64,000 nucleotides of DNA, from positions 330 through 64,329 of IMG/VR virus record IMGVR_UViG_3300012667_000235, one strand, 5' to 3'. Under the pieces are notes generated by a model. It was given only the letters and a program-made list of their open reading frames with translations. It did no database searches and had not been told where the DNA came from. Source of the DNA: a virus. Of the stretch, positions 1 through 64,000 are shown in pieces; within the stretch, counting starts at the first letter, position 1, and each line of letters starts with the position of its first letter. Made by a program: the position numbers and the translations under genes.

Positions 1-491
1 TAACATAATTTAGTGTAAAACTTTGGTATTAAGCACCTTGTGACTGCATTGAATGAATATGTAACGTAGATTGCTGATTAATAACCGTTTACCCTAGCTC
101 ACTGTCTTTAACTCCTTTCGCTTTGAGTCCTGTGTAAAGCTGGAACGGAACCAGCACTAATATAAGTCGAAGGCTTGAGTGCTAATCTAACCACTCTGAG
201 GTTTTGTACACCAATAAACAGAAGTACAATGAATTTTTGGGATAGCGCCAATGTAATTTGGCCTTTATACGTAAATAGGATGAGCCATGAGTTGGTGAGA
301 AACCAACCCTATCCCACCCAACCATGCTATGTTAGTTTAGTAAGCAAAACCCTGGTTTTGTACTCCAGTGTCGCCAGCGCAATTCTGGCACGTAGCTCCA
401 ATATTTAGAGTGTAGTACAGGTGACTACGTAGAAGGTACTGCGGAACTCCATATGGAGCGTTAAATATCGAAGCGCAGAATTAATTGAGTT

Positions 492-773
492 GTGTCTCAG
501 CCTACTTTAAATTTCATCAACCTAATCATAATAATAAAAATAAACAACATGACTATCTGTGTATCTTGCGGTGAATATTTTAGAACTAACGCTTGGCATA
601 ATAATAAACTAGAGTGTCAAAATTGCGTAGATATAATTTCTAATAATATTTTAGATGAAGATTATGAAGTAGAGAAGAATCATTTACTTAATCCATCTGG
701 AAAGACACCTGCTGTTTTTTATGAAAATGAAGAATATGCCTATGATGACAGGGATGATAGTCACGGATTTTAA
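492..773 (+). CDS. hypothetical small protein with CxxC-(17)-CxxC zinc-ribbon-like motif
   Basis: 93-aa ORF with CVSCGEYF...CQNCVD cysteine pairs. Sits inside about 1 kb of otherwise non-coding, GC-richer sequence. Confidence 0.3.
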   Translation: MSQPTLNFINLIIIIKINNMTICVSCGEYFRTNAWHNNKLECQNCVDIISNNILDEDYEVEKNHLLNPSGKTPAVFYENEEYAYDDRDDSHGF

Positions 774-1005
774 AGAATCCCCTTAGGATCGTTTGACGTT
801 AAACGGTTATCTACGTAAGTAGAAGGCGTCCCTAGAAGCTGTTGCTAGGTAAAACAAGGGTGACACCTTGGGTAAGCATTGCCAAGTGCTTATACAAAGG
901 ATACAGCGTGTCTGTCAGCGATAGCTACGAAAAGGCTATTCTGGATTCGTAACCAGAGCTTATCTATAAGGTAAGCTTGTTTTAATCTTATAAATAAGGA
1001 AATGT

Positions 1006-1398
1006 ATGCAAGCAAATGAAGTAGTAGAAGAAAAGCCGAAGAAGAAAACTGGCTTCCGTGGCGGAGATTCGGCCATTAATCGTGCAGGTCGTAGACCGGG
1101 GATTAAGAACAGTAAACCTACTAACCGAGAGCTACGTGAAAGAGAATTACTAATGCTATTGCGGAAGATTAAACCGCACGTAGCTGATTCTGTTATGCAA
1201 GCTGCTCGTATTATGAAGAATGAAGAAGCTAGTCACCAGAATCAATTAAAGGCTGCTACGATTCTATTAGATGCTTACCGTAAGTTAACCCTTGATCTTT
1301 ATGATGGTGAAGACCCTGAAGAAGAAGGTACGGAAATTCAACAAAATAATTCACCTACAGCACTATTTTCTTTGAAAATGGTAGAACCTAAAGAGTAA
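1006..1398 (+). CDS. putative terminase small subunit / DNA-binding packaging protein
   Basis: 130 aa with a basic N-terminus (KKKTGFRGGDSAINRAGRRPGIKNSKP). AAGGAA RBS upstream. First gene of the packaging cluster, directly upstream of the large terminase. Assignment is positional. Confidence 0.35.
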   Translation: MQANEVVEEKPKKKTGFRGGDSAINRAGRRPGIKNSKPTNRELRERELLMLLRKIKPHVADSVMQAARIMKNEEASHQNQLKAATILLDAYRKLTLDLYDGEDPEEEGTEIQQNNSPTALFSLKMVEPKE

Positions 1399-1489
1399 TG
1401 ATTTCAAATGGCTAGGGTAGCTCCTGAAAAGACGTTTCATCACCGTCCTGCCTTTTGTTTATAGTGATGTTCTTTGATGAAAGAATGAT

Positions 1490-2242
1490 ATGAATAAAAC
1501 GCTAATAAGAATTCCGAATGGTCTTTTTACGGGTTTAATTGAAGTATGGAAAGATATAGAAAACTACGAAGGTATTTATCAAGTTAGTAGTTTTGGGAAT
1601 ATTAGATCGTTATCTAGATTTCGCACAGGTAAGGGTTGTTCTAAAATTTTAATAGATGGTAAGTTGATGAAGGTTAAACTTTCTAAAACTGGTTACTCAA
1701 CCATACATCTTAGAAAAAATGGTGAATCAAAACACCCATCAATCCATAGGTTAGTTGCAAAAGCTTTTTTAATTAATAAAGAAAATAAACCAACCGTCAA
1801 TCATGTTGATGGTAATAAAAATAATAATAATATTTCTAATTTAGAATGGTCAACTAGTGCTGAACAGATGCAACATGCAGTAGTTAATAATTTAGTAAAT
1901 AAACAAGGTAGCGCAAAGTTTACCAAAGTGTATAAACAAGAAATATATAACTATTATCATAACCATGATATTAGTATTTTTGCATTAAGTAGACTGTTTT
2001 CTGTAAGTGAAAGAACTGCTGGTAGAATAGTGAAAGGGGTTACACCTAGAACTACTACTCGTATAAAAAAAGATGGTAGTAAGATAATTGAAAATATTCT
2101 AACAAAAGAACAGATTCAAGAAATAAAATTATTACGAAACCAAGGATGGACATTTGCGGAATTATCAGAAAAATTTAATAGAGGTATATCCCAGATGTAT
2201 CGTATAGTTAATGATTTATCTAGAACTACGAACATAGAATAA
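1490..2242 (+). CDS. free-standing HNH homing endonuclease (NUMOD4-like N-terminus plus HNH_3-like core)
   Basis: IEVWKDIENYEGIYQVSSFGNIRS and NHVDGNKNNNNISNLEW motifs. C-terminal helix-turn-helix-like repeats. Located between the small and large terminase genes. Confidence 0.8.
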   Translation: MNKTLIRIPNGLFTGLIEVWKDIENYEGIYQVSSFGNIRSLSRFRTGKGCSKILIDGKLMKVKLSKTGYSTIHLRKNGESKHPSIHRLVAKAFLINKENKPTVNHVDGNKNNNNISNLEWSTSAEQMQHAVVNNLVNKQGSAKFTKVYKQEIYNYYHNHDISIFALSRLFSVSERTAGRIVKGVTPRTTTRIKKDGSKIIENILTKEQIQEIKLLRNQGWTFAELSEKFNRGISQMYRIVNDLSRTTNIE

Positions 2243-2250
2243 GGAGAATT

Positions 2251-2334
2251 ATGTCAGACATTATATTTGCTCCTGCTTCGGAACCACAAAGTCAATTTTT
2301 ATTAAGTGATAGTTGGTTTACAATATATGGTGGT
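2251..2334 (+). CDS. terL: terminase large subunit, exon 1 (MSDIIFAPASEPQSQFLLSDSWFTIYGG)
   Basis: AAGGAG RBS at 2241-2246. The 28-aa N-terminal segment ends in IYGG. Joining to 2548 gives ...IYGG|AAFAGKS, a canonical terminase Walker A. The same reading frame continues into exon 2. Confidence 0.6.
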
Positions 2335-2547
2335 GAACATAGCGCCTCCATTTAAAACCTATTTAATTCGGTGAAACCCTAACGTAAAGTCGAGGGCAAT
2401 ACCGAGCCAAGCGTAATGGCGTGTGTAGAGACTAGTCGAAAGACGTAAGCATCAAGCGATGCTGAAACAGTAGGTAGTGAAAACTAAAGATATAGTCCGA
2501 TACCCAAGGAAACTTGGGAATGCTTTAGCGAAGCATACAACAAAAAG
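2335..2547 (+). ncRNA. group I self-splicing intron, ORF-less (~213 nt) interrupting terL
   Basis: R-like GTAGAGACTAG at 2428-2438 and S-like AAGATATAGTCC at 2487-2498 can form P7 (GACUA/UAGUC). P8 hairpin AGCATC-AAGC-GATGCT. P9 hairpin CCCAAGG-AAA-CTTGGG. Internal guide GCCTCC can pair with exon end GGTGGT, with U.G at the splice site. Last intron base is G. Intron length is a multiple of 3, keeping both exons in frame. Confidence 0.65.
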
Positions 2548-3918
2548 GCAGCTTTCGCAGGTAAGAGTTTTTGCTTACTTGGAAGCATGTTACCAATTAT
2601 CAGTAATCCCGGAACTCGTGCTGTAATTATCCGTAAAACTACTAAAATGTTATCGGGTTCTGGTGGTTTATTTGATGCAGCTATCAATCTTTATTCCAAG
2701 ATTGATCCCAAGATGAAGATTAAGAGTAGAGATTTAACTATTATATTTTCATCTGGTGCAGAACTGCAGTTTACATACTTAGATAAACCTGCTGACCGAA
2801 TGAATTTGCAAGGTAGAGAATACTCCAGAATTGCTTTCGATGAATGTCAGCAATTAGACGGTGACAACGTATTCTATGCATTAAGTCGTTTACGCTCTAC
2901 TCGTGTTAAATACCCATTACAAGCACATGCTACGTGCAATCCTGATCCAAGTTCATTCTTGATGCAGTTTGTAGAGCATATGCTTGATGAGAATCTTGTA
3001 CCAATTAGGCAAGATAAATATAAAGAACGCTACTTTATTAAAGATAGCTCTGGATTTACTTTTTACGATGATAAAGAAGAGGCACATCGTGTTCACGGTG
3101 CTGGTAAAGAAAATCCTGTAAAATCATACTGCTTTATTCCCGGAAGTATTTATGATAATCCAATAGGTCTTGAACAAAATAAAGACTATATCTCTACACT
3201 TAAAGCCCTACCTCCTGTTGAATCAAGAAGATTATTGCATGGTGCTTGGGTACGTGAACAACGAAGTGGTTATTTCAAGAGAGAATGGGCAGAATTTGTA
3301 AACTATCCTAATATTAGGGCAAGCCGTAGATGCCGTGCTTGGGACTTAGCTTTTAGTGAAGCGTCTGAATCAAAACCTCGTGTCGATGCTACCGCAGGTG
3401 TATTAGTATCAAAAGAAGATAGAACAAATAAATATACCGTAGAAGATGTAATTACTCTACGTAAAAGAGTACACGAAGTTGAACAAGCTATTTTTCAAAC
3501 AGCGGAACGTGATGGAAGAGATTGTATTATATCACTTCCACTTGATCCGGGAGCTACTGCTAGTGCTTATTGTAAAGATTTATCAAGAAGATTATCTGAA
3601 CGAGGATTTACTGTAAAACTTACTCGACCAGATAGAGGTAAACTTCAAAGATTTTTACCATTTGCTTCTGTAGCCGAAGCTGGTTTTGTATCTGTTGTTA
3701 GAACAGATTGGACAGAAGATTACATAAATGAATTAGAGCAAACAGAGTTTAATAATAAAACATTTGATGACCAATGTGATGCTACTTCTGATGCTTTTTT
3801 TCATTTGAATAAGACTTTGCAGTTACCTACATTTTCACTACCTGATTTATCTCAAACTCCAGCATATAGTATTAATCCTACAGGTAGTATCCCTATCTCT
3901 GGTGTAACAATTCCATAA
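2548..3918 (+). CDS. terL: terminase large subunit, exon 2 (ATPase Walker A AAFAGKS, Walker B IAFDECQQL, C-terminal nuclease domain)
   Basis: In-frame ORF open from 2488 with no start codon before M2587, yet it carries GKS just upstream of that M. Walker B-like AFDEC. Size and position between small terminase and portal fit terL. Confidence 0.85.
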   Translation, partial: AAFAGKSFCLLGSMLPIISNPGTRAVIIRKTTKMLSGSGGLFDAAINLYSKIDPKMKIKSRDLTIIFSSGAELQFTYLDKPADRMNLQGREYSRIAFDECQQLDGDNVFYALSRLRSTRVKYPLQAHATCNPDPSSFLMQFVEHMLDENLVPIRQDKYKERYFIKDSSGFTFYDDKEEAHRVHGAGKENPVKSYCFIPGSIYDNPIGLEQNKDYISTLKALPPVESRRLLHGAWVREQRSGYFKREWAEFVNYPNIRASRRCRAWDLAFSEASESKPRVDATAGVLVSKEDRTNKYTVEDVITLRKRVHEVEQAIFQTAERDGRDCIISLPLDPGATASAYCKDLSRRLSERGFTVKLTRPDRGKLQRFLPFASVAEAGFVSVVRTDWTEDYINELEQTEFNNKTFDDQCDATSDAFFHLNKTLQLPTFSLPDLSQTPAYSINPTGSIPISGVTIP

Positions 3919-3942
3919 TAGAAATAAAGGAGCCTTTAATAA

Positions 3943-5421
3943 ATGGCTAGAACTAAACAAAATCAAGTCCAAGTAGAAAAGGCTATTGCACCTTCTGATA
4001 AACCTGAAAGGTTTCAGCTTGGTGAAGTAGGATATAGTGGGTTAAATCTATTTAATGGTGTAACTAACGAAGAAGTTAAAAGAGAATTAAATTGGCCTTA
4101 TAGTGCAGAGACATATAAGGAAATGAGTTATCATTCTGCTATTAATTCTTGTTTAAGCCTATACGATAGTTTAATCTCTAAAGTTGATTGGAGAGTACTT
4201 CCTCCAAAAGATGCAACCGAAAAAGAAAAGCAAGAAACTGAATTTGTAAATCAATGTATTGGTGACATGGAGAATTCTTTCCGTGATTTCATCAAAGATG
4301 CATTATCCAGTAACATTTATGGCTTCTCTATCCATGAGAAAGTATTCCGTAGACGTTATAAATCAAATGGCAGTTTATATGATGACGGTAAAATAGGTTT
4401 AAGAAAACTTGCTTTACGTAATCAAGAATCAATTTACAGATTTATTTATGATACAGATGGTAATAACATCGTAGGTGTAGAACAAGTTGTAAATGGGTAT
4501 AATAATCAAAGATATGGTAATCTAAATCAGACTAATATTATTCTACCACGCAGTAAATATGTTCATATTACTGTTGGTCGTAATAGAAATGATCCATTCG
4601 GTAAATCACCGTTACGTGATGTTTACTTAGCATGGAGATATCTGACTGTTATTCAAGAGATTGAAGCAGCAGGTGTAGCTCGTGATTTACAAGGTTTACC
4701 AGTTCTTGAGATTCCTGCACAGTATATGTCAGCAGATGCTTCTGCAGAGCAGAAAGCTATTTACGAGAACTTTAAGAATATTATTCGTAATATCCAAAAT
4801 AATAGCCAATCTGGTATTATTCTTCCTTCTGCTACAGATCCTGATACTCGTGCAAAACTATTTTCTCTTACTCTACTAAATAGTGACGGTAAGAAATCAT
4901 TCGATACAGGTAAGGTAAAAGACTTTTATCAGAATCAGATTTATACTGGTCTTGCTTGTGATCTTTTGATTATGGGTCAATCTGGTGTAGGCTCATTTGC
5001 ATTAGGTGCTTTAAAGAGTAGCATTACTGGTGCATATCTTGAATCAATGCTTGATAATATCGTAGAGATATTCAATCGTGATGTTATTCGTCAATTGTAT
5101 GATCTAAATGGGTTTGATGCTTCTCGTGCATGTTCATTAGATTATGACAATCTACATGCAGTTGATCTAGAAGGTCTGTCCAAGGCTTATCAGCGCATGG
5201 GTGCTACTGGTTTCCTACCTAAGACGGTTGATGTTATTAATCGCGGTCTTACTGCACTTGGTATTGATGAATTACCAGAAGGTACTAATTTAGATGAAGT
5301 TCTTCCTGATAGTACTACCCGCAGTGGTGATGGTATGAAAGAAGGATTGAATTCTGGTACAGGAAGTGCAGATGGATCAGGTGGTGATTCTTCAGCTAGT
5401 AACGCAGATAATACGGCTTAA
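3943..5421 (+). CDS. portal protein
   Basis: 492-aa ORF immediately downstream of terL with an AAGGAG RBS. Gly/Ser/Asp-rich C-terminal tail. Size and position are typical of portal proteins. Confidence 0.7.
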   Translation: MARTKQNQVQVEKAIAPSDKPERFQLGEVGYSGLNLFNGVTNEEVKRELNWPYSAETYKEMSYHSAINSCLSLYDSLISKVDWRVLPPKDATEKEKQETEFVNQCIGDMENSFRDFIKDALSSNIYGFSIHEKVFRRRYKSNGSLYDDGKIGLRKLALRNQESIYRFIYDTDGNNIVGVEQVVNGYNNQRYGNLNQTNIILPRSKYVHITVGRNRNDPFGKSPLRDVYLAWRYLTVIQEIEAAGVARDLQGLPVLEIPAQYMSADASAEQKAIYENFKNIIRNIQNNSQSGIILPSATDPDTRAKLFSLTLLNSDGKKSFDTGKVKDFYQNQIYTGLACDLLIMGQSGVGSFALGALKSSITGAYLESMLDNIVEIFNRDVIRQLYDLNGFDASRACSLDYDNLHAVDLEGLSKAYQRMGATGFLPKTVDVINRGLTALGIDELPEGTNLDEVLPDSTTRSGDGMKEGLNSGTGSADGSGGDSSASNADNTA

Positions 5422-5422
5422 T

Positions 5423-5821
5423 ATGAAATTAAAATCAATTATAACATCCATCATTTTAGCTGTATTAATGCACTCTGCGTTTGCTACATTACCAGCCCCC
5501 GGAACAGAAGGGGCTATTAATGATCCTAGATACTGCGGAGAGCCAGCAAGAGATAAGAACGGTAAGATTAAACGTAGTCAAACCGTTCTAAAGAAGTTTA
5601 CGGCTGTATTCCCTTGTCCGAGTACAATGTTACCAACAGCAAGCTGCCCTGATTGGGCAATCGATCATACCATTCCATTAGCAATGGGTGGTTGTGATAG
5701 TCAGGCTAATTTGACATGGCTACCTGATGCAATTAAAAGCTGTGCAGACGATGCTTGTAAAGACCGTTGGGAACGAAAGTATCATGCTATGCCACGACAA
5801 GTAATTGTTATACCGAAATAA
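5423..5821 (+). CDS. HNH (His-Me finger) nuclease with predicted N-terminal signal peptide or membrane anchor
   Basis: Start re-assigned to ATG 5423 (MKLKSIITSIILAVLMHSAFATLPAPG is hydrophobic and signal-like). HNH core CPDWAIDHTIPLAMGGCDSQANLTWLP...C..C..H. Confidence 0.6.
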   Translation: MKLKSIITSIILAVLMHSAFATLPAPGTEGAINDPRYCGEPARDKNGKIKRSQTVLKKFTAVFPCPSTMLPTASCPDWAIDHTIPLAMGGCDSQANLTWLPDAIKSCADDACKDRWERKYHAMPRQVIVIPK

Positions 5822-5840
5822 CGAAAGAAAAGAAATAATA

Positions 5841-6191
5841 ATGGCAGCTACCGTATTAAATTTATCTATCGAACAAGGAATTCCTTATTATAAGGAACTT
5901 CTGGTAAAAGACCCAAATGGTGCTAATAAGAATCTTACTGGTTATACAGCAAGGATGCAATTTAGACCTTACATATCTAGCTCAGAAATTAGTTTGGATG
6001 CAACAACTGCTAATACCAAATTACTTATTGATACGGTTAACTCCTATGTAATTATTAATCTATCAGAAGCAGATACACAAGCATTGACATATACTAGTTA
6101 TAGTTACGATATAGAACTAGTAAGTGCAGCAAATAAACCAATTAGACTTGTTCAAGGCACTGTTAGCCTAAATCAAGAAGTAACTCGATAA
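5841..6191 (+). CDS. hypothetical protein (beta-rich, possible virion protein)
   Basis: First in-frame ATG of ORF 5805..6191. No recognisable motif. Confidence 0.4.
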   Translation: MAATVLNLSIEQGIPYYKELLVKDPNGANKNLTGYTARMQFRPYISSSEISLDATTANTKLLIDTVNSYVIINLSEADTQALTYTSYSYDIELVSAANKPIRLVQGTVSLNQEVTR

Positions 6192-6219
6192 TCAACTCAA
6201 ATAAACATTAAGGATTCCT

Positions 6220-6714
6220 ATGCCTATTCTAACAACTGACATTGTATACCGTCTAAGCGGTGGTGCTGCTAATGCTGACCCTCTCCTATCTCTAGGTGGA
6301 GCTAAATCAGCTAATGCTGCTAGTACAAATATTTATGACGATGTATCAAGCGCAGAAGCTACTGCTGGTGATATTGAATATCGTTGCGTTTATATTCATA
6401 ATGGTCATGCTACCCTATCTTACCTAGGTTCAAAGATTTGGGTTCAAACCAATACTCCTTCTGCAGATACTACCGTAGCTATTGGTCTAGGTACTTCTGG
6501 TCTAAATGCAACAGAACAGACTGTAGCTAATGAAAATACGGCTCCTGTAGGCGTTACCTTTAGTTCTCCTGTTGATTTTGCAGGTGGTCTGCTAATGGGT
6601 GATATTCCTGCTGGTCAGCACTATGCAGTTTGGATTCGTCGTACAGTTAATGCCGCTGCCGCTGCAGTTGCCGATAGCTTTACACTACGTGTTCAAGGCG
6701 ATACTAATCCCTAA
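6220..6714 (+). CDS. hypothetical Gly/Ala/Thr-rich protein, fibre-like
   Basis: 164 aa with a low-complexity G/A/T/S composition. Part of the co-oriented cluster following the portal gene. Confidence 0.4.
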   Translation: MPILTTDIVYRLSGGAANADPLLSLGGAKSANAASTNIYDDVSSAEATAGDIEYRCVYIHNGHATLSYLGSKIWVQTNTPSADTTVAIGLGTSGLNATEQTVANENTAPVGVTFSSPVDFAGGLLMGDIPAGQHYAVWIRRTVNAAAAAVADSFTLRVQGDTNP

Positions 6715-6719
6715 TTAAT

Positions 6720-7073
6720 ATGCCTTATTTTGCAGATCGTGTGCAGGAAACAGTATCTGGTACTCCGGGTACTGGCCCTATTACATTAGGTGGTGCTGTA
6801 GTAAAGTTTCAAACATTTGCCAATGGATTTGATGAAAAACCTTGTTTCATTGGCTACGCTATTGAAGATGGTAATGATTGGGAAGTTGGTAAGGGTACAC
6901 TAAATAGCACAGGCACTGTACTCACTCGTGATGTATTACGTAGTAGCAGTACAGGTTCTCTATTAAATCTAACATCTGCTGCTGTTGTATTCTGTACACC
7001 TTCTGCAGAACATATTGATAATTCAAATATTGGGCATCAGTACGCGCAAGTACGTGGATTGCCTCTACCATAA
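6720..7073 (+). CDS. putative tail-fibre/receptor-binding N-terminal domain protein
   Basis: 117 aa. The N-terminal pattern ADRVQETVSGTPGTGPITLGGA...YAIEDGNDWEVGKGTL resembles conserved N-termini of phage fibre proteins. This is a recollection, not a search result. Confidence 0.35.
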   Translation: MPYFADRVQETVSGTPGTGPITLGGAVVKFQTFANGFDEKPCFIGYAIEDGNDWEVGKGTLNSTGTVLTRDVLRSSSTGSLLNLTSAAVVFCTPSAEHIDNSNIGHQYAQVRGLPLP

Positions 7074-7082
7074 GGAATAATA

Positions 7083-7817
7083 ATGGCTGGAAATTCAGAC
7101 CCAATTTATAGCAGACGAGGTGCTATTACTCGTAGCACTCTTCTTAAAACTGCTGCTGCTGATTATACTGGTGTATCTCCATATAATAAAGAAGTATTTT
7201 CTGCTGACGCAACTAATGGATCATATTTACAAAGAATACGTTTTAAGGCTATGGGTACAAATGCCGCAACTATTGCACGTGTTTATTTGAATGATGGTGA
7301 TATTACCGAAAACTTTGGAACAGCTATTGGTGCCCCAACTGGTACACCTTCTGGTACTGGTGGTAGTATTTTAGCAGGTACTTACTATGCTGTAATTATT
7401 GCGGTCAATGAAAAGAATATGTTAACACCAATCGGTACAATTTCTCTTGGTGTTGCTACTACTGGTTCTACTAGTTCAATTTCATGGAGTTGGACAGCAC
7501 AAGCTGGTGCTGTATCTTATCGTATTTATATTGGTAGTACTAACTCAACTGAAGCTTTAACTAGATATTTTACTAGTGCTACAAATAGTTATAGTCAAAC
7601 AACTATGCATTATAATGGAACTTATGATGATCCTAATGTTGGTAACTCTAAGTTCTATGGTGAAATTTCACTTCCAGCTACTACAGTTAATGTGGTGAGT
7701 CCAGATATTGATTATCCAATGAATATTGCTCTACCTCCCGGATGGGAAGTATACGTAGGACTAGTTACGGCTGTAGCTGCTGGTTGGAACATAACAGGTA
7801 TTGGTGGAGATTACTAA
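7083..7817 (+). CDS. hypothetical structural protein (T/S/G-rich, beta-sandwich-like)
   Basis: 244 aa with low-complexity T/S/G-rich composition. Directly followed by a chaperone-like gene. Confidence 0.4.
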   Translation: MAGNSDPIYSRRGAITRSTLLKTAAADYTGVSPYNKEVFSADATNGSYLQRIRFKAMGTNAATIARVYLNDGDITENFGTAIGAPTGTPSGTGGSILAGTYYAVIIAVNEKNMLTPIGTISLGVATTGSTSSISWSWTAQAGAVSYRIYIGSTNSTEALTRYFTSATNSYSQTTMHYNGTYDDPNVGNSKFYGEISLPATTVNVVSPDIDYPMNIALPPGWEVYVGLVTAVAAGWNITGIGGDY

Positions 7818-7818
7818 A

Positions 7819-8256
7819 ATGCAATATATTCTTATCAAGTTTCTTAATGATAATACACACGGATACCAAGAGATTTGCAGAGGGACTTTGGTAAGATATA
7901 CTGACCTTGATGGTGTTACTATTATACCTCATGGTTCTAATACAGTAGTTGATAGTAGTCCAGTACAACCATCATGGGCTTTAGAAGATACTCCTATACC
8001 TGTGGTTAAACCAGAAGTACCATCTGTAGTAAGTATGCGTCAGGCTCAATTAGCATTATTTCAATCTGGACTATTATCAAATATTCAACCAATTATAGAT
8101 GCGATGCCTGAACCTCAAAAGACAATTGCTAATATTGAATGGAATAAGGCAAGTGAAGTTCACAGATGTGAAGGATTTGCTATTAATATGGCAGGTTTAC
8201 TAGGTCTAACAGATAGCCAATTAGATGATTTATTTATTTTAGCAGGGACATTATAA
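7819..8256 (+). CDS. putative tail-fibre assembly chaperone
   Basis: The C-terminal segment QAQLALFQSGLLSNIQPIIDAMPEPQKTIANIEWNKASEVHRCEGFAINMAGLLGLTDSQLDDLFILAG matches the conserved Tfa/DUF4376-type chaperone C-terminus. Start set at the first ATG. Confidence 0.45.
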   Translation: MQYILIKFLNDNTHGYQEICRGTLVRYTDLDGVTIIPHGSNTVVDSSPVQPSWALEDTPIPVVKPEVPSVVSMRQAQLALFQSGLLSNIQPIIDAMPEPQKTIANIEWNKASEVHRCEGFAINMAGLLGLTDSQLDDLFILAGTL

Positions 8257-9180
8257 ATGCTTGATTTTTCTCATATACCAGAAAGTGTAGCAGATATTCA
8301 AGTATTTACAGGTAATTCTCCTACTGCTGGTGCAGTTTGGCAAACATGGGTTAAACCTCGTGGTAAGACCATGTGCAGTATTTGGATGGTTGGTAAAGGT
8401 GGCAATGGCGGTAATGGTGCTGTAGGTGCTGTTTCTGCTGCAGCAGGTGGAGGTGGAGGTGGTTCTGGTGGTATTATAACTTTATTAATACCTATGTCTG
8501 CTCTACCTAATATTTTATATCTATCACTTGCTGGACAATCTGCAACAACTACCCTTGCTAGTTATATTACTACATATCCTAGCGTTGTAGTTAACCATAC
8601 TATTGCTATTGCTAACGGTGGTGGTAATGGTGGTAATGCTTCCGCTGGTACTGGTGGTACTGCTGGTGGTGCAGGAGCGGCGTCTGCTGTAGGTTCAATG
8701 CCACTTGGTTGGCCTTTCAAACAACATACACCAGTAGCAAGTGCTCAGGGTGTAGCTGGTGCAGCAGGGGCTTCTGCAGTATATACAGCAGCACAGCTAA
8801 TTGTTGGTACTACTGTGTTCGGGGGTACAGGTGGTGCTGGTGTACCTGCTGCTGGTGCGGTAGGTAACATTAATGCTGGATATGCTGCTGTAGGTTCATT
8901 CCCTGCTCATACGTATGTTAATACTGCAACGGCAGCTACTTTACCCGGAACTCCCGGCCCTGATGGTATATTACCAATTCCCGGAATGAGAATAGCATTT
9001 GGTGGTTTAGGTGGCGGTTCTAGTCATGGTTCTGCTACAGGTGCTGGTTTATTTGGTGGTAAGGGTGGTAATGGTATTATGGGTTCTGGTGGTGGAGGTG
9101 GTGGAGGTTGCCTTACTGGTGGTACTGCTGGTCTAGGTGGACAAGGTGGCCCTGCTATGGCTATCATTACTTCTTTTTAA
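8257..9180 (+). CDS. glycine-rich protein, paralog A (307 aa)
   Basis: Conserved N-terminus MLDFSHIPE...FTGNSPT.G.VWQTW.KPRG.TMCSI..GKGGNGG. Long poly-Gly tracts (GGGGGGSGG). Shared internal MPLGWP motif. Tandem with its paralog 9190..10119. Confidence 0.6.
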   Translation: MLDFSHIPESVADIQVFTGNSPTAGAVWQTWVKPRGKTMCSIWMVGKGGNGGNGAVGAVSAAAGGGGGGSGGIITLLIPMSALPNILYLSLAGQSATTTLASYITTYPSVVVNHTIAIANGGGNGGNASAGTGGTAGGAGAASAVGSMPLGWPFKQHTPVASAQGVAGAAGASAVYTAAQLIVGTTVFGGTGGAGVPAAGAVGNINAGYAAVGSFPAHTYVNTATAATLPGTPGPDGILPIPGMRIAFGGLGGGSSHGSATGAGLFGGKGGNGIMGSGGGGGGGCLTGGTAGLGGQGGPAMAIITSF

Positions 9181-9189
9181 GGATTAACA

Positions 9190-10119
9190 ATGCTAGACTT
9201 TAGCCATATTCCAGAACGTACAATAGCTAACACTCAAATATTTACAGGTAATTCTCCTACCTTTGGTGAAGTATGGCAAACGTGGACTAAACCGAGAGGT
9301 GTTACCATGTGCTCTATTTTACTGCAAGGTAAAGGTGGTAACGGTGGCACTAGTGCTCCCGGAGCAGCTACTGCTATTGCTGGTGCCGGTGGTGGCAGCT
9401 CTGGTAATATGTGTCATCTTATAGTACCAGTGTCACATCTACCTGATACTTTGTACTTAACCTTAGCAGGTTATGGAAGTGCGTCCGGTGTAGTTAGTGC
9501 TATACAAATATCACCTAATACTGCAGTAGAAGGTAGACTTGCAAGCTGTGCAGGTGGTAACAATGGCGGTAATTCCAGCGGTGCTACTAGAGGTACTGGT
9601 GGTACGGCTCCAACAATAGCCACCAACTTAACTATGCCACTAGGCTGGCCTTATACACAATTTGTTGTGGCTGGTCAAGCTGGAACTAACGGTGGTGCAT
9701 CTCAAGCCGCTGGTAGTAATCTAACTATTCCAGTTACTGGTGCAATTGCTACTGGTGGTACTGGTGGTGGTGGTATTGATAGTGCAACAGGTACTTCTGG
9801 TTTGGTGGGCGGTTCATTTACTATAACAGCAGGTGCTGATTTTCCTGCACATGCTGGAGGTACTGCTGGCACTACTACTGCAATGGTTCCGGGTGCTGGT
9901 AAAAATGGATATAAGCTTCCAGATAAACTATTCTTCTATGGTGGTACTGGTGCTGGTAGTTCATACAATGCTGCTACAGGTGCAGGTCTAGTCCAATCTC
10001 CTGCTGGTGCCGGTGGATATGGATCGGGTGGTGGTGGATTAGCTGCTTCACAGACAGGTTCTGTTGCACAACCAGCCGCACTTGGTGGCCCTGCTCTTTG
10101 CATAATTACCTGCTGGTAA
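9190..10119 (+). CDS. glycine-rich protein, paralog B (309 aa)
   Basis: Same N-terminal about 45 aa, MPLGWPY motif and C-terminal ALGGPALCIITCW as paralog A (which ends GGPAMAIITSF). Confidence 0.6.
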   Translation: MLDFSHIPERTIANTQIFTGNSPTFGEVWQTWTKPRGVTMCSILLQGKGGNGGTSAPGAATAIAGAGGGSSGNMCHLIVPVSHLPDTLYLTLAGYGSASGVVSAIQISPNTAVEGRLASCAGGNNGGNSSGATRGTGGTAPTIATNLTMPLGWPYTQFVVAGQAGTNGGASQAAGSNLTIPVTGAIATGGTGGGGIDSATGTSGLVGGSFTITAGADFPAHAGGTAGTTTAMVPGAGKNGYKLPDKLFFYGGTGAGSSYNAATGAGLVQSPAGAGGYGSGGGGLAASQTGSVAQPAALGGPALCIITCW

Positions 10120-10150
10120 TATTTTATAACAAAATTATATTGGTAAACTT

Positions 10151-11689
10151 ATGAGTACTACAGGCAGTTTTCTTGGCTTTGGCCCAATCGCATCTTCACC
10201 AATAGCTTCAGTTCAAACTGCTGCAGTATCCGGTAGTACAGTACTCAAGGACATTTTAGCGTCCTATCTGATTAAAGCAAGTATAACAACAGATAGGACT
10301 GCTACTTTTAATATTAGAACTAGTAGTAGTTCAGATAGAAGTGCAAGTTTTAACATTAGAACATCTGCACTTTCTGATAGAGCAGCTACTTATGTTATTA
10401 AGAGTGTTATTGCATCCGATAGAAGCTCCGCTTATAATATTAGAACCTTTGCGTTATCTGATAGAAACTCTACGTTCAATATTAGAACACTAACTACATC
10501 TGATAGATTATCAAACTTCAACATACGGTCGTTAGTATCATCTGACAGAAACTCTACGTTCAATATTAGAACACTAGCTACTTCAGATAGAAGTTCTGCG
10601 TTCAATATTCGTTCACTTGTAACTTCAGATAGAACAGCAAATTATAATTTAAGATTAACTGCTGTATCCAGTGCAATTGCTACCTATAATTTACGTAGTA
10701 GTATTCTTCAAGATATTACTAGTTCGTATAGTATTTTAGTTTCTGGTACTAGTGTACTATCAAGCCTATCTGGTGCATTTAATCTAAGAGCATTTACTCT
10801 TAGTTCACTAAATGAACTCTATAATGTAAGAACTCTTGCACAGTCAAACGAAAGTGCAACATATAATGTAAGAGCGGCTGTATCAAAAGATGAAGTAGCA
10901 TCTTTCAATATTAGGACAAATGCTCTCGCTAGTTTAGTAGAAGCGTTCTTAATTAGAAGTGCTGCAAGTTCAGACAGAGGTGCTACTTATAATATTAGAG
11001 CATCTAGACAAGCTGATGGCTCCTTTACATTCAATACACGTACATTAGCTAGTTCTGATGGTATTTATGCATTCAATATTAGAAATAATATTTTATCAAA
11101 TATATCACCTACATATAATGTACGAACTCTTGCACAATCAGATAAAGGTGCAGCTTACAATGTAAGAGCTTTAGTACTTTCAGATAGAACTGCAAGCTTT
11201 AATCTACGTGCATCAACTGCTACAGTACTGTCATCTGCATACAGCATACTTTCTGCTGCAAACGTAACTTCTAATCTAATTGTAAACTATAATGTTCGTA
11301 ATATTCTATCTAAGGATGGAAGTTATAGCTACAGTATTAGATCAACGATAAATACCAGCTTTGGTGTTTCTTACGTAATCAGATTAAATACGTCTGCTGA
11401 TACATCAAGTACCTATTTGATTAGAGCAGGTACGATATCTAGTTTATCTGAGCAATATAATGTTCGTGGTTCACTTGTCAAAGATGCAATCGCTACTTAT
11501 ATTATTCAAGGTCTTGCTCCTGTGCAAAAAGACCTTAGTGCTCTTTATAGTATTCTTCAAGAGATACTACCAGATGTAACAGTAGTGTATATAACTGAAA
11601 ATGATCGTAGCACTATTTCAGTATATGACAATGACGTTACGATAGTTCAACTATTAAATGATGATATCGTTTCGATCATTGCAAAATAA
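10151..11689 (+). CDS. tandem-repeat protein, about 30 copies of a 14-residue unit (x-[ST]-[FY]-N-[IV]-R-[TS]-x-x-x-S-D-R-x), predicted beta-solenoid
   Basis: A strict 14-aa periodicity is visible across most of the 512 aa. Adjacent units form an 84-bp higher-order repeat with near-identical DNA, for example around 10466-10492 and 10551-10577. Confidence 0.6.
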   Translation: MSTTGSFLGFGPIASSPIASVQTAAVSGSTVLKDILASYLIKASITTDRTATFNIRTSSSSDRSASFNIRTSALSDRAATYVIKSVIASDRSSAYNIRTFALSDRNSTFNIRTLTTSDRLSNFNIRSLVSSDRNSTFNIRTLATSDRSSAFNIRSLVTSDRTANYNLRLTAVSSAIATYNLRSSILQDITSSYSILVSGTSVLSSLSGAFNLRAFTLSSLNELYNVRTLAQSNESATYNVRAAVSKDEVASFNIRTNALASLVEAFLIRSAASSDRGATYNIRASRQADGSFTFNTRTLASSDGIYAFNIRNNILSNISPTYNVRTLAQSDKGAAYNVRALVLSDRTASFNLRASTATVLSSAYSILSAANVTSNLIVNYNVRNILSKDGSYSYSIRSTINTSFGVSYVIRLNTSADTSSTYLIRAGTISSLSEQYNVRGSLVKDAIATYIIQGLAPVQKDLSALYSILQEILPDVTVVYITENDRSTISVYDNDVTIVQLLNDDIVSIIAK

Positions 11690-11697
11690 GGACGCAA

Positions 11698-11913
11698 ATG
11701 CAATATAACACTCAGAAGCTATCGGAAGCTGTTCGCAACAGGTTAAATCAGGCACAGGAGCCTTCAGAAGCTCCTATCCCTAGCCACCTAGCAGCTATCA
11801 TACAAAAACGTGCTACAGCGGCTTCTGATGCGTCTAATACGGATGTGCGTAAGCCAATCAAGCAAGCGTTCTTAGGTAAGAGCTACACTAACTCAAATGC
11901 GTACTTGGATTAA
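11698..11913 (+). CDS. hypothetical protein
   Basis: 71-aa ORF closing the portal-proximal cluster. Confidence 0.3.
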   Translation: MQYNTQKLSEAVRNRLNQAQEPSEAPIPSHLAAIIQKRATAASDASNTDVRKPIKQAFLGKSYTNSNAYLD

Positions 11914-11945
11914 TATCTAAATTTATGTCAATAAAAATCGTTACC

Positions 11946-11974
11946 TTGACAACGCAGAGATTTCGTGATATAAT
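11946..11974 (+). promoter_or_regulatory. sigma70-type promoter (TTGACA-17-TATAAT)
   Basis: Perfect -35 TTGACA at 11946-11951, a 17-nt spacer and perfect -10 TATAAT at 11969-11974. Lies upstream of the head-morphogenesis genes. Confidence 0.55.
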
Positions 11975-12004
11975 TATTATTAAGTTTAAATAAGATGGGA
12001 TGTT

Positions 12005-12439
12005 ATGAATAAAATAAAAAATAAACCATATATACCACCCCATGCTGATTTCACAGATATAATTAAAAGTAGATTACCAGTTAGTAAATCGGTTAATGAA
12101 GAATTAAAACAAGTATTGTATGTGGTTATGCTACCAGATAGTACTGATTTACATGGTGATATTACATCTGAAGAAGAAGTTCGTAAAGCATGTCATAATT
12201 ATAATTCATCTGATATGAAGGCTAACTTATTTCACATGACTCAAACTAATACTTTTTCAGTGATAGAGTCATATATAGCACCTGTAGATTTTGTTTTAAA
12301 TGATGTTATAGTCAAGGCTGGTACTTGGTTAGCAAAATTACAGATTAACGATGATGTTGTTTGGGATTTAGTTAAATCAGGCGACATTTGTGCCGTATCT
12401 ATCGGCGCAGTAGCTAATGTTGAGGTACTTGATGAATAA
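12005..12439 (+). CDS. XkdF-like phage protease / head maturation protein
   Basis: The MLPDSTDLHGDITSEEEVRKACHNY segment resembles the XkdF-family D.HGD...E.I..A.H motif. Located upstream of scaffold and capsid genes. Confidence 0.4.
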   Translation: MNKIKNKPYIPPHADFTDIIKSRLPVSKSVNEELKQVLYVVMLPDSTDLHGDITSEEEVRKACHNYNSSDMKANLFHMTQTNTFSVIESYIAPVDFVLNDVIVKAGTWLAKLQINDDVVWDLVKSGDICAVSIGAVANVEVLDE

Positions 12440-13052
12440 TTTCTATGTTTATGTACATAGACGCTTAACAGATAATAAGCCTTTTTATGTAGGTAAAGGT
12501 TCGGGTAATCGTGCTTGGGACTTTACAGGTAGAAATATTTATTGGGAACGTATTAAAAATAAACATGGTGTTGCTGTAGATATTGTTTTTGATAACTTAA
12601 CAGAAGCAGAATCCTTTCAGTGTGAAATAGATACGATTCTTGAATTTAAATATTTTGACTATCCTCTTACTAATCTCACGAATGGTGGAGAAGGTTCATC
12701 AGGATTAAAATTTACAGATGAACAACGATTAAGAATTTCAAATTCTACTAAAGGAAAAGTACCTTGGAATAAAGGTATTAAGAAAGCTGATGATAAGCAA
12801 TATCTGTATTCAGATGAATATCGTGAAAAGCTAAGAGAAGCAAAATTAGGTGTATTTGCAAATGAAAATAATCCGTATGCTGATAAAACTGAATATTGCT
12901 TTGTTAGGTTATCAGATGGATTTGAAATAAGATGTACTCGACAATATTTAGTAAAACATTTTGGAGCCGATGGTGGGCTGATAAAGAAAATGTTCTACAA
13001 AAAGAACCCACGTAAATCCGGCAGTGGCTGGAAGTTGAAAGGAATAGTATGA
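12417..13052 (+). CDS. GIY-YIG homing endonuclease
   Basis: N-terminal FYVYVHRRLTDNKPFYVGKGSGNRAWDF is a GIY-YIG core. Inserted between the protease-like and scaffold genes. Confidence 0.8.
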   Translation: MLRYLMNNFYVYVHRRLTDNKPFYVGKGSGNRAWDFTGRNIYWERIKNKHGVAVDIVFDNLTEAESFQCEIDTILEFKYFDYPLTNLTNGGEGSSGLKFTDEQRLRISNSTKGKVPWNKGIKKADDKQYLYSDEYREKLREAKLGVFANENNPYADKTEYCFVRLSDGFEIRCTRQYLVKHFGADGGLIKKMFYKKNPRKSGSGWKLKGIV

Positions 13053-14077
13053 CAACACAACGAAAAGCTAAACGTAAATTAAGTAATATTGATTTTAGTG
13101 CTGATGGAGCACATATCGCTTTAGTATCTAAAGACCAAGGTGGTGGTGCAAATGGCGCTAACTACGCACTAATGCTCAAATCTGCAAATTTCTCCGATGA
13201 ATTCATTGAGAAAATGCAGCAAGTAAAAGTTACTCTAGAACTACCTGAGTTTCTACGTAGATTCTTTGGACTATGGTATGAGGATGCTGATGTTCTAGCC
13301 GCTATGATGGGTTATGTAGAACCAGTAGATACTGCTGCAATGGAAGCAGAAGAAGCTCAAAAAGAAGTCCAAAGCTGGATTGAAGAACGCATGAGCGCAT
13401 TTGAGATTATTAAGTCTCTTGAAAATGCAGAGTCAATTCCAGAGGTACTAAGTACACTAACTGAAGATCAATATCTAAATCTCCTTAAAGATCAAGAGAA
13501 ACTTGAGAAGGCATTTAAGAAAATTGATAAAGAAAAGAATTCCGCTAAAGCTCCAAAGGCTAAGGCAGATGAAGGCTCAACCGAAGCCGTAGCGAAAGCT
13601 GAACAATCGGATGATAAGACTGAAGCGAAGGTTGAACCTTCTGAAACCGTTAATAAAGGAAAAAGTATGACCAAAGAAGTCAAAACAGTTGAACAAGAAG
13701 TGACTGTAGAGATGGTTGAAAAATCAGCTTTTGAATCCGTCCAGAAACAACTGGAAGATCAGAAAGTTGAATTGCAAAAAGCTCTTGATTTAGTTAAGGC
13801 TTTTGAGCAAGAAAAGAAAGAAGCGATCCGTAAGGCTCGTTTTGAACAAGTTAAAACTGCTGTTAAGAATGATGCTACCGCTGAAGTTCTATTTAAGGCT
13901 GTTGGTCTTGTTGAAGATGAATCAGAATTCCAAGCTGTAGTTAAGGCTCTAGTCGAAATGCAAGCTGTAGTAGAAAAATCTGATTTGTTCGTAGAAAAGG
14001 GTGTGCAAATTGAAACTGAAGCTGCTCCGCAAGAGTCTGCAGTTGCAAAAATTCTAAAAGCCCGTTTATCTAAATAA
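13049..14077 (+). CDS. scaffolding protein
   Basis: 342 aa, highly charged Lys/Glu-rich with coiled-coil character (EQEKKEAIRKARFEQVK). Precedes the decoration and major capsid genes. Confidence 0.55.
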   Translation: MTTQRKAKRKLSNIDFSADGAHIALVSKDQGGGANGANYALMLKSANFSDEFIEKMQQVKVTLELPEFLRRFFGLWYEDADVLAAMMGYVEPVDTAAMEAEEAQKEVQSWIEERMSAFEIIKSLENAESIPEVLSTLTEDQYLNLLKDQEKLEKAFKKIDKEKNSAKAPKAKADEGSTEAVAKAEQSDDKTEAKVEPSETVNKGKSMTKEVKTVEQEVTVEMVEKSAFESVQKQLEDQKVELQKALDLVKAFEQEKKEAIRKARFEQVKTAVKNDATAEVLFKAVGLVEDESEFQAVVKALVEMQAVVEKSDLFVEKGVQIETEAAPQESAVAKILKARLSK

Positions 14078-14099
14078 TTTTAATTAAGGAAATATAGAA

Positions 14100-14498
14100 A
14101 TGTCCACTCCACTATACACTGAAAACAAACGCTACAGCAATACTGTAAAAGCTGAACTCTGGCCCGAAGTTGGTTACACCCGCGCTGTTGTAACTTATAA
14201 CGGAACTGCTGCAAACCTAGTTATCGGTCAGGTACTTGGTAAAGTAACTGCATCTGGTAAATACAAGATTGCTCTACAAGCTGCTGTTGACGGTTCACAA
14301 ACCGCTGACGCTATTGTTATTGAAGACAAGACTGCTGCTCTAAACACTGATACAACCGTTCTAGTGCTCCTAAAAGGGCCAGCCGTAGTATCCAAGGCTG
14401 CGCTAACCATCGATGCTTCATACACCGCTGGTGCTCTCCTAAATGGTGTTTATGCTACCCTTGAAGGTAAGGGTATCCAAGTTGCTGACGCTGTTTAA
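14100..14498 (+). CDS. putative head decoration protein
   Basis: 132 aa, Ala/Val/Thr-rich small protein immediately upstream of the major capsid gene, the lambda gpD position. Confidence 0.45.
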   Translation: MSTPLYTENKRYSNTVKAELWPEVGYTRAVVTYNGTAANLVIGQVLGKVTASGKYKIALQAAVDGSQTADAIVIEDKTAALNTDTTVLVLLKGPAVVSKAALTIDASYTAGALLNGVYATLEGKGIQVADAV

Positions 14499-14533
14499 TC
14501 TTTAATAATAACTCTAAATAAAGGAAAAATATC

Positions 14534-15547
14534 ATGGCAACTATTCGCAGTTTTGATAAACCATTTGAAGTCGTAGACCTAACCGAAGAACTTAATCTAA
14601 TCCCTAATACATGGGGTCTAATTAACGAAATGGGTCTATTCCGTAACGAATCTGTTACCAACCACACTATCACTGTTGAAGCTACCTCTGGTACTCTAAG
14701 TGTTATTGGTGATACTGTTCGCGGTGCTCGTAACCTAGTAAACAAGGACGATACCCGCAACATTCGTGCTTTCAGCATTCCTCACTTCCCCCTAGATGAC
14801 GCAATCTCCCCTTCTGACCTACAAGGTAAACGTGCTTATGGTTCCGACCAAGCTGATACAGAAGCTGCTGTTGTTGCTCGTAAGCTAGAGCGCATTCGTC
14901 GTAACCACGCTGTTACAATGGAAGCTGGTCGTGCATATGCTCTAACCACTGGTGCAATTTATGCTCCTAACGGCACTGTAGTTGATAACTACTACACTTC
15001 TTTCGGTATTACCCGTAAGGAAATCGACTATGTACTCGGTACTACTACAACTGACGTTGTAGCTAAGATCGAAGAAGGTATCGCTCACATTCAAGACAAT
15101 ATCACTTCCGGTGAAGTTGTAAACTCTGTAACCGCTATCTGCTCACCAACCTTCTTTGCAAAGCTAATCGCTCACGCAAACATTAAGGCTGCTTACCAGT
15201 ACTACACCTCTACTCAAGAACCCCTACGTCAACGTCTAGGTTCTGGTGTATATCGTCGTTTCAGCCACGGTGGTATCGATTTCGTTGAATATCGTGGTTC
15301 TTACAACGGTACTCAGCTAATCACCGCTGGTGACGCTTATCTAGTCCCAATGGGTACACAAGATACATTCATTTCTTACTTCAGTCCAGCTAACAAGCTA
15401 TCTCTAGTAAATACTCTAGGTATGGAATCTTATGCATTCCAGTACCGTGATGCGCGTGACGAAGGTATCCTATTGCAGTCTGAAAGCAATCAACTACACC
15501 TAGTTCGCAGACCACAGGCGGTTGTACGCCTGTTCTCCAGCAACTAA
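14534..15547 (+). CDS. major capsid protein
   Basis: 337 aa in the decoration-then-capsid position (lambda D-E order). Followed by a strong terminator. Codon usage of a highly expressed gene. Confidence 0.65.
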   Translation: MATIRSFDKPFEVVDLTEELNLIPNTWGLINEMGLFRNESVTNHTITVEATSGTLSVIGDTVRGARNLVNKDDTRNIRAFSIPHFPLDDAISPSDLQGKRAYGSDQADTEAAVVARKLERIRRNHAVTMEAGRAYALTTGAIYAPNGTVVDNYYTSFGITRKEIDYVLGTTTTDVVAKIEEGIAHIQDNITSGEVVNSVTAICSPTFFAKLIAHANIKAAYQYYTSTQEPLRQRLGSGVYRRFSHGGIDFVEYRGSYNGTQLITAGDAYLVPMGTQDTFISYFSPANKLSLVNTLGMESYAFQYRDARDEGILLQSESNQLHLVRRPQAVVRLFSSN

Positions 15548-15553
15548 AATGAT

Positions 15554-15580
15554 AGCCTCCCGACCGGAGGCTTTCTATTC
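15554..15580 (+). terminator. rho-independent terminator
   Basis: AGCCTCC-cgacc-GGAGGCT hairpin followed by TTCTATT. Confidence 0.6.
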
Positions 15581-15637
15581 TAACCTATTGTCAAAAGCAG
15601 TAGGTTATGGTAGAAATATAGATAATAAAGGTTAAAT

Positions 15638-16054
15638 ATGGCAACTGTTCAAGATATTCGTATGGAAATTGGAGATACGGATGTATCCTTTCCAATTCTT
15701 TCCGATTCAGAAATTACATATTTCCTTACAAAAAATGAAGGTACGCTTCGTAGAACTTCTCTTGATTGTGCAAGAACAATTCTATTTAAGCTATCGATGC
15801 GTGGTGATGATACTGTAGATATTTTCAGTATTAAAGGTAGTAAAGCTGCAGAATCATATAGATTAGCACTTACTCTTTATATGAAGAATCCAGACCTAAA
15901 CCCTGTGATGACTTCCGCAAATATTTATGCAGGTGGTGTCAGTTTAACAGATATGCAAGCTAATGTAGATACGTTAGATAACAACTATGTTAAAACTCCT
16001 AATGAACCATCTTCTTATACATATCCTCCATTAGATAATCCTTTTGTAGTTTAA
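15638..16054 (+). CDS. head-tail connector/completion protein (hypothetical)
   Basis: 138 aa, positioned between capsid and tail genes. Confidence 0.4.
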   Translation: MATVQDIRMEIGDTDVSFPILSDSEITYFLTKNEGTLRRTSLDCARTILFKLSMRGDDTVDIFSIKGSKAAESYRLALTLYMKNPDLNPVMTSANIYAGGVSLTDMQANVDTLDNNYVKTPNEPSSYTYPPLDNPFVV

Positions 16055-16062
16055 GGTAAGTA

Positions 16063-16419
16063 ATGTCAAATTTATTTATTAGAGCTACGGCTTCTGCTAT
16101 CGATAGACACGGTATTGTTGCTACATACAAGGTTGTATCTGAAGGTGCTTATAATGTAAATACAGGCACTACAACAAATACTGAAACGTCTTATTCTATT
16201 AAGATGTACATGAAGCAAATTAAAGCAAATCAGTTTAATTATCCTACATTGATTGGGAAAGAATCTGGTATGTTTTATATCCTTGCGTATAATTTAGCGT
16301 TTGTACCTAGTTCAAATGATTTGATTACTTATGATGGTGTTACTTACAAAGTAGATTCAGTACAAAAACACAATACTGGTTCTTCTGTTGTCTTATACAA
16401 GGTATTAGCTGTCGTATAA
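16063..16419 (+). CDS. head-tail adaptor/completion protein (hypothetical)
   Basis: 118 aa, positional assignment. Confidence 0.4.
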   Translation: MSNLFIRATASAIDRHGIVATYKVVSEGAYNVNTGTTTNTETSYSIKMYMKQIKANQFNYPTLIGKESGMFYILAYNLAFVPSSNDLITYDGVTYKVDSVQKHNTGSSVVLYKVLAVV

Positions 16420-16431
16420 TGAAAGGCTAAT

Positions 16432-16965
16432 ATGCAAGTTGGTAATGCAGACTTTGTAGCTAGAGAAATAAATGATTACCGAACAGATGTTGAGCGTAAA
16501 TTAAAAGGAATGGTTGAATCATTTGCATTTGCTGCTACACGAGCTATTCAACAAAATATTCCAGTTGGTAATCAGGCAGCTATTGAAGCTGGTAAATCTG
16601 GTGTGCAGCCAGAAGCTACATATCGACAACTATACCAACTTCGTGAAAATACTTACGGTATTGAAATGCAAGCAGGATACCATCGTGGTGCGCTAAAATA
16701 TAGTGAAGATGGTAGTTTTGAAATGGGTGAGAATGTATTAGTTACAGATGCATATGATGCTGCGAATGCAGTTTATGATGCTGCTAATTCCTATTATGAA
16801 ATAGGTGACACCTTTTATATTGGCGCTGAAGGGCCAGCGTATGATCTACTTGAAAATAACAGTTCTCCACAAACAAATGGAAACGGAATCATGCGTCCGA
16901 GTGAAGAAATGATATCTGAAATATATCGATCAGATATGAAGACTTTTTATGATAATGTCAAATAA
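16432..16965 (+). CDS. head-tail joining protein (hypothetical)
   Basis: 177 aa, positional assignment. Confidence 0.4.
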   Translation: MQVGNADFVAREINDYRTDVERKLKGMVESFAFAATRAIQQNIPVGNQAAIEAGKSGVQPEATYRQLYQLRENTYGIEMQAGYHRGALKYSEDGSFEMGENVLVTDAYDAANAVYDAANSYYEIGDTFYIGAEGPAYDLLENNSSPQTNGNGIMRPSEEMISEIYRSDMKTFYDNVK

Positions 16966-16973
16966 AGGAAAAT

Positions 16974-17381
16974 ATGGCAATATTAAATATCAAGAAAGCC
17001 TTAGAAAAGCATCTTCAACTAATGACACCTGCGATTGCTACAGCATATGAGTCTGTATCTTTTTCTCCCGCATCTGGTGTTCCATACCAACGAGCTTACG
17101 TAGTTCCTCGTAAACCAGAAAATCCAACAATAGGTGATTCATACTATAGAGAAGTAGGTGAATTTCAAATATTCTTAGCTTATCCAAATAATAAAGGATC
17201 AGGCGAAGTATTGGCGAGAGCCGAGTTAGTTCAACAGCATTTTGCTAGGGGAACAACACTAACAGAAGGTGGACTTGATATAAATATTATGTTTACACCT
17301 CAAATATCAGGAAGTGCTATATCTGGCGACAGAATCATCGTTCCTGTGATCATTAAGTATTCCGCTGGAGTTCTGCAGTAA
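16974..17381 (+). CDS. tail completion/terminator protein (hypothetical)
   Basis: 135 aa, immediately upstream of the major tail protein. Confidence 0.4.
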   Translation: MAILNIKKALEKHLQLMTPAIATAYESVSFSPASGVPYQRAYVVPRKPENPTIGDSYYREVGEFQIFLAYPNNKGSGEVLARAELVQQHFARGTTLTEGGLDINIMFTPQISGSAISGDRIIVPVIIKYSAGVLQ

Positions 17382-17431
17382 CTCTTGATGAATTATAGTA
17401 ATTTGCAAATTAACTAACAAGGATAAATAAA

Positions 17432-18649
17432 ATGGCAATTTCTAAAGCAGTCGCTAAACAGGTGGCTATTAAGCAAGAAACTACTTACGGTACACTAGCT
17501 GGTACTACTGGTGGTCGTTTACTTCGTCGCGTAACTTCTAACTTCAACCTAGTTAAAGATACATATTCTTCAAATGAAGTTCGTACTGATTACCAAGTTG
17601 CTGACTTCCGTCACGGTGTGCGTTCAGCCGAAGGTACAGTATCTGGTGAGTTTTCTCCCGGTTCTTATTCTGATCTATTTGCTGCTGCTCTAGCCAAGGA
17701 TTTCGTTGCTGGTGTAGCTATTACAGGTGCGGCTATTACCGTAGCAGCTTCTGCTTCTCAATATACACTAACTCGCGGTGCAGGTTCATATCTAACTGAT
17801 GGTTTCAAAGTTGGTGATGTTATTCGCATTACTGCTGCTACTGGTCTAAATGCAGATTGCTTGAATAAGAATCTACTTATCACCGCTCTAACTGCTACTG
17901 TAGCTACCGTATCTGTTCTAAATGGTTCTACAATGACCCCTGCTGCTGGTACTGCTGTATCTGTAAGTGTAACTGGTAAGAAAACATTCATTCCTCAAAC
18001 TGGTCATACTTCACGCTCATTTACTGTTGAAGAGTGGTATTCTGATATTGCTCAATCTGAAGTATTCACTGGTTGCAAAGTAAATACCATTGGTATTAAG
18101 ATTCCTGCTACTGGTATGTCAACCCTTGATATTGGTTTCATGGGTAAAGATTTAGCACAAACAGGTACTACTCAATACTTCACAACTCCGACAGCACTAG
18201 GTACTTCTGGTGTGTTCGCTGGCGTTAATGGTGTGGTTGTTTTCAACGGTACTCCTGTAGCTGTTATTACTGATGCATCCGTCAATATTAATCGTAATAT
18301 TGCTAGTGCTACCGTGCTAGGTTCTAACTCTGTTGCTGAATCTTTTGATGGTAAAGCAGACGTAAGCGGTACAATCAGCCTATACTTTACGGATGCTGTT
18401 GCTAAAGATGCATTCAAGAATGAAACCGAAGTTTCTCTAGTATTTACACTAACTGCTACTAATACCGCTACTTCTGATTTCGTAAGTGTAACGATTCCTC
18501 GTGCAAAGCTAAATTCTGCTGGTAAGTCAGAATCTGATGCTGGTATCACAATGTCTTGTGATTTCGTAGCTCTACTAGCTACTGCAGGTGGTGCAGGTAC
18601 TGCTTCCGAACTGTCTACAATCGTAGTACAAGATTCTGTAGCTGTTTAA
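17432..18649 (+). CDS. major tail (tube) protein with C-terminal Ig-like extension
   Basis: 405 aa. Sits upstream of the chaperone pair and tape measure. Followed by a strong terminator and promoter. Confidence 0.6.
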   Translation: MAISKAVAKQVAIKQETTYGTLAGTTGGRLLRRVTSNFNLVKDTYSSNEVRTDYQVADFRHGVRSAEGTVSGEFSPGSYSDLFAAALAKDFVAGVAITGAAITVAASASQYTLTRGAGSYLTDGFKVGDVIRITAATGLNADCLNKNLLITALTATVATVSVLNGSTMTPAAGTAVSVSVTGKKTFIPQTGHTSRSFTVEEWYSDIAQSEVFTGCKVNTIGIKIPATGMSTLDIGFMGKDLAQTGTTQYFTTPTALGTSGVFAGVNGVVVFNGTPVAVITDASVNINRNIASATVLGSNSVAESFDGKADVSGTISLYFTDAVAKDAFKNETEVSLVFTLTATNTATSDFVSVTIPRAKLNSAGKSESDAGITMSCDFVALLATAGGAGTASELSTIVVQDSVAV

Positions 18650-18670
18650 TCTAGTAATTAATTAAAGTTG

Positions 18671-18708
18671 ACCCTGTAGCTGAAAGGCTGCAGGGTTTTC
18701 TTTTTTAT
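18671..18708 (+). terminator. rho-independent terminator
   Basis: 10-bp stem ACCCTGTAGC/GCTGCAGGGT with loop TGAAAG, followed by TTTCTTTTTTAT. Confidence 0.65.
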
Positions 18709-18720
18709 ATTATCGTTGCC

Positions 18721-18749
18721 TTGACAATACAGTTTTTGTATGATAAAAT
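18721..18749 (+). promoter_or_regulatory. sigma70-type promoter (TTGACA-17-TAAAAT)
   Basis: -35 TTGACA at 18721-18726, 17-nt spacer, -10 TAAAAT at 18744-18749. Shares the extended upstream motif ATCGTT(A/G)CCTTGACAA with the 11946 promoter. Confidence 0.5.
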
Positions 18750-18830
18750 AGATTTTGGTTAGGTTAAATATAACCTATTTATTAATGTTAACTAAGGAAG
18801 TATTATGTACTTTCTGATTGAAAGGAAATT

Positions 18831-19244
18831 ATGTCATTTGATTTAATTAAACAAGATTTTTCTAAAGCTGCAGAACAAGGTTATACTTTTGAACTAGTTC
18901 TACCAACTGGTGCCCCCTCTGGCGCTAAACTAACTATTGTTGGTGATATGTCACCTGTAGTAAAAACGTATTCTCGCCGCAAGTTTTCAGAGTGGCAACA
19001 AAAGCAAGCTATTGCTAAACGCAAGGGCAAAGATACTGATGATATCAGCCTAGATGAAGCTGAAGATATGGCAGTAGAATCTGCTCTAGTTCGTCTAATT
19101 AATTGGGACGGTATTACCGAAGATGGTAAATCCGTTGCATTCTCAAAAGAAAAAGCAGAAGCTGTATTGAAAGCTCATCCTTGGATTCGGGAAGCTATCA
19201 TGCAGGAGGCGAGTGACATTACAAATTTTCAGCCGAAGAATTAG
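18831..19244 (+). CDS. tail assembly chaperone (G-like)
   Basis: 137 aa upstream of the tape measure. Ends just after a slippery heptamer. Confidence 0.6.
   Translation: MSFDLIKQDFSKAAEQGYTFELVLPTGAPSGAKLTIVGDMSPVVKTYSRRKFSEWQQKQAIAKRKGKDTDDISLDEAEDMAVESALVRLINWDGITEDGKSVAFSKEKAEAVLKAHPWIREAIMQEASDITNFQPKN
19223..19229 (+). other. candidate -1 programmed ribosomal frameshift site A_AAT_TTT
   Basis: X_XXY_YYZ heptamer in the zero frame 15 nt before the G stop. The -1 frame is open from here into ORF 19301..19597. Confidence 0.5.
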
Positions 19245-19300
19245 AGCAAGCAATAGCCTACGTTAAGCAAGAGTTTAATTTAGGCTCTGGTTCTAATTCA

Positions 19301-19597
19301 TTGAAGGCTAAGTTAGAAAGTGTCCAAAGACAAACAGGAATTAGACCAAAAGAACTTGATGAGTTAATTACAATGCCTGAAGTATTTTCCTTACTATGGA
19401 TGGACTTCAGAGCATTAGATTCGGCTAGATCATCAAACGGTTATGGCGCTAATCCTATAAGTTTCTCTGAAATACAAGCTTATTGCAAGATGATGGAAAT
19501 AGAGTTACAACCTTGGGAAATAGAAATAATAAAAGTTTTTGATGTAACTTTATTAAATCTACAAGCTGAGAAAGCAGCAAGAGAACTTAATAAATAA
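19301..19597 (+). CDS. tail assembly chaperone frameshift extension (G-T-like); no own ATG, TTG in ORF track
   Basis: Frame is -1 relative to 18831..19244. Continuous reading frame from the slippery site. Confidence 0.5.
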   Translation: MKAKLESVQRQTGIRPKELDELITMPEVFSLLWMDFRALDSARSSNGYGANPISFSEIQAYCKMMEIELQPWEIEIIKVFDVTLLNLQAEKAARELNK

Positions 19598-19599
19598 AT

Positions 19600-19627
19600 A
19601 GCCCTATCTTTTAGGGCTTTCTTTTTA
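19600..19627 (+). terminator. rho-independent terminator
   Basis: AGCCCT-atctttt-AGGGCT followed by TTCTTTTT. Confidence 0.55.
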
Positions 19628-19683
19628 AGTGTTCTGTAAAGAGTCCTTAACAAGAAACAAAATATAACACAAAGAGGTTACAA

Positions 19684-22600
19684 ATGGAGCTAACAGAATT
19701 AGTCTTTCAAGTAAATACAGATGCATTAGAAAAGGCTGTTGGTTTACTTAAAGAAGTAGAAAAGTCAACTGCCGATTTAGGTAAAGCACAAGCTATACAA
19801 GAAGATTCAGCTAAGAAGTCAGCTAAGTCACAGAAAGATGTAAACAAGGCTACTGAAGAAGCTACTGATAAAATGTCTCCTTTAGAGAAGCTATTGGAGA
19901 AGCTAAAGAATCAATACGGTGATCTAGTATCTGGTTTTACTAAAGGTGAAGCTGCTATTCTGCAACAAGCCCGTAGTTTCGGTGCTGCAGAAGAAGGATT
20001 GAAGCCGTTCATAGCTGAGTTACAAAAGATTAAAGAACTTACCAAAGACCCATTTGATGCGTCTGTTGGTGCTATCCGTAGTGTAACTGCTGAGTTTGAA
20101 AAACTAAATCAACGTGCAGTATTAGCTGAACAAGGTATTTCTTTAAGTACAAAACAACTAGGTGAGTTTAGTAGAATTGCCGCTGAAACTCGTGGTATTG
20201 TTGAGAAGATGGGTTTTGATCCAACACAAGGTGCAGGATTAGAACAGTATAATAGGCTTCTAGCTGAGAATCAACAAAAGTATTTAAGTACTGCCGCTGC
20301 GGTAAATGCATTACAAGAGCAAGAACGTCAACGTAATAATGTTCTAAAAGAACAGGAACGTAATAACATTGCACTACAACGTGCGAATGCATCAATGATG
20401 AATGATGCAGTTAGTGCCTTCCGTAATGCTGAAAATGAAAAAGCTGTTGCTGTAGCTAGAAGAATGCAGACAGAAGCTACCATGAATAATGGTGCAGTAG
20501 ATTTATACAAAAGCTATCAGTTACAAAAGATGCAGACTGAAACTACTATGATGGATCAAGCATTGATATTATTTAAAGAAGCTCAGTTTCAAAAATTAGA
20601 AGCTGAATCTAAAATGATGAATGATGCTGTTGATCTGTATAGAAAGAGCGAAAACGAAAAACGTAAAGCTTTTGAAGATAGAATGAGAGCCGAAGCTACT
20701 ATGATGGATCAGGCGGTTTCATTATATTACAAGAAACAGCAACAAGGTAGTACTTCAGGTAATTCAAACGATGCGAGTATTCGTCAGCAAGCTCAATCTG
20801 TAAAATGGTTAGCTAATGAAGAAGCTAAAATGATTTCCGTAGTGAATTCATTGAACACTGCTCAAAATGATGGTAATGCTATCCATGAAAAAGCTGCTCG
20901 TTCAATTGCCAATTATGAACGTCATTTACGTCAAGCTGGTGTTAGTGGGCAAGAAGCTGCAGATAAACTAAAACTTTATAAAGATCAACAGTTACAGATT
21001 CAAAAGGTTGAACAGTCTAATCAGACTAAATTCCTAACTCGTGCATTACAACCTCAGATTGGTGACGTTGCGGTTTCACTTGCTTCTGGTCAGAATCCTT
21101 TAACAGTAATGTTACAACAGGGTGATCAGATTCGTGGTCTAATTGCTCAATCTGGTGTAGCTGGTGACGAATTACGTAAGGTAATGAAAAATGCCTTCTC
21201 CGAGACATTGAAGAGTATTAAGGATACGTCCTTTGCTATGTTAGATGTTTTCGGTGGTGCTCTAAAATCAACTGGTGCTAGTATTATTGGTCTATTAGTT
21301 GAACCAGCCAAAGCATTCGGTACAGCTTTTGCACAATCATTTAATAATGGTGCATCTGTTGCTAGTAGTTTTGGTGATGCGTTATCTTCTGCTTTTTCAG
21401 CAAGTAGAACTGCGGCACTATCCGCTTTACCTGTATTAATTGGTTCAAGTATTATTGCGTTAGGTACACTTGGTGTTGCATTATATCAAGTATCAAAGCA
21501 AGAAGATTTACTAAGTAAGTCATTAATATTAAGTGGTGGTTCACTTGGTTTAAATAAAGATTCTGCTATCGAGTATGCTACATCTTTAAATGCCGTTGGT
21601 ATAAGTACAAGTAAAGCTATTGATGTTATTACAGCAATGGCAAATACTGGAAACTTTGCCGCAGAAGAAATTGATCTTGTTGCTACTGCTGCTGTGAAAA
21701 TGCAACGTGAAGCTGGTGTAGCAATTGCAGATACTGTAAAACAGTTTTCAAAACTAAAAGAAAAACCTGTAGACGCAATTATTGAATTAGCTATCGCTAG
21801 TGGTAGAATCGCGCCTTCTGTTGTCGATGCTGTTGCAGCATTAGCGGAACAAGGTAAACAAGCTGATGCAGTTGCATTAGCTATGAAAGCTGCTGCTGAT
21901 GTGCAAGTTCAACAAGCTGAGAGAATTCGTGGTGAATATAGTGCATTAGGTAGTGTAATTGCATGGTTTGGTAAAACATGGACTGACGTTTGGGATGGTA
22001 TTAAAGGTACTCAATATAAGACACCTATCAAAGACCAACTAACTGACCAACTAAAGAATGCTCAGAATCAACTAGCCAGTATGAGTAAATCATCTATGTT
22101 AGGTGTTAAAGACGCTTCCAATGACCCTGCTATTCAAAAGCAGAAAGAACTAATAGCTTCACTCTCTAAGAGATTACTACTATTAGATAAAACTGCTCAA
22201 GAGGAAGCTGATCTAACACGATCTAGTTCTGAAGCTGCTCAACAAAAACAAGCTCACTTAAAGTTAGCTAATGAATATAGTGAAAAAGAAAATAAACTAT
22301 TAGCGGATAAGTTTACTAGACAAGAAGCTATTGCAGACGCTATCCGAAAAGCTAATAAAGAATTAGCTAAATCTGGTGGTTCTTTATCTGAAGAAGAAAC
22401 ACAAAGAATCACAAAGGTAACTGGTCAAGAATTTGATAAGAAGCAATCTAAGAAAACTAAGAAAGAGGATGATAAAAAGCAGAGAGATTTAAATGCTGCT
22501 ATGGAGCGTTATAACGATATTATGAACGAATCACAAGATTATAGTTCATCTTGGAATAACGATATAGCTGCACTTGATCTACTTCTAAAAGAAGGTAAGA

Positions 22601-23892
22601 AAACTCAAGAAGAATATAATACTGCTAGGGCTGCTTTATTTGAACAGCAGCCTTATGCTAAGAAGTATTATAAAGAACAAGCTGATGCCCAAAAGGAACT
22701 CACCGATAATCAAAAGCTAGTTAATGATTTGATTGGTAAGGGTGATGATCTTGGAAAGCAGTATAACTCCACAATGGCTAAATTAGTAGCGTTGAAGGGT
22801 AAGCCGGGAATTAATCCCGAAGACTTAGAAGCTGCAATTAAAGCTCTAGAGAAATCAACTCCTGCTGCTAAAGCATACCAAAAGGTACTTGAAGATTATG
22901 CTACCACAATGGATAAGGTTGCCTTATCTCGCAATGAAGTAGCTAATGCATATTCAGGTGACTTTGTTGTTGAAACTCAAAAGGCATCATTAGAATCATA
23001 TAATAAATATATGAAGTCTTCTTCTGAAGCTGAAATTGAATACAGAAAGAATATTTCTGAAATCAAGGGTGATAAAGAAACCAAAGAATATAAAGATTCC
23101 GTAGTCAAATATAAAGAAATGGCTGATGCTAAAAAGCGGTTAGCTCAAGAAATATATGATCGTGAAACTTATCTACAGTCCGATACATACAAGTTATATG
23201 CTGCAGGTTTCTCTGCACTACAAACTTTAGCTACCGACATGGGTAAGATGGTAACGGATCAGTTTATAAGCTTTATGGTTGATGGTAAAGAATCATTTGG
23301 TGAAGTATCAAAGTCTTTCGGTAGAATGGTTACTTCCATGATTGCTGATTTGATTCGTCTACGTATTCAAAAGCAAGTAACTGGTTTATTTGATCAATTG
23401 ATTGGTGTAGGTGTTCAGGCAATAACTAAGATGGCTACACCCGCTAATGCTAATACAACCATACCGATGCAAGCTGGAGGTGGATATGCTAACGGTGGAG
23501 CATTCGCAAATGGTGTAGAAATGTTTGCCAATGGTGGTGCTTTCACAAACTCCATTGTAGACTCTCCAACGCTGTTTAAATTCGCTAATGGGACAGGTCT
23601 AATGGGTGAGGCTGGAGCCGAAGCAATCATGCCTCTAAAGCGCGATTCAAGCGGTTCTCTAGGTGTTGTAGCTCAACTCCAAGGTGCTAACTCTGGTGCT
23701 ACGTCCATTGTTGTTAATAACTTTGGAAGTGAAAAAGCTACGGCTACTGAATCTGTAGATTCAAGAGGTAATCGCAGAATTGAAGTTACTATTGGTGAAG
23801 CAGTTTCTGGTGAAATGGCTAGAAGCGGAAGTTCTATCCAAAGGACAATGACAAGCACATACGGTATGCGTCCTCAATTAATTAGACGTTAA
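19684..23892 (+). CDS. tail tape measure protein
   Basis: 1402 aa, alpha-helical. Internal about 21-aa repeats (EATMMDQA..LY). Hydrophobic central segment. Gly-rich C-terminus (ANGGAFANG). Confidence 0.9.
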   Translation: MELTELVFQVNTDALEKAVGLLKEVEKSTADLGKAQAIQEDSAKKSAKSQKDVNKATEEATDKMSPLEKLLEKLKNQYGDLVSGFTKGEAAILQQARSFGAAEEGLKPFIAELQKIKELTKDPFDASVGAIRSVTAEFEKLNQRAVLAEQGISLSTKQLGEFSRIAAETRGIVEKMGFDPTQGAGLEQYNRLLAENQQKYLSTAAAVNALQEQERQRNNVLKEQERNNIALQRANASMMNDAVSAFRNAENEKAVAVARRMQTEATMNNGAVDLYKSYQLQKMQTETTMMDQALILFKEAQFQKLEAESKMMNDAVDLYRKSENEKRKAFEDRMRAEATMMDQAVSLYYKKQQQGSTSGNSNDASIRQQAQSVKWLANEEAKMISVVNSLNTAQNDGNAIHEKAARSIANYERHLRQAGVSGQEAADKLKLYKDQQLQIQKVEQSNQTKFLTRALQPQIGDVAVSLASGQNPLTVMLQQGDQIRGLIAQSGVAGDELRKVMKNAFSETLKSIKDTSFAMLDVFGGALKSTGASIIGLLVEPAKAFGTAFAQSFNNGASVASSFGDALSSAFSASRTAALSALPVLIGSSIIALGTLGVALYQVSKQEDLLSKSLILSGGSLGLNKDSAIEYATSLNAVGISTSKAIDVITAMANTGNFAAEEIDLVATAAVKMQREAGVAIADTVKQFSKLKEKPVDAIIELAIASGRIAPSVVDAVAALAEQGKQADAVALAMKAAADVQVQQAERIRGEYSALGSVIAWFGKTWTDVWDGIKGTQYKTPIKDQLTDQLKNAQNQLASMSKSSMLGVKDASNDPAIQKQKELIASLSKRLLLLDKTAQEEADLTRSSSEAAQQKQAHLKLANEYSEKENKLLADKFTRQEAIADAIRKANKELAKSGGSLSEEETQRITKVTGQEFDKKQSKKTKKEDDKKQRDLNAAMERYNDIMNESQDYSSSWNNDIAALDLLLKEGKKTQEEYNTARAALFEQQPYAKKYYKEQADAQKELTDNQKLVNDLIGKGDDLGKQYNSTMAKLVALKGKPGINPEDLEAAIKALEKSTPAAKAYQKVLEDYATTMDKVALSRNEVANAYSGDFVVETQKASLESYNKYMKSSSEAEIEYRKNISEIKGDKETKEYKDSVVKYKEMADAKKRLAQEIYDRETYLQSDTYKLYAAGFSALQTLATDMGKMVTDQFISFMVDGKESFGEVSKSFGRMVTSMIADLIRLRIQKQVTGLFDQLIGVGVQAITKMATPANANTTIPMQAGGGYANGGAFANGVEMFANGGAFTNSIVDSPTLFKFANGTGLMGEAGAEAIMPLKRDSSGSLGVVAQLQGANSGATSIVVNNFGSEKATATESVDSRGNRRIEVTIGEAVSGEMARSGSSIQRTMTSTYGMRPQLIRR

Positions 23893-23923
23893 GGAGATAA
23901 TCATAGCTTACGCATATACATGG

Positions 23924-24268
23924 TTGGGTACGTTACCTCAAACGCCAAATATTGACTATACAGAAACTGGCGGTGTAAATATTATCCGTACTACGATGGA
24001 CGCTGGCCCTTCTAAAATGCGGAGAAGAGGTAATAAACCTCAAACCTTGAATATGTCATTTACGATGACACCTTCACAACTTGTTATCTTTGAAGATTTT
24101 GTAAAAAATACTTTAAAAGGTACAGCTAGGTTTGGGTTTACACATCCACGTACAGGTTCTGTTATCGAAGCTAGATTAGTACCTCAATCTACTGGTGATC
24201 TTTATACGATTAGTTATATTAACCCTATCAGATATAATGTTTCTCTGCAGATGGAGGTACTACCATGA
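23924..24268 (+). CDS. minor tail protein (lambda gpM-like position)
   Basis: 114 aa immediately after the tape measure. Confidence 0.45.
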   Translation: MGTLPQTPNIDYTETGGVNIIRTTMDAGPSKMRRRGNKPQTLNMSFTMTPSQLVIFEDFVKNTLKGTARFGFTHPRTGSVIEARLVPQSTGDLYTISYINPIRYNVSLQMEVLP

Positions 24269-24786
24269 GTCGTTTAACTTCTATGAGTCCAGCAGCATTA
24301 CGTGCTGTTTTTTCTCCAGAAGCTGATGCAGACTTAATTATGTTACTGACAGTATATGACCCTGCCAATTCTTCTACAGTAGTAGCAAGATTGGCAGATG
24401 GTTATACGCAGCGAATTAGTGAAACGGATGATGACGTTGCATATGGTGTTATCAGTCGAACTAATAGTTTTATTTTTCTTCCTATGGAAATTACATTACC
24501 AACAGAAGAAGAAGCCCAAGCTCCAAAGTGCAGTTTGGTATTGCATGATGTAACAAGATATATTACACCACTAATTAGAAATCTGAGCGGCCCACCAAGT
24601 GTAAAGCTTGAACTAGTATTATCAAGTACACCTGATACTGTAGAGGCTTCTTTTAGTGATTTTTATTTAACAAGTATCACATATAGTGCAGAATCTGTGT
24701 CTGCTCAATTAATGATGATTGACTATGAGCGCGAAGGATTTCCAATGCACTCATTTACCCCTGCTTTATTTCCGGGATTATTCTAA
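24265..24786 (+). CDS. minor tail protein (lambda gpL-like position)
   Basis: 173 aa. Start overlaps the previous stop (ATGA). Confidence 0.45.
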   Translation: MSRLTSMSPAALRAVFSPEADADLIMLLTVYDPANSSTVVARLADGYTQRISETDDDVAYGVISRTNSFIFLPMEITLPTEEEAQAPKCSLVLHDVTRYITPLIRNLSGPPSVKLELVLSSTPDTVEASFSDFYLTSITYSAESVSAQLMMIDYEREGFPMHSFTPALFPGLF

Positions 24787-27700
24787 ATGCAAATTCAACC
24801 TACTGATAACAACAAATTACAAAATATAGAAACTGAGAAATACATTGGTATTCCCTACGTTGTTAACGGTAGGGATTTTACTGGTGTTGACTGCTACGGT
24901 TTAGTAAGATTAATATATAAAGAAGAATTAGGTATTGATTTACCTAGCTTCGTAGAAGAAGACGTTAATCCTGACCGTACACAGGAATTAATCTCTCAAT
25001 ATAAAGAAGGTTGGGAACAAACTGAGAAGATTTCTGCTGGTGATGTAATTGTCTTCAGAATTAAAGGTATAGAATCTCACATTGCAATTGCAGTTAGCCC
25101 TACTCATTTTCTTCATGCTCGTGAAGGTAGTGATTCTGCTATTGAATCTTTTTCTAGTCACAAGTGGAAAACAAGATTAGTAGGAAGTTTTAAATATAGT
25201 CCAGCAAAATCAGTTGTATTAAATGGTTTACCACACCCATTAAGAACTGAAAGAATTACCACAGCTATACCTCCGGGTGTAAATGTAATTCAACTTCAAG
25301 ATTGGATTGTAAAAGAATATAATGTAAGACCTGAACTAAAGCCCTATATCAAAGTTCTTGTAAATGGAGTCCCGATTCCAGATGCAATGAAAGAAAGTAC
25401 AATCCTACAAGATAATGATTGTGTAGAATATAGAGTATTAGCACGAGGTGATAATCCTTTACGTACATTATTAACTGTTGCTGTTGTCGTTGGTGTTGCA
25501 ATGGCAACAGGGCCGGGAGGTTTTGCGGCTGGTTGGGGATCATCTGTAGGTTCTGCATTAGGTATTGGTACTAGCGCAGGTACAGCTTTAGTGAGTATTG
25601 GACTCACGGCAGTTGGAATGTCACTAGTTAATGCCATTGCACCTGTTAGAATGCCTTCAGAACTTCTTGGTCGTGACCCCGGTTCTGCTGAACGACAATT
25701 GATGGTAACTGGTGGTAATAATCAGGTTACTCAATATGGATCGATACCTTTTGTATTAGGTAAAGTAAGATTAACCCCTCCACTTGGAGCAAATAGTTAT
25801 TCATTATTTAATGCAGATGGTACTGAATCATATTTACGTATGCTATTGGTATGGGGATATGGCCCATTATCTATTGATGAGTCAACTCTTAAAATTGGTG
25901 AATTAAATATAAATAAGGTAGGTACATATAATGTAGTTACTAATTTATGCACAGTTGGATGCACATCACACGGTTTATCTGCTGGTACAGAACGACTTAT
26001 ACAATTTACATCTGGAACAGCTACGTCTGGTGTATATAAAATATTATCTACTACGACTGACAGTTTTACATTTAACATAAGTGCAGCTAACACCTCTGGT
26101 AATTGTCTTGTATATCATACATATGAAGGTATTAATCAAAAAACACTAAGTAGAATTGTAGAACCAACCCCAACAGAACTATCAACATTTAATGGCTTAT
26201 ATGGTAAGGATGTTACACAGGTTATATCTAATATTGAATTATCAGCAGACGGAGTAGCTGGATCAGCAATTACAGGGCCGTGGATAAATGCTGTGTCAAC
26301 GGATGGTTCTGCTAGTGATTTCACAGTAGCTATTCATTTCCCACAAGGTTGTCGTAAAATTATATCAAAAGGTGCAGAAGCGGGTGCTAGTGCTGCTGCA
26401 CCTGTTTCAATAGAACTTGAATATAAAACCTTAAGTGCCGTTACTTGGATTTCTGCCGGTACTACTATAATTGGTAGCACACCAGCAAAAGATGCTTTCA
26501 CAAAAATTATTAAAATAACATACCAAGCATCTGAAAATGTACAAGTAAGAGTGCGGAGATTAACCGGAACAGGTAATACAGCCCCTGCCGATGTTGATTT
26601 CCAATGGTTATTTAATAGTGTTTTATTAAATACAACTTTCTCTAGAAATGCATCACCTGCTATAGACCCTGTTAATTGTAAGATTGCTAAAACAGCTTTT
26701 GAAATAAAAGCCTCAGATCAACTTAACAGTCAAATCGAAGGTATTAATGCTATTGTAACTAGTTATGGTAAAATTTGGAATGGTACGACTTGGGTAGATG
26801 GTGCAACTAATAATCCAGCATCTTTGTTTAGGCTGGTATTAGAGCACCCCGCAAACCCAAGAAGAATTACAGATGCTGCATCTAAAATTGATCTTATTCA
26901 ATTACAGTATTGGTATGATTATTGCGTATCTAAGGGCTTTACCTACAATTCTATTGTAGGTGCTACAAGGTCTGTATTAGAAGTTTTAAGAGATATTTGT
27001 GCAGCAGGTAGAGCTAGTCCAGCCATGATTGACGGCAAATGGACAGTTGTTATTGATGAGCCAAAACTAAATGTAGTACAACATTTTACTCCACACAATT
27101 CGTGGGGATTTGAAGGTACTAAGTCACTACCTAAGATACCAGATGGTTTACGAGTAAATTTCATCAATGAAGATAAATCATATCAACAAGATGAAACAAT
27201 TGTATACGCTACTGCTAGTTCTCAGAGTAGTGCTGCTCTATTAGAAAATATATCTGTTCCCGGTGTTACTAAACTAGCTCAAGCTCAAGATCACGCCCGT
27301 TGGCATATGGCTCAAGCTAAACTTCGCCCTGAAAAATATACATTAAATACTGATATTGAATACTTGGTGTGTAACCGTGGTGATAGAGTCAAAGTACTAC
27401 ACGATGTACCAATGTGGGGATTAGGTTCTGGTAGAATTAAAAACATAGTTGGTTCCATATATTATTTGGATGAATCTATACCAATGGTTGCTAATACTTC
27501 ATATACAATGCGAGTAAGAAGTAAAACCGGATCATCTATAGTAAGAACTACAGTTGCAAAATCATCAGATGGTTACTATGATAATGTAGAATTTACTGTT
27601 CCAGCCTCTACATTAGAAGTAGATAGTGGTGATTTATTCTTATTTGGATCATTAAATTCAGAATCACAAGATTGTCTTGTATTGAATATAGAACCAATGG

Positions 27701-30492
27701 GTAATAAAACAGCTAGGCTTACGCTAGTAGACTATGGTGTGACAAATATTGAGAATATATTTACAGACTACTTAAATTATACAAATACACTAGCGTATTC
27801 TTCAAATATTACGAAACCGCCAGAGTTACTAATTCAAAGTTTTGGAACGAAAGTACCAACTATCCGAACAATCATTAGTGATGAAAGGATGATGGAACGA
27901 ATTGCGGCTGGTGTTTTTGCTTATAAGATGCATATCTCTTACACAAATGATATAGATTTACCGGCTAAAGTAAATTCTGTAGAATTTCAATGGGATTATT
28001 CAACAGCTTCAGATTATTCTGGGACTCGTAGTAAACAAGTACCTTATAATTCAGGGGCATGTTTGATTACTGGCGTTGAAGAAGGTGAAGTATTAAAAGT
28101 AAGAGCTAGATATGTTGGAAATGATGGCAGAACAGGTTTATGGACAACATGGGTAACCCATACTATTATTGGTAAAACAAATCCACCAGCATCTGTTACA
28201 GGATTTAGTATAACTCCTGATTCAGTAACTGGTAAACTTAAGTTAAATTGGGCAAGTAATACAGAACCTGATATACGTGCATATGAAGTTCGCACTGATA
28301 CTATTTGGGGAAACTCTACGAATTTAGTGTTCAGTGGTGATTCCACAACAATTAGTGTAAACCCACCAAGCTCTGGAAGCTCCATAACATATTATATAAA
28401 AGCTATTGACTATAGTAATAATTATAGCCTTACTGCAACATCTAGTTTATATACTAGTGCAGCATTATCAGATATTACAGGAATTACGCATAACTTTTAT
28501 GATACAAGCACAAGTAGTGCTACTATTACATTGAGTTGGACACCTGTCACACAAGTATTTGGTTTAGCAGGTTATGAAGTATCATATGGAGTAGAAACTA
28601 GATTTCTAGATTCAAATAGTATTTTATTTAATGCTGATTGGATTGGTGACAGGATATTTACAGTTAAAACTGTAGATAAAAATGGTAATAAGTCATCTGG
28701 GTTTAGCAAAACCATTACTAAATTACTACCAAATAGCCCAACTGTAGGTAATTTTCTAATCAATCAAGGTACATTAGTTTTTGATTGGGATGTTGCTGCA
28801 AAAACTACATTACCAATATGGGGGTATGAGGTTAGAGCTACAAACACATTTAATAATGATAGTAATTATATTTTCAAAGGTTCTGCTACTGTATGTACTA
28901 TTCCTAGATCAAATATAATTTCAGGGTCTAATACATATTATATAAAAACTATTGATACGGATAATAATTATTCTAGTACAGCCGCAAGTTTCACAACAAT
29001 AATAGCTGTTCCAGATAATGTTACTTCTGTAGACAGTACATTTAATACGTCACTAACTTCCGCAGATATTACTTTAACATGGGTAGATGTAATACCTCCT
29101 TTTGGATTAGATTATTATGAAATAACATACGATAGTGTTATCAAAACAACTAGAGCAAATACTGTTACATTTCCAGCAGACTGGTTAGGTGATAGAACAT
29201 TTACTGTAAAAGTTGTTGATACACTAGGTTATAAGAGCACAGGTCTTCAAAAAGTGATTACGAAATCACCACCAAATCCTTGCTTAAATTTTAGATCACA
29301 GGTTATCGACAATACTGTTATGTTTTATTGGGACTTGCCTACTAAAACATCGTTACCTGTTGATCATATTATTCTTAAGAAAAGTGTTGCTGGTGATGGT
29401 TCAACTTGGGCAACTGCCATAACATTAGGTGAAAAGAAAGGTGCTTTCACAACTCAAAATGAAACACGAGCTAATACATATACATACTGGATAGCTGCAG
29501 TTGATACGGATAATAGGGAATCCATCCCAATTACAATAACATCTACTGTAGCACAACCTCCTGATTTCGTTTTTAATGCAAGTTATGATAGTGTATTCAA
29601 TGCCACAGCATCTTCTGCTATTGTGGAACAAGGTTCACTGATACTACCTGTAAATACTACTGAAACTTGGGCTAGTCACTTCACAAGTAGAGGTTGGGTA
29701 GGCCCAGAAGACCCTGTTGGTACGGCTGGTCAAATAGATGCTGGTTACCCAATATTTATACAACCAACTAATGGAACTGGATACTATGAAGAAGTATTTG
29801 ATTATGGTTCTATTCTAGCTAGTACAAAGGTTTCGCTAACTTACAATGGTTCAGTAATATCAGGTTCTCCTGTTATATCAACAAACATTAGTCTTAGTTT
29901 GGATAATATTACATATACCGATTACATTGGGGTGAGTGAAGTATTCTCTTTATCATTTAGATATGTTAAAGTGAGATTTATAGTAACCGAATCAACGGGT
30001 ACAGGCTTATATTCTCTTAGGACGTTAAATGTAACTTTAGATTCAAAGTTAATAAATGATGCTGGTTCAGTATTAGCTTTGGCATCTGATACATTAGGTA
30101 CTATTATTAATTTTAATAAAGAATTTGTGGATGTTAGCAGTGTAACATTAACTCCTGCCGGTGTTACTCCGATAATTCCGGTGTATGATATACGTGGTGA
30201 CAATGCTAGTGCTACATATTCAGTAACAACAAACATATGTACAGTTACGTTAACATCACATGGTTATATAGCTGGTCAAGATGTTAGACTCCAATTCTCA
30301 ACAGGTGCTGGTAAAAGAGGTGTATATAGAATATTAACTTCTCCTACAGCAGATACATTTACAGTTTCAATGATAACAGCAAATACAAGTGGCAACTGCC
30401 TAGTATCTGCAAATTCATTTAGAGCTTATTTGTTTAATACATCAGGTGCTCGGGTAAGTGCAACAGCATCATGGCAAGTAAAAGGTTATTAA
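24787..30492 (+). CDS. tail tip fusion protein: N-terminal NlpC/P60 peptidase (gpK-like) fused to host-specificity/central fibre (gpJ-like) with FN3-like repeats
   Basis: NlpC/P60 Cys-His core (GVDCYGLVRLIY ... HIAIAV ... HFLHA) in the first about 130 aa. 1901 aa total. Internally duplicated FN3-like modules. Lambda K-I-J position. Confidence 0.8.
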   Translation: MQIQPTDNNKLQNIETEKYIGIPYVVNGRDFTGVDCYGLVRLIYKEELGIDLPSFVEEDVNPDRTQELISQYKEGWEQTEKISAGDVIVFRIKGIESHIAIAVSPTHFLHAREGSDSAIESFSSHKWKTRLVGSFKYSPAKSVVLNGLPHPLRTERITTAIPPGVNVIQLQDWIVKEYNVRPELKPYIKVLVNGVPIPDAMKESTILQDNDCVEYRVLARGDNPLRTLLTVAVVVGVAMATGPGGFAAGWGSSVGSALGIGTSAGTALVSIGLTAVGMSLVNAIAPVRMPSELLGRDPGSAERQLMVTGGNNQVTQYGSIPFVLGKVRLTPPLGANSYSLFNADGTESYLRMLLVWGYGPLSIDESTLKIGELNINKVGTYNVVTNLCTVGCTSHGLSAGTERLIQFTSGTATSGVYKILSTTTDSFTFNISAANTSGNCLVYHTYEGINQKTLSRIVEPTPTELSTFNGLYGKDVTQVISNIELSADGVAGSAITGPWINAVSTDGSASDFTVAIHFPQGCRKIISKGAEAGASAAAPVSIELEYKTLSAVTWISAGTTIIGSTPAKDAFTKIIKITYQASENVQVRVRRLTGTGNTAPADVDFQWLFNSVLLNTTFSRNASPAIDPVNCKIAKTAFEIKASDQLNSQIEGINAIVTSYGKIWNGTTWVDGATNNPASLFRLVLEHPANPRRITDAASKIDLIQLQYWYDYCVSKGFTYNSIVGATRSVLEVLRDICAAGRASPAMIDGKWTVVIDEPKLNVVQHFTPHNSWGFEGTKSLPKIPDGLRVNFINEDKSYQQDETIVYATASSQSSAALLENISVPGVTKLAQAQDHARWHMAQAKLRPEKYTLNTDIEYLVCNRGDRVKVLHDVPMWGLGSGRIKNIVGSIYYLDESIPMVANTSYTMRVRSKTGSSIVRTTVAKSSDGYYDNVEFTVPASTLEVDSGDLFLFGSLNSESQDCLVLNIEPMGNKTARLTLVDYGVTNIENIFTDYLNYTNTLAYSSNITKPPELLIQSFGTKVPTIRTIISDERMMERIAAGVFAYKMHISYTNDIDLPAKVNSVEFQWDYSTASDYSGTRSKQVPYNSGACLITGVEEGEVLKVRARYVGNDGRTGLWTTWVTHTIIGKTNPPASVTGFSITPDSVTGKLKLNWASNTEPDIRAYEVRTDTIWGNSTNLVFSGDSTTISVNPPSSGSSITYYIKAIDYSNNYSLTATSSLYTSAALSDITGITHNFYDTSTSSATITLSWTPVTQVFGLAGYEVSYGVETRFLDSNSILFNADWIGDRIFTVKTVDKNGNKSSGFSKTITKLLPNSPTVGNFLINQGTLVFDWDVAAKTTLPIWGYEVRATNTFNNDSNYIFKGSATVCTIPRSNIISGSNTYYIKTIDTDNNYSSTAASFTTIIAVPDNVTSVDSTFNTSLTSADITLTWVDVIPPFGLDYYEITYDSVIKTTRANTVTFPADWLGDRTFTVKVVDTLGYKSTGLQKVITKSPPNPCLNFRSQVIDNTVMFYWDLPTKTSLPVDHIILKKSVAGDGSTWATAITLGEKKGAFTTQNETRANTYTYWIAAVDTDNRESIPITITSTVAQPPDFVFNASYDSVFNATASSAIVEQGSLILPVNTTETWASHFTSRGWVGPEDPVGTAGQIDAGYPIFIQPTNGTGYYEEVFDYGSILASTKVSLTYNGSVISGSPVISTNISLSLDNITYTDYIGVSEVFSLSFRYVKVRFIVTESTGTGLYSLRTLNVTLDSKLINDAGSVLALASDTLGTIINFNKEFVDVSSVTLTPAGVTPIIPVYDIRGDNASATYSVTTNICTVTLTSHGYIAGQDVRLQFSTGAGKRGVYRILTSPTADTFTVSMITANTSGNCLVSANSFRAYLFNTSGARVSATASWQVKGY

Positions 30493-30535
30493 TGTATGAT
30501 AGTATATAATTTATTTAATAAAGAAAGGGTGGATT

Positions 30536-32068
30536 ATGGCAGATCATAATAAACCAGTAACAACAAGTACATACACTAATTTTGTTAGTGAACTCAATGT
30601 AAGATTTAATGATCTTGCATTGGGGTTGGCTTCTGATACAACTACTCCAACAAATATCCCAACTAATTCTATTAGATGGAATGCTACTGGTAGAAATTGG
30701 GATCGATGGAGTGGTACAGCTTGGAATGCTTTAGATGGTAGTCTTGGTTATGGTATTAACATCACAGGTTCTGCAGCTAAGTGGACAACTGCTAGAACTA
30801 TCAGTTTAACAGGTGCTGTTACAGCATCTGCTACTTCAATTGATGGTTCAGCTAATGTTTCAATTGCTACTAGTTTTTCAACTGTACCTGCTACGTCTGG
30901 TGGTACAGGGCAAACTACCTATGCTGTTGGTGACTTATTGATTGGTGGTGCTACTAATACTCTGACTAAATTAGCTGATGTTGCCACAGGTAATGCTCTA
31001 ATTTCAGGTGGAGTTGGTGTAGCACCATCATGGGGTAAAATTGGGTTAACAACTCATGTAAGTGGTACACTTGCAGCAGGTAATGGTGGTACTGGTGTAG
31101 CGACATTAACTGGAGTAGTATATGGTAATGGTACTGGTGCATTTTCAGCAGCTACTCCTGCTCAAATTACAGGTGCAATTGGTACAACCGCTGTTACTAA
31201 TGCAACCAATGCAACCAATGCAACCAATGCTGTTAATTTATCCACAACAAGAGCTAACTGGTCAACAAACGGAACCGTCACTGCTGTTGTAGGTCAATTA
31301 GCTTGGAAAAATTACGGTAATAGCCACACTATTTTTGACGCAAGTGCCGGTACATCGCCAGATGGAACTGCTGTAAATAATACAAATTCTACAGCAGCGT
31401 GGTCTGCAACATACCCCACATTGATGGGTTGGAATGGGGGAACCACTTATGGTGTTAGGGTTGATTCTGCTCGGATTTCTGATTCTTGTTCTGGTAATGC
31501 AGCAACAGCTACAAGTGCAACCTCGGCAACCTCGGCAACCAGTGCAACTAATGCAACTAATGCAACATATTTACAATCAACCTCACATTCAGGAACCTAC
31601 TGGATTAGTAATGCGTGGGATGGAACATATTGGTATGTCACATCTAACCACGGATCACCGGTTCGTGTTGGTCGTGCAGATAGTGCTGCACTATGTACTG
31701 GAAATGCAGCATCAGCTTCAACAGCGGCGGCTTGTACTGGAAATGCAGCGTCAGCTTCAACCGACTCACAACACTTTGGATTTAGTCAAAGTTGGCAGAA
31801 TGTTACAGCTAGTCGTGCTGCCAACACCATATATACAAACTCCACTGGAAAACCAATTGTTGTGAAAGTCACTTGGGGTGGAACGGGTGGAGTTGGCTCT
31901 GGGGCGTATATCGTTTGGAGCGTTGGTGCAGCGACTTTCACAGGGTCTTCCGCAACCACTGGTTACTCATCTGGTGGTGACCAAGTTATTGTGCCAAACG
32001 GTGCGACATACAGCATTGGTTGGTCAGGTGTCGGCGGGTCAATTCAAACTTGGGCTGAGTTTAGATAA
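30536..32068 (+). CDS. side tail fibre protein
   Basis: 510 aa, Thr/Ser/Gly/Ala/Asn-rich. Followed by an assembly chaperone-like gene. Contains 9-bp tandem repeats. Confidence 0.7.
   Translation: MADHNKPVTTSTYTNFVSELNVRFNDLALGLASDTTTPTNIPTNSIRWNATGRNWDRWSGTAWNALDGSLGYGINITGSAAKWTTARTISLTGAVTASATSIDGSANVSIATSFSTVPATSGGTGQTTYAVGDLLIGGATNTLTKLADVATGNALISGGVGVAPSWGKIGLTTHVSGTLAAGNGGTGVATLTGVVYGNGTGAFSAATPAQITGAIGTTAVTNATNATNATNAVNLSTTRANWSTNGTVTAVVGQLAWKNYGNSHTIFDASAGTSPDGTAVNNTNSTAAWSATYPTLMGWNGGTTYGVRVDSARISDSCSGNAATATSATSATSATSATNATNATYLQSTSHSGTYWISNAWDGTYWYVTSNHGSPVRVGRADSAALCTGNAASASTAAACTGNAASASTDSQHFGFSQSWQNVTASRAANTIYTNSTGKPIVVKVTWGGTGGVGSGAYIVWSVGAATFTGSSATTGYSSGGDQVIVPNGATYSIGWSGVGGSIQTWAEFR
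31201..31230 (+). repeat. 9-bp tandem repeat (CAACCAATG x3) encoding TNATNATNA
   Basis: Direct reading of the sequence. Confidence 0.8.
31510..31566 (+). repeat. 9-bp tandem repeats (GCAACCTCG x2, GCAACCAGT, GCAACTAAT x2) encoding SATSATSATNATNAT
   Basis: Direct reading. Also a 33-nt direct repeat TGTACTGGAAATGCAGC(A/G)TCAGCTTCAAC at about 31693-31760. Confidence 0.75.
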
Positions 32069-32077
32069 GGATTAAAT

Positions 32078-32413
32078 ATGCCACATTTCAAGAATTCACA
32101 AAATAAACTATACTGGCTTGATCCAACAGATGATCCCGCACAATGGTTATCTCAAGATTGTGTACCAATTTCAGATGAAGAAGCTGAAACTATTCGGGTT
32201 AGTCAGCTTCCACCTCCACCTTCACAACAGGATATTATCAAAGGTCAAATTGATAATTTAGAGCGTCAGCAGTTACTACCTAGAGCTACAAGAGACTTCA
32301 TGTTACTATACATGGAGAATGCTTTTACTCCAGAGCAGTTAGCTGGTAATCCGGGTTATCAAGCTGTAAAAGCTTTTGATAACGAAATAGTAGCATTACG
32401 TAGCCAGTTATAA
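32078..32413 (+). CDS. putative tail fibre assembly protein
   Basis: 111 aa immediately downstream of the fibre gene, with a Pro-rich linker. Confidence 0.4.
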   Translation: MPHFKNSQNKLYWLDPTDDPAQWLSQDCVPISDEEAETIRVSQLPPPPSQQDIIKGQIDNLERQQLLPRATRDFMLLYMENAFTPEQLAGNPGYQAVKAFDNEIVALRSQL

Positions 32414-32420
32414 AATAATT

Positions 32421-32759
32421 ATGATTACTCTTATTTTAATTCTAGCATATCTAATTGTGTTCTTTTATTTATACATTCTAGTAATGGGAATATATAGAGC
32501 ACACTTGGACAATCGCTTGTCAAATTTTCTATTAGTAATCTGTGCTCCTGCGGTTATCTTAGGAGTTATCTTTGACGTAGTAGCTAACCTAACCATTGCT
32601 TCTGTAGTATTCAGAAAGCTACCTAGAGAATGGTTAGTAACTACTCGTTTGAAGAAGATTCAAGATAACCCATTGGAGCATGTTCACAATAAAGCATTAG
32701 CTAAATATATTTGTGAAAATATGCTAGATATTTTTGACCCTACTGGTAATCATTGTTAA
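32421..32759 (+). CDS. membrane protein (2-3 TM), lysis-region
   Basis: The first half is hydrophobic (MITLILILAYLIVFFYLYILVMGIY). Confidence 0.4.
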   Translation: MITLILILAYLIVFFYLYILVMGIYRAHLDNRLSNFLLVICAPAVILGVIFDVVANLTIASVVFRKLPREWLVTTRLKKIQDNPLEHVHNKALAKYICENMLDIFDPTGNHC

Positions 32760-32888
32760 TTAAGCCTTAATATCTTCCCTTTACTTCACCAAAAGTTCAT
32801 GATATAATAGAACCTAGGTTATATAAAAGGAAGATATTACTTCTTTTATCAAATCTATTAATTTATCAACTTAATTAAAGGAGCACTT

Positions 32889-33068
32889 ATGGATTCTACA
32901 AAAGACATTCAGCAACCACAAAGTATTACATTAGACTTACAACTTGATGAAGTTAGCGGTCTACTAGACATTCTAGGTTCACTACCAACTAAATCAGGTG
33001 TATATCCTATTGCTCTTAAAATTAAGAACCAAGCAGAAGCTCAACTTTCAAATAAAGAAAATGATTGA
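32889..33068 (+). CDS. hypothetical small protein (59 aa)
   Basis: AAGGAG RBS at 32875-32880. Not in the ORF track (<60 aa). Confidence 0.35.
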   Translation: MDSTKDIQQPQSITLDLQLDEVSGLLDILGSLPTKSGVYPIALKIKNQAEAQLSNKEND

Positions 33069-33264
33069 CTTAATTAAACAACGGCTGAAAAGTAAAACAT
33101 ACTTGACAGCTATTACTTTGGCTTTAATCTCAGGTCTTGAAATGAACTACCAGTTTGTTTCAATGTATCTTCCAGCAGAATATAGACAGCTATTACTATT
33201 CGTTTGGCCCTTGTCTATGCTTCTATTACGCGAAGTTACAACTAAAGCTTTAGCCGAAAAATAA
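33061..33264 (+). CDS. small membrane protein (67 aa)
   Basis: First ATG of ORF 32998..33264. Has a TM segment (TAITLALISGL). Confidence 0.35.
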   Translation: MIDLIKQRLKSKTYLTAITLALISGLEMNYQFVSMYLPAEYRQLLLFVWPLSMLLLREVTTKALAEK

Positions 33265-33288
33265 AACCTATTAACAAATAGTTATACC

Positions 33289-33315
33289 AGCCCCTACCAA
33301 GGGGCTTTATTTTTG
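33289..33315 (+). terminator. rho-independent terminator
   Basis: AGCCCCT-accaa-GGGGCT followed by TTATTTTTG. Confidence 0.5.
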
Positions 33316-33336
33316 CTTAAACTTTCCCTTTACCGG

Positions 33337-33675
33337 ATGTGTATTATGGATTTCTCTATTCTTCAATTTTCGTTTATCTTAGATACTATTCCTGTATTCT
33401 TAGCTTTAGTAGCTCTAAAGGGTTTGTATGGTGTTAACCAACAGCATAAGATTTTATATCTAGCTAGAACAGCATGTGTCCTTTTGATCATTTGTCAGAT
33501 CACATGGATTCATTCATATCTAAATAATTTTGCAATGATTAACTCCTTAGTGGATAATCTTTGGACGGTATTTAATTCAATCGTTATGGTAATGATTGTA
33601 TTCCTATCTGATTATTTAAAAGTTTCTCGTGGACGTAGATCGACCGACCGCACTTCAATAGATAGAGGCGCATAA
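33337..33675 (+). CDS. membrane protein (multi-TM)
   Basis: Start re-set to the first ATG. Hydrophobic throughout. Confidence 0.4.
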   Translation: MCIMDFSILQFSFILDTIPVFLALVALKGLYGVNQQHKILYLARTACVLLIICQITWIHSYLNNFAMINSLVDNLWTVFNSIVMVMIVFLSDYLKVSRGRRSTDRTSIDRGA

Positions 33676-34103
33676 TGACAGAAGCAACAAGTTTTAAATT
33701 AGCGTACCTACTTGCGCTAACTAAAGTTGAGACAACAGTAATGCTTTGTATTACAGCTTGCTTATTGTCTATCGGCTTTATGTTTGGGGTTCATGATATT
33801 TCTGCTGACTATAAACTAATATGGGATTTTGGAAGTAAGTACTTCTGGTGTTACACTTTTGGTGCATACTCCATGATTAAAGCTATTAGTTTATATGGAA
33901 ATATTGATTATAGAATTAATCTGGCTAACTCCGTTCTTGGGTTGTGGAGTTGGCTTTATTTATGCTTAAGCTTTACAGTGTTTGATACTACACCAGTATC
34001 ACCACATGAGCTTGTATTTTTAGTACCAGTTATAGCCGAGTCATGGTTGTTATTGTCGTATCAGCATAAAATCAGTTCCCAAGATGATAAGGAGAACAGA
34101 TGA
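33675..34103 (+). CDS. membrane protein (4 TM)
   Basis: 142 aa with four hydrophobic segments. Confidence 0.45.
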   Translation: MTEATSFKLAYLLALTKVETTVMLCITACLLSIGFMFGVHDISADYKLIWDFGSKYFWCYTFGAYSMIKAISLYGNIDYRINLANSVLGLWSWLYLCLSFTVFDTTPVSPHELVFLVPVIAESWLLLSYQHKISSQDDKENR

Positions 34104-34471
34104 TGCTGCAACAACTATTAGGCGTATCTGCAGGTGATATAGCACAAGCTACTACATTAATAGCTGCGGCGATTGTAGCTGCTGTATTAATGCTGCAGAA
34201 AGTACTGAAAGGTTTTAAAGATACAGCTACTGAAAGTAATATCATTACCCTGATGCACTCCGAGTTACAAAGAATGTCAACTCAGAATACACTTCTAGCT
34301 ACTGAATTAAATAAATTACAGATTGAAATAATTAACCTAAATAAAGAATTAGGTAATCTTTCAACAGAAAACCAAAAGTTACATAAAGAAGTATCTTCAC
34401 TGACTGCCGAAGTAGGTAGGCTACAGCGAGTACTTACTCAGAATAATATACAAATTGATGAAGGTGTATAA
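34100..34471 (+). CDS. putative i-spanin-like protein (N-terminal TM plus coiled coil)
   Basis: TM segment IAAAIVAAVLML followed by heptad-like LNKLQIEIINLNKELGNLSTENQKLHKEVSSLTAEVGRLQ. Confidence 0.4.
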   Translation: MMLQQLLGVSAGDIAQATTLIAAAIVAAVLMLQKVLKGFKDTATESNIITLMHSELQRMSTQNTLLATELNKLQIEIINLNKELGNLSTENQKLHKEVSSLTAEVGRLQRVLTQNNIQIDEGV

Positions 34472-34495
34472 AATACACTTTAATAGGAGAATAAA

Positions 34496-34987
34496 ATGCT
34501 ACCGTTAATTGGCTCTATCGTGTCAGGTCTAATCAGTGCAAATATGGGTAAGGTTGCCCAAGCTGTTATCGACAAAGGTTTGGATGCCGTAGAAGAGAAA
34601 CTAGGTGTAAAGCTAGAACCAAATATGACTCCCGACCAGATTCAAGCTGTGCGTGATGCAGCTATGAAGCATGAAGAGTTTTCAATCGAACAGGATAATA
34701 AAAATACTGATAGTGCCAGAGTAATGAATACTGGCATCCAAACCTCTGAACATGCTAGTACCCTAGCCAAGAATGCTGCTTACTTTATTGATTTTGCAGT
34801 AGTAGCTGCTGCTGTTATCATTTCTTGGTTAGCATTCTTTAAAGGTGTTCCACCTGAGAATAAAGAACTAGTCTATATGGCACTAGGTTCACTCTGGACA
34901 CTGGTAGGTACGATTGTAAACTTTCATAGAGGTTCTAGTCGTGCAAGTCAGAGTAAAGATGAGTTGATTAAAAAGCTGAGTCAGTAA
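34496..34987 (+). CDS. putative holin-like membrane protein
   Basis: 163 aa with two C-terminal TM segments. Immediately upstream of the endolysin. Confidence 0.4.
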   Translation: MLPLIGSIVSGLISANMGKVAQAVIDKGLDAVEEKLGVKLEPNMTPDQIQAVRDAAMKHEEFSIEQDNKNTDSARVMNTGIQTSEHASTLAKNAAYFIDFAVVAAAVIISWLAFFKGVPPENKELVYMALGSLWTLVGTIVNFHRGSSRASQSKDELIKKLSQ

Positions 34988-35434
34988 ATGCAGCTATCTT
35001 CTAATTTCAATTTAAACGAGTTTACAGCCTCCGCAAAAGCTTCAAGCAAGGGTATATCAAACCAACCCTCAAAAGATGCTCTAACAAGCATTAAAGAGCT
35101 TGTAGAGGCATTACTACAACCGCTAAGAAACCTTATCGCTAAACCTTTCAAGATTACAAGTGGATACCGTTCTCCTGAGCTTAACACAGTAATTGGAGGT
35201 GCTAAATCCTCACAGCATAGCTCAGGTCAAGCTGTTGACTTTGTTGTTCAAGGTTTAACACCTTTTGAGGTATGTCAGATTGTAGTTAGTTCTGGTTTAG
35301 ATTTTGATCAGTTAATCCACGAAGGAACATGGGTACATTTATCCTATGCTAAAGGTAAGAACAGAAAACAAGTACTAACTGCTGTATTTAAAGAAGGTAA
35401 ACCGACAACTTATATTCAAGGTTTACATAAGTAA
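34988..35434 (+). CDS. endolysin, peptidase M15 family (L-alanyl-D-glutamate peptidase type)
   Basis: SGYRSPELN...GGAKSSQHSSGQAVD matches the M15 Zn-binding signature (SxHxxGxAxD). Confidence 0.8.
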   Translation: MQLSSNFNLNEFTASAKASSKGISNQPSKDALTSIKELVEALLQPLRNLIAKPFKITSGYRSPELNTVIGGAKSSQHSSGQAVDFVVQGLTPFEVCQIVVSSGLDFDQLIHEGTWVHLSYAKGKNRKQVLTAVFKEGKPTTYIQGLHK

Positions 35435-35452
35435 TATAACTACAAATAAATA

Positions 35453-35499
35453 AACCCCCGTAAGGTAGCCAATCAAGGTTACTCTACGGGGGTTTTCTT
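35453..35499. terminator. bidirectional rho-independent terminator between convergent + and - strand gene blocks
   Basis: CCCCCGTA...TACGGGGG hairpin with a T-tract downstream on + (TTTTCTTTT) and an A-tract upstream (T-tract for the - strand). Confidence 0.6.
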
Positions 35500-35524
35500 T
35501 TGCTTATTATTCGATAAACTTCAA

Positions 35525-35770
35525 TTATTCAATGAACTGCAAATATGAATCTTTATCTGTATATCCTACGTGCCTACGAATTTCATGTCCGTTATCCATC
35601 AGGATACTTGTAGGTACTGACCTTACGTTATAAGAGATAAACCATTCACGATCACAAGAGCTATCTACTGTAGTAACTTGATCTACATTTAGAATTGTTT
35701 CTTTCATCATTGCAGTTAGTGCTTTACAAGGAGCACAGGTTTGAGATTTAAAAATCATTAATTGTTTCAT
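35525..35770 (-). CDS. thioredoxin/glutaredoxin-like protein (NrdH-like redoxin)
   Basis: 81 aa with a CAPC redox motif. Adjacent to the ribonucleotide reductase. Confidence 0.7.
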   Translation of the reverse strand: MKQLMIFKSQTCAPCKALTAMMKETILNVDQVTTVDSSCDREWFISYNVRSVPTSILMDNGHEIRRHVGYTDKDSYLQFIE

Positions 35771-35781
35771 ACTAATCCTTA

Positions 35782-38010
35782 TTAAAATACAACTTCACAT
35801 GCACCACCTTGACAACCTGCTGCCGCTAACGTATCAACTTCCGTATACGTCTGCTTCTGTAACTCTTTAGAGAAATCAATATCTACAAAGTTATTCTTAA
35901 TACTTTCCCATTTGTGCAGATTAAATACATCCTTCAAACAAGATTGCATTTTATTTAGATCACCTTCAAAGAAGTTCTTACTAAACTTTTCTGCTCTACG
36001 AATCCAATCACGTTTTAATAGATCATCAGAATCGCTAGTTAACGTCTGACCATGACCTTGTAGTGTTTCACATGCTGCCCATAGGTTTCTATTGAAAGCA
36101 CGTAGACCTTCTACAACTAGACCGGAAGCAAGCATTGCACCAGAACCATATTTAGTTACGATCTGTTCTGCTGTAAATACTTCAGTAAACGGAGCCTGAG
36201 CATAAGCCTTATCACCAGACATAGGTAGTAGTGAAATACCAGCAAACCATTCACGGTTATCAAATATGTATTGCTCAACTTCATCCCAATTATCTACAGT
36301 AATGGTATTACTTACATTGTGACGTACTTCAGGAATACGGCAACGATAATAATTAGTACCATGCTCAATCCAATTCTGTTGTGCATTCTTTACGAACTCC
36401 AACTGCTTTACACCTAGCAGATCATCCTTGTAAATAGAATCAGCATTACTTACAATAGGAAAGCTAATCACATTATCCGTACCATTGGTAGACCATACTG
36501 ATTTTTCAACCATCTTTGGGTTTAGTCTTTGGATAACATGACCAACTTCATCTTGTTCATTTACTTGAACATTACGGAAATACATGGGTGCATGTTCACC
36601 ATGAATACCAGAAGCCGTACCAAGTAAAACAGAAGCATTACCAGAAGGTTTAACTACCGTACAACGTGCTGCATTATTAATACCAAGTAGTTCAGCTACT
36701 TGTGCATTCACAATCTTTACAACTTCAGCACCTGTCTGTTGTACTTCAGGATCAAATAACCAAGGATTATTCATCCAACCAGTAATACCTACACCAATCA
36801 AGGCTTCTTCTTCTGTAATTTTTTGTGAAGCTTCTGACAAGTACTTAAACTTACTATAACCAGCTTGTAGAGTACCTAGAATAGCACCAGCGCGACAAGC
36901 TTTTCTAAATAGGTCAATATCATTAATCTTACCACCATTCAATTCGGTTAGGTTGCACATCTGCCAACCAGTTTCACCGTCAAATGTCTGTGGATACATC
37001 CCTACTTCTACACAAGGGTTATAAGTAATATCTAGATTATCTGTAAAGATAAATCCGGGTTCACCAAACTCTTTAACCGACTGCATAATGTCAGCCCATT
37101 CTTCACGAGTTAATTCATCCCGTTTAATCATTGCTGAATTATTACTACGACCACGTTGTGGATTATCAATAAACCAGTTACCAGTTTTAGCCTTTAGCAT
37201 TTCCTGATCATCTTTGCTGAATAGGCAAATAGTAGCACTGCGGCGAACACCACCGGACAATACTGCATCTGACATATGCATAACTAGATCATACGCTACA
37301 ATAGGTTTAATCTTTAATTGTTCACCATTTGCGAATTGAGAATCCAGCAAAGTTTCACATTTAATTAAAGATGTGCGTAGACCATCAGGGCCGGGAGCTT
37401 TAAATCCTCCACTGATCTTAGCACCTTTAGGACGGATCAAACTAAAGTCAAAGTGAACTTGACAACCTTTATATTCTGGAAATACAGCACCATCTACAAA
37501 GTAGGAACTTAGTAGTACAGCATATGCATCTGCCCAACCTTCGATACTATCTTGAACTTGATATACCTTAACTTTCTTTTTACTACGAGTTTTAATCTCG
37601 GGTAATTTAGAGATATGCTGTGTCTGTACGGAAAAGCCTACACCTACACCACATAACATAAGGTACATTGCTTCATTAAAGAACGCAGGACGGTCAGCAT
37701 AAGTGCTGCTGCAGTTATACCACCGAGCCTGATGCTTTAGAACCTGCTCACCACCAAATTGCAAACCACGTTGAGCACCAAGTACTAGCTTGTCTTTATA
37801 AGCCTGTTCAGCTTCGTCAATTAATGCAGAAAGCGTAGGAGTCATCTTATCTGCATAATATTGACGGTGTACATTAATTACTCGTTCAACAGCTTCGTCC
37901 CATGATTCAAAACCTTGCTTGGCATCATCCCAACGGGAATATCCCATGTAGAATTTAGCTTCTGACATTAGCTCTTTTGCTGCTTCAAAGTTTGTGTTTT
38001 TATGTTCCAT
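35782..38010 (-). CDS. ribonucleotide reductase catalytic subunit (class I or II; no ATP cone)
   Basis: The ORF track gives 35782..38031. Start moved to the second ATG (MEHKN), which has an AAGGA RBS. C-terminal redox Cys pair GCQGGACEVVF. No small-subunit gene in the window. Confidence 0.8.
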   Translation of the reverse strand: MEHKNTNFEAAKELMSEAKFYMGYSRWDDAKQGFESWDEAVERVINVHRQYYADKMTPTLSALIDEAEQAYKDKLVLGAQRGLQFGGEQVLKHQARWYNCSSTYADRPAFFNEAMYLMLCGVGVGFSVQTQHISKLPEIKTRSKKKVKVYQVQDSIEGWADAYAVLLSSYFVDGAVFPEYKGCQVHFDFSLIRPKGAKISGGFKAPGPDGLRTSLIKCETLLDSQFANGEQLKIKPIVAYDLVMHMSDAVLSGGVRRSATICLFSKDDQEMLKAKTGNWFIDNPQRGRSNNSAMIKRDELTREEWADIMQSVKEFGEPGFIFTDNLDITYNPCVEVGMYPQTFDGETGWQMCNLTELNGGKINDIDLFRKACRAGAILGTLQAGYSKFKYLSEASQKITEEEALIGVGITGWMNNPWLFDPEVQQTGAEVVKIVNAQVAELLGINNAARCTVVKPSGNASVLLGTASGIHGEHAPMYFRNVQVNEQDEVGHVIQRLNPKMVEKSVWSTNGTDNVISFPIVSNADSIYKDDLLGVKQLEFVKNAQQNWIEHGTNYYRCRIPEVRHNVSNTITVDNWDEVEQYIFDNREWFAGISLLPMSGDKAYAQAPFTEVFTAEQIVTKYGSGAMLASGLVVEGLRAFNRNLWAACETLQGHGQTLTSDSDDLLKRDWIRRAEKFSKNFFEGDLNKMQSCLKDVFNLHKWESIKNNFVDIDFSKELQKQTYTEVDTLAAAGCQGGACEVVF

Positions 38011-38021
38011 ATAATCCTTGT

Positions 38022-38501
38022 TTATTCCCATACCGTTTCATCAACTACAGCATACTTATCTCGACTTTCTAGATATTCCTGAGTATCAACTGTAGCACTT
38101 CTTTCTCTATATAAATCTTCTAGGATTTTACTTCCGCTATACTTATCTTTTGCTTCTTTGCTGGCATAACCAGAAGTAATCCATGCTTCATCCTGTCGTT
38201 CTTCACCAACCCATCTACTACAAAACGATACTTCATTTAATCGATTTCGATGTTTGATACCATCTTGTCTTTCAATTCGTTTACTAGTATCAATACCAAG
38301 CTGCCATAAAATATTTAGAAATTCTTTTGGATTGTCTGTTTCAAGTGAAGCTGAATAGTCTGGTAAAACTTTAATTAATTCAGATTCTGATATGATTACG
38401 TTAGCGACAATCATTGAATTTTGTTTAACTTTATGTGACTGAAATCTTGTTAATGTTAATCTTTCACTAACATCATTTTTAGGTTGTGTAATATTTTGCA
38501 T
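38022..38501 (-). CDS. hypothetical protein
   Basis: 159-aa ORF, no motif. Confidence 0.4.
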   Translation of the reverse strand: MQNITQPKNDVSERLTLTRFQSHKVKQNSMIVANVIISESELIKVLPDYSASLETDNPKEFLNILWQLGIDTSKRIERQDGIKHRNRLNEVSFCSRWVGEERQDEAWITSGYASKEAKDKYSGSKILEDLYRERSATVDTQEYLESRDKYAVVDETVWE

Positions 38502-38776
38502 AAGCTCCTTTACTTTCCAATTAATTATTAACGACAGAGAGAGTTGATATTATATCAGAGGAAAGTCGTATTGTAAAGGTAATAGACTTTCCAAGTATTT
38601 ATCAAGAATCTACTTTTGCTTTGAAACTTCGACAATATTAATATCATCATCAGAAGATAAAACTTCTGGTTTATTCTGTCGAGTTACGTATGCATTATAT
38701 ATTTTACCATAAGTGTGCATAATCAAAGCATAAAATACTACTAATAGTAGTAGTTCAGCTAGAATAATATATTCAT

Positions 38777-39316
38777 TCATGTATCCATCCTATCAAAAAT
38801 TGTTTTCATAATAATTTTCCCCTCTCTAATTAAAGATTCCCTAAAAGCAAGTGCTGCTTCTAAAGACTTTTCTACCGACGATAAATTAAATCTTTCAGAG
38901 AGGGTAATACCTTCTTCTTCAATCCATCTAACATAGTAGACACCCCTCTTTTTGTCAAAATTTATATGCTTATACCCGCTAAGACTATCTGGACTAGTTG
39001 GCTTATTTTTTAAATTTTCAGAGCGAGTACATACTCTTAAATTATCACTTACATTGTTAGACTTATTTAAATCCAAATGATCAATTTCAAGATCATCACT
39101 AAATTCTGAATTTGTCAAGAATGATACGATTCTGTGACAAAGATATTTACTTCCATTTAACCCAACATACCAATAACCTCTTTTACCTAAAGAGCCAGCA
39201 ATAGTTCCTTCTTTAGCACGTACCGCATATGTAGTCTTCCAAATTAAACCAGACGGACTTGTTGAGGAATACTCTAAGTTCTTTTCTATAAAATATCTAG
39301 GTAATGGTTTTGGCAT
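38777..39316 (-). CDS. HNH endonuclease with AP2-like N-terminal domain (homing-type)
   Basis: GYWYVGLNGSKYLCHRIV ... IDHLDLNKSNNVSDNLRVCTRSEN. Confidence 0.7.
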   Translation of the reverse strand: MPKPLPRYFIEKNLEYSSTSPSGLIWKTTYAVRAKEGTIAGSLGKRGYWYVGLNGSKYLCHRIVSFLTNSEFSDDLEIDHLDLNKSNNVSDNLRVCTRSENLKNKPTSPDSLSGYKHINFDKKRGVYYVRWIEEEGITLSERFNLSSVEKSLEAALAFRESLIREGKIIMKTIFDRMDT

Positions 39317-39833
39317 TTTTTAGTTCCAGTTCTAAAATAAACATCAGACTAGCAATAGCAGCGGCAAGGTGATTACGCCCATTTTCACTATCATTCTTCT
39401 CCCCTCTTTGCCAAGCCCACATATGTCGATTAGCAGCACTAAAAAATCGATCATTTGGATTCTCAAGTCTCATCCAATTATAGTCTTCGTACTTTTGGCT
39501 ACCGTAAGTAAGAACCTCTACAACCTCTTCTAAAGCATATGGAGGTAAGAGTGAATATCGAGGCTTACCCGAATCGTATTTACGTCCTACAGGCGTTTCT
39601 ACAGAGTTTTCCTCTGGTGTAGCTACTTCGTCAGCGTATTGCCATATTGCGCTGTAATCCCTATTACAAACATAATCCGAATCATCATCTTCTTTAGGAC
39701 ACTCTACAAGGTCTTCATTTTGGTCATTAAATGCACAGTATTGACATTGCTGATACCTAGCTGCACCCGCATGTTTCATATAAATTACTTTTCGACCATT
39801 TATATGGTAATCATTTGGTTTTGTATTTTCCAT
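39297..39833 (-). CDS. putative dNTP pyrophosphohydrolase-like protein (Cys-rich N-terminus plus KYDSGKPRYSLLPP...YGSQKY..NW domain)
   Basis: The motif resembles the N-terminal domain of phage dATP/dGTP diphosphohydrolases. This is a recollection; needs HMM confirmation. Confidence 0.35.
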   Translation of the reverse strand: MENTKPNDYHINGRKVIYMKHAGAARYQQCQYCAFNDQNEDLVECPKEDDDSDYVCNRDYSAIWQYADEVATPEENSVETPVGRKYDSGKPRYSLLPPYALEEVVEVLTYGSQKYEDYNWMRLENPNDRFFSAANRHMWAWQRGEKNDSENGRNHLAAAIASLMFILELELKNAKTIT

Positions 39834-39835
39834 CT

Positions 39836-40327
39836 TTATTCCTCTTCAATTTCTAGATTAGTTGGTACAAAAGAACTTACGTCATTACTTACAAAGTTAC
39901 TAGGTTTGCGAACTTTATTATTCATATCCTTGAATACGATTAAGTTATGTTGTGGACTACGTTCATAAATAATCGGTACTTTCTTTTCTTGGTATAGTGA
40001 AAGTGTGTCGATTAGCACTTCTGTTTCTCGCTCTGGTACAAATTTGGTAAGATTATTAGCTGCTGTAGCTTGCATAGCACCTACTGTATTCATTTTGAGA
40101 GCGTCAAGCATTTGACCCAATCCTGCAGCGGTAACCATAACGTCAACATAACCATCAAGTAGACCTGTATAATTATTTGATAGTAGATCATGCCGAGTTT
40201 CATTTAACTCTTCTTGAATTAGTTCGATCTGCTCTAGTAGAGTCTTTTTGGTTGGAACACCATCTTTACCTGCAATAATATTGAAAAGTTTGCAGTCGCT
40301 AATAAAATCATTTGTTGTGTATGTCAT
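39836..40327 (-). CDS. MazG-like nucleoside triphosphate pyrophosphohydrolase
   Basis: LEQIELIQEELNETRHDLL....LLDGYVDVMV matches the MazG EExxE...D motif pattern. Confidence 0.6.
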   Translation of the reverse strand: MTYTTNDFISDCKLFNIIAGKDGVPTKKTLLEQIELIQEELNETRHDLLSNNYTGLLDGYVDVMVTAAGLGQMLDALKMNTVGAMQATAANNLTKFVPERETEVLIDTLSLYQEKKVPIIYERSPQHNLIVFKDMNNKVRKPSNFVSNDVSSFVPTNLEIEEE

Positions 40328-40348
40328 AATTTCCTTTCAATTACCTAG

Positions 40349-40531
40349 TTATTCAAAATCACCATTACCACCTGTTTTTCTAACAAAATAGTATTCATTA
40401 ATCGCATTGAGTTCACAGAATCGGTTACACGCAGCAGCTTCAAGATCAGCATCTTCTTTAGAGAAGTGAAAAGATATAGCATGGCACCATGATTCAGAAT
40501 AATCATAAGTTTCTCTAAATAAAGTCCACAT
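40349..40531 (-). CDS. hypothetical small protein
   Basis: 60 aa. Preferred over the overlapping 40345..40587 frame by composition. Confidence 0.3.
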   Translation of the reverse strand: MWTLFRETYDYSESWCHAISFHFSKEDADLEAAACNRFCELNAINEYYFVRKTGGNGDFE

Positions 40532-40607
40532 TGATAACCTCCTAAAGTAAAAAGAACCCTAAGCCGAAGCCTAGGGTATTGTTTCAATTTCTAGTTGATA
40601 TTATACA

Positions 40608-41552
40608 TCAGATTTTAGCTGCAGACAGAAGACTTGCACGTTTTTCTTTTGTATTGATTGTCTGACGTTTGCGATGTACGCTTCCACAAGAATTGCAGCG
40701 AACTTCTTGAAACTTACTTACATCAGTATACACTGCTCTACCAGTTAGTTCAACGTCTGTACTTGCACATACAGGACAACGTGTTTCAGCATCATTATAA
40801 TAATTTGCAGCATTAAAATTACTTGCTGTACCAAATGAACGTAGTGCCATATACACATGCTCTAGTAGGTCTGTATCTTGCTTACAATATTCCAGCATAT
40901 TATCTAGTGCTTCTTCATCACCTTGAAGCGTATCAATCCATAGCTTAATACCACCTGTTTGCTTCTTACGTCCAATCCCCAATAGATCAGCAATTGAATC
41001 TAGTCGGTTACTAGGTAGACGGAAATGTTTCTTAGCCATTTGAAGAGTATCTAGCACCTTTACACTAGGTAGTGGAGGAATACCATTTACAAGGCAACGG
41101 GCTTGAAGTACTTTATGGTCAAACTGAATTGCATTATGTGCCACAACAGCATCGGCTTGATGATATAGCTCCCATAGTGCAGCAGTAACATTTGTATCAA
41201 CTCCCTCATTGATATCATCCTGAGAATACAAGATATGAGTTTCATCTTCACCTAGCCATTTATAACTAGCACAGATAATCCATCCACCTTCAGTATAAAT
41301 ATTATCTTGACCAATATTCTGCTTCCATCGACCAAATGAATATGCCAGCGCAGGGGCAGTCTCACAGTCCCAAATTAAGATACGTGGGCCTTGATCTGTC
41401 AAATCCGTAGATTCTACTTCATCTTTATACTGGTTGATTACATTATTTACTGCAGATTTACTACAGTTCAATGCTCGGGCAATTGCTCTAGATTTCATAC
41501 CTGTTTCAGCATATAATAAAATTAGATTTTTAAAGTCTTGTGAAAATTTCAT
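40608..41552 (-). CDS. DEDDy 3'-5' exonuclease with N-terminal HTH and C-terminal zinc ribbon
   Basis: Exo motifs: I is WDCET, II is HNAIQFD, III is YCKQDTD. N-terminal HTH segment RAIARALNCSKSAVNNV. C-terminal CPVCAS...CNSCGS zinc ribbon. Confidence 0.7.
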   Translation of the reverse strand: MKFSQDFKNLILLYAETGMKSRAIARALNCSKSAVNNVINQYKDEVESTDLTDQGPRILIWDCETAPALAYSFGRWKQNIGQDNIYTEGGWIICASYKWLGEDETHILYSQDDINEGVDTNVTAALWELYHQADAVVAHNAIQFDHKVLQARCLVNGIPPLPSVKVLDTLQMAKKHFRLPSNRLDSIADLLGIGRKKQTGGIKLWIDTLQGDEEALDNMLEYCKQDTDLLEHVYMALRSFGTASNFNAANYYNDAETRCPVCASTDVELTGRAVYTDVSKFQEVRCNSCGSVHRKRQTINTKEKRASLLSAAKI

Positions 41553-42058
41553 TAGGTATCCTTTATTGAGTTAATTGTAGTCGAGATTATAACATAACTT
41601 AGACTTCTGTCAAGTGTCAAAGCTTTGAATAATTTTAAGCGTTCAGCAGAATTAGAACCAGTTTTACTACCTAATGCACTAAGTACTTTAGATTGTTGCG
41701 CTGCAGTAAGTTTCTTATAATCGATAGTTACTCGTTTTAACCAAGCTGGATGATATGGATTTTTACTATAATCTTGTTCTAAGTATAAAGCAAGATTGCG
41801 TAATATAGTTGGTAATGGAATATCTGTAAGCCATTGTAAACATCGTTTATGAGCATTGGTAACTAGACCTTCAAATGCGTTTGTATTCCTATTTAAAGCG
41901 GCTCTACAGTGTTGTGTGGTATGGTCATGATCAAGTACAACTGCTTCACAGAATGGTTCATTTAAAATTGGATCAATTCCATTTTGTTTATTTACAAAAG
42001 AATCTCTAACTTCTTTGATTTCGGTTACACTGTATAAACTTTTAGGTTTCATTTCCAA
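41552..42058 (-). CDS. recombination endonuclease VII-like Holliday junction resolvase
   Basis: CEAVVLDHDHTTQHCRAALNRNTNAFEG matches the endo VII signature (LDHDH...G..R..LC..CN). Confidence 0.65.
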   Translation of the reverse strand: MEMKPKSLYSVTEIKEVRDSFVNKQNGIDPILNEPFCEAVVLDHDHTTQHCRAALNRNTNAFEGLVTNAHKRCLQWLTDIPLPTILRNLALYLEQDYSKNPYHPAWLKRVTIDYKKLTAAQQSKVLSALGSKTGSNSAERLKLFKALTLDRSLSYVIISTTINSIKDT

Positions 42059-42246
42059 TCATCTACATTTCGTTGATTTACAAAAGCTTGGTATCGATAT
42101 TGCTCAATCATACCTTCAAGATGTGTGATTGTCCTGTTAGCAAGTTCAAGCTCTAGTCTGTACTCAGCAATATCTTCTTCCTGTTTACGAATCTGTCTTT
42201 TATAAGATTCTATTTCAGCTTCAATGTCTCCGGTTGGTTCTTTCAT
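42049..42246 (-). CDS. hypothetical small coiled-coil protein
   Basis: 65 aa. Confidence 0.35.
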   Translation of the reverse strand: MKEPTGDIEAEIESYKRQIRKQEEDIAEYRLELELANRTITHLEGMIEQYRYQAFVNQRNVDDWK

Positions 42247-42485
42247 GTAATCTCCTTAAATTGACTTCCTGAGAAGTTATCAACAGTACTTTCTAACTCC
42301 CAAATTCTATGTTGAAGTGAATGATTGAGTTTCCAAATCTTCTCAATTTCATCAGCGGCTTCTTCTAGTAGATCGGAAAGTCTATCTGGTTTACCTTCTT
42401 GAACTGATTTACGACTATGGATATTCCTACGAATCTCTGCACGTTTACGTAGTCTTACTACGATGTAATCATTCCAACTATTCAT
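42243..42485 (-). CDS. hypothetical small protein
   Basis: 80 aa. Confidence 0.35.
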   Translation of the reverse strand: MNSWNDYIVVRLRKRAEIRRNIHSRKSVQEGKPDRLSDLLEEAADEIEKIWKLNHSLQHRIWELESTVDNFSGSQFKEIT

Positions 42486-43453
42486 AATTCAACTCCATAT
42501 GTACGGCAGAATTCGGCTGCATTTAAATCATCAGTTTCATGCTGCATCATTCTTGCGCATTTAAAATATAGCTGAAACATATCTTTGTAATCTGCTCTGC
42601 TCTTCTTACCTGTCCAATCGACGTAATCAAAAGGTTTAGGATACCATTCTTTGTATTGGTTAACTACCTTTGTTAAAGCTTCATACTCAGTCTTGCAATC
42701 CTTCAGTAGTTTATACGCTGATTTCTCTCTGTACTTCTTACCAGCAATCTCTGATGGTTTCCAATGGTCAGCAATATCCCCATTGACCATCTGGAACATC
42801 AACCAAATAAACCCCCTGCCTGTAATCTTCTTACCTGTATCCCATAATAAACCAAAATCGGGCACTAGTTCTAGTATAGGATCATCAGCAGTAAAATCAT
42901 ACAGATTTAAACCGCTTGCTGAATAAGCATCTTTATCTTGACTGACAAGAATAGGTATATAACCCTTGTTTAGATATTCATAACCTTTAATAATTAGATC
43001 ATCATCTGCTTCTCTGTTATCAGCAAGTAATGAAGGATGATTACGCCATAGGAATGTCTTAGCTGCTTTAAGATGCACAGGACGCATCAAACCTTCACGA
43101 TTTGATTTATACTTTGATGGTAATGGTAATGTATCTCTAAAGTTATTCTTTCCACTTAAGCAGATTAAATAATCATCAGCAAATACTGCCGAGTTAATAC
43201 TATTGATCTGATTCTTCAGTATTTTATAGACATTAATCAAAGGTTCAGGATTTTGCTGGTCATCAATTTTGTAATCATCTGGATTAAATACCATATCTTT
43301 GGACTTAAGTAAATCCTTAAATTCTGTACGGTTCTCAAATTCCTTAGTTCTACCTGAAGGTAAATGCTGGACTAATACAGAGCGATTATCAACAACGGCA
43401 CTAGCGCGAAATGCTAAAGCATCACCGTCATAAATAGCTATAATTTTACTCAT
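42482..43453 (-). CDS. 5'-3' exonuclease / flap endonuclease (FEN family; T7 gp6-like)
   Basis: N-terminal IYDGDALAFRA. Later acidic cluster ADNREADDDLIIKG. Confidence 0.55.
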   Translation of the reverse strand: MSKIIAIYDGDALAFRASAVVDNRSVLVQHLPSGRTKEFENRTEFKDLLKSKDMVFNPDDYKIDDQQNPEPLINVYKILKNQINSINSAVFADDYLICLSGKNNFRDTLPLPSKYKSNREGLMRPVHLKAAKTFLWRNHPSLLADNREADDDLIIKGYEYLNKGYIPILVSQDKDAYSASGLNLYDFTADDPILELVPDFGLLWDTGKKITGRGFIWLMFQMVNGDIADHWKPSEIAGKKYREKSAYKLLKDCKTEYEALTKVVNQYKEWYPKPFDYVDWTGKKSRADYKDMFQLYFKCARMMQHETDDLNAAEFCRTYGVEL

Positions 43454-43802
43454 CCTCTACATCCAATCTATAAACAAACACTTGCAAACCTTTTTTAGTA
43501 GCCTGCTGAATCATATTAGCTGTACCTTTACTCTTACCATCCCATACTGCAATTAAAGCTTCAGCGTAGTCAGCCATTTCAGCATTACGTATAGGGCCAG
43601 CACGATTACCGTATTTATTCCAATTAGCAGGGAATACTTTAATAGGTAAGTAATTATTTTTAGCTACTTCCTCTCCTAGTTTATCAACTCCTCTTGCACC
43701 ACCAGAAACAATTTCTGTTACTCTAAATGGTGCTTTAGCGTATGCATCTAGCACAATATGATAGGCAGTAATATCTCTACTACCTGCTATGATTGTTTTC
43801 AT
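43446..43802 (-). CDS. SLOG-superfamily DUF2493-like protein
   Basis: IIAGSRD...VSGGARGVD Rossmann-like motifs. Confidence 0.5.
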   Translation of the reverse strand: MKTIIAGSRDITAYHIVLDAYAKAPFRVTEIVSGGARGVDKLGEEVAKNNYLPIKVFPANWNKYGNRAGPIRNAEMADYAEALIAVWDGKSKGTANMIQQATKKGLQVFVYRLDVEDE

Positions 43803-43851
43803 ATCAACCCTTAAAAGAAAACCTCCGGTTGTTACACCAGAGGTTATTACA

Positions 43852-44064
43852 TTATTTCTTTACTTGACCACCTCGGAAGAATAAACCAAGTACAATTACT
43901 GCTAACCATTGCCAGAATCCGTACGGGATAGCTGCTACTGGTACTAGCGTATTAATAGCCCAAATTACACAGATAGGTAGGAAGATAATAATTGCGATAA
44001 TTAAAGCAACTAGTGCTGTAATACCTAAAGTTGTACTAATTGTTTTCATTGTGGTTTCCTTCAT
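43852..44064 (-). CDS. small membrane protein (2 TM)
   Basis: 70 aa, strongly hydrophobic. Confidence 0.4.
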   Translation of the reverse strand: MKETTMKTISTTLGITALVALIIAIIIFLPICVIWAINTLVPVAAIPYGFWQWLAVIVLGLFFRGGQVKK

Positions 44065-44069
44065 ATGTT

Positions 44070-44417
44070 TTACCTAATAGGTGTTACTTGAAATTCATGA
44101 CTATCGATAAAATAGTAAGTTTTATCATATCGTCCATATTCTACTTTAAGTTCACCTAAATATAGTTCTCCATTTACGATAAACTTTTGTTCGTATAAAG
44201 GTAAACCACAATTATAACTACCTTCACAATCATTAGATGATTCAGCATATAGTTTACCTTCAATTGTTTCACATGCTACTTTAAAATCATCAAACTGGTT
44301 ATTTTCAGGTTGATTATCAAAAGTACGTAGCGAAGCATGTGCAGCAGCTAGACGTTTTGTTAAATCATCTACATGATCTAAAAGAATCTGCCGCCGCTGT
44401 AGCTTATCTAATTGCAT
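44070..44417 (-). CDS. hypothetical protein
   Basis: 115 aa. Confidence 0.4.
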   Translation of the reverse strand: MQLDKLQRRQILLDHVDDLTKRLAAAHASLRTFDNQPENNQFDDFKVACETIEGKLYAESSNDCEGSYNCGLPLYEQKFIVNGELYLGELKVEYGRYDKTYYFIDSHEFQVTPIR

Positions 44418-44422
44418 ATTAA

Positions 44423-44773
44423 TTAAGCTTTTACGAAATCAAAACCAGACTTTGGTACAGCTTTAGCGAAATACCATTTGTCAAAATTGCTACCATCATA
44501 AGATGCATACCAACCTTCAAACTTTACATAAACCATTTCACTTTCCTTTTTAAAGGAATATACTGACCAGTATTCACTTCCACAATCTTCACCACCATAA
44601 TTATCTTCATGGTTAAATGAAATACCGGCATTAGTAAGAGTTAGTTTAAACTCTGTTGCTTCATCAGAATCCCAACGTTCATTTTCGTTAATTTCAGACC
44701 GAAAAAATTCATTGATAATATTAGTATCGGCTTCTTTTAGAATACCTTTGACTTCATCTTTTAATGTTGACAT
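44423..44773 (-). CDS. hypothetical protein
   Basis: 116 aa. Confidence 0.4.
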   Translation of the reverse strand: MSTLKDEVKGILKEADTNIINEFFRSEINENERWDSDEATEFKLTLTNAGISFNHEDNYGGEDCGSEYWSVYSFKKESEMVYVKFEGWYASYDGSNFDKWYFAKAVPKSGFDFVKA

Positions 44774-44785
44774 ATATAAACTCCT

Positions 44786-45658
44786 TTACTGTTTAATAAG
44801 AACTTGTTTAACTTTCTCTACTTTACTTTCATCGAAACCTTGAACTAACTCAGGGTAGTAATCGATACTGTAATCTCTAAACCAACCAGAGCATAGTGTA
44901 GTGCAGACTTTTTGTAAAGCTTGCATATATGCTTTTTTAGCAGGATACTTCCAATCGTTACGTACTAGATATCTCTCTGTTGCAATCACATATACTTCTT
45001 CTTGTATGCACTTCAGTTTATCTTCGTGGGATAGCTGAAGCCATTTACTTTCTTCACACCATGCTAGATTAGCTTGTCGAAGTAACCTAGTATACAACGG
45101 TTTGTCATAGTGTGCATACAATTCATGTAAATAATCATGGTCAAACTTTTTAGCAACAGCATCATCAAAAAAGTCTTCTTTACTTTGCATCAGATTAGGA
45201 TTACCTTGAGGGTATTCTTTCATTGTCATAGCTGTACGTTCAGCTAGGATACGGCGATCATTATCTGTGTAGTACTGCGTAAACTCTTTGAGGTACTTAT
45301 GATAATGAGTGATATGTTTATTCCACTTAATATCACGCCATAAGTGGCTGCGCTTAATAATTGACAAACCAATTGGAGTCACCACATGACAGCGGATACC
45401 TTGAATTTCAATGAATGCTGAATCATTGGTATAAATACTAAGGTCATCATTATTTAGCAACCAGCGATCATGCCACTCGATATGAGATTCTACGGTTCTT
45501 TGTTCAATAATTCTATTATCTTTTTTAATAGCATATTGAATAATACCTGATGCATTTATTGGCCTATTTGAAATAATATCAAAATCAGTGGAGTCCTTTA
45601 TTTCCATTTCTGGAAACCAATATTTTAATGCTCGTGAACCAATTAGTAAATTACGCAT
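44786..45658 (-). CDS. hypothetical protein with possible minimal nucleotidyltransferase fold (GS ...16 aa... DFD)
   Basis: LIGSRALKYWFPEMEIKDSTDFDII resembles the hG[GS]-x(n)-DhD signature. Adjacent to the tRNA genes. Confidence 0.35.
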   Translation of the reverse strand: MRNLLIGSRALKYWFPEMEIKDSTDFDIISNRPINASGIIQYAIKKDNRIIEQRTVESHIEWHDRWLLNNDDLSIYTNDSAFIEIQGIRCHVVTPIGLSIIKRSHLWRDIKWNKHITHYHKYLKEFTQYYTDNDRRILAERTAMTMKEYPQGNPNLMQSKEDFFDDAVAKKFDHDYLHELYAHYDKPLYTRLLRQANLAWCEESKWLQLSHEDKLKCIQEEVYVIATERYLVRNDWKYPAKKAYMQALQKVCTTLCSGWFRDYSIDYYPELVQGFDESKVEKVKQVLIKQ

Positions 45659-45675
45659 AATATCCTTTCATTATT

Positions 45676-45751
45676 TGGTGCGACAGGATGGAATTGAACC
45701 ATCGACCAATGAATTATGAGTTCACTGCTCTACCATTGAGCTACTGTCGCA
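45676..45751 (-). tRNA. tRNA-Met (anticodon CAT; could be Ile-lysidine type)
   Basis: Manual fold. Acceptor TGCGACA/TGTCGCA. Anticodon stem GTGAA/TTCAT with loop CTCATAA. T-arm GATGG-TTCAATTC-CATC. Encoded CCA. Confidence 0.8.
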
Positions 45752-45863
45752 TTATACCATAAGTAAATAGTTATACTGCTGCAGCAAGTTACCAAAATAG
45801 TACAAAAGGTTCATTCGACTGTTCCTAGGTTGACTAAATATTCACTATATAACTATTTACTTA

Positions 45864-45941
45864 TGGTGCGTCTGACAGGAATCGAACCTGTAACCTACGA
45901 TGTAGAAGACCGTAGCTCTATCCAGTTGAGCTACAGACGCA
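45864..45941 (-). tRNA. tRNA-Arg (anticodon TCT)
   Basis: Manual fold. Perfect 7-bp acceptor TGCGTCT/AGACGCA. Anticodon stem ACGGT/ATCGT with loop CTTCTAC. T-arm ACAGG-TTCGATT-CCTGT. Encoded CCA. Confidence 0.75.
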
Positions 45942-46033
45942 TGAAAGCTGGTTACGATTAATTCCAGCGTTGCTATTAAGGTTGCAACCGAATAGTACCT
46001 TTACTGTTTAAAGTGCCGTAATTATATCACGAA

Positions 46034-46711
46034 TCAGAAAGGAATATCATCATCCATGTCATCAAAGTTTTGCTGCGGAGCGGGCTTTGCTGCCTTAGCT
46101 GCTACCTTTGGTGCAGGTTTAGAAGGTGCAGGTGCTGCTTCCTTTTTAGGAGCGTCATTACCAAGGAACTCGGCAAATTCTTCATCTGCGGTCTTTTCTT
46201 CACGGTCTTCACGTACATATTCGATCAGATCAAGAACAAGAATCTTTGCAAGATCGATGCTCATACCGCCGTTAGTACGTTGCCATGTGCTAAGGCTAAT
46301 AACACCTGTAGAACCATTTGCAACTAACTTAGTGTGCGTAATATCTACTAGAGTAGACTTAACCCGTTCATAAATTTTTGGTTCATGTTGGGGTAGAATC
46401 TTTTTACCAGTTTTACCTTGTTCAGAAGACTTACGGAAAGTAAGAACCCAAACATTTTTACCTGCATCTTCTGGAGGTGCAACTTTGTAAATACTTTCAA
46501 AGTCAGCTTTCTTAACCTTCTTGATAGAAGTCTTACCGTCAACTTCAGCAAGCCAAGCTTCGTATTCGTCAACCCAATCTTCGTCTGTTACAACGACAGA
46601 CGCCTTATATTCATCTGGCTTAGGATCAGCACCAGCTTTTTGAAAAGCTTTTACGGGCTTATCGCATTGAACATAAACTAGCATCCCTTTAACCTTTGTA
46701 AAATCAGTCAT
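46034..46711 (-). CDS. single-stranded DNA-binding protein (T7 gp2.5-like body with acidic DDDIPF C-terminal tail)
   Basis: C-terminus NFDDMDDDIPF. Pro/Ala/Lys-rich linker. AGGAG RBS. Confidence 0.6.
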   Translation of the reverse strand: MTDFTKVKGMLVYVQCDKPVKAFQKAGADPKPDEYKASVVVTDEDWVDEYEAWLAEVDGKTSIKKVKKADFESIYKVAPPEDAGKNVWVLTFRKSSEQGKTGKKILPQHEPKIYERVKSTLVDITHTKLVANGSTGVISLSTWQRTNGGMSIDLAKILVLDLIEYVREDREEKTADEEFAEFLGNDAPKKEAAPAPSKPAPKVAAKAAKPAPQQNFDDMDDDIPF

Positions 46712-46997
46712 GTATTACTCCTATAGTATTAATTGAAAAGTGTTAAATATAAAGTGATGATTTTAGAAGGTTCACCAACCTTGTGAGAGTTAGATTATAG
46801 CACAGTTTTATGCATTATGCAACTCATTATCAAAATTTATTCAGAATATCGTGATTCTGCGATAACTTGTACAATATATTCTGGTACTACTCTACTGATG
46901 CCACTATACCACTCTTCACGAAAGCAACAACTGCAGCTTGCCAAAAAATGTTCATATTCCATATCATAAAACCACCAAGGTAAAACTCCATTCCAAC

Positions 46998-49229
46998 TCA
47001 TATTTGCTCCGTTTCTGTTTCAGAAGGTACTGATTGTACCACAATTTTTGCAGGAATTACAAGCTTTTCAGCTTCTGCGACGTAATAATCAAAATCGATA
47101 TCACCATCAAAATCATCCATGTTGTTACAGGTCTTAATATTCCAAGATGTATCGATACCTAACCTACGATCTTCTTCACCGTCTTCCAACGGTTTCATGA
47201 TTTTAACCAACTTACCACCTGTCTTACTAGGATAGTAACGGCAGATACGCTGTTGTTCAATGTCTACCGTACTACCGTCTTCGTTTGTATATTCTAGCAC
47301 AAGCCTAGAACTACGATCAACTTTTGTACGTAGCATGAAATCCATGATATCAACCTTAGCATGATTCTCAATGAACTCACGAATGTCTTTACCATGCACC
47401 ATAGAAGCCTCTACAGCCTTCTGTATGACCAGCGCAGACTGATTCTGATGCCACCCTAGCCCTTCATACTGATAAGCTCCCTTACGTTTAACCTTACCGT
47501 TTGTGTAAACGGCATAGTAATTATTTACGTCTCGAATCCACATCTTAGAATAATCAACAAATTCTAGTTCTAAGCCTACATCAACTTGCCACTGCTTGCA
47601 TACTTCATTGTATTCTTCTTCTGTATCACGTAGCATAGCAACGGTAAGACCGTCAGTATTCAACTGAACTAATTTCAGTCCTTGAATCTGCAGCAGTCGA
47701 TCAGCAAGCATTAACAAAGATAATTGACCATTCAAAGTAATTTGCATAGTAAACATAGGATCGTAGAATACAGAATACTTATCGTTTGACTTACCATATG
47801 TACCATTTAGTGCAAGTTTAAGCATTGCATTCTCAGGTGTATTCTTTGCATATGATTTACGCTGAATATACATATCCTTGTAAATATCGCAGAATGTCTC
47901 ACCAAGATGCTCAGGATAGATTCGGTTAGCAATCGCAATATTCGGATACATGGAGCTTACATCAGCATCACGAACCATATACAGCTTAGTTTCTTTCACA
48001 ACCTTATCTGATAAACTTGCATGAATACCACCTACACCGAAATCGATACGGTAACCGTCAATCATAACATTTAGAGTTTCAGCTACTTTGTACAAACCCC
48101 AATAGGATTTCTTAGGTACACGCATTTTCTTTTGCTTCTTGGTAAAGTCTGGTTGACCATCAGCATCAAGCGGATAATACATCACATGGTTACCATCAGC
48201 ATCGAATAAATATTCTGTAGCCTTTAGCTCTTGTTCTTCGACCCATCCCATAGGATGATCTTTATAGAATTGTTCAAGATCAGAATCAGTAGGTTTACCT
48301 TTGAATCTAATCTTTTTAATTTCTAATTGAGCATACTTTACTACATCACCAAGATCATGTTCTTCAATGTCAGAGAATACACCTTTTGTTTCAACTAGCA
48401 CCTGCTTACCAAACCAATCGTAAATAGCTTGGAACTCTGGACGAGAAAATGAATAGTAATTAAATAAGCAATCCTTGACAATAATCTTGTCGCGTTTTGT
48501 CTGAATCATAGTGCGCTTACCATCTTTGTGACGGTACAAACGTACACCAGCTTTTTCAAGCTCAAGTTGAAAATACTCTGCACCAATCTTAGTATCGTCT
48601 GCATTAATCAGATCAATACCGAGCTTTATACTCATGTCATCACGGAATTGAATCTGTGATTCAGAAGTAAAATAAAACTGTCGTGTGCATTCAACATCGT
48701 GCTCGTTATATAGCTTGATCTTGTCAATGTCATCTGCGGTAAGGTCTTTATTAATATCAAATGGTAGGTCTTCGATATTCTTTAGTCGCATATTAAACTC
48801 AAGCATCTTCAAACCTGTAGCTCTTGCTTTATTATTAAAGTGCCAGATACGATACAGGTCAACCTGCTTTACATACTCTTCAGCAGATTTAATAGTATTA
48901 CCGAATCCATCTTTAAATGATTCGATTTGTTTTTGTGCAATAGTAAATACCCTACGGGAAATCTTCTTACCATCATCAAGTTCAATTGATTTACGTAGAC
49001 GTAGAATTTCATGCAGGATAGGATAGTCGAATCCCTTTGAGTTAAAACCAACCATGCGGTAATCATTATCGCTAAGATAATCAAGACACTTCAGTATTCT
49101 ATCGATTTGATTCATACGATATGAGCACTCAAAAGTCTGCTTGTACTTACCGTCAGCACGAATGATGCTGAAGCTAAATAAGTTCTTGTAAGTCTCGATA
49201 TCGTAAATGAAGTCCCTTGTATGATCCAT
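46998..49229 (-). CDS. DNA polymerase, family B
   Basis: Exo I FIYDIET. Exo II FNSKGFD. Exo III YNEHDV. Motif A DVSSMYPNI. Motif B KLALNGTYGKS. Motif C-like QLNTDGL. Start set to the second ATG (MDHTRDF), which has a GGAG RBS. Confidence 0.9.
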   Translation of the reverse strand: MDHTRDFIYDIETYKNLFSFSIIRADGKYKQTFECSYRMNQIDRILKCLDYLSDNDYRMVGFNSKGFDYPILHEILRLRKSIELDDGKKISRRVFTIAQKQIESFKDGFGNTIKSAEEYVKQVDLYRIWHFNNKARATGLKMLEFNMRLKNIEDLPFDINKDLTADDIDKIKLYNEHDVECTRQFYFTSESQIQFRDDMSIKLGIDLINADDTKIGAEYFQLELEKAGVRLYRHKDGKRTMIQTKRDKIIVKDCLFNYYSFSRPEFQAIYDWFGKQVLVETKGVFSDIEEHDLGDVVKYAQLEIKKIRFKGKPTDSDLEQFYKDHPMGWVEEQELKATEYLFDADGNHVMYYPLDADGQPDFTKKQKKMRVPKKSYWGLYKVAETLNVMIDGYRIDFGVGGIHASLSDKVVKETKLYMVRDADVSSMYPNIAIANRIYPEHLGETFCDIYKDMYIQRKSYAKNTPENAMLKLALNGTYGKSNDKYSVFYDPMFTMQITLNGQLSLLMLADRLLQIQGLKLVQLNTDGLTVAMLRDTEEEYNEVCKQWQVDVGLELEFVDYSKMWIRDVNNYYAVYTNGKVKRKGAYQYEGLGWHQNQSALVIQKAVEASMVHGKDIREFIENHAKVDIMDFMLRTKVDRSSRLVLEYTNEDGSTVDIEQQRICRYYPSKTGGKLVKIMKPLEDGEEDRRLGIDTSWNIKTCNNMDDFDGDIDFDYYVAEAEKLVIPAKIVVQSVPSETETEQI

Positions 49230-49288
49230 GTAATCTCCAAAGTTAAAAAGTCCAGAAAGCACTACATTGTAGCACAATCTGGACACGT

Positions 49289-51013
49289 TTAGAACATTTG
49301 TTTAGGCTGATTGTCTAACCAATCATCTAAGTTATGCAGGGTGTGAGTAGCGTTATCATAGTAGATCATTCCAGCAGGGCCAGTAAGACCACATACACGA
49401 TTCTTCGTTACTGAAATCTCTGTGCTATTACGAATCAACTCATCCTCTGCCATCTTATCACGTTTTAGTAGAATATTACCGGAAGCAGATTTGATAATCG
49501 TACTTGAACCCATAATATTTTGTTCGCTATCTGCACCATTTTGACCAGCAGGTGTTTTACGCATGTGATTAATAAACACAAAAGTAACACCATGACTCTT
49601 TACGAAGCCTTTAGTCCACTTCATGAATAACGCTTGCTCATCATTAGTAAGACCATCTAAAACGTCCTGCAGCGGGTCTAGAATAATTAGTTTAGCTCCA
49701 CAAGCAACTACTAACTCTTCGATGGTATTTTGAATTTCTTCTACGCTACCATCACGATTATCTAGCAGATAAAAACGAGAATCACCATCTTCATTTTTCA
49801 TCAAGTTATCAGCTTTTTCACGTACGCGATCAGATTTCAATAATGTCATCTTTTCGTCGTAATTTTCGATCAATGCTAATTTCTGTGATAGATGCCGCGA
49901 TAGTAATACTTCACCATATTGACCAGCATCTAGCTCCATAGAGACAATACCAATCGTATGCGGTGAATTATAAATCCAGTAATAAATCAGTTCATTAATT
50001 AATGTAGTCTTACCGATACCAGTATCAGCAGCAATATTAATAATATGACCCAATGGAATACCACCGACAAACAATTCATTAAGCTTATTCATAAATGGTG
50101 GAAAAGGAACCTTCTCTACACTTGATTGCTGAATAATCTTATCGTACAAATCTGCAGAAGGTAATACCCCTACTGGAATCTGTTTCTTTGCATTGTAGAA
50201 GTCAATAATAAAAGATTTAGCATCATTCTCTTCGATGTACTTATTCGGGTCTTTGTACTTCATCTGCATCACTTTTACTTTACCTTTTGGTAAATACTTA
50301 ATGACTTCTTCAGTAGCATCTTTACCTGCTTTATCATTATCGTAGCACAGGATAATATTCTCAAATGAATCGAAGAATTTATATTGTGCAGCGATCTGTT
50401 TTTTACTCTGTGCTCCTGTAGTTGGACTTACAACAGCAGTTTCAAAAGCAGAACCACGCCCACGATTATAATCGGATAGCATCTGATAAGCAGATAATGC
50501 GTCTAGTTCACCTTCTGTGATAAGTACGTATTTACCACCACGGTTAAACTTAAATTGCATAAACAGTTCACAGTCTGCACCTGTGCGACCTTTAGAATAA
50601 AAATTCTTTGGTACTTCACGGATTTTATATCCGACAAGTTGACCGTCTTGCGTACAAGGATAATATTGTTCTACAACTTCATCATCTTCATTAAATGAAT
50701 ATCGTACACCAAATGGTTTGGTAATATCGTCACGTACACCACGAAAGCCATTACCTTGTGCAGATGTAGTTTCCTTAATGGAAGCTTGATCTTCAGGTGT
50801 AATCGCTGGTTTATTACTTGGTTTTACTTCCATATTTTCCTTTACGTTGTTTGATTTAATTCGTGGTCTATCTTTTTGGTTTTGCTTTTTATGTTCGTCA
50901 GATGGTAAAGTTGATTGACATACAAAACAATACCAACTTCCATCACTATATATAGCTCTACCGTCACTAGACCCGCACTCTTCACATTCTACATGCTTTA
51001 CAAAATTTGCCAT
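49289..51013 (-). CDS. bifunctional primase-helicase (T7 gp4-like)
   Basis: N-terminal zinc ribbon CEECGSS...CFVCQ. TOPRIM ITEGELDALS. DnaB-like Walker A AADTGIGKTT. AGGAG RBS. Confidence 0.85.
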   Translation of the reverse strand: MANFVKHVECEECGSSDGRAIYSDGSWYCFVCQSTLPSDEHKKQNQKDRPRIKSNNVKENMEVKPSNKPAITPEDQASIKETTSAQGNGFRGVRDDITKPFGVRYSFNEDDEVVEQYYPCTQDGQLVGYKIREVPKNFYSKGRTGADCELFMQFKFNRGGKYVLITEGELDALSAYQMLSDYNRGRGSAFETAVVSPTTGAQSKKQIAAQYKFFDSFENIILCYDNDKAGKDATEEVIKYLPKGKVKVMQMKYKDPNKYIEENDAKSFIIDFYNAKKQIPVGVLPSADLYDKIIQQSSVEKVPFPPFMNKLNELFVGGIPLGHIINIAADTGIGKTTLINELIYYWIYNSPHTIGIVSMELDAGQYGEVLLSRHLSQKLALIENYDEKMTLLKSDRVREKADNLMKNEDGDSRFYLLDNRDGSVEEIQNTIEELVVACGAKLIILDPLQDVLDGLTNDEQALFMKWTKGFVKSHGVTFVFINHMRKTPAGQNGADSEQNIMGSSTIIKSASGNILLKRDKMAEDELIRNSTEISVTKNRVCGLTGPAGMIYYDNATHTLHNLDDWLDNQPKQMF

Positions 51014-51021
51014 CGATTCTC

Positions 51022-51345
51022 CTATGAATAACCATAACTAATATCATCTAGTTTCTTTTTTAAGATATAGATTATATTATTCATATGATATGACCTATCC
51101 CATTCATCTAAGAATTCACCAATAGGCTTATCATAGTAATATTGATAAATTAACTCTTCATTAATATCTGGAAAATAACAGAGTATTCTACCATGTCGAA
51201 GTCGAAGATAACCAACCTGAGACATTTCTGAACCGTTGATATAAATAATATCATACTGTTCTGGAAAAGAGCCGCACGTACCTACGAATCCAAAGTCACC
51301 AATCTTATAATTTATTTCATAACCATTTAGTTCATACGGCTTCAT
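51022..51345 (-). CDS. hypothetical protein
   Basis: 107 aa. Confidence 0.4.
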   Translation of the reverse strand: MKPYELNGYEINYKIGDFGFVGTCGSFPEQYDIIYINGSEMSQVGYLRLRHGRILCYFPDINEELIYQYYYDKPIGEFLDEWDRSYHMNNIIYILKKKLDDISYGYS

Positions 51346-51795
51346 TTAATAATTTCCCCATTTAAAGATACGATAGCGTTTACCAAATACATTTAAATAT
51401 AACCCACCATACTTATATAGTAGTGGTGTTTGCCATACAAATAATTTAGGTTTTTTTTGCATAAAGTTTCCTTTTGTAATGGTATTTATGAGAATTAATC
51501 ATTTCTACTGTTTCAATATATGTCTGGACAAATGCGTCCATTAACTGATACATAAATATTAGTGTAACAATAAAAGGTACTAGTAAATATTGTGAATAAT
51601 AAATAAAATGAGTTTTCATACTTACCTCGCAGTCTTATCAGTAAGAACCATCAGCAGCATATTAATGCTTTGGATAACCATTTGTTGGCTCTGTAGTGGT
51701 AGCTGATCCCAAGTACGAGTATCACCAGCTTTTTTGGCAATAGCGTTCCAGTAAGTAATTACACTAAATTCCATAGTTTGCCCTTTCTGTATAAT

Positions 51796-52035
51796 TTATG
51801 TACCATCTTTAGCTTTGCCACATCTGCAATAACTACAGACTTTACCTGTAATGTTTTTGGTACAGGTATTGTTGCGCTCACCTTCATCTTCAATCCATTT
51901 CAGAAGTGGAGCCTTTATTGTATCAGAAAATCGGTTCAATGCTACACTACTCATGTGAAAGCCGAAATGTTCACCGTATCTGCTTTGAACACCACCAGAT
52001 TCTCTAGCTAACTTGTGTAATGCTGCTTTATTCAC
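51796..52035 (-). CDS. hypothetical protein with C-terminal Cys cluster
   Basis: 79 aa with CTKNITGKVCSYCRCG. Chosen over + strand 51778..52011 because the flanking genes are on the - strand. Confidence 0.3.
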   Translation of the reverse strand: MNKAALHKLARESGGVQSRYGEHFGFHMSSVALNRFSDTIKAPLLKWIEDEGERNNTCTKNITGKVCSYCRCGKAKDGT

Positions 52036-52444
52036 TGTTTTCCTTTGCCTTTTTGCGAAATGCTACTTCATTCTTAAATAACTGTTCAATTTCAGTTCCA
52101 CGGATATGTGACTGCGTATGTAAAATCTGATCAATGTGATCATCAGTCATTTCTGCTAAACTTAAATAAATTCCATTTGGATAGTACTCACCAGATTTAC
52201 CATAGGATTTCCACAATTTTACTTTGCGTTGTTCTTCAAATGGGTCATCAGTTGTTACGATTGTCATTTCAGCAGGTACTTTGTTTGAACTTGTACGATA
52301 GTAGTAACCGTGACCACCATCGACCATGTATACATCACCTGTTACACTACATACATGCGTTTGATAGTCGTGTCTATCTCTTGGTTCCATTACGTAACCG
52401 TCTGGACATTTCATAGATAACTTTAAAATATATGGTTTTTGCAT
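52028..52444 (-). CDS. hypothetical protein
   Basis: 138 aa, first gene of the - strand block. Confidence 0.4.
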   Translation of the reverse strand: MQKPYILKLSMKCPDGYVMEPRDRHDYQTHVCSVTGDVYMVDGGHGYYYRTSSNKVPAEMTIVTTDDPFEEQRKVKLWKSYGKSGEYYPNGIYLSLAEMTDDHIDQILHTQSHIRGTEIEQLFKNEVAFRKKAKENSE

Positions 52445-52543
52445 TAGTTAAGCTCTCCTTAAAAACTAGAGTCTATCACACAAAGTTGATTTATTCAAGG
52501 TTCTCAATCAAAAAAATAAAGTGTTGTTTCTTTGCTACGGTAC

Positions 52544-52571
52544 TTGACAGCTTTCATAAAGTGGATACAAT
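52544..52571 (+). promoter_or_regulatory. candidate sigma70 promoter (TTGACA-16-TACAAT) in the divergent control region
   Basis: TTGACA at 52544-52549 and TACAAT at 52566-52571. Followed by three ACTGCTG-containing direct repeats. Confidence 0.4.
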
Positions 52572-52863
52572 AGCAGAAACTGCTGTTTTACCTTGCGTTA
52601 TTGCTCGTTTCACCAGACGGTTACTGCTGCAAAGTATAGCACAAACAAGTAAACAACTTAAACAATAACTGCTGCAGTTACTACTACAGTTAAACGTAAG
52701 GTATAACATATGGTGTTATAGCTATAAGGATGGTTTTTCATATGGTGAAATTTACGGTTATGTGTTGTTTTTCAACAACTTTGTAATTTGTGCAAAATCA
52801 TTCAAAATTCTGTGCTAGAATCCAGTTCTTCGAAATTTGTCAACTTAACGTAAAGGAGAATTT

Positions 52864-53406
52864 ATGACAATCATGTTCACTGAAAAGTTTGAATCCTTAG
52901 CTAAAGCTATTAACCTACAACCAGCAGAGCGTTCTATTGCAGAATTCTTCTGGTACTCTGGACTACGACATGCGTTCCAACGTGGTACATCACAACCTGC
53001 TCTGCTCCAAACTAATGGATCAGCATGTGGTGCTACTATTCCACCAAAAGAAGAGTTCAAGTGGAACTTTCCTAGTAAGCCAGCTTATCCTAATCCACGC
53101 GCACCTTCATATGTTAATAAATACCCTGAGAAGAATATTGGATTGGAAGATGAACTAACTCCATACGAAGCTAAGTTGATTTCAATTCTTCTAACAGAAG
53201 TCTTAACTCATAGTCAAGTTGGTGTCAAGAATCTTGAAGCAAATATTAACTATATGTGGAAATACTGCGATAAAGACAATGAAAATACTGAACCTGTGTT
53301 CAAAGAAATGAATCGTGTCAAATCTAGGCTTCACCGTCTAAAAGGTCAAGTAAAAACACTAGCAGATTCACAACGTAAGTTGAAGAAGATTAGCAAAGGT
53401 CTGTAA
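52864..53406 (+). CDS. hypothetical protein
   Basis: 180 aa. AAGGAG RBS. Confidence 0.45.
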   Translation: MTIMFTEKFESLAKAINLQPAERSIAEFFWYSGLRHAFQRGTSQPALLQTNGSACGATIPPKEEFKWNFPSKPAYPNPRAPSYVNKYPEKNIGLEDELTPYEAKLISILLTEVLTHSQVGVKNLEANINYMWKYCDKDNENTEPVFKEMNRVKSRLHRLKGQVKTLADSQRKLKKISKGL

Positions 53407-53506
53407 CAACAGCTAAGAAGCTTCAGAAGGCTCTATAATGGGTTTTCTGGAGCTTACCTAAGCAACCGTACCTTAAACAGAAACAAACGCTTATAGAGGC
53501 TTTAAA

Positions 53507-53857
53507 TTGTCCAAACCAAGAAAGAAGTTTCAGCTAGTAGCAACAACCTTTGACCGCAAGGGTAGACCAATCGCTACTGCACAGAATGATTACCGTAGAA
53601 GTCACCCATTGGCTAAGTACTTTGCTTTGCAAGCTGGTGAATCAGAACATAAAGATAAAATCCATGCCGAATTAAATTCTGTTCTTTCTAGTGGTAAAAA
53701 TGAAGTACACTCTATATTTGTGCAACGATTCAATAAGGATGGTTCAATGGCAAATGCCAAACCATGCACAGCCTGTCAACTTATGCTGAAATCTTTTGGT
53801 GTAAAGCTGGTTAGGTATACAGATAACGATGGTATAAAGGAGTATGTAAATGAGTAA
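53507..53857 (+). CDS. small cytidine-deaminase-fold (CDA-like) protein, substrate unknown
   Basis: HAE at residues 53-55 and PCTAC 31 residues later is the Zn-binding signature spacing of the CDA fold. 116 aa. Confidence 0.45.
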   Translation: MSKPRKKFQLVATTFDRKGRPIATAQNDYRRSHPLAKYFALQAGESEHKDKIHAELNSVLSSGKNEVHSIFVQRFNKDGSMANAKPCTACQLMLKSFGVKLVRYTDNDGIKEYVNE

Positions 53858-54374
53858 AATTCATTCGGTTCTACTGAAAGATATTGAAGAGATAAAAGAG
53901 CACTATACCAAAGTAACAGAATTTGCAGAATTACTTCCAATATATAGTGAAGTTATTTTAAATAAAAAACTAACTGGTGATAATTATTGTGAATTAGCAA
54001 ATCGATATAAACAGCTTTATGCAGATTGGGGAATTAAGTGGTATATACAGACACCTGCTAATTATCCAGAGCTAACATCAAAGCATAAAGGTTTTGTTAC
54101 TATCTATATTAATTGTATGGCCTTGTTTGGTGATGATATTTATCATATGGCATATAAAGAATTGCACGATACTTTACCAAGTATTAAAGTTCATTTCTAT
54201 GATGTATTAAATAGTACATTCTACTTTCTACCGGAAGAAGCAGAAGAAGGTTTGGAAAAGTTGAATAACTGGTATCTTCGTGTAAAAGAAAAATCGAGTG
54301 AATTCCTAAAACAACAACGTAAATTAAAACTTCAAGCTGAATTAGATAAACTAAATAATGAGGAAACCAAATGA
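53850..54374 (+). CDS. hypothetical protein
   Basis: 174 aa. Confidence 0.45.
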   Translation: MSKIHSVLLKDIEEIKEHYTKVTEFAELLPIYSEVILNKKLTGDNYCELANRYKQLYADWGIKWYIQTPANYPELTSKHKGFVTIYINCMALFGDDIYHMAYKELHDTLPSIKVHFYDVLNSTFYFLPEEAEEGLEKLNNWYLRVKEKSSEFLKQQRKLKLQAELDKLNNEETK

Positions 54375-54622
54375 AATTTTATAATCCGTTTAAACCACAT
54401 ATTGCTAAAGTAGACGATACTAAATATGCAATTAGAAGACACTTTGTATTTTATTGGCTATACCTTGATCGAGATAATTTTGCATATTGGTGGGGACTTC
54501 CAGAGTATGTAAGGAAGTATTGTGTACTTAATTCGGAATCTGAAGCTATTAAATTACTGGATCGATATTATAGACGTAAGAAAATTATTTCTGAGTTTTA
54601 TTCAAAAGGTTCTAATAAATGA
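54371..54622 (+). CDS. hypothetical protein
   Basis: 83 aa. Confidence 0.4.
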   Translation: MKFYNPFKPHIAKVDDTKYAIRRHFVFYWLYLDRDNFAYWWGLPEYVRKYCVLNSESEAIKLLDRYYRRKKIISEFYSKGSNK

Positions 54623-55023
54623 AACAAAAGCATATTAATGCTTACATGGAGTGTGCGGAAGCATTCGCTAAATGTAGCAATGCTACTAGACTTAAAGTTG
54701 GTACGGTTATTACAAAAGATAACCGTATTATTTCTTGTGGCTATAATGCTCATGCTGCACACATTAATGACCCATGTGAACTACCTGATGGTACAACTGA
54801 TCCTAGACTACGGCATAGCGAAAAGAATGCACTGATGGGTCTTGTACGTAGCAATCAGAGTGCTTTAGATGCTGAAATGTTCTGTACTCATGCTTGCTGC
54901 CTTCCGTGTTCGATTGACATTGTAGACTCTGGTATAAAAAAATTTTACTATAGGAACAGTTATAGGGATGATTCTGGTGTACAATACCTGCAAAACAACG
55001 GTGTTGAAGTAATTAAGATTTAA
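54619..55023 (+). CDS. dCMP deaminase
   Basis: RHSEKNALMG ... CTHACCLPCS matches the dCMP deaminase motifs HxE...PCxxC. Confidence 0.8.
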   Translation: MKQKHINAYMECAEAFAKCSNATRLKVGTVITKDNRIISCGYNAHAAHINDPCELPDGTTDPRLRHSEKNALMGLVRSNQSALDAEMFCTHACCLPCSIDIVDSGIKKFYYRNSYRDDSGVQYLQNNGVEVIKI

Positions 55024-55067
55024 CTGAAAGGATCATAAATCATGCAACCAGTAGTTAAGGAAAAATC

Positions 55068-56081
55068 ATGATTAAGTTACCAGAGCCTGCAGAGTATGTA
55101 TGGCAACCTGATGGTACTTTTGACATTGGGCAGGAGCGGCAGTTGTCGCCAAATACAGGCCCTTGCAACGGCTGGAATGTATATCCAATCTACACAGAAT
55201 CCCAGATGCGCCAAGCAATCCGTGATGCGCTGGAGGAAGCTGAGAAAGCTGCATGGGACAGCAGAACCATGAATAATGGTGCGTGTTGCAGAAGTGTGCT
55301 TTTGCGCTCACTTGACGCTATCCCGCAAACTGAAGGAGGAAGCATGATTGAACAAGCAAAAGCAGTGGCACAGCGGCTGCGTGAAGTAAATATGTATGGT
55401 GGAACAATTGATTTTCATAAGATTGTTGACACCATTGACGCACTGGTGCAAGAGGTGGAGCGACTGCAAAAAGAAGTGGACAAGTTCAGCTATACATTGA
55501 TTGCGGCAGCGAATCAAAAACTGCGAACAGAAGTTAACTCACTCCGCGCAGAGATTGAGCGGCTGAAGGCGAAGGAAGAACGCTACACATTGGTTGATAC
55601 CGCCCTGAAAAACGAGGTAGAGGAAATGCGCCAAGAAGTGGAGCGGTTGAAGCAGGCTTGCGACAAATTCAGCGAGAGTGAAATGCTGTTGAAGCAGGAG
55701 CAATCGGAGCCTGATAGCACTTGCTCTGACACACTGCGGTTACAAGGTAAGCCGTACCCACGAACATGCAAGAAGTGTGGACTCGGCCCCTGTATTGGGG
55801 GACGTGCTGCCGCACCAAAGCAGGAGCAAGCGGAGCCGGTGGCATACCGATGGAAAGAAAGTAACTGGTTAGGTTGGGAGACAAATTGGGAGTGGCATGA
55901 CAGAGCCAAAGATATGGGGTGCCCTATTGAGTACGCATACACCGCACCCCAAGGCCAAAACGAGTTACTAAAGCAGGCGCTGGAAGCGTTGGAGAACTCA
56001 CAGTTCACGGATGAGTACCGCAACTACGGGTTGCAAAGTGACGCCATCACAGCCATCAAACAGCACTTGGAGGAAAAATGA
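55068..56081 (+). CDS. modular hypothetical protein (modules A+B+C shared with genes at 61.5-64 kb), GC-rich
   Basis: Module A is MIKLPEP...TESQMRQAIRDALEEA. Module B is MIEQAKAVAQRLREV...IDALVQEVERL. Module C is KQEQAEPV...YTAPQGQ. Near-identical DNA stretches are shared with 63857-63880 and 63981-64000. Confidence 0.5.
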   Translation: MIKLPEPAEYVWQPDGTFDIGQERQLSPNTGPCNGWNVYPIYTESQMRQAIRDALEEAEKAAWDSRTMNNGACCRSVLLRSLDAIPQTEGGSMIEQAKAVAQRLREVNMYGGTIDFHKIVDTIDALVQEVERLQKEVDKFSYTLIAAANQKLRTEVNSLRAEIERLKAKEERYTLVDTALKNEVEEMRQEVERLKQACDKFSESEMLLKQEQSEPDSTCSDTLRLQGKPYPRTCKKCGLGPCIGGRAAAPKQEQAEPVAYRWKESNWLGWETNWEWHDRAKDMGCPIEYAYTAPQGQNELLKQALEALENSQFTDEYRNYGLQSDAITAIKQHLEEK

Positions 56082-56256
56082 TCTTTACATTTATTCAAAT
56101 CAATAATTGGAAAAAATACGAAAAAGTTCGCATGAGTGGACGTTATAATATGTGGTTTCCAGAAGCTCAAGCTGCAGCAGGTTTATCAAAAGAAGATTAT
56201 ATATTCTGTATTAAAAATTACTCAGAGCTAAGAGAAGCTGCTAGTAAGGATAATAA

Positions 56257-56418
56257 ATGAAATTTCATATTCACAAGTGGCTACCGTGGTCTGAGCCGGT
56301 TCAGACTGCACATGACTATGCAAAGGTTCAAGTGCGTTACTGCGAAGTGTGCAACAAGTGCCAAGCCTCAAAGATCAAGCAACCTTGGAACACATGGTTT
56401 AACTGGAGTAGAAAATGA
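56257..56418 (+). CDS. hypothetical small Cys-containing protein (53 aa)
   Basis: CEVCNKC motif. GC-richer than its surroundings. Not in the ORF track (<60 aa). Confidence 0.3.
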   Translation: MKFHIHKWLPWSEPVQTAHDYAKVQVRYCEVCNKCQASKIKQPWNTWFNWSRK

Positions 56419-56783
56419 CTGATTTTGAAATAAATAAATTACTAGCATTAGCTATTGGATGGAAACCAAATGATATTTGCCTTTACTGCAATCAAATTGA
56501 CGTATGGTTTGTAAAAGAATGGGAAGCTGATTGGAAAAGATTTGATTATAGAGATTGGGCTACTATTGGCCCAATAGCTGAAAAATATGGAATGTTTCCT
56601 AGCCCAATGTCAGGTGGAGATTATAATAAAGCAAAACGTCAAGGTTATACTGACATTGAAAAATGGGAAGTTATCTATTGTGACTACAGTGTTGGGGGTA
56701 TCAATAATGCAAAATGGTGCAGAGTTGAAGATACTTGCGCTAAACGAGCAATTGCCCTTGCTGTTATAGAAAGAAATAAATGA
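56415..56783 (+). CDS. NinX/DUF2591-like phage protein (AT-rich copy)
   Basis: LALAIGW...FDYRDWATIGPIAEKY. Paralogous to 61763..62026. Confidence 0.4.
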   Translation: MTDFEINKLLALAIGWKPNDICLYCNQIDVWFVKEWEADWKRFDYRDWATIGPIAEKYGMFPSPMSGGDYNKAKRQGYTDIEKWEVIYCDYSVGGINNAKWCRVEDTCAKRAIALAVIERNK

Positions 56784-57175
56784 CAACAGTTGAAGTTTGG
56801 AAATCTATTATAAACTTTGAAGGTTATTATGAAGTAAGTAACTTTGGTAATGTGAGAAGTTGTGATAGATTAGTAAATTGCTCCAGAGGATATAGCAGAA
56901 GACTTTGGAAAGGTAAGATTTTATCTAAAATAGTAGCAAGTACCAGAGGTTATTATCAAGTCTCTTTTTGCAAATCTGGTATTATTACAAAACATTACAT
57001 ACATCGTTTAGTAGCTGAAACATTTCTACTAGAACGAAATGAAACTGTTAATCATATTGATGGTAATAAACTAAATAATGAATTATCTAATCTTGAATGG
57101 GTAACATATTCTGAAAATAATAAACATGCGTTTTCTCTTAAACTAAAATTACCATCTGGAGGTATAAATAAATGA
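56780..57175 (+). CDS. HNH homing endonuclease (NUMOD4-like plus HNH_3-like)
   Basis: VEVWKSIINFEGYYEVSNFGNVRS and NHIDGNKLNNELSNLEWVT. Immediately upstream of thyX. Confidence 0.8.
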   Translation: MTTVEVWKSIINFEGYYEVSNFGNVRSCDRLVNCSRGYSRRLWKGKILSKIVASTRGYYQVSFCKSGIITKHYIHRLVAETFLLERNETVNHIDGNKLNNELSNLEWVTYSENNKHAFSLKLKLPSGGINK

Positions 57176-58083
57176 CAATTACAGCTAAAATTATTGCAGA
57201 TAGTACAGATCAAAAAGGTGTACGGATTATTACATTTGAATTGGACTATCCTCGTTTTATTCATAGTGAACTAATGACACATCGTGTATTTAGTCGTAAC
57301 AGTGCAAGTTCTCGTGCTATTCCAATTCAAAGTATGATTGATAATATCAGAGCTAATCCTGCTACTCCTATTCATTGGGGTAAGAATCAAACAGGTATGC
57401 AAGCTAAACAAGAATTAACTGGTGTAGAATTAGAAGCTGCTCAAACGCAATGGGGTGCTGCAGCAACTGATGCATTATATTGGAGTTATCGTCTAAGTAC
57501 CAATGGTACTCATAAACAAATTGCAAATCGTATTACTGAACCATTTCAACATATGAAAGTTGTAGTAACTAGTACTGAATGGAATAATTGGTTCTGGCTA
57601 CGTAATCATCCTGATGCTCAACCTGAAATTGCAGAGCTTGCAAAGCAAATGCTAATAGCAATGGAAAATAGCAAGACAGAAGTATTAAAGCATGGTGAAT
57701 GGCATTTACCTTATGTAAAGACATATAGAGATACTGAAGATAGTGTTCGCACATATTGGGATGATGAAGTAGCTCAGATTACACTGCAGCAAGCAATTAT
57801 GATTTCTGCTAGTTCTTGTGCTCAAGTATCTTATCGTAAAAATGATACATCATTGGAAAAAGCTGAAGTAATTTATAAACGATTAATTGAATCAGAACCT
57901 TGTCATGCAAGTCCAGTAGAACATCAGGCAATGTGTTATGATCAGCATATCGGTCTTGGAGAATTTGGAGAATGGCCCGTTGGTTATACACATATTGATC
58001 GTAAAGGTCAGCTATGGTCAAATAATTTCCGTAGTTGGATTCAGAATCGTGCGTTAATTCCTAATAATGTAAAGGAAGGTTAA
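57172..58083 (+). CDS. thyX: flavin-dependent thymidylate synthase ThyX
   Basis: ThyX signature RHRxxSxNxxSxR is present as HRVFSRNSASSRAIP. Confidence 0.9.
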   Translation: MTITAKIIADSTDQKGVRIITFELDYPRFIHSELMTHRVFSRNSASSRAIPIQSMIDNIRANPATPIHWGKNQTGMQAKQELTGVELEAAQTQWGAAATDALYWSYRLSTNGTHKQIANRITEPFQHMKVVVTSTEWNNWFWLRNHPDAQPEIAELAKQMLIAMENSKTEVLKHGEWHLPYVKTYRDTEDSVRTYWDDEVAQITLQQAIMISASSCAQVSYRKNDTSLEKAEVIYKRLIESEPCHASPVEHQAMCYDQHIGLGEFGEWPVGYTHIDRKGQLWSNNFRSWIQNRALIPNNVKEG

Positions 58084-58084
58084 T

Positions 58085-58474
58085 ATGGCTGGATATAGAA
58101 GGGCAAGACCAAATCAATTAAACCAAAAGGAATTAATTGCACTAATTGCAAAAAAGACAGGATATCTTAAATATGAAGTAGAGGATATTCTTGAAGGTTT
58201 GCGTTATGTGATTACTGATGCTATTGTTAACGACAGGGATGTTTATCTTAGGCACTTATTTACAGTAATGCAGAAAAAGATTCCACCACGTAATATGATT
58301 AATCAGAAAACAGGTGAATATTACATATCAAGAGGAAGCGTAGGAATGACCCTAAAGATTAGTGGGTTTATGCGTAATGCTCTGAATGGTGTGTATGATG
58401 ATATGAAGCCTCGTAGTGATACGGACGATGATGAAGATGAAGAAAGTTCTGAAGATATGGTAGAAGCCCAATAA
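58085..58474 (+). CDS. HU/IHF-like DNA-binding protein with acidic C-terminal tail
   Basis: KELIALIAKKTGYLKYEVEDILEGL and the arm PPRNMINQKTGEYYISRGSVGMTLK match the HU fold pattern. C-terminus DTDDDEDEESSED. Confidence 0.7.
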   Translation: MAGYRRARPNQLNQKELIALIAKKTGYLKYEVEDILEGLRYVITDAIVNDRDVYLRHLFTVMQKKIPPRNMINQKTGEYYISRGSVGMTLKISGFMRNALNGVYDDMKPRSDTDDDEDEESSEDMVEAQ

Positions 58475-58711
58475 ACTGTTGTATAATCTAGGTTCTTAAT
58501 CACAAGGACATAGAATGCAAGGCTTCTTTTTTATCGATGAACCAAAAACTGATCAAAATTCTGAGCAGGATACCGACATTGTTCTTAAACCTATGCTAAA
58601 CTTAGACCAAGAAGTAAACGACTATGCTTTAGTTTTTCCTATCGTAAATGGAAAACGTACAGAAGCTAGTAAGAAACTTCTTGGTCTTTATCGTTAATAA
58701 AAAGGATACAA

Positions 58712-59242
58712 ATGGCACATAATGAAATTTTAAATGGTGAGTTTGATGATAAACCTTGGTTACCAAAAGTACCACTGAATATGACAACTATTAATTTAAT
58801 TCTAGTAATTAAAAATGAAAAGCTACATCCTTCTATTCGTGGTTTAGCATTGCATTTAACTCAAGTTGAATACTGCAATATTGGTTATTTTTTCAAAAGT
58901 CTTAGTAATTCGGATATATCATACTTACTACATCGATTTAATATCTCTGAAAATGAAGGTAAAGAAGATCGAGAAATTGTAATGTCAGCTACGCAGGAAA
59001 TGATTCTTTTGACATTACTACTAGGTAAGTCAGAAGGTCAGACTGATATTACACCTGACTTCCTAAAGGATGCTATGCCAAATCTAGGTACACTTCTTAC
59101 TATTGAAGACATGGTTCGTGATAAGAAACTGAAAGTAAATTATCTAAACTACAGTCTGACGGATGTAAAAAAACCTGTAATTCTTGGAAAAACTATGGTA
59201 GAATTGAAAAAGATGTTCAACGGTGATAAAGGAAATGAATGA
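58712..59242 (+). CDS. hypothetical protein
   Basis: 176 aa. Confidence 0.4.
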   Translation: MAHNEILNGEFDDKPWLPKVPLNMTTINLILVIKNEKLHPSIRGLALHLTQVEYCNIGYFFKSLSNSDISYLLHRFNISENEGKEDREIVMSATQEMILLTLLLGKSEGQTDITPDFLKDAMPNLGTLLTIEDMVRDKKLKVNYLNYSLTDVKKPVILGKTMVELKKMFNGDKGNE

Positions 59243-59316
59243 ATAAGTAGCTAATCTTCTTACAGCAAGGGTATTTAAACTATTAATTTAATCATTAAGA
59301 AAGAGAGTCTTTAATT

Positions 59317-59508
59317 ATGAGTTTTACTACAAATGTTATTAAACGTGAAAAACATATTCAGAATCTAGTAAAGAAATTTAAAGTAGATCAGCAAGATGAT
59401 CCTGAAGATTTTTCATATGAGCTAGAAGCAGAGACACGACAGATTGTTGAAAACCTGCAATCTTCTGGATATAAAAATAAGTCTTTTAATTTTGATGACA
59501 GTTACTAA
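59317..59508 (+). CDS. hypothetical small protein
   Basis: 63 aa. Confidence 0.3.
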   Translation: MSFTTNVIKREKHIQNLVKKFKVDQQDDPEDFSYELEAETRQIVENLQSSGYKNKSFNFDDSY

Positions 59509-59522
59509 TTTGAGGTATAATA

Positions 59523-59735
59523 ATGCAAGACCAAGTTAAAAATATGAAGTTTACAAAGCCTTTGTTCCGTATCTTTAGAAGCAGCAAAAGTAATTCACTT
59601 TATGCTGTACATCTTGTAGATAAGCGTGAAGATTCGATTTGTATCATGAATGATGAACTTTCTTACGAACAAGCTCAAGATTATATGCTAGAATATAGCC
59701 AACTACAAAACGTAGTTGAAACCGAAACCATTTAA
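59523..59735 (+). CDS. hypothetical small protein
   Basis: 70 aa. Confidence 0.3.
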   Translation: MQDQVKNMKFTKPLFRIFRSSKSNSLYAVHLVDKREDSICIMNDELSYEQAQDYMLEYSQLQNVVETETI

Positions 59736-59744
59736 TTAATTACT

Positions 59745-59930
59745 ATGAAAGTTAAAAATATGTTCTACTCTCGTGAATTTGATTTTGATCAGTCACCTCG
59801 CCTTAGCCAAAAAGAAATTAAGTTTTCATACCGTGGCTACGAAGAAAAGAATTCTTCTGAAAAGAAGTCAAAAGATAAAGCAAAGAAAAAAGACTATTCT
59901 CAAGAACGTAAACAGAAGCGAGGTGAATGA
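59745..59930 (+). CDS. hypothetical small Lys-rich basic protein
   Basis: C-terminal KKSKDKAKKKDYSQERKQKRGE. Confidence 0.3.
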   Translation: MKVKNMFYSREFDFDQSPRLSQKEIKFSYRGYEEKNSSEKKSKDKAKKKDYSQERKQKRGE

Positions 59931-60220
59931 TCATGTTTAATTATTATAATATCAACCGTGATACAGGTAAAAATCACTATGCATATGATAGTAAGCATGT
60001 TGTTAAAGAATCGCATAAGTCACCAGAACCTTGGTGTAAAATCGATACTGCTGGTAATGTAGTACATCTTGATATTGACGCAGCTAAAAAGCTTGCAAAA
60101 GCACCTGTAGATTGTTTTGTTGCCCTTGCCCTTGCTGCTTATAATCAAGGTCGCAAGGATGCACTTAATGAAGTACAGATGAAGGTATTTGATTTGCAGT
60201 ATCCAAAGGAATTCCAATGA
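59927..60220 (+). CDS. hypothetical protein
   Basis: 97 aa. Confidence 0.35.
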   Translation: MIMFNYYNINRDTGKNHYAYDSKHVVKESHKSPEPWCKIDTAGNVVHLDIDAAKKLAKAPVDCFVALALAAYNQGRKDALNEVQMKVFDLQYPKEFQ

Positions 60221-60423
60221 CGCTTAGAATTAATAAAGAAGCAGGTAAAGGTGATCGTCGTAGAACTACACAAGATGATAATGCCTATCGTAATAATTAT
60301 GATCTGATCTTTGGTAAGAAACAAAAAGCTACACCTGATCTACCTGAAACAGTAGTAGAAGGTATTGAGAAATATACCAAAGAGCAAGAAAATAAATCTG
60401 ATGAAGAGTCAGAAAAGGAGTAA
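60217..60423 (+). CDS. hypothetical small protein
   Basis: 68 aa. Confidence 0.3.
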   Translation: MTLRINKEAGKGDRRRTTQDDNAYRNNYDLIFGKKQKATPDLPETVVEGIEKYTKEQENKSDEESEKE

Positions 60424-60426
60424 AGT

Positions 60427-60603
60427 ATGCTACAATTAGTACTTCTTTTTATTCTAGCTACTATTATTACTGCTAGTCTTATTATTAAGATGAAATATCT
60501 ATCAATACATGATTGGAAATATCTTGGTAGAATTGCTGTGTTATTTGGAATTGCTGCTACAATCGTAACACTATTTGGAATTGGTATCGTTGTTTTGTTC
60601 TAA
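60427..60603 (+). CDS. small membrane protein (58 aa, 2 TM)
   Basis: MLQLVLLFILATIITASLII...IAVLFGIAATIVTLFGIGIVVLF. Not in the ORF track. Confidence 0.3.
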   Translation: MLQLVLLFILATIITASLIIKMKYLSIHDWKYLGRIAVLFGIAATIVTLFGIGIVVLF

Positions 60604-60618
60604 CCGTAAAGGAGTTAT

Positions 60619-61446
60619 ATGATTAATCTAATTAATGTTTTTGCTATGTTTAAGCGTACTATGCTTGGACTAATGGTAGGTCTTATGTTGTTTGGTACAG
60701 TAGCCTGTACACGAATTGAAACAGGTGAAGTAGGTGTACGAATTAATGCAAGTAAGCAAATCGAAGGATCGGAACTACCTGCAGGTTCGTTCAATCAAAC
60801 GGTTATTGGTTCTGTCCTGACGTTTCCTGTAAAAGATATTACAGTATCTCTGGAGAATAAAACTCCAATGACTGCTGATAATTCTCCACTAGCTGATTTT
60901 GATATTACTGTAGTATATGCACTGAATCCTAATTCTGTTGCTGAACTATATAGTACCAAGAGTAAGTCATTTCACGCAGAAGAAAAAGGTGATATTTATT
61001 TGATGTACAGCTACATGCAGACGTTGGTAAATAATGCTTCATATAAAGTAGTACGTGAATATAAATCACTTGAAGTAGCAGACAATCGTTCAAAGATTGA
61101 AGCGCAGATTCGTGATGTGGTAACAAAGGAATTGAAAGATCAAGACCTAGCAACTGCAATTAGTCTTACTGTAGTTCAAGTACGGAATATTCTACCGAAT
61201 GCTGATATTTTGAAGTCAGCTACAGATTATGTTAAATCGCAGAATGCTTTGAAGATTGCTGAAAATGAAGTTAAGCTGGCAAAGCTTGAGTCTGAGCGTA
61301 TGGCTGCACTAGCTAGTAATAGTGGTCAGAGCATTGCTTATATGCAAGCGCAAGCTACTCTGAACCTTTCACAAGCTGCTTTGCAGGGTAAAATTAACAC
61401 CATCTTGATTCCGCATGGTATGACAATGTTTGGGTCTACAAAGTAG
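60619..61446 (+). CDS. SPFH/band-7 domain protein with N-terminal signal/lipoprotein-like anchor
   Basis: N-terminus MLGLMVGLMLFGTVAC. SPFH-like core TGEVGVRIN...TADNSPLADFDITVVYALNP...VREYKSLEVADNRSKIEAQIRDVV...ISLTVVQVRNILP. Confidence 0.6.
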   Translation: MINLINVFAMFKRTMLGLMVGLMLFGTVACTRIETGEVGVRINASKQIEGSELPAGSFNQTVIGSVLTFPVKDITVSLENKTPMTADNSPLADFDITVVYALNPNSVAELYSTKSKSFHAEEKGDIYLMYSYMQTLVNNASYKVVREYKSLEVADNRSKIEAQIRDVVTKELKDQDLATAISLTVVQVRNILPNADILKSATDYVKSQNALKIAENEVKLAKLESERMAALASNSGQSIAYMQAQATLNLSQAALQGKINTILIPHGMTMFGSTK

Positions 61447-61535
61447 ACACTGTGTAAATTTATTTAAATAAGGCTCGTAGTTGTGGTACTTTCTGTGCTA
61501 CACTACGGGCTTAATTCATTTATAGGAGTACAGAA

Positions 61536-61766
61536 ATGATCAAGTTACCAGAGCCAGAAGGCACAATTGCATATCCCGCTAGGGACTATGAACCTGAGTG
61601 GATCAGTTCACAGGAAGCATATTCTGAATCACAGATGCGCCAAGCAATCCACGATGCATATGAAGAAGCTGCAAATTTGGTAGCTAACTTTGCGATTGAT
61701 ATTGATGATGAGTGGGTGCTGGAACAAGCTGCAATAGCAGTACGCAAACTGAAGGAGGAAGTATGA
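61536..61766 (+). CDS. module-A paralog (MIKLPEP...SESQMRQAIHDAYEEA), GC-rich
   Basis: Shares protein and DNA motifs with 55068 and 62023. Confidence 0.45.
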   Translation: MIKLPEPEGTIAYPARDYEPEWISSQEAYSESQMRQAIHDAYEEAANLVANFAIDIDDEWVLEQAAIAVRKLKEEV

Positions 61767-62026
61767 CCGACCTAGAAATCAGCAAAGCCCTTGCACTGGC
61801 GATTGGGTGGAAGAAAGATGACATTGCGATGTTTAGCAATGAAATGGAGGTGTGGTCAGGCGGCTGGCGCACCTTCGACTACCGCGATTGGAACGTCATC
61901 GGCCCGATAGCTGAACGCTATGACTGCTTTCCTACAAAGATGAACGGTGGCTGGTACTGCCTTGATGAGTACGCAGACACCCCGCAGAAAGCCATTGCGC
62001 TGTATGTGATTGGAGCGAAGAAATGA
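61763..62026 (+). CDS. NinX/DUF2591-like protein (GC-rich copy)
   Basis: Start moved to ATG 61763, which has a GGAGGA RBS. LALAIGW...FDYRDWNVIGPIAERY. Confidence 0.4.
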   Translation: MTDLEISKALALAIGWKKDDIAMFSNEMEVWSGGWRTFDYRDWNVIGPIAERYDCFPTKMNGGWYCLDEYADTPQKAIALYVIGAKK

Positions 62027-62205
62027 TTAAGTTACCAGAGCCAGCCGTACACGGACTACACGCCTACACCGAATCACAGATGCGCCAAGCAATCAAGGAT
62101 GCGTATGAAGAGGCTGCGAAGGTGTGTGAAGCAGCAGATGACTGGCACCCGCAGGAAGCTATAGCAGCAGCAGCTATACGCAAACTATCGGAGGAATTGA
62201 AATGA
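62023..62205 (+). CDS. module-A paralog (MIKLPEP...TESQMRQAIKDAYEEA)
   Basis: 60 aa, shares the module-A motif. Confidence 0.4.
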   Translation: MIKLPEPAVHGLHAYTESQMRQAIKDAYEEAAKVCEAADDWHPQEAIAAAAIRKLSEELK

Positions 62206-62570
62206 CAAAAGAAATTGAATACTGCTACAGCACCGACGAAGAGTTTTTCAACTACGAATCAATGGGTGATTTGCTTGACTACCTTGACGGCGAGACAGAC
62301 GACAAGATTGGCGCAACGTACTGGCGCGGCGAAAAGAAGGAGCTAACCCATGCTGAGTGCATCGACGTTAGTGCGTTCCTTGAGATGTGCGATGAGCGAG
62401 CCTATGAGGAAATTGGCGAGGTGTATGACAACTGCTTCACCGACGTAAAAGATGAAGCAAAAGATGAATTGGGCGAGCTTATCCATGCGTGGGCAAAGAA
62501 GCACGTAAACATTCGCTACTGGAAAGTCTTGAACGTGAAAGAGCTAAAGATCACACCGGAGGACGTATGA
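62202..62570 (+). CDS. highly acidic hypothetical protein (Asp/Glu-rich; DNA-mimic candidate)
   Basis: 122 aa with many D/E residues spread along the sequence (DEEFFNYESMGDLLDYLDGETDD ... EEIGEVYDNCFTDVKDEAKDELGE). Confidence 0.4.
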   Translation: MTKEIEYCYSTDEEFFNYESMGDLLDYLDGETDDKIGATYWRGEKKELTHAECIDVSAFLEMCDERAYEEIGEVYDNCFTDVKDEAKDELGELIHAWAKKHVNIRYWKVLNVKELKITPEDV

Positions 62571-62791
62571 CCGAAGCAGAACGCAAGCTAATAGAAGACC
62601 TTGAACTGAACCACGAATACTGCCCCAAGGAAGTGATCTTGCAAGCAGCAGCCCTACTCCGTAAGCAAGCGGCTGAGATTGAGCGGCTGCGTGAGGCGTT
62701 GAATGCTGTTTACATCGAATGTGATTGGTACGGTGACAACGGTCGGGATGCTATGGAGAAAGCAGGAAAACTATTACGAGGTGAAGCATGA
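62567..62791 (+). CDS. hypothetical coiled-coil protein
   Basis: Start moved to ATG 62567, which has a GGAGG RBS. 74 aa. Confidence 0.4.
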   Translation: MTEAERKLIEDLELNHEYCPKEVILQAAALLRKQAAEIERLREALNAVYIECDWYGDNGRDAMEKAGKLLRGEA

Positions 62792-63063
62792 GTAATCTAG
62801 TAGACCGTTTAAACAATGAGCATCCGAACTACTCGGACTCTATTGCCGCCGCCGACAAAATACAAGAGCTACAAATTGACTTGAATATTTTGAAGAGGGG
62901 GTATCACGTACTGGTGCAAGAGCGCGACAGACTCCGCGCAGAGAACCTGAAGCTGCGGGAGGTGTTGGAGAAACTGGCACGGCTCGGCAACGGCGACCAG
63001 TACGGCAACAGTATTGGCAACGAGATTGCCCGTGCAGCACTGGAGAACACAAATGAAGGTTAA
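62788..63063 (+). CDS. hypothetical coiled-coil protein
   Basis: 91 aa. Confidence 0.4.
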   Translation: MSNLVDRLNNEHPNYSDSIAAADKIQELQIDLNILKRGYHVLVQERDRLRAENLKLREVLEKLARLGNGDQYGNSIGNEIARAALENTNEG

Positions 63064-63217
63064 GGAATACTTGAATTTAAGCGATGCAGTTGTGTATGTA
63101 AAAAACGGCTGCATTCACATTGGTGATATTAGTTCTACTTTTATTCTGACTGCAACAGAATGGGAAAAGATGAAAAAGTTTATCGACGCTGCATTACTGG
63201 AGAACAAACATGATTGA
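63053..63217 (+). CDS. hypothetical small protein
   Basis: First ATG, with a GGAGA RBS. 54 aa. Confidence 0.3.
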   Translation: MKVKEYLNLSDAVVYVKNGCIHIGDISSTFILTATEWEKMKKFIDAALLENKHD

Positions 63218-63572
63218 AGAAGCAAAAGCACTATCCAAGCACCTGCGAGAAGCAGAGTTTACAGACGTAACAATTAGCTATGCAGACACCATCGACGCAC
63301 TGGTGTCAGAAGTGGAGCGGCTGAAGCTGAACGCTGCTGCGGCAGTCAATGAATATGTGTCGCTTGAGCGAGAAAACGAGCGGGTGAAGCAGAGCCACAT
63401 TGAGCGGTTGCTACGCATCGAGCAAAAAGTAGATGTGATAATTGCAGAGCGTGACCAACTCCGCACCTTGATTACCAAGCTCTACACAGCGAAGGGTCGC
63501 TACCACACACAGCTTGCAGCGTGCGACCTGTTTGACGCTGTTGGGTTGAAGAATGAAAGGCCCGTAAAATGA
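63210..63572 (+). CDS. module-B paralog (MIEEAKALSKHLREA...IDALVSEVERL)
   Basis: Shares module B with the interior of 55068..56081. Confidence 0.4.
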   Translation: MIEEAKALSKHLREAEFTDVTISYADTIDALVSEVERLKLNAAAAVNEYVSLERENERVKQSHIERLLRIEQKVDVIIAERDQLRTLITKLYTAKGRYHTQLAACDLFDAVGLKNERPVK

Positions 63573-64000
63573 ATGAAGAAGCTAAGGAAATAGCTAATCT
63601 ACTACGCAGTAATGGAGAAGGTTGCAATTGTAACGCATGGAGTTCAAGTGAGTGTGCATGTGATGCGACATGGGGAGAAGCGTACACCTCACAAGGTGCA
63701 GACACTATCGACACACTAGTAGCAGCAAACTCTATGCTCATAGGTCAACGTGCATCCTTGGTGGTAGAGCGTGATGCACTGGTGCAAGAAGTGGAGCGGC
63801 TGCGTGAGTCATTAGCAGACTTTGCCAGCGCAGCGGTATCTTTGCAAAGGTATATCGCTGAACCAAAGCAGGAGCAAGCGGAGCCGGTGCCACAGTTCCG
63901 CAAAGTGGGTTGCGCTGATTGGTATGACGGATTCCCTGACCATTCTGATGGCGGTGGCCCTTATGAATCTCGCACTCTTTACACCGCACCCCAAGGCCAA
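63569..64000 (+). CDS. hypothetical protein, 3'-truncated by window end; carries module C (KQEQAEPV...YTAPQGQ)
   Basis: ATG 63569 overlaps the previous stop. No stop codon before the window end. N-terminal CNCNAW...ECAC Cys cluster. DNA identical to 55939-55958 at its last 20 nt. Confidence 0.4.
   Translation, partial: MNEEAKEIANLLRSNGEGCNCNAWSSSECACDATWGEAYTSQGADTIDTLVAANSMLIGQRASLVVERDALVQEVERLRESLADFASAAVSLQRYIAEPKQEQAEPVPQFRKVGCADWYDGFPDHSDGGGPYESRTLYTAPQGQ

Follow-up and report, generated by a model that had tools for sequence, protein, structure and literature searches.

A short ORF-less group I intron, very probably self-splicing, in the Walker A codons of a phage large terminase gene with a free-standing HNH endonuclease gene upstream

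How does an uncultured phage produce a complete large terminase subunit (TerL) when the codons of its nucleotide-binding loop are divided between two stretches of DNA? The question arises in the window analyzed here, a 64,000-nt stretch of viral DNA (positions 330 to 64,329 of IMG/VR record IMGVR_UViG_3300012667_000235), where gene callers place the start of TerL at Met 2587 (P0001, 443 aa). As a sequence-only reading had observed, the frame of that protein is open from 2488, with no ATG, GTG, or TTG ahead of 2587, and the GKS of the Walker A motif lies ahead of this first Met. The same reading had proposed that terL is split at 2334|2548 by a small group I intron that follows a 28-codon mini-exon with its own AAGGAG ribosome binding site (RBS); the coordinates and translation of this mini-exon hold in the window. 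The exon 1 frame meets a stop codon at 2353-2355, within the proposed intron, and exon 2 encodes both the ATPase and the nuclease domains (Table 1).

Excision of exactly 2335-2547 yields an intact TerL whose residues line up one for one with those of uninterrupted homologues (FTIYGG|AAFAGKSF). Contiguous homologues (P0002, P0003, P0006, and others) read FT[IL]YGGAAFAGKS, and uninterrupted homologues carry ...FTLYGGAAFAGKS, so the alignment suggested earlier as a check shows no residue missing or extra at the junction. The insertion site lies between the second Gly and the first Ala codons of the Walker A motif (YGG|AAFAGKS). In the spliced protein, Pfam Terminase_6N aligns from profile position 2 at residue 26 and crosses the exon junction, with Terminase_6C also present, and tblastn alignments of the window and of more than 20 other loci are interrupted at residue 28|29. 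The predicted ligated junction is ...TATGGTGGT|GCAGCTTTC..., and the intron-less allele of the closest relative (L001) reads ...TACGGTGGT|GCTGCGTTCGCTGGTAAA... at the same site. A cut at 2335|2549 would give an identical mRNA; we prefer 2334|2548 because of the rule that a U.G pair marks the 5' splice site.

The interval itself has the properties of a group I intron. A focused scan of 501 nt matched Rfam model RF00028 at 67.9 bits (gathering score, 50; E value, 3.4e-17; span, 2293-2519), a pass for the covariance-model check proposed beforehand. Whole-window Rfam scans did not find the intron, whether run at the gathering threshold or in E-value mode; because the 501-nt scan does, this miss is a filter effect, and since RF00028 matches only on the short stretch, the 67.9-bit score hinges on relaxed filters. 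A purpose-built model (R1) gives 264 bits on the terL intron, its sole match in the window, and the fold has a z-score of -3.5 against shuffles. The interval is 213 nt long and ends in G, as previously read; this base, G2547, is the terminal guanosine (omega G), and all 23 members of the intron family described below end in G. The proposed pairing of guide GCCUCC (2344-2349) with exon GGUGGU (2329-2334) also stands; it includes a single U x U mismatch inside the helix and puts a U2334.G2344 pair at the 5' splice site. Both P1 and this U.G are kept in 23/23 introns. Overall, the internal guide pairs with the last 8 to 9 nt of exon 1, the last 9 nt of which form the 5' strand of P1, and P10 comprises at most 2 bp. 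Apart from read-through tails, 2335-2547 contains no ORF of at least 25 aa, and neither a search for the motif AAGATATAGTCC (up to one mismatch) nor model R1 found a second intron copy in the window. That 213 is a multiple of three is correct as to length and without significance as a property; the remark that the intron is near the lower size limit for its class is fair, and it is the shortest among the 23 family members (213 to 246 nt).

Table 1. Coordinates of the terL intron, its helices, and neighboring features in the window
Feature	Position	Strand	Description
int-alpA-like structured RNA element	1405..1469	+	5' edge of HNH cassette; RF02996, 33 bits
Free-standing homing-endonuclease gene, 250 aa	1490..2242	+	NUMOD4, HNH_3, and C-terminal DNA-binding region
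RBS of terL exon 1, AAGGAG	2241..2246	+	4 nt 5' of ATG 2251; read from sequence
terL exon 1	2251..2334	+	28 codons, encodes MSDIIFAPASEPQSQFLLSDSWFTIYGG; translation
ORF-less group I intron in terL (very probable)	2335..2547	+	213 nt; RF00028, covariation (n = 23)
P1 3' strand/internal guide (IGS)	2343-2351	+	intron helix
P3	2358-2363 with 2469-2474	+	6/6 pairs covarying
P4	2368-2373 with 2400-2405	+	intron helix
P5	2377-2380 with 2393-2396	+	intron helix
P6	2406-2412 with 2419-2424	+	intron helix
P7	2428-2434 with 2493-2498	+	3/6 pairs covarying
P7.1	2435-2444	+	hairpin; compensatory changes in 3/3 pairs
P7.2	2448-2463	+	hairpin AGCAUC/GAUGCU; compensatory changes in 6/6 pairs
P8	2475-2486	+	UAGU-GAAA-ACUA
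P9	2503-2518	+	CCCAAG/CUUGGG
P9.1	2520-2536	+	intron helix
terL exon 2	2548..3918	+	begins AAFAGKSF (rest of Walker A); stop 3916-3918; translation

Most of the helices named in the sequence-only reading survive in the refined fold. The R-like and S-like strands do form P7, from GAGACUAG (2427-2434) and AUAGUCC (2492-2498), with three covarying pairs, and the P9 hairpin is recovered as CCCAAG/CUUGGG. The hairpin AGCATC/GATGCT, taken for P8, is P7.2, given its place between P7 and the P3 3' strand; the true P8 is the hairpin at 2475-2486. The RF00028 alignment treats P7.1/P7.2 as an insertion. Within P6, the pairing C85-G97/C86-G96 was dropped for G89-C98/C90-G97, as one variant (L035) compensates only in the second scheme. 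With P7.1/P7.2 present and P2 missing, the intron looks like a member of subgroup IA (IA2-like, with IA2 and IA3 left undivided). In the subgroup IA2 introns T4 td and Twort orf142-I2, P7 is followed, ahead of the P3 3' strand, by a P7.1/P7.2 insertion. This insertion and a compact core are shared by the window intron (class definitions in PMC3984707), and phage IA2 is itself heterogeneous (PMC11878797).

We aligned 23 distinct homologous introns from the same TerL P-loop in IMG/VR phage contigs. In this alignment, 94.8% of paired cells are satisfied, versus 35 to 46% in slid controls, and 34 pairs show compensatory double changes, versus 9 to 14 in the controls; none of 500 shuffles was as good as the real covariation, which is present in P3, P7, P7.1, P7.2, P8, P9, and P9.1 and includes the P3/P7 pseudoknot. 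The family occupies the TerL P-loop at about 30 distinct IMG/VR loci, and compensatory substitutions preserve its fold in about 30 phage lineages. The guide also changes together with the exon that it recognizes, carrying A with the synonymous Tyr codon TAT and G with TAC, and it tracks GGU/GGC, with the latter turning the U x U mismatch into a C-G pair. Exon 1 ends in GGTGGT in 18/18 intron-containing alleles of the main group, while the wobble positions vary in intron-less alleles (GGTGGT in 1/8). By Rfam E value, fold z-score, and covariation against shuffles and slid controls, the intron pattern is not chance. The RF00028 match, the colinear spliced protein, and the covariation all agree on the proposed split of terL at 2334|2548, and 2335-2547 is very probably a functional, ORF-less, self-splicing group I intron of subgroup IA type within the Walker A codons of TerL.

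In line with the established pathway for group I introns, P7 would bind an external guanosine that attacks after U2334, and the freed 3'-OH of exon 1 would then attack after G2547 and ligate the exons. Because the unspliced mRNA terminates at 2353-2355, only the spliced mRNA would yield an ATPase-competent terminase. It is very improbable that the interval is instead a decayed, non-splicing relic, with translation of TerL starting at Met2587 and giving no P-loop (or with a dead gene) and with the 28-codon ORF encoding a separate small peptide. Gene callers do annotate the locus in this way, here (P0001) and in the records of Rheinheimera phage Barba19A, and some Bastillevirinae introns fail to self-splice in vitro, but those introns did splice in vivo (PMC11878797). 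Moreover, a TerL without the Walker A GKS cannot be an ATPase, exon 1 is conserved as protein and covaries with the guide, and compensatory changes hold the ribozyme fold in every helix although the TerLs are only 31 to 89% identical. Crossing of the gap without RNA splicing, by translational bypassing or a protein-level join, would fit an exon 1 frame that stops 7 codons into a gap whose length is a multiple of three; we give it next to no weight, as a complete, covarying group I ribozyme fills the gap, which has neither intein motifs nor an open frame, and family members occur with lengths that are not multiples of three (e.g., 233, 230, and 218 nt).

The intron is patchily distributed. Close relatives differ in its presence (L001, with 89% TerL identity, is intron-less), only 4/15 loci of a TerL-anchored sample carry it at this site, and the lineages that carry it show shifted insertion points within a single P-loop. 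In some genomes an intein lies only 6 codons from the intron insertion site. A megablast search of 1400-4000 against cultured phages returned only an irrelevant 52-nt match, and the phage therefore has no close cultured relative; the best cultured TerL matches are Limnohabitans phage DC31 (45%) and Curvibacter phage P26059A (42%). The intron family also has matches in 115 records of cultured Rheinheimera phages; for one of these, Barba19A, a location in the P-loop was confirmed. The literature searched held nothing relevant on introns of Rheinheimera phages. The earlier statement that introns in packaging genes are uncommon must accordingly be tempered, given documented terL introns (PMC8541194, PMC11878797), the roughly 30 IMG/VR loci, and the Rheinheimera records.

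Immediately upstream of terL lies a free-standing homing-endonuclease gene (Pfam NUMOD4, 1.2e-14, and HNH_3, 2.7e-8; PHROG 59 HNH endonuclease, 8.8e-45) whose stop codon overlaps the terL RBS and whose end is 92 nt from the intron insertion site. A first HNH search drew in the broad NUMOD4/HNH family (600 stretches, most of them matching in the N-terminal domain only) and was replaced by a search with the C-terminal domain alone. All 15 of 15 distinct loci with a full-length HNH orthologue have a P-loop intron about 90 to 130 nt downstream, including all 10 loci found with the C-terminal domain alone, and none of 12 terL loci without the P-loop intron carries a full-length orthologue. The gene is optional among relatives: it is missing upstream in about 12 intron-containing loci, and it is absent from the intron-less closest relative L001 and from L002-L006, L010, L013, and L015, where orf130 is followed directly by terL. 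In some intron loci (L008, L025), a GIY-YIG/T5orf172-like gene replaces it, and this gene type also adjoins intron-less terL (L007, L014). L009 and L054 share 72% identity in their HNH proteins, whereas their TerLs are 77% and 34% identical to that of the window, which points to horizontal movement. On sequence evidence, then, the HNH gene is strictly accompanied by the intron, and the intron is not dependent on the HNH gene.

We lean slightly toward collaborative homing as the reading of this arrangement, with an intron that has no endonuclease of its own being mobilized in trans by the free-standing NUMOD4/HNH protein. The HNH protein would introduce a cut or nick into intron-less terL, in the P-loop or close to it, donor-templated repair would copy the HNH gene, mini-exon, and intron together, and the intron would shield the carrier genome by splitting the endonuclease target; HNH loci always with the intron, and introns often without the HNH gene, are the pattern to expect of an intron that shields the HNH target. 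A variant modeled on T4 MobE, with the cut placed elsewhere than at the insertion site, would be a sub-case of this homing explanation. It is rather unlikely, although far from negligible, that the intron is real and the HNH protein is not its homing partner, being an HK97-type packaging HNH that assists terminase in cleaving DNA or an unrelated selfish endonuclease that targets the terS-terL junction and merely hitch-hikes. HNH genes adjoining terminase genes can be packaging cofactors (HK97 gp74-type systems), the orf130-terL slot takes other endonuclease genes irrespective of the intron at this site (L007, L014), and the 12 or so intron loci mentioned above lack any HNH gene. A packaging HNH would be conserved beside the terminase in all relatives; instead the gene is missing from the closest ones (L001-L006, L013) and is therefore not an essential packaging component, and it is of the NUMOD4/HNH_3 homing-endonuclease type with a long DNA-binding tail. 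The one-way dependence (15/15 HNH loci with the intron, the intron frequently without HNH) also argues for the homing partnership. Sliding identity of spliced terL against six relatives (L001, L002, L007, L008, L009, and L010) revealed no clear co-conversion tract, only generally higher conservation in the ATPase half.

Collaborative homing has precedents. It is described for the psbA intron of cyanophage S-PM2 and the free-standing endonuclease F-CphI (Zeng, Bonocora & Shub 2009, as described in PMC6083498 and PMC3984707). There, as here, a small ORF-less group I intron interrupts a phage gene that is highly conserved, the gene for a free-standing homing endonuclease adjoins it, relatives have intron-less alleles, and the endonuclease target is proposed to be shielded by the intron. 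The window differs in that the interrupted gene is terL rather than psbA, the enzyme is NUMOD4/HNH_3 rather than of the Endo VII-type DHHRN family, the endonuclease gene lies upstream at the 92-nt distance given above, and homing is a prediction from sequence. In T4, the free-standing HNH endonuclease MobE mobilizes the nrdB intron in trans (PMC2790892); there too an HNH-family gene sits beside an intron unable to move alone, and co-conversion depends on close proximity, as it would here. However, the nrdB intron retains a defunct endonuclease ORF, whereas the window intron has none, and MobE nicks away from the insertion site, whereas the window HNH is proposed to cut or nick in or close to the P-loop.

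Group I introns in the large terminase gene are also known from Shewanella phage KASIA (verified by RT-PCR; PMC8541194), from Bastillevirinae such as SIOphi (self-splicing; PMC11878797), and from Vibrio phage VEN, which is annotated with a split TerL and a homing endonuclease. In its ribozyme core, the VEN intron is recognizably akin to that of the window (71.6% over 146 nt; 121 bits with R1), but it is elsewhere in TerL, about 390 codons in, where exon 1 ends ...MYIDPAGK, and not in the P-loop. Known terL introns mostly carry their own endonuclease ORF, unlike that of the window, and Bastillevirinae introns average 802 nt (PMC11878797), compared with 213 nt here. Barba19A (genus Barbavirus, NC_048190), whose TerL is about 31% identical to that of the window, has an intron of the same family in its P-loop (FFGGGA|GGGKT; 167.9 bits with R1), inserted 6 nt further downstream and without an orthologue of the window HNH directly upstream. 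Its annotation lists the mini-exon as a 48-aa hypothetical protein and begins TerL at an internal start.

At the 5' edge of the HNH gene lies an int-alpA-like structured RNA element that scores below the RF02996 gathering score (33 versus 35.8 bits; E value, 1.1e-5). It is kept upstream of HNH in L009, L027, L031, L054, and L068, with some compensatory changes, and is absent from HNH-less L001, where orf130 adjoins terL; we connect this element with the intron system only tentatively. It is possible, at somewhat less than an even chance, that leader RNA, HNH gene, mini-exon, and intron constitute one composite selfish cassette. Such a cassette would spread among divergent phages (TerL identity down to about 31 to 35%) via the near-invariant P-loop codons, the intron would be an immunity element for the endonuclease, and the insertion would shift by whole codons (after 28, 29, or 30), with the guide re-adapting each time. 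If true, the cassette may serve as a weapon among co-infecting phages by cutting a rival's packaging gene.

Both terL introns and the arrangement of an intron with an adjacent endonuclease gene are already known, and the P-loop terL intron adds a member without a new mechanism. Default gene callers and genome-scale Rfam scans overlook it, and TerL, the most used phage marker gene, is consequently recorded as truncated without its Walker A motif alongside a stray "hypothetical" mini-ORF; the window contig, many contigs of IMG/VR, and GenBank entries for cultured Rheinheimera phages are all affected. Recognizing the intron mends these annotations and the phylogenies and HMMs built from them. The roughly 30 lineages that carry it constitute a large natural sample for testing the collaborative-homing model of mobile-intron origin, one that may also help account for the concentration of introns and inteins at nucleotide-binding loops.

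The stretch at 2335-2547 of the window, within the Walker A (P-loop) codons of the large terminase gene terL, is very probably a functional group I intron with 2334|2548 as its splice junction. [quoted passage not shown] Continued past 2334, the exon 1 frame stops after seven codons (2353-2355), and the frame with the remainder of terL is open from 2488 without an ATG, GTG, or TTG until 2587. The spliced conceptual protein aligns to Pfam Terminase_6N across the junction, the alignment starting with residue 26 at profile position 2; Terminase_6C is matched as well. Many uninterrupted TerL homologues of 483 to 503 aa were found in a search of 5.8 billion proteins, including P0002 (85% identity; N-terminus MSNIVFSPASEPQSQFLLSDSWFTLYGGAAFAGKSMCLLGSMLPIISNPG). 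P0001, the database entry for the window itself, is a 443-aa protein starting at Met2587 and lacking Walker A, and the same internal-start calling affects several relatives (P0004, P0005, P0031, and others). When the spliced protein was compared with related IMG/VR contigs (loci with the prefix L) by tblastn, the alignment was split exactly between residues 28 and 29 for the window, L008, L009, L010, and L015, was uninterrupted in L001 (89% identity), L002 to L007, L011, and L013, and began only at residue 21 in L012.

Whole 64-kb Rfam scans, at the gathering threshold or in E-value mode, did not report the group I model RF00028 at 2335-2547. The covariance-model search proposed in the sequence-only reading, run with the same Rfam library on 2200-2700 (501 nt), gave an RF00028 hit of 67.9 bits (gathering score, 50; E value, 3.4e-17) spanning 2293-2519, and therefore the whole-window misses are attributed to speed filters; similar introns are likely under-annotated across phage genomes in general. 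None of 200 shuffles folds as well as the region (z = -3.5). Searching IMG/VR with a DNA pattern taken from the P4-P5 core gave 53 loci; about 30 of these have the element in a TerL gene, interrupting it where the window's is interrupted, in TerLs with only 31 to 58% identity to that of the window. We aligned 23 distinct TerL P-loop introns (213 to 246 nt, the window's being the shortest) to a secondary structure written by hand (alignment A2). Standard pairs fill 94.8% of cells, compared with 35 to 46% when 3′ partners are slid by 1 to 3 columns, and both sides change in 34 of 63 pairs (slid controls, 9 to 14). None of 500 shuffles reach the observed values on four of five measures; on the fifth, which counts further pair types, 36 of the 500 do. 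Covariation is found at every pair of P3, P7.1, P7.2, and P8 and at three P7 pairs, the latter confirming the P3/P7 pseudoknot, while P4 and P5 are invariant and thus uninformative. Two hairpins between P7 and the P3 3′ strand, together with the absence of P2, group the intron with subgroup IA, the usual type in phages. The hairpin first labeled P8 from sequence alone is P7.2, given its position between P7 and the P3 3′ strand.

Coordinates of features in the window and, where a locus is named, in related IMG/VR loci
Feature	Position	Strand	Description
HNH gene	1490-2242	+	NUMOD4 + HNH_3; PHROG 59, HNH endonuclease
terL ribosome-binding site	2241-2246	+	AAGGAG; sequence reading
terL start	2251	+	ATG; sequence reading
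terL exon 1	2251-2334	+	translates to MSDIIFAPASEPQSQFLLSDSWFTIYGG
Intervening stretch	2335-2547	+	213 nt; last base G
P1	2327-2335 with 2343-2351
P3	2358-2363 with 2469-2474
P4	2368-2373 with 2400-2405
P5	2377-2380 with 2393-2396
P6	2406-2412 with 2419-2424
P7	2428-2434 with 2493-2498
P7.1	2435-2444		GAAA loop
P7.2	2448-2463
P8	2475-2486		GAAA loop
P9	2503-2518		GAAA loop
P9.1	2520-2536
Intron terminal G	2547
terL exon 2	from 2548; stop 3916-3918	+	begins AAFAGKSFCLLGSMLPI
Second NUMOD4/HNH_3 gene	56780-57175	+	131 aa; 48% identity to first; without C-terminal domain
Slot gene, L007	2922-3998
Slot gene, L008	582-1760
Slot gene, L014	2899-4002
Slot gene, L025

Splicing at 2335|2549 would give an identical mRNA. 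The final exon base, U2334, is paired with G2344, and this U.G, anticipated at the junction by the sequence-only reading, is present in all 23 introns; we chose 2334|2548 on this rule. All introns of the family end in G. The guide tracks the Tyr codon (A for TAT, G for TAC), and in five lineages with exon GGCGGU the place of the main group's U x U mismatch is taken by a C-G pair. Exon 1 ends in GGTGGT in 18/18 main-group intron-bearing alleles; intron-less alleles use GGN GGN freely, with GGTGGT in one of eight.

In some lineages the P-loop insertion lies 3 or 6 nt farther downstream, in every case at a codon boundary, and the guide matches the exon end found there: the same intron family lies at FGGG|AGSGKS in L030, L035, L044, L051, and L054 and at GGAA|GSGKT or FFGGGA|GGGKT in L068, L069, and L149. 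L041 (6095-6345, minus strand, and downstream) and L052 combine a group I intron (YGG|AAGSGK) with an intein six codons farther on (GK|ALRHGEKVL...; P0083, 837 aa, Hom_end and LAGLIDADG_3 domains), packing one nucleotide-binding loop with two different selfish elements. A second group I intron site, YSR|IAFDECQQ (residues 122|123), directly precedes Walker B in L010 (744-999; RF00028, 77.5 bits, with a P7.1/P7.2-type insertion), L014 (4364-4611), L015 (2717-2952), L018, L022, L031, and L044 and is unoccupied in the window. A third insertion, near residue 436|437, occurs in L015 (3934-4892) and L028 (1808-2053); that of L015 is a group I-like element holding a 250-aa HNH endonuclease ORF (4117-4869; PHROG 2081), giving three introns in one terL gene. 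Related ribozyme cores occupy other host genes in L033, L036, L050, L056, L066, and L067 (exon end ...GCACCGCGTGGT|), in L017, L032, and L039, and in L064/L065; long ORF-like inserts lie inside some of these cores.

The sequence-only reading had called packaging-gene introns uncommon, which is only partly right, as group I introns in terL are already established and the window element joins them. Splicing of one in Shewanella phage KASIA was demonstrated by RT-PCR (PMC8541194), and 5 of 52 Bastillevirinae terL genes are split, with splicing shown in vitro and in vivo (PMC11878797). Vibrio phage VEN has an annotated split TerL with an intron-encoded endonuclease, and its ribozyme core is related to that of the window intron. 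Among cultured Rheinheimera (Barba) phages, 115 records match the intron query. In the one record examined, Barba19A (L149), the same intron family interrupts the TerL P-loop at FFGGGA|GGGKT; the 48-aa hypothetical protein and internally started TerL annotated in GenBank (NC_048190, 52842-54556) are exon 1 and exon 2 around this group I intron. In the literature library searched, no paper described a Rheinheimera phage terL intron. Recognition of the window intron usefully corrects the annotation; its mechanism is not new.

The stop codon of the HNH gene upstream of terL overlaps the terL ribosome-binding site. In L001, the closest intron-less relative, no gene stands between terL and the preceding orf130, and therefore the HNH gene is an insertion. 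Orthologues, counted only when full length with the C-terminal DNA-binding part shared, lie directly upstream of intron-bearing terL in the window, L009, L027, L029, L031, L038, L049, and L054, in L068 to L070 (HNH protein as query), and in L153, L154, L156, and L158 (C-terminal domain alone as query). The C-terminal-domain search gave 10 confirmed loci, all with the intron, and in 15/15 distinct loci the intron follows the orthologue by 90 to 130 nt. The P-loop intron occurs in only 4 of 15 loci of the TerL-anchored sample, in which none of 12 terL loci without it has the orthologue. L009 and L054 have HNH proteins that share 72% identity, although their TerLs show 77% and 34% identity to that of the window, indicating that the HNH gene moves between lineages.

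Other elements were also observed. In L007, L008, L014, and L025 the orf130-terL slot holds GIY-YIG/T5orf172-like genes, unrelated to presence of the P-loop intron, whose 358- to 392-aa proteins have repeated CxxC pairs and an MUG113/T5orf172 (GIY-YIG-like) domain. Just upstream of the window's HNH gene, a structured element (1405-1469, plus strand) ending in a U-rich run resembles Rfam int-alpA RNA (33 bits, below the gathering score of 35.8); five other loci with HNH keep it, showing some compensatory changes, and loci without HNH lack it; it could be a terminator, small RNA, or leader. The second NUMOD4/HNH_3 gene probably encodes a further free-standing homing endonuclease. It overlaps the start of 57172-58083, a gene whose RHR/SxxxS-type motif, seen by eye, suggests thyX (thymidylate synthase). 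Rfam also reports a tRNA at 326-397 (plus strand; 48.5 bits) that is not reported by ARAGORN, which gives only tRNA-Met and tRNA-Arg, both at 45676-45940, in the window.

About a dozen intron-bearing loci lack any HNH gene. HNH always with the intron, and the intron often without HNH, is the one-way dependence predicted by collaborative homing, in which the endonuclease targets the very sequence that the intron interrupts (PMC6083498, PMC3984707); T4 MobE/nrdB is a related case (PMC2790892). From this gene arrangement we lean slightly toward the upstream HNH enzyme as the intron's homing partner, a pairing that would offer a well-populated natural example of an endonuclease-intron partnership.

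Follow-up and report, generated by a model that had tools for sequence, protein, structure and literature searches.

Described accessory appendages and the locus in the window

Polyglycine-rich fibre and brush proteins are a described class (PMC9608196, PMC12646305, PMC13252515), and Bxb1 gp33, Bxb1 gp29 and Pam3 gp24 serve as tail-tip appendage or receptor-binding parts (PMC9608196, PMC12646305). The tail wing of Bxb1, with gp30 as a carboxypeptidase base, gp31 as arm and gp33 as brush, is dispensable and can be deleted at a small fitness cost (PMC12646305). Pam3 pairs its tail fibre gp24 with a dedicated chaperone, gp25, and in the receptor-binding tips of gp24 glycine motifs alternate with variable stretches (PMC9608196). 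A related head is found in the adhesin gp38 of phage S16. The lambda side tail fibre with Tfa and the P2 H/G pair are likewise swappable accessory fibre loci with their own chaperone, beside a central J-type fibre.

Analysing a 64,000-nt stretch of viral DNA (the window), we found that positions 5423 to 11913 are probably an accessory fibre or adhesin locus for host attachment, placed at a clade-specific hot spot in the genome of a freshwater siphophage. Like the Bxb1 wing, this is a multi-gene accessory that close relatives lack, the cargo varying while the head genes are conserved. Unlike the wing, it has a predicted jelly-roll protein, a chaperone-type gene and a long repeat fibre, lacks a carboxypeptidase base, lies 3' of the portal gene instead of closing the tail cluster, and belongs to a phage of a Gram-negative host. 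The module has no gp30 or gp31 homologs, and BLASTP of its proteins against Bxb1 gp29-34 gave nothing below E 0.1. In contrast to the lambda and P2 loci, it sits in the head module and encodes several small proteins instead of one long fibre; a Pfam search of the locus returned no Tfa or fibre domains.

Organization of the slot

Ten co-oriented genes, o1 to o10, fill the slot on the + strand, tightly packed with gaps of 0-31 nt. The first starts 2 nt past the stop codon of the portal gene (3943..5421, + strand), which forms the left border and is 72-80% identical to the portals of Curvibacter phage P26059A and IMG/VR relatives. The sole large gap (91 nt, 11914-12004) contains the right border, an extended sigma70-type promoter of the head operon (11946..11974, + strand) with the sequence TTGACA-17-TATAAT and a TG extension, matching at 12 of 12 positions; the 64 kb hold two perfect matches, this one included, where 0.11 are expected. 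Beyond it lies the gene of an XkdF-type prohead protease (12005..12439, + strand; Pfam Peptidase_S78_2, 5e-24), which is 54-74% identical in close relatives and 32% identical in the IMG/VR relative L016. The preliminary description had named the ten genes, the perfect promoter at 11946 and a normal order of portal followed by protease; all of this was borne out, the last by the distant relative phiPsa374, where the order is direct, and by L016, where it is nearly so. In the window, by comparison, 6.5 kb separate the portal from the protease, scaffold and capsid genes that follow it directly in the canonical lambda/HK97-like order. Because there is no promoter or terminator ahead of the module genes, they are probably transcribed late together with terL-portal.

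The module had been proposed as a single unit that is extra to the normal head order. It is indeed extra, and it is built as a mosaic with no fewer than four parts: o1; o2-o3; o4-o9; and o10. The first part, o1 (5423..5821, + strand), encodes a small Cys-rich protein with a signal-peptide-like N-terminal segment (MKLKSIITSIILAVLMHSAFA|T, recognized by reading only) and an HNH-like DH...N...H motif. Its earlier description as a signal-peptide HNH nuclease is weakened, since the protein scores 13.2 bits against Pfam HNH (PF01844), under the cut-off of 21.4, and its one tblastn match is to a gene annotated 'hnhc' (E 2e-6); an HNH-like fold is plausible. No relative carries an o1 homolog in its slot, and the GC3 of o1 is 0.29 against 0.14-0.20 in its neighbours. 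We regard o1 as an independent insertion, an unrelated gene for an exported HNH-like protein outside the fibre cassette.

The second part consists of o2 (5841..6191, + strand; 116 aa), from a family labelled 'L-shaped tail fiber protein assembly' (phrog_1084, 1e-20; phrog_3304, 1e-8), and o3 (6220..6714, + strand; 164 aa; phrog_13135, 5e-30). The former is 60% and 45% identical to two copies in the relative L014, and further homologs occur in L018, L008, L011, DC31 and cyanophage P-HM1, in the last among VrlC, YadA-domain and gp7 baseplate genes. The latter is 63% identical to the L014 gene directly 3' of an o2 copy, and 36% identical both to KVP40.0353, located between gp15 and terS, and to a gene of an N4-like Alteromonas phage, two genes upstream of the portal gene. 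We regard o2-o3 as clade-specific genes, common as a pair to one relative (L014); fibre-associated roles for them are a guess from gene order.

A portable six-gene cassette

The third part, o4-o9, is a portable six-gene cassette. The order o4-o5-(o6)-o7, the last in one or more copies, recurs in P22-type-portal contigs, T4-like contigs and other siphovirus-type contigs, and the cassette is found in siphovirus-, podovirus- and T4-like contigs unrelated to this phage, with o5 identities of up to 74%. In nine other contexts, o5 is followed directly by an o7-type gene, or by o6 and then o7. A repeat protein with the MLGF motif comes after the Gly-rich genes in three of these (L023, L034, L035), as it does in the window, making four contexts in all. 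The o5-o7 pair is also present in genomes of Planctomycetota, Acidobacteriota, Saccharibacteria and Bacteroidota.

Among cultured phages, the nearest to carry the o5-o7 pair are those of the RcC cluster of Rhodobacter capsulatus. In RcDormio, gp22, gp23 and gp24 end the tail gene cluster and encode a 442-aa fibre-like protein, a short-form o5 without the FN3-like insert, and a Gly-rich member of the o7 family (profile E 1e-35), respectively; counterparts of o4, o6 and o9 are not detectable there by BLAST. These RcDormio genes are unannotated and unstudied (PMC8601537). The suggestion that the locus is not a described system holds for the cassette, as far as we found, and fails for its key proteins, which fall in the described polyglycine-rich class.

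The first cassette gene, o4 (6720..7073, + strand), encodes a putative fibre base or adaptor domain. Copies with 38-60% identity lie directly 5' of o5 in seven contigs (L020, L021, L023, L034, L035, L037, L038), and in L025 a 443-aa protein begins with this domain. In T7-like freshwater podoviruses, fibre gene clusters start with genes for small 'tail fiber' proteins, the N-terminus of which matches it weakly. Its neighbour o5 (7083..7817, + strand) encodes a highly conserved protein, the core partner of the Gly-rich proteins, with a predicted jelly-roll and an FN3-like insert at about aa 88-187 (AF2 model, pLDDT 85); a short form without the insert exists. We counted 1575 o5 homologs with 55-78% identity, none of them annotated. 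The modelled fold matches only generic jelly-rolls (Z <= 9.3). The preliminary description had listed three low-complexity fibre-like proteins here, which we do not confirm: o3-o5 are not low-complexity. No characterised relative of o4 or o5 was found, and the roles given to them are guesses from gene order.

The gene o6 (7819..8256, + strand) more likely starts at ATG 7819 than at the alternative TTG 7801, because GGAG lies upstream of the former. It is directly 5' of o7 in the window, is present in the cassettes of L021, L023, L025, L034 and L035, and is missing in L020 and in prophage-like loci. Similarity among its homologs is confined to the C-terminal part and begins at about residue 37-99. 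Such C-terminal-half homologs lie directly 3' of an annotated tail fibre in Curvibacter phage P26059A, and in a P2-like Acidovorax phage one takes the place of P2 gene G; these contexts back the earlier guess of a Tfa-like chaperone. The layout is also that of Tfa-type genes: a fibre gene has a small neighbour, whose product varies in its N-terminal half and is conserved in its C-terminal half. By sequence, o6 has no detectable similarity to known Tfa-type chaperones: it has no match in Pfam (Tfa included) or NCBIfam, and its PHROG matches are all to families of unknown function. As with Pam3 gp25, a small gene adjacent to a Gly-rich fibre gene is a plausible dedicated chaperone, lying upstream of its putative clients here and downstream in Pam3.

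Predicted glycine-rich heads and a repeat fibre

The tandem Gly-rich paralogs noted earlier were recovered as o7 (8257..9180, + strand) and o8 (9190..10119, + strand), with 44% identity (E 3e-45). Tandem copies are usual in this family, with two in L023, L025 and L035 and three in L020 and L040. Each protein is predicted to combine a TNF-like beta-sandwich with a polyglycine-rich domain, as the head of a brush or fibre. In a 69-sequence alignment of the o7 family, Gly occupies 18 of 19 invariant columns and most of the near-invariant ones, the conserved Gly motifs alternate with variable stretches, and GGxGG runs are visible in both o7 and o8. The predicted model of o7, a beta-sandwich with a lattice of extended Gly-rich strands, matches Bxb1 gp33, Pam3 gp24 and Bxb1 gp29, all of its solved structural relatives being tail-tip proteins; the likeness to gp33 and gp24 is at the level of the fold. 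Neither o7 nor o8 matches Pfam PF21722 (Gly_rich_2) at E < 0.1, and 16 of the 69 family members do match it (best E 1.7e-7). The Gly motifs and the modelled fold of o7 place these proteins in the described polyglycine-rich fibre or brush class (Pam3 gp24, Bxb1 gp33, PF21722). Between the same contigs o7 diverges more than o5, which fits a receptor-contacting part. Pam3 gp24 has an N-terminal helical shaft that docks it to the baseplate; o7 and o8 lack such a shaft and must therefore ride on another protein.

The last cassette gene, o9 (10151..11689, + strand), encodes the 512-aa protein with 14-residue repeats described earlier, for which we found about 31 tandem repeats (TRF period 42 nt, autocorrelation peak at 14 aa) between the N-terminal motif FLGFGPIASSPIAS and a C-terminal domain of about 55 aa. 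In L023, L034 and L035, the protein encoded next to the Gly-rich genes on their 3' side has this N-terminal motif as well (MLGF.PIS..PI). The repeats and the C-terminus are common to L014 proteins and to P0241/P0242, which carry ConA-like lectin domains, and the large tail protein of Aeromonas Casjensviridae phages has repeats of this type in its C-terminal part. Compared with solved trimeric-autotransporter-type heads with 14-residue repeats, o9 gave one weak match, Fusobacterium CbpF (E 0.005).

Proposed assembly and placement of the appendage

Taken together, we propose that o4 and the jelly-roll protein o5 would form a base or arm, that o6 would be the dedicated chaperone folding the Gly-rich proteins, and that o7 and o8 would provide TNF-like and polyglycine-rich heads whose variable loop tips may bind host surface glycans or lipids. 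The o9 protein would dock via its short conserved N-terminal motif and extend a long repeat fibre. Like the Bxb1 wing, the appendage would be an auxiliary aid to adsorption that the phage can do without, and it would most likely sit on the tail tip. The window encodes a complete lambda-type tail tip (tube, tape measure, M-like, L-like and a K-J fusion) and, alongside it, a 510-aa fibre-like protein. In being extra to this tail tip, the locus agrees with its earlier reading as an appendage or receptor-binding locus; nothing speaks specifically for the head fibres or whiskers then suggested, and the solved structural relatives of o7 are tail-tip proteins.

An appendage on the capsid or connector, that is, head or neck fibres, would explain why the genes lie in the head module beside the portal. 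The cassette is inside head-gene modules in three lineages, between portal and protease in the window, between portal and scaffold in L025/L026 and between the capsid and the connector genes in L035, and the o3 homologs adjoin neck and terminase genes in KVP40 and lie near the portal in the N4-like phage. The jelly-roll matches of o5 also include capsid cement, turret and structural proteins. However, these matches are generic and extend to lambda J and carbohydrate-binding modules, whereas the cassette genes lie in or beside tail-fibre clusters in RcDormio, L021 and L023, with GP4-type 'fiber I' and 'fiber-tail adaptor' genes flanking the cassette in the latter two. Moreover, a capsid-binding appendage would need to fit unrelated capsid families. 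We consider head or neck fibres unlikely, and the predicted fold of o7 makes placement on the tail more likely than on the head or neck. Gene position alone is no pointer to the tail, since head, replication and glycosyltransferase contexts all occur.

The last two of these contexts bear on whether the products are virion proteins at all. In one T4-like contig the cassette lies amid replication genes, and in Zavarzinella it adjoins glycosyltransferase and primase (primase-helicase) genes; together with the putative export signal of o1, this could suggest a moron whose products work within the infected cell or at its exterior, such as surface proteins for superinfection exclusion or for modification of the host envelope. 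Such a role has a slim chance of being correct: the nearest structures are virion parts, most cassette contexts are structural modules, the Gly-rich genes come with a chaperone-type gene and with a long repeat fibre, and no signal peptides or membrane segments were noticed in o2-o9 on reading the sequences. Defence-system models had no match in the module.

An insertion hot spot at an operon junction

The slot itself is conserved throughout the clade. Among relatives it holds 0.7-9.8 kb of differing genes. It is absent in phiPsa374, and L016 has only a gap of about 0.7 kb with one 92-aa ORF and is otherwise cargo-less. Flanking head genes are 70-90% identical, yet the cargo differs or is missing, so that synteny supports the module being an indel, as had been suspected. 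The preliminary description was right that the promoter is real; as a mark of the head genes resuming after an insertion it does not serve. A promoter matching at 11-12 of 12 positions precedes the protease gene in 9 of 9 relatives tested, including the cargo-less L016, so the promoter is ancestral and was not produced by insertion. With an ancestral promoter, the slot is an operon junction acting as a clade-specific hot spot, probably that between the terminase-portal operon and a separately promoted head operon. The GC3 of the module equals the genome background, which argues against a recent acquisition.

The fourth part, o10 (11698..11913, + strand), is the 71-aa ORF reported earlier. By BLAST, its residues 21-61 resemble residues ~60-102 of the proteins, 568-677 aa long, that come first in the slot of L012, L013, L009 and P26059A. 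Between its first ~20 residues and the start of those proteins the likeness is one seen by eye only, and the intervening core and the remainder are missing. Its GC3 (0.43) is an outlier. These likenesses mark o10 as a vestige of the N-terminus of that first slot gene and as an apparent recombination scar, probably left when incoming cargo displaced the gene. That nothing was inserted, the module being ordinary core structural content in an order ancestral to the clade, is most improbable: genes between portal and protease in every close relative, and a repeat-rich protein ending several slots, would fit, but the cargo is almost wholly different or lacking among relatives with such similar head genes, o10 is a truncated remnant, and o4-o9, common to unrelated phages, are absent from all eight relatives with the portal-to-protease slot recovered (L006/L007, whose contigs end inside the slot, alone among relatives carry o4 and a short o5).

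Implications for host range

As a putative attachment locus at a hot spot, this slot would allow a swap of cargo to change host range. A bolder reading, to which we give a rather small chance, is that o4-o9 are a self-contained plug-in appendage, with its own base, chaperone, heads and fibre, that could be fitted to virions as unlike in architecture as siphovirus, podovirus and T4-like ones, across many bacterial phyla. Such an appendage might attach to the head or neck, which would explain the repeated placement of the cassette in head-gene modules. If this is true, o4-o9 would be a transferable module for host range, general in use and hitherto undescribed in kind.

Results

The window holds nearly the entire 64.3-kb metagenomic phage contig, has a low GC content (~37%) and found no match in a near-identity DNA search of the phage collection. 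Its tail genes are of the lambda-like siphovirus type and encode a Phage_tube_2 tube protein, a chaperone, a 1402-aa tape measure, M-like and L-like proteins, a 510-aa fibre-like protein, and a 1901-aa central tail fibre (24787-30492) in which an N-terminal NlpC/P60 (lambda K-like) domain and a J-type protein are fused, so that the window has one K-J fusion protein where lambda has K, I and J as separate genes. The closest cultured relatives are the Curvibacter phage P26059A (portal 72-74% and capsid 77% identical) and the Limnohabitans phage DC31 (portal 50% identical); both have long tails and infect freshwater Comamonadaceae (PMC12195039). Close to its left end the window carries a tRNA gene (326-397; Rfam tRNA, 48.5 bits).

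Ten co-oriented ORFs (o1 to o10) had been described between the portal and prohead protease genes, and they do fill 5423-11913 on the + strand with gaps of 0-31 nt. They are also, as had been proposed, extra relative to the usual head gene order: the protease gene lies directly 3' of the portal gene in the distant relative phiPsa374, and the IMG/VR contig L016 has only ~0.7 kb with a single 92-aa ORF in between, so the window departs from a simpler order. Comparing this slot by tblastn across 14 portal-related IMG/VR loci and two cultured relatives, we found that the flanking head genes are kept on both sides at 50-90% identity, while the portal-protease interval measures 0.7 kb (L016), 3.8 kb (P26059A, L012), 5.8 kb (L015), 6.3 kb (L018), 8.5 kb (L013), 9.0 kb (L014) or 9.8 kb (L009), with cargo that is mostly non-homologous among these relatives. 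The slot is a hot spot for differing cargo.

The perfect sigma70 promoter reported before the protease gene is real (extended consensus at 11946-11974) and is one of two perfect ones in the window, against 0.11 expected; the only other TTGACA-N16-TATAAT promoter lies at 41586-41613 on the - strand, in the leftward-transcribed half of the genome. Its interpretation as a sign that head genes resume after an insertion is ruled out, since it is conserved in cargo-less L016. An 11-12/12 sigma70 promoter stands 5' of the protease gene in 9/9 relatives tested, L016 included, and is therefore ancestral, which makes the slot a junction of two transcription units where genes can be added without breaking an operon. 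Between the portal gene and o1-o10 the window has no promoter and no convincing terminator, so the module is likely co-transcribed with terL-portal.

Past the junction, a GIY-YIG-type endonuclease ORF (12417-13052) overlaps the protease stop and precedes the scaffold gene; P26059A carries a 73% identical copy at the same place, and most IMG/VR relatives lack it. The protease itself (12005-12439) has phrog_1530, 'DNA methyltransferase', as its best PHROG match, and the XkdF-type prohead protease of phiPsa374, gp161 (L031 10456-10911), bears the same label in its RefSeq record, probably a propagated mis-annotation.

The module is a mosaic. No relative compared has a counterpart of o1. L014 has neighbouring genes whose products are 60% and 63% identical to o2 and o3, respectively, and two of its proteins resemble o9 in the repeats and C-terminus. 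Counterparts of o4-o8 are found in 0/8 relatives with a slot sequenced in full between portal and protease; only L006 and L007, whose contigs end inside the slot, carry o4 together with a short o5. In relatives the slot starts with a conserved 72-76-aa ORF (L012 10854-11072, L013 7210-7428, L009 4596-4826, L002 15815-16039), which may resemble ChaB-like proteins; next comes the gene of a large protein that is conserved over its N-terminal ~150 aa and variable at the C-terminus. By BLAST, o10 residues 21-61 align with residues ~60-102 of this 568-677-aa protein (L012, L013, L009 and P26059A), and by eye its first ~20 residues resemble the start of the same protein; the remainder is missing. The o10 ORF, whose GC3 of 0.43 is an outlier, is a relic of the relatives' large protein, and the window has otherwise lost both this gene and the 72-76-aa ORF. 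Apart from o10 and o1 (0.29), the module genes have a GC3 of 0.14-0.20, the genome level, so the cargo is not recent; the GC3 test for a recent foreign origin was negative. Raised GC at 8.5-10 kb (o7/o8) is due to Gly and Ala codons only.

In contrast to their rarity among close relatives, the o4-o8 genes are widespread elsewhere. Homologs of o5 number 1575, at 55-78% identity and none of them annotated; the o7 family comprises 349 proteins of ~300-320 aa, all metagenomic. Where members lie on long contigs, the genes form a portable cassette whose order (o4, o5, sometimes o6, then up to three Gly-rich genes, at least one) is shared by unrelated phages: a temperate siphovirus-type contig (L021), where the cassette adjoins a GP4-type 'fiber I' gene (the Gp77 and Gp80 families come from podophage GP4); contigs whose portals are P22-type and whose adaptors are SU10-type (L023, L025/L026), in one of which, L025, it again lies between portal and scaffold genes; T4-like contigs (L034, and a partial copy in L033); and another siphovirus-type contig (L035), where it lies between capsid and connector genes. 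The pair formed by o5 and a Gly-rich gene, often with o4, also occurs in Planctomycetota, Acidobacteriota, Saccharibacteria and Bacteroidota genomes. In the planctomycete Zavarzinella formosa (L037 3364-6020), an o4-o5-o7 trio lies in an unusual non-tail context, directly 3' of two glycosyltransferase genes (GT25, GT2) and 5' of MerR/excisionase-like and primase-helicase genes; it belongs to an integrated element in which tail genes were not recognised, and so is uninformative.

The 14-residue repeats claimed for the 512-aa o9 are present in ~31 copies. In L023, L034 and L035 the Gly-rich genes are followed by the gene of a repeat protein, 391-743 aa long, that begins with MLGF.PIS..PI, the motif of o9 residues 7-20, which makes o9 the last gene of the cassette; the repeat period is 20-22 residues in those proteins versus 14 in o9. 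The o9 protein is itself a chimera of the cassette's docking-type N-terminus and the clade's own repeat/C-terminal module. A large-database search with o9 gave three matches only. Repeats of its type occur at the C-terminal end of the large tail protein in Aeromonas Casjensviridae phages and, in P0241 and P0242, are joined to ConA-like lectin domains.

Scans of all ten module proteins against Pfam, NCBIfam and PADLOC gave nothing above threshold, leaving a defence-system or enzyme reading unsupported, and PDB sequence searches (o1-o7, o9 and the o7 profile) returned a single weak match, CbpF for o9. Functional readings rest on gene context and two predicted structures. The family of o2 is labelled 'L-shaped tail fiber protein assembly', and its homolog in cyanophage P-HM1 sits among baseplate and adhesin genes. 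The o4 domain forms the N-terminal part of a 443-aa protein in L025; it also has a weak match in T7-like freshwater podoviruses, to the N-terminus of the small 'tail fiber' proteins encoded first in their fibre clusters. The o5 protein is modelled as a jelly-roll, a generic fold match, with an FN3-like insert; this insert is missing from short-form homologs. No chaperone family was found for o6 by sequence in Pfam or PHROG; genes homologous to its C-terminal half are found immediately 3' of the P26059A tail fibre gene and, in a P2-like phage, in the position of P2 gene G. The tandem Gly-rich paralogs o7 and o8, correctly recognised as such, are 44% identical, and 16/69 o7-family members match Pfam PF21722.

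The large terminase gene (2252-3918) is split within its Walker A motif by a small ORF-less group I intron (~2293-2547; Rfam RF00028, 67.9 bits versus a gathering score of 50, E 3e-17), which the 13.5-kb 'gathering' scan missed: TerL residues 5-38 of relatives map to 2233-2334 and residues 39-494 to 2548-3915. L017 probably has the same intron. Directly 5' of terL exon 1 lies a 250-aa ORF (1490-2242) that has an HNH-type motif and, towards its C-terminus, a DNA-binding-like region; it may encode a free-standing homing endonuclease tied to the intron-bearing terL.

Discussion

The Gly-rich proteins have probable counterparts in characterized phages. In phage Pam3 a Gly-rich head, which depends on the chaperone gp25, is proposed to bind the receptor (PMC9608196), and in Bxb1 the brush is carried by an arm and a base fixed to the tail spike, the wing genes being absent from a close relative and deletion of the base gene being tolerated (PMC12646305). 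'Minor tail proteins' rich in polyglycine are a recognised class (PMC13252515). Unlike Pam3 gp24, o7 and o8 have no helical docking shaft and must therefore ride on another protein; a test for orthologs of the Bxb1 wing base and arm was negative.

Fibre-like cargo recurs across the clade; Pfam and PHROG scans of the relatives' cargo proteins were mostly blank. In the L014 slot one 754-aa protein carries a ConA-like lectin domain, and the L018 slot holds an o6-type gene; in both L018 and P26059A the slot's last large protein is repetitive (period 21-22) and shares a PHROG with the cassette-final protein of L034; and two DC31 slot genes were called tail proteins by the authors of the DC31 paper. 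As to where the appendage would sit, gene context and homology make the tail roughly twice as likely as the head or neck. Every solved structural relative of o7 is a tail-tip part, in L021 and L023 the cassette has fibre and adaptor genes as neighbours, and the tail cluster of the cultured Rhodobacter capsulatus phage RcDormio is closed, between a GTA-type hub protein and the holin, by gp22 (442-aa, fibre-like), gp23 (a short o5) and gp24 (Gly-rich, profile E 1e-35). Placement on the head or neck, about half as probable, draws on the cassette's presence inside head modules in three lineages and on o3 homologs that adjoin neck or portal genes. The portal and tube proteins of cargo-less L016 are unchanged in length and so give no hint, by domain gain or loss, of the attachment site.

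The preliminary description did not recognise the module as a described system. This does not hold for the protein class, which is known, as is the idea of accessory, swappable fibres; it does hold for the cassette, since we found no description in the searchable literature of the six genes together, the conserved o4/o5 partners, the N-terminal motif of the o9-type repeat fibre, the breadth of the cassette's distribution or the portal-protease hot spot.

For annotation pipelines, the locus is a caution that head-module position does not give function. The cassette families are very large and wholly unannotated, with >1500 o5 and ~350 o7 homologs in unrelated phage types and several bacterial phyla, so a polyglycine-rich fibre or brush assignment would annotate many 'hypothetical' genes together, and because cultured Rhodobacter phages carry the core pair, the proposal is directly testable. 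Phage host range is set by receptor-binding appendages, and this locus offers a concrete route for their exchange in abundant freshwater phages: a hot spot at an operon junction that takes whole fibre cassettes.

Follow-up and report, generated by a model that had tools for sequence, protein, structure and literature searches.

The question raised by this locus is what kind of protein is built almost wholly from one 14-residue unit, and where in a phage it might act. The locus lies in a 64,000-nt stretch of DNA from an uncultured tailed phage (here called the window; IMG/VR record IMGVR_UViG_3300012667_000235, positions 330 to 64,329), in which an open reading frame at 10151..11689 (+ strand), beginning with ATG, encodes 512 aa plus a stop. 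The frame is supported by the ORF list, by its periodicity, and by an intact ortholog in a related contig. We give about an even chance to the reading that the product is a virion fibre shaft, probably attached to the head or neck. The repeat, its family, domain fusions, gene neighborhoods, and purifying selection are shown; virion location, oligomeric state, exact fold, and role in adhesion are all points that we infer.

The initial annotation proposed a strict 14-residue period of about 30 units spanning the ORF, and both the period and the count are borne out. Identity of the protein to itself is 0.281 at a lag of 14 residues, 0.295 at 28, 0.27 at 42, and 0.26 at 56, and is 0.05–0.11 at all remaining lags; at lag 14 the value exceeds that of the best lag in shuffled sequences by 25 SD (n = 2000 shuffles). 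The core [FYW]-x-[ILVT]-[RKLQ] occurs 31 times between residues 39 and 469, with spacings of exactly 14 except for one of 17 and two of 16, all three behind units containing YSIL. The 31 units thus counted cover nearly the whole protein, in runs of 12, 12, and 7, with 2–3 extra residues between runs, each time after a YSIL unit. The motif first offered for the unit, x-[ST]-[FY]-N-[IV]-R-[TS]-x-x-x-S-D-R-x, fits units 2–9 well, but the full set is looser: N4 is found in 21/31 units, R6 in 25/31, S11 in 18/31, D12 in 20/31, and R13 in just 11/31. Positions 1, 3, 5, 7, and 9 (A, Y/F, I/V, small, and V/A) make up a hydrophobic face and positions 2, 4, 6, 8, and 10, including the near-invariant Arg, a polar one; a 4-residue turn around Asp12 follows this two-faced stretch. 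Glycine accounts for 2.9% of the protein and is conserved at no unit position. Neither a signal peptide nor a transmembrane segment was found in the 512-aa sequence.

Five parts can be distinguished along the gene (all + strand). The N-terminal 36 aa (MSTTGSFLGFGPIASSPIAS...; 10151..10258) contain a short duplicated Gly/Pro-hydrophobic motif; other family members without a LamG domain have similar duplicated motifs at their start, and this segment is likely to be the end attached to the virion, an anchoring role that we infer. Repeat block 1 (10259..10762) comprises 12 units of 14 aa (residues 37–204), the last of them SSYSILVSGTSVLS, followed by 3 extra residues; block 2 (10772..11275) comprises another 12 (residues 208–375), ending in SAYSILSAANVTSN and followed by 2 extra residues; and block 3 (11282..11533) has 6 (residues 378–461). 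The C-terminal cap (residues 462–512; 11534..11686) consists of a last, degenerate unit, ALYSILQEILPDVT, and about 35 aa of beta-type sequence (VVYITENDRSTISVYDNDVTIVQLLNDDIVSIIAK). This cap is common to seven other family proteins (P0002, P0011, P0012, P0026, P0034, P0047, and P0066) and to the proteins of loci L010, L015, and L028.

At the DNA level there is much less repetition than was initially described. An 84-bp higher-order repeat with near-identical copies had been proposed; the only long exact repeat in the gene is a single 30-nt pair (10463..10492 and 10547..10576, both + strand), offset by 84 nt, and the coordinates given for the second copy (10551–10577) were off by one. Unit-to-unit DNA identity averages 46%, with 86% for the best pair, and units two apart (0.475) show no real gain over neighbors (0.471). 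TRF reports a 42-bp period only, over 10456–10634, with 64–65% matches. The proposal of recent unit duplication is therefore unsupported, since the units are old and diverged. Length variation, also suggested, does occur among distant relatives (223–864 aa and longer), but the one close ortholog, at 14184–15725 of contig L010, keeps 31 units, the same number as in the window. It is an intact 513-aa frame, and the repeat protein is under purifying selection, with a dN/dS of about 0.22 against this ortholog, vs. about 0.10 for the capsid protein. Conservation is greatest in residues 1–25 (80% identity, dN 0.17; other parts have dN of 0.31–0.42). Megablast with the gene as query matched none of 50,697 phage records, and a search for close relatives of the protein in IMG/VR found none.

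The repeat itself is widespread. A word-index protein search gave only three matches, and another, run with a repeat profile of 56 columns, found nothing; phmmer yields 630 representatives at E ≤ 1e-3, 228 of them at E ≤ 1e-10. The resulting family, of at least 630 clusters at 50% identity, shares the unit a-s-[YWF]-n-[IV]-R-x-a-V-x-x-D-x-a, a consensus built from 851 units. A protein counts as a member if it has at least four units spaced exactly 14 residues apart, in which position 3 is aromatic, 5 is I or V, 6 is R, 9 is V, A, or I, and 12 is frequently D; the window protein, with 31 units, belongs to the family. Among the top matches, P0016, which comes from a rodent and has a 14-mer of an unrelated kind, was discarded as a false positive. 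The family has no public name: cluster names of the ten top matches are “hypothetical” or absent, and neither the window protein nor its relatives match any model in Pfam, NCBIfam, or PHROGs, including Phage_fiber (PF03335) and Phage_fiber_2 (PF03406). A search of PDB sequences with the family profile was likewise negative, in agreement with the original remark that no characterized family has this 14-mer. Arrays in environmental phages reach several dozen units, and in relatives the array comes after LamG lectin, glycosidase, or beta-helix (pectate-lyase-type) domains. LamG_3 was found on 24/86 and 6/34 of the family members scanned; Beta_helix, Spherulin4, SASA, GH16, and Peptidase_S8 domains are also fused to the repeat.

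The genomic setting bears on where such a protein might be located. In the window, the repeat gene is the last of a variable cassette that is flanked by the genes for the portal and the prohead protease. The rest of this cassette (5805..10119, + strand) encodes proteins of 128 aa (phrog_1084), 164 aa (here p164), 117 aa, 244 aa, and 151 aa (phrog_6034), and two tail-fibre-like Gly-rich paralogs (8257–9180 and 9190–10119); the gene order is the same in L010. Cassette neighbors match Gly_rich_2 and PHROGs of tail-fibre type: phrog_863 (“tail fiber assembly”), phrog_356 (“minor tail protein”), and phrog_3304 (“L-shaped tail fiber protein assembly”). Annotations such as “tail fibre assembly” and “minor tail” would suit a side tail fibre equally well. 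The stand-alone gene also lies between portal and XkdF-type protease genes in L004, L007, L010, L015, and L016; in L018 it comes after an SPP1-type portal gene and before minor capsid and coat genes, in L005 between the major capsid and connector genes, and in L019 upstream of the tail-tube and tape-measure genes. Across about ten independent loci, representing several head-gene lineages, it is found by portal, capsid, or connector genes and never by tail-tip genes.

A second constant feature is p164 itself (6220..6714, + strand; phrog_13135, 2063 homologs), which is encoded on the same strand within 4 kb upstream of every stand-alone 14-mer gene examined (the window, L004–L010, L015, L016, L018, and L019). 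In KVP40 its homolog is encoded in the wac-13-14-15 block, with neck gene 15 on one side and gene 16 on the other. The link to the repeat is not exclusive: in 67 of 80 IMG/VR loci, as well as in KVP40, p164 is unaccompanied by a 14-mer protein. Its AlphaFold model is a beta-sandwich (pLDDT 79, pTM 0.80) for which a fold search gave no significant or informative match, so that p164 structure does not decide between head and tail placement; we consider it a candidate docking or adaptor protein. No paper in the literature searched mentions KVP40.0353 or phrog_13135. The nearest cultured relative, P26059A, has none of the 14-residue repeat; the paper on it describes only a plain siphovirus with a 62-nm head and a 153-nm tail and uses none of the words fibre, fiber, and repeat, and neither that paper nor those on Limnohabitans phages have anything on these genes.

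Taken together, these features suggest how the protein could work. Each of the 31 units would contribute one amphipathic beta-strand and a tight Asp-centered turn, and stacking of the units would give a long all-beta rod of regular build, probably oligomeric, with the 36-residue N-terminus as its likely point of attachment and a conserved module of about 50 C-terminal residues as its cap. Because the rod is fused to LamG lectins, glycosidases, and pectate-lyase-type beta-helices in relatives, its role there would be that of a spacer, keeping sugar-binding or sugar-cutting modules away from the particle. The window version is without such a domain and probably acts together with the two Gly-rich paralogs and p164. 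Since stand-alone genes are always in head/neck gene order and never at the tail tip, the fibre would be attached to the head or neck, where it might help in a first, reversible contact with the host surface. Counting against this are the use of the array at the tail tip in its only cultured carriers, the tail-type annotations of several neighbors, the absence of the repeat from P26059A, the many p164 genes unaccompanied by a 14-mer protein, and the low confidence of the structure model.

The same protein could instead belong to the tail, as a side fibre or as an accessory of the central fibre, with its gene in the head block by chance; the N-terminus would then bind the tail tip or baseplate region, and the protein would be receptor-binding. 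In Aeromonas Casjensviridae phages this repeat does form the distal end of a gpJ-like protein, and both the PHROG matches of the cassette neighbors and the fusion of enzymatic domains such as the beta-helix, typical of tailspikes, point the same way. The window, however, already has in its tail module a gpJ-like 1901-aa protein (24787–30492, matching phrog_31, “central tail fiber J”) and a 510-aa fibre-like protein, and the stand-alone gene is consistently placed by head and connector genes; we regard a tail fibre as possible, though rather unlikely. That the protein is not part of the virion at all seems very improbable; it would then be an intracellular or secreted product, serving for example in takeover of the host, in exclusion, or in modifying the surface, whose gene simply occupies a variable “moron” slot. 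The slot between portal and protease is indeed highly variable between related contigs, but the gene is embedded among structural genes and co-directional with them, a tail-tip protein contains a homolog of its repeat, it has no export or membrane signal, and its relatives carry lectin and depolymerase domains typical of virion adhesins.

A further alternative concerns architecture: a monomeric beta-solenoid, with two units per coil in a two-sheet, curli-like stack, would make a compact adhesin block decorating the capsid in place of a long oligomeric fibre. AlphaFold2, run on the monomer, predicts an all-beta protein with a 9–11-residue strand and a 3–5-residue turn in nearly every unit; with the alternating faces and the Asp12 turn, this agrees with the beta-strand core and polar turn initially proposed for each period. 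Confidence in the model is low, however: mean pLDDT is 57 and pTM 0.42, the five models ranging from 40 to 57; blocks 2 and 3 are best predicted (pLDDT 65–75), the most regular units (residues 117–206) fall below 50, and the cap is modeled as a helix (462–472) with low confidence beyond. The best Foldseek matches in the PDB are parallel beta-helices and solenoids (SufB/D, an ice-binding protein, CsgA, FapC, and LpxD) but are insignificant (E ≥ 0.1, TM ≤ 0.24), and a BFVD search gave nothing significant. AlphaFold is also given to over-predicting solenoids for repeats. With insignificant matches and low model confidence, the beta-solenoid reading is plausible and goes no further. The slightly higher identity at lag 28 than at lag 14 would fit a two-unit coil, and the columns of Asn, of aromatic residues, and of Arg/Asp could stack as ladders. 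Unit covariation (mutual information with APC correction, 1422 unit pairs) showed neither an antiparallel nor a two-unit-coil signature, only a same-position signal that is equal at unit distances of 1, 2, and 3; a two-unit coil is therefore unsupported, and the signal reflects homogeneity within proteins and not contacts. Phage fibres, moreover, are normally trimers. A monomeric capsid-decorating block is accordingly, in our estimation, unlikely.

The head- or neck-attached fibre shaft remains the reading that we prefer, and a broader and more speculative proposal can be built on it: that the 14-residue unit forms a fibrous beta fold unseen in solved structures, and that with p164 it makes up a widespread, exchangeable head/neck-fibre system of tailed phages, in which p164 docks and the 14-mer rods are one of several interchangeable fibres bearing lectin or depolymerase heads. 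Such a system would be present in many uncultured siphoviruses, with p164 alone extending to KVP40-like myoviruses. As a whole this is tentative, and we would sooner expect it to fail than to hold.

Fibres and spikes decide which bacteria a phage attaches to, and most fibre shafts known so far are, to our knowledge, made from one of a few repeat types. Among environmental phages the present repeat is common, and its fusion partners include lectin and sugar-cleaving domains, yet neither a family model nor a solved structure covers it. A solved structure would provide a new building block, of use both in annotating phage proteins now called “hypothetical” and in engineering the length of fibres; should the head/neck placement be correct, there would also be a hint that siphoviruses have a class of accessory adhesion fibres that has been overlooked. 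On this reading the protein type, a fibre shaft, is already known, and it is the repeat variant that is new.

Several known systems resemble parts of this picture. The YadA-like heads of trimeric autotransporter adhesins, left-handed parallel beta-rolls with 14 residues per turn and a similar hydrophobic spacing, show that a 14-residue coil is physically possible, and Fusobacterium CbpF (PDB 9u93) gives a weak in-register match to the window protein alone (E = 0.005). Their Gly positions (SxAxGxxAxAxGxx) are absent here, however, as are the aromatic and Arg of this family there; with no Pfam match to PF05658 at E ≤ 0.1, no conserved Gly, and the CbpF match lost with the family profile, this assignment was rejected. 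Triple beta-spiral shafts (adenovirus fibre, reovirus sigma1) are thin trimeric fibres of short strand-plus-turn repeats with hydrophobic alternation in the first strand. The window repeat shares the short strand-plus-turn units and the alternating hydrophobic positions, but its period is exactly 14, without a Gly or Pro column, where the beta-spiral has 15–16 residues and a conserved Gly/Pro turn, and no PDB chain is similar in sequence; its repeat signature is not that of a beta-spiral. In proposed role and gene placement, the likeness is to the phi29 gp8.5 head fibre and the T4 fibritin/wac whiskers, accessory fibres that aid adsorption and whose genes adjoin those of the head or neck; these, however, are built of helices (as a coiled coil or a helix-turn-helix supercoil) and not of beta repeats, and they are unrelated in sequence.

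Two further systems share the repeat itself. Metagenomic LamG_3 proteins (such as P0011, P0012, P0026, and P0001) have the same unit and a C-terminal “LYSIL...VVY...” cap, and their genes, like that of the window, lie downstream of p164 between portal and protease genes; they differ in that a LamG domain of concanavalin type, about 240 aa long, stands at the N-terminus and is combined with only about 15–20 units, compared to an N-terminus of 36 aa and 31 units in the window protein. The only cultured carriers, Aeromonas Casjensviridae phages (BUCT552, QVW27843.1; vB_C4, XLZ95813.1; phiA034; BUCT551; AVP3; and PhAER-6), use the array at the tip of the tail and not on the head, in a gpJ-like “putative tail protein” where it is unannotated and unstudied as a repeat. 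These arrays are sequence homologs of the window repeat (tblastn E down to 1e-28), with the same period and a Y-N-[LV]-R core: about 22 units of LLAPYNLRSTVQAE form the C-terminus of a 1476–1526-aa protein. The gpJ core and Phage-tail_3 domain of that protein are absent from the window protein (by Pfam), and conversely the Aeromonas array has no C-terminal cap and no p164 neighbor; its units are also nearly identical to one another (lag-14 identity up to 0.96), unlike those of the window. Because the array is there part of a tail-tip protein, it is part of a virion fibre in those phages, and as cultured representatives BUCT552 and vB_C4 open the repeat to experiment.

The protein encoded at 10151-11689 (+; ATG start, 512 aa) can be aligned by eye in 14-residue rows. 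Its self-identity is 0.28, 0.30, 0.27, and 0.26 at lags of 14, 28, 42, and 56 residues and 0.05-0.11 at all other lags; the best lag in shuffled versions was 0.120 ± 0.006 (n = 2000; observed z = 25). Between aa 39 and 469 there are 31 copies of a [FYW]-x-[ILVT]-[RKLQ] core, spaced at exactly 14 residues except for three intervals (17, 16, and 16), each after a unit with the sequence YSIL. From this count and these breaks, it follows that the N-terminus spans 36 aa and that the units fall into runs of 12, 12, and 6, after which a degenerate final unit begins a C-terminal module of ~50 aa. Over the 31 units, position 1 is A/S; 2, T/S/A; 3, Y (19) or F (12); 4, N (21); 5, I (20), V (6), or L (4); 6, R (25); 9, A/I/T/V; 11, S (18); 12, D (20); and 13, R (11). 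The initial annotation had proposed a strict 14-aa period of about 30 units, which these values bear out; its 14-residue motif fits the first block well but later ones only loosely.

The same annotation described an 84-bp higher-order DNA repeat and recent unit duplication, and neither survives closer inspection. The only long identical DNA stretch is a single 30-nt pair (10463-10492 and 10547-10576), the second copy of which had been placed one nucleotide off; TRF finds a 42-bp period alone (10456-10634, 64-65% matches), and units at a distance of two resemble each other no more than adjacent ones do. With a mean DNA identity between units of 46%, the array is old and diverged, not recently amplified. 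By contrast, the C-terminal units of Aeromonas phages BUCT552 and vB_C4 are nearly identical to one another (lag-14 identity up to 0.96), which suggests recent amplification or homogenisation there. Unit number differs between the tail proteins of these two phages.

Unit positions 1, 3, 5, 7, and 9 are hydrophobic, the even positions from 2 to 10 are polar (including the near-invariant Arg), and a polar turn around Asp occupies positions 11-14, a pattern that fits one amphipathic strand and a tight turn per unit. AlphaFold2, run with an 86-sequence alignment, predicted just this, with strands 9-11 residues long, turns of 3-5 residues, and an additional helix at 462-472, at low confidence (mean pLDDT 57, pTM 0.42; 40-57 over five models; residues 117-206 below 50, best region 280-450 at 65-75). 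The evidence supports a regular all-beta repeat structure and is compatible both with a solenoid of one chain and with an intertwined trimeric fibre; inter-unit covariation was uninformative. A Foldseek search of the PDB gave nothing below E = 0.099, the top matches (not significant, TM ≤ 0.24) being parallel beta-helices or solenoids (SufB/D, an ice-binding protein, CsgA, FapC, and LpxD), and a BFVD search gave nothing useful. Of the beta-solenoid first proposed, the strand and turn per unit are thus reproduced, but the fold itself is not secured by matches and a pLDDT at these levels. The protein also matches, in register, the YadA-type 14-residue head repeats of Fusobacterium CbpF (phmmer, E = 0.005). 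Membership of that group was rejected, as the family profile matches no PDB sequence and the defining glycines are missing; the comparison serves only to show that 14-residue coils exist.

No model in Pfam, PHROGs, or NCBIfam matches the protein, in agreement with the initial annotation, and a literature search found no paper on the repeat. An exhaustive phmmer search (1.84 billion representatives) returned 630 proteins at E ≤ 1e-3, of which 228 reach E ≤ 1e-10, and the repeat is common in environmental phages; P0016, a rodent protein among the top matches, is a false positive with an unrelated 14-mer. The family consensus, from 851 units in 138 runs, is a-s-[Y68 W16 F14]-n-[I43 V40 L12]-[R84]-x-a-[V41 A22 I12]-x-x-[D46]-x-a (percentages). 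Most frequently, an N-terminal LamG_3 domain (a concanavalin-type lectin domain of ~240 aa, ending NPWQxF) is followed by 15-20 units, and larger members add Beta_helix, Spherulin4, SASA esterase, GH16, Big_7/TIG, or Peptidase_S8 domains. A LamG-less subfamily (223-513 aa) starts, as the window protein does, with a short duplicated Gly/Pro-hydrophobic motif, and many members, again including this one, end in a cap, ...LYSIL(Q/E)D..PD..VVY.... Among 50,697 cultured-phage records, only Aeromonas Casjensviridae phages carry the repeat: their gpJ-like tail-tip protein, of 1476-1526 aa and with a Phage-tail_3 domain, ends in about 22 nearly identical units (LLAPYNLRSTVQAE). This is the sole case in which the array lies demonstrably within a virion fibre protein.

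The window comes from a metagenomic contig of 64,329 bp (P0152). The genome is of siphovirus type and has a distant relative in Curvibacter phage P26059A (74.7% nucleotide identity, in the capsid region only). The large terminase (2587-3918) and portal (3943-5421) precede a variable cassette (5805-11913), followed by an XkdF-type protease (12005-12439), a putative GIY-YIG endonuclease (12417-13052, +) at the position of an annotated P26059A gene, a scaffold-like gene (13049-14077), the major capsid (14534-15547), the tail tube (17432-18649), a 1402-aa ORF named by its tape-measure position (19684-23892), and a gpJ-like protein (24787-30492). There is an overlap between the 3′ end of the protease gene and the 12417-13052 ORF, after which comes the scaffold-like gene; at 144 aa, the protease ORF is shorter than that of P26059A (255 aa). 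Overlapping the portal 3′ end is a 151-aa ORF (5366-5821, +) with a hydrophobic N-terminal segment and an HNH-like motif (DHTIPLAMGG...N), for which no PHROG match was found.

The cassette, in which no complete gene follows the repeat gene, also encodes a 128-aa protein (phrog_1084), the 164-aa protein p164 (6220-6714, +; phrog_13135), proteins of 117, 244, and 151 aa (the last phrog_6034), and two tandem Gly-rich paralogs (8257-9180 and 9190-10119, +; 307 and 309 aa; 25% and 22% Gly). These share 44% identity from end to end and the same start, MLDFSHIPE; the first weakly matches phrog_863 (“tail fiber assembly”), the second has no PHROG match, and their counterpart in the related contig L010 carries Pfam Gly_rich_2. 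A perfect sigma-70 consensus (11946-11974, +; TTGACA, 17 nt, TATAAT, with an upstream TG; 12/12 matches) lies directly upstream of the prohead-protease gene, dividing the cassette from the protease-scaffold-capsid genes. A 71-aa ORF at 11698-11913 (+) shows 60% identity to residues 1-66 of a 357-aa protein whose gene follows the repeat gene in L010, and a 13-aa match to the C-terminus of that protein comes directly after the ORF; the region resembles what an internal deletion would leave of a fibre-like gene.

L010 has the same cassette (p164 85% and capsid protein 83% identical), with an intact 513-aa ortholog of the repeat protein, so the interruption that would have counted against a functional gene is not seen there. 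Termini match and unit number is equal (~31), with the YSIL breaks placed differently (blocks of roughly 6, 10, 8, and 7); total length looks constrained. The first 25 residues are best conserved (80% identity). A dN/dS of ~0.22 (294 alignable codons, dS saturated), vs. ~0.10 for the capsid protein and p164, places the protein under purifying selection, with faster change than in core head proteins.

Independently found stand-alone 14-mer genes lie between portal and protease in four other loci (L004, L007, L015, and L016), between an SPP1-type portal and the minor-capsid and P22-type coat genes in L018, between an HK97-type capsid gene and connector genes in L005, and immediately upstream of tail-tube and tape-measure genes in L019. 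All seven have a p164 homolog ≤4 kb upstream. In L004, a second 14-mer protein with an Ig/FN3-like N-terminal region (13427-14161) lies two genes downstream of the first (P0002) and is truncated by the contig edge. The association is not mutual: a 14-mer ORF is present in 13 of 80 IMG/VR p164 loci, in each case 3′ of p164 and co-directional with it, with other genes there in the remainder; L014 has large uncharacterised proteins after p164, up to a Neck1 gene. P26059A has at the equivalent slot, last before the protease, a different repeat protein (6296-7480, 394 aa) of 21-aa period (self-identity 0.28 at lags 21 and 42), which also begins with a short duplicated hydrophobic motif (FDSAVFDxAIF). 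Metagenomes are very rich in p164 (2063 homologs, of which the top 120 have 67% identity or more); the only cultured phages with it are KVP40-like Vibrio myoviruses, whose copy sits between neck gene 15 and terminase gene 16, beside wac-13-14. Its AlphaFold model is a beta-sandwich (pLDDT 79, pTM 0.80) with no significant PDB match. The slot thus accommodates interchangeable repeat or fibre proteins, and its place in the genome is that of head or neck genes rather than tail-tip genes.

A fibre shaft is the best-supported reading of the window protein, since the array belongs to a tail-tip fibre protein in Aeromonas phages and is elsewhere joined to lectin and depolymerase-type domains of the kind usual in phage adhesins, and since the protein evolves faster than core head proteins and is best conserved at its N-terminus, as in most phage fibres. 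It would be a “shaft-only” form, for which the adjacent Gly-rich proteins are natural candidates as partner or tip. That such a fibre sits on the head or neck, as gene order in several unrelated head-gene lineages and the p164 association suggest, is about as likely as not. A tail-located fibre would match the Aeromonas placement but not the genomic address, and seems rather doubtful. A compact monomeric solenoid decoration, which overlaps with head placement, is unlikely, and a non-virion role, for a gene set among head genes, very improbable.

Interest in the protein would grow if its fold proves new, or if p164 with exchangeable fibres proves to be a general head or neck appendage system. 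Phage proteins that form fibres from short beta repeats are already known; what is new is this 14-residue repeat, which lies outside Pfam, NCBIfam, PHROGs, and the PDB.
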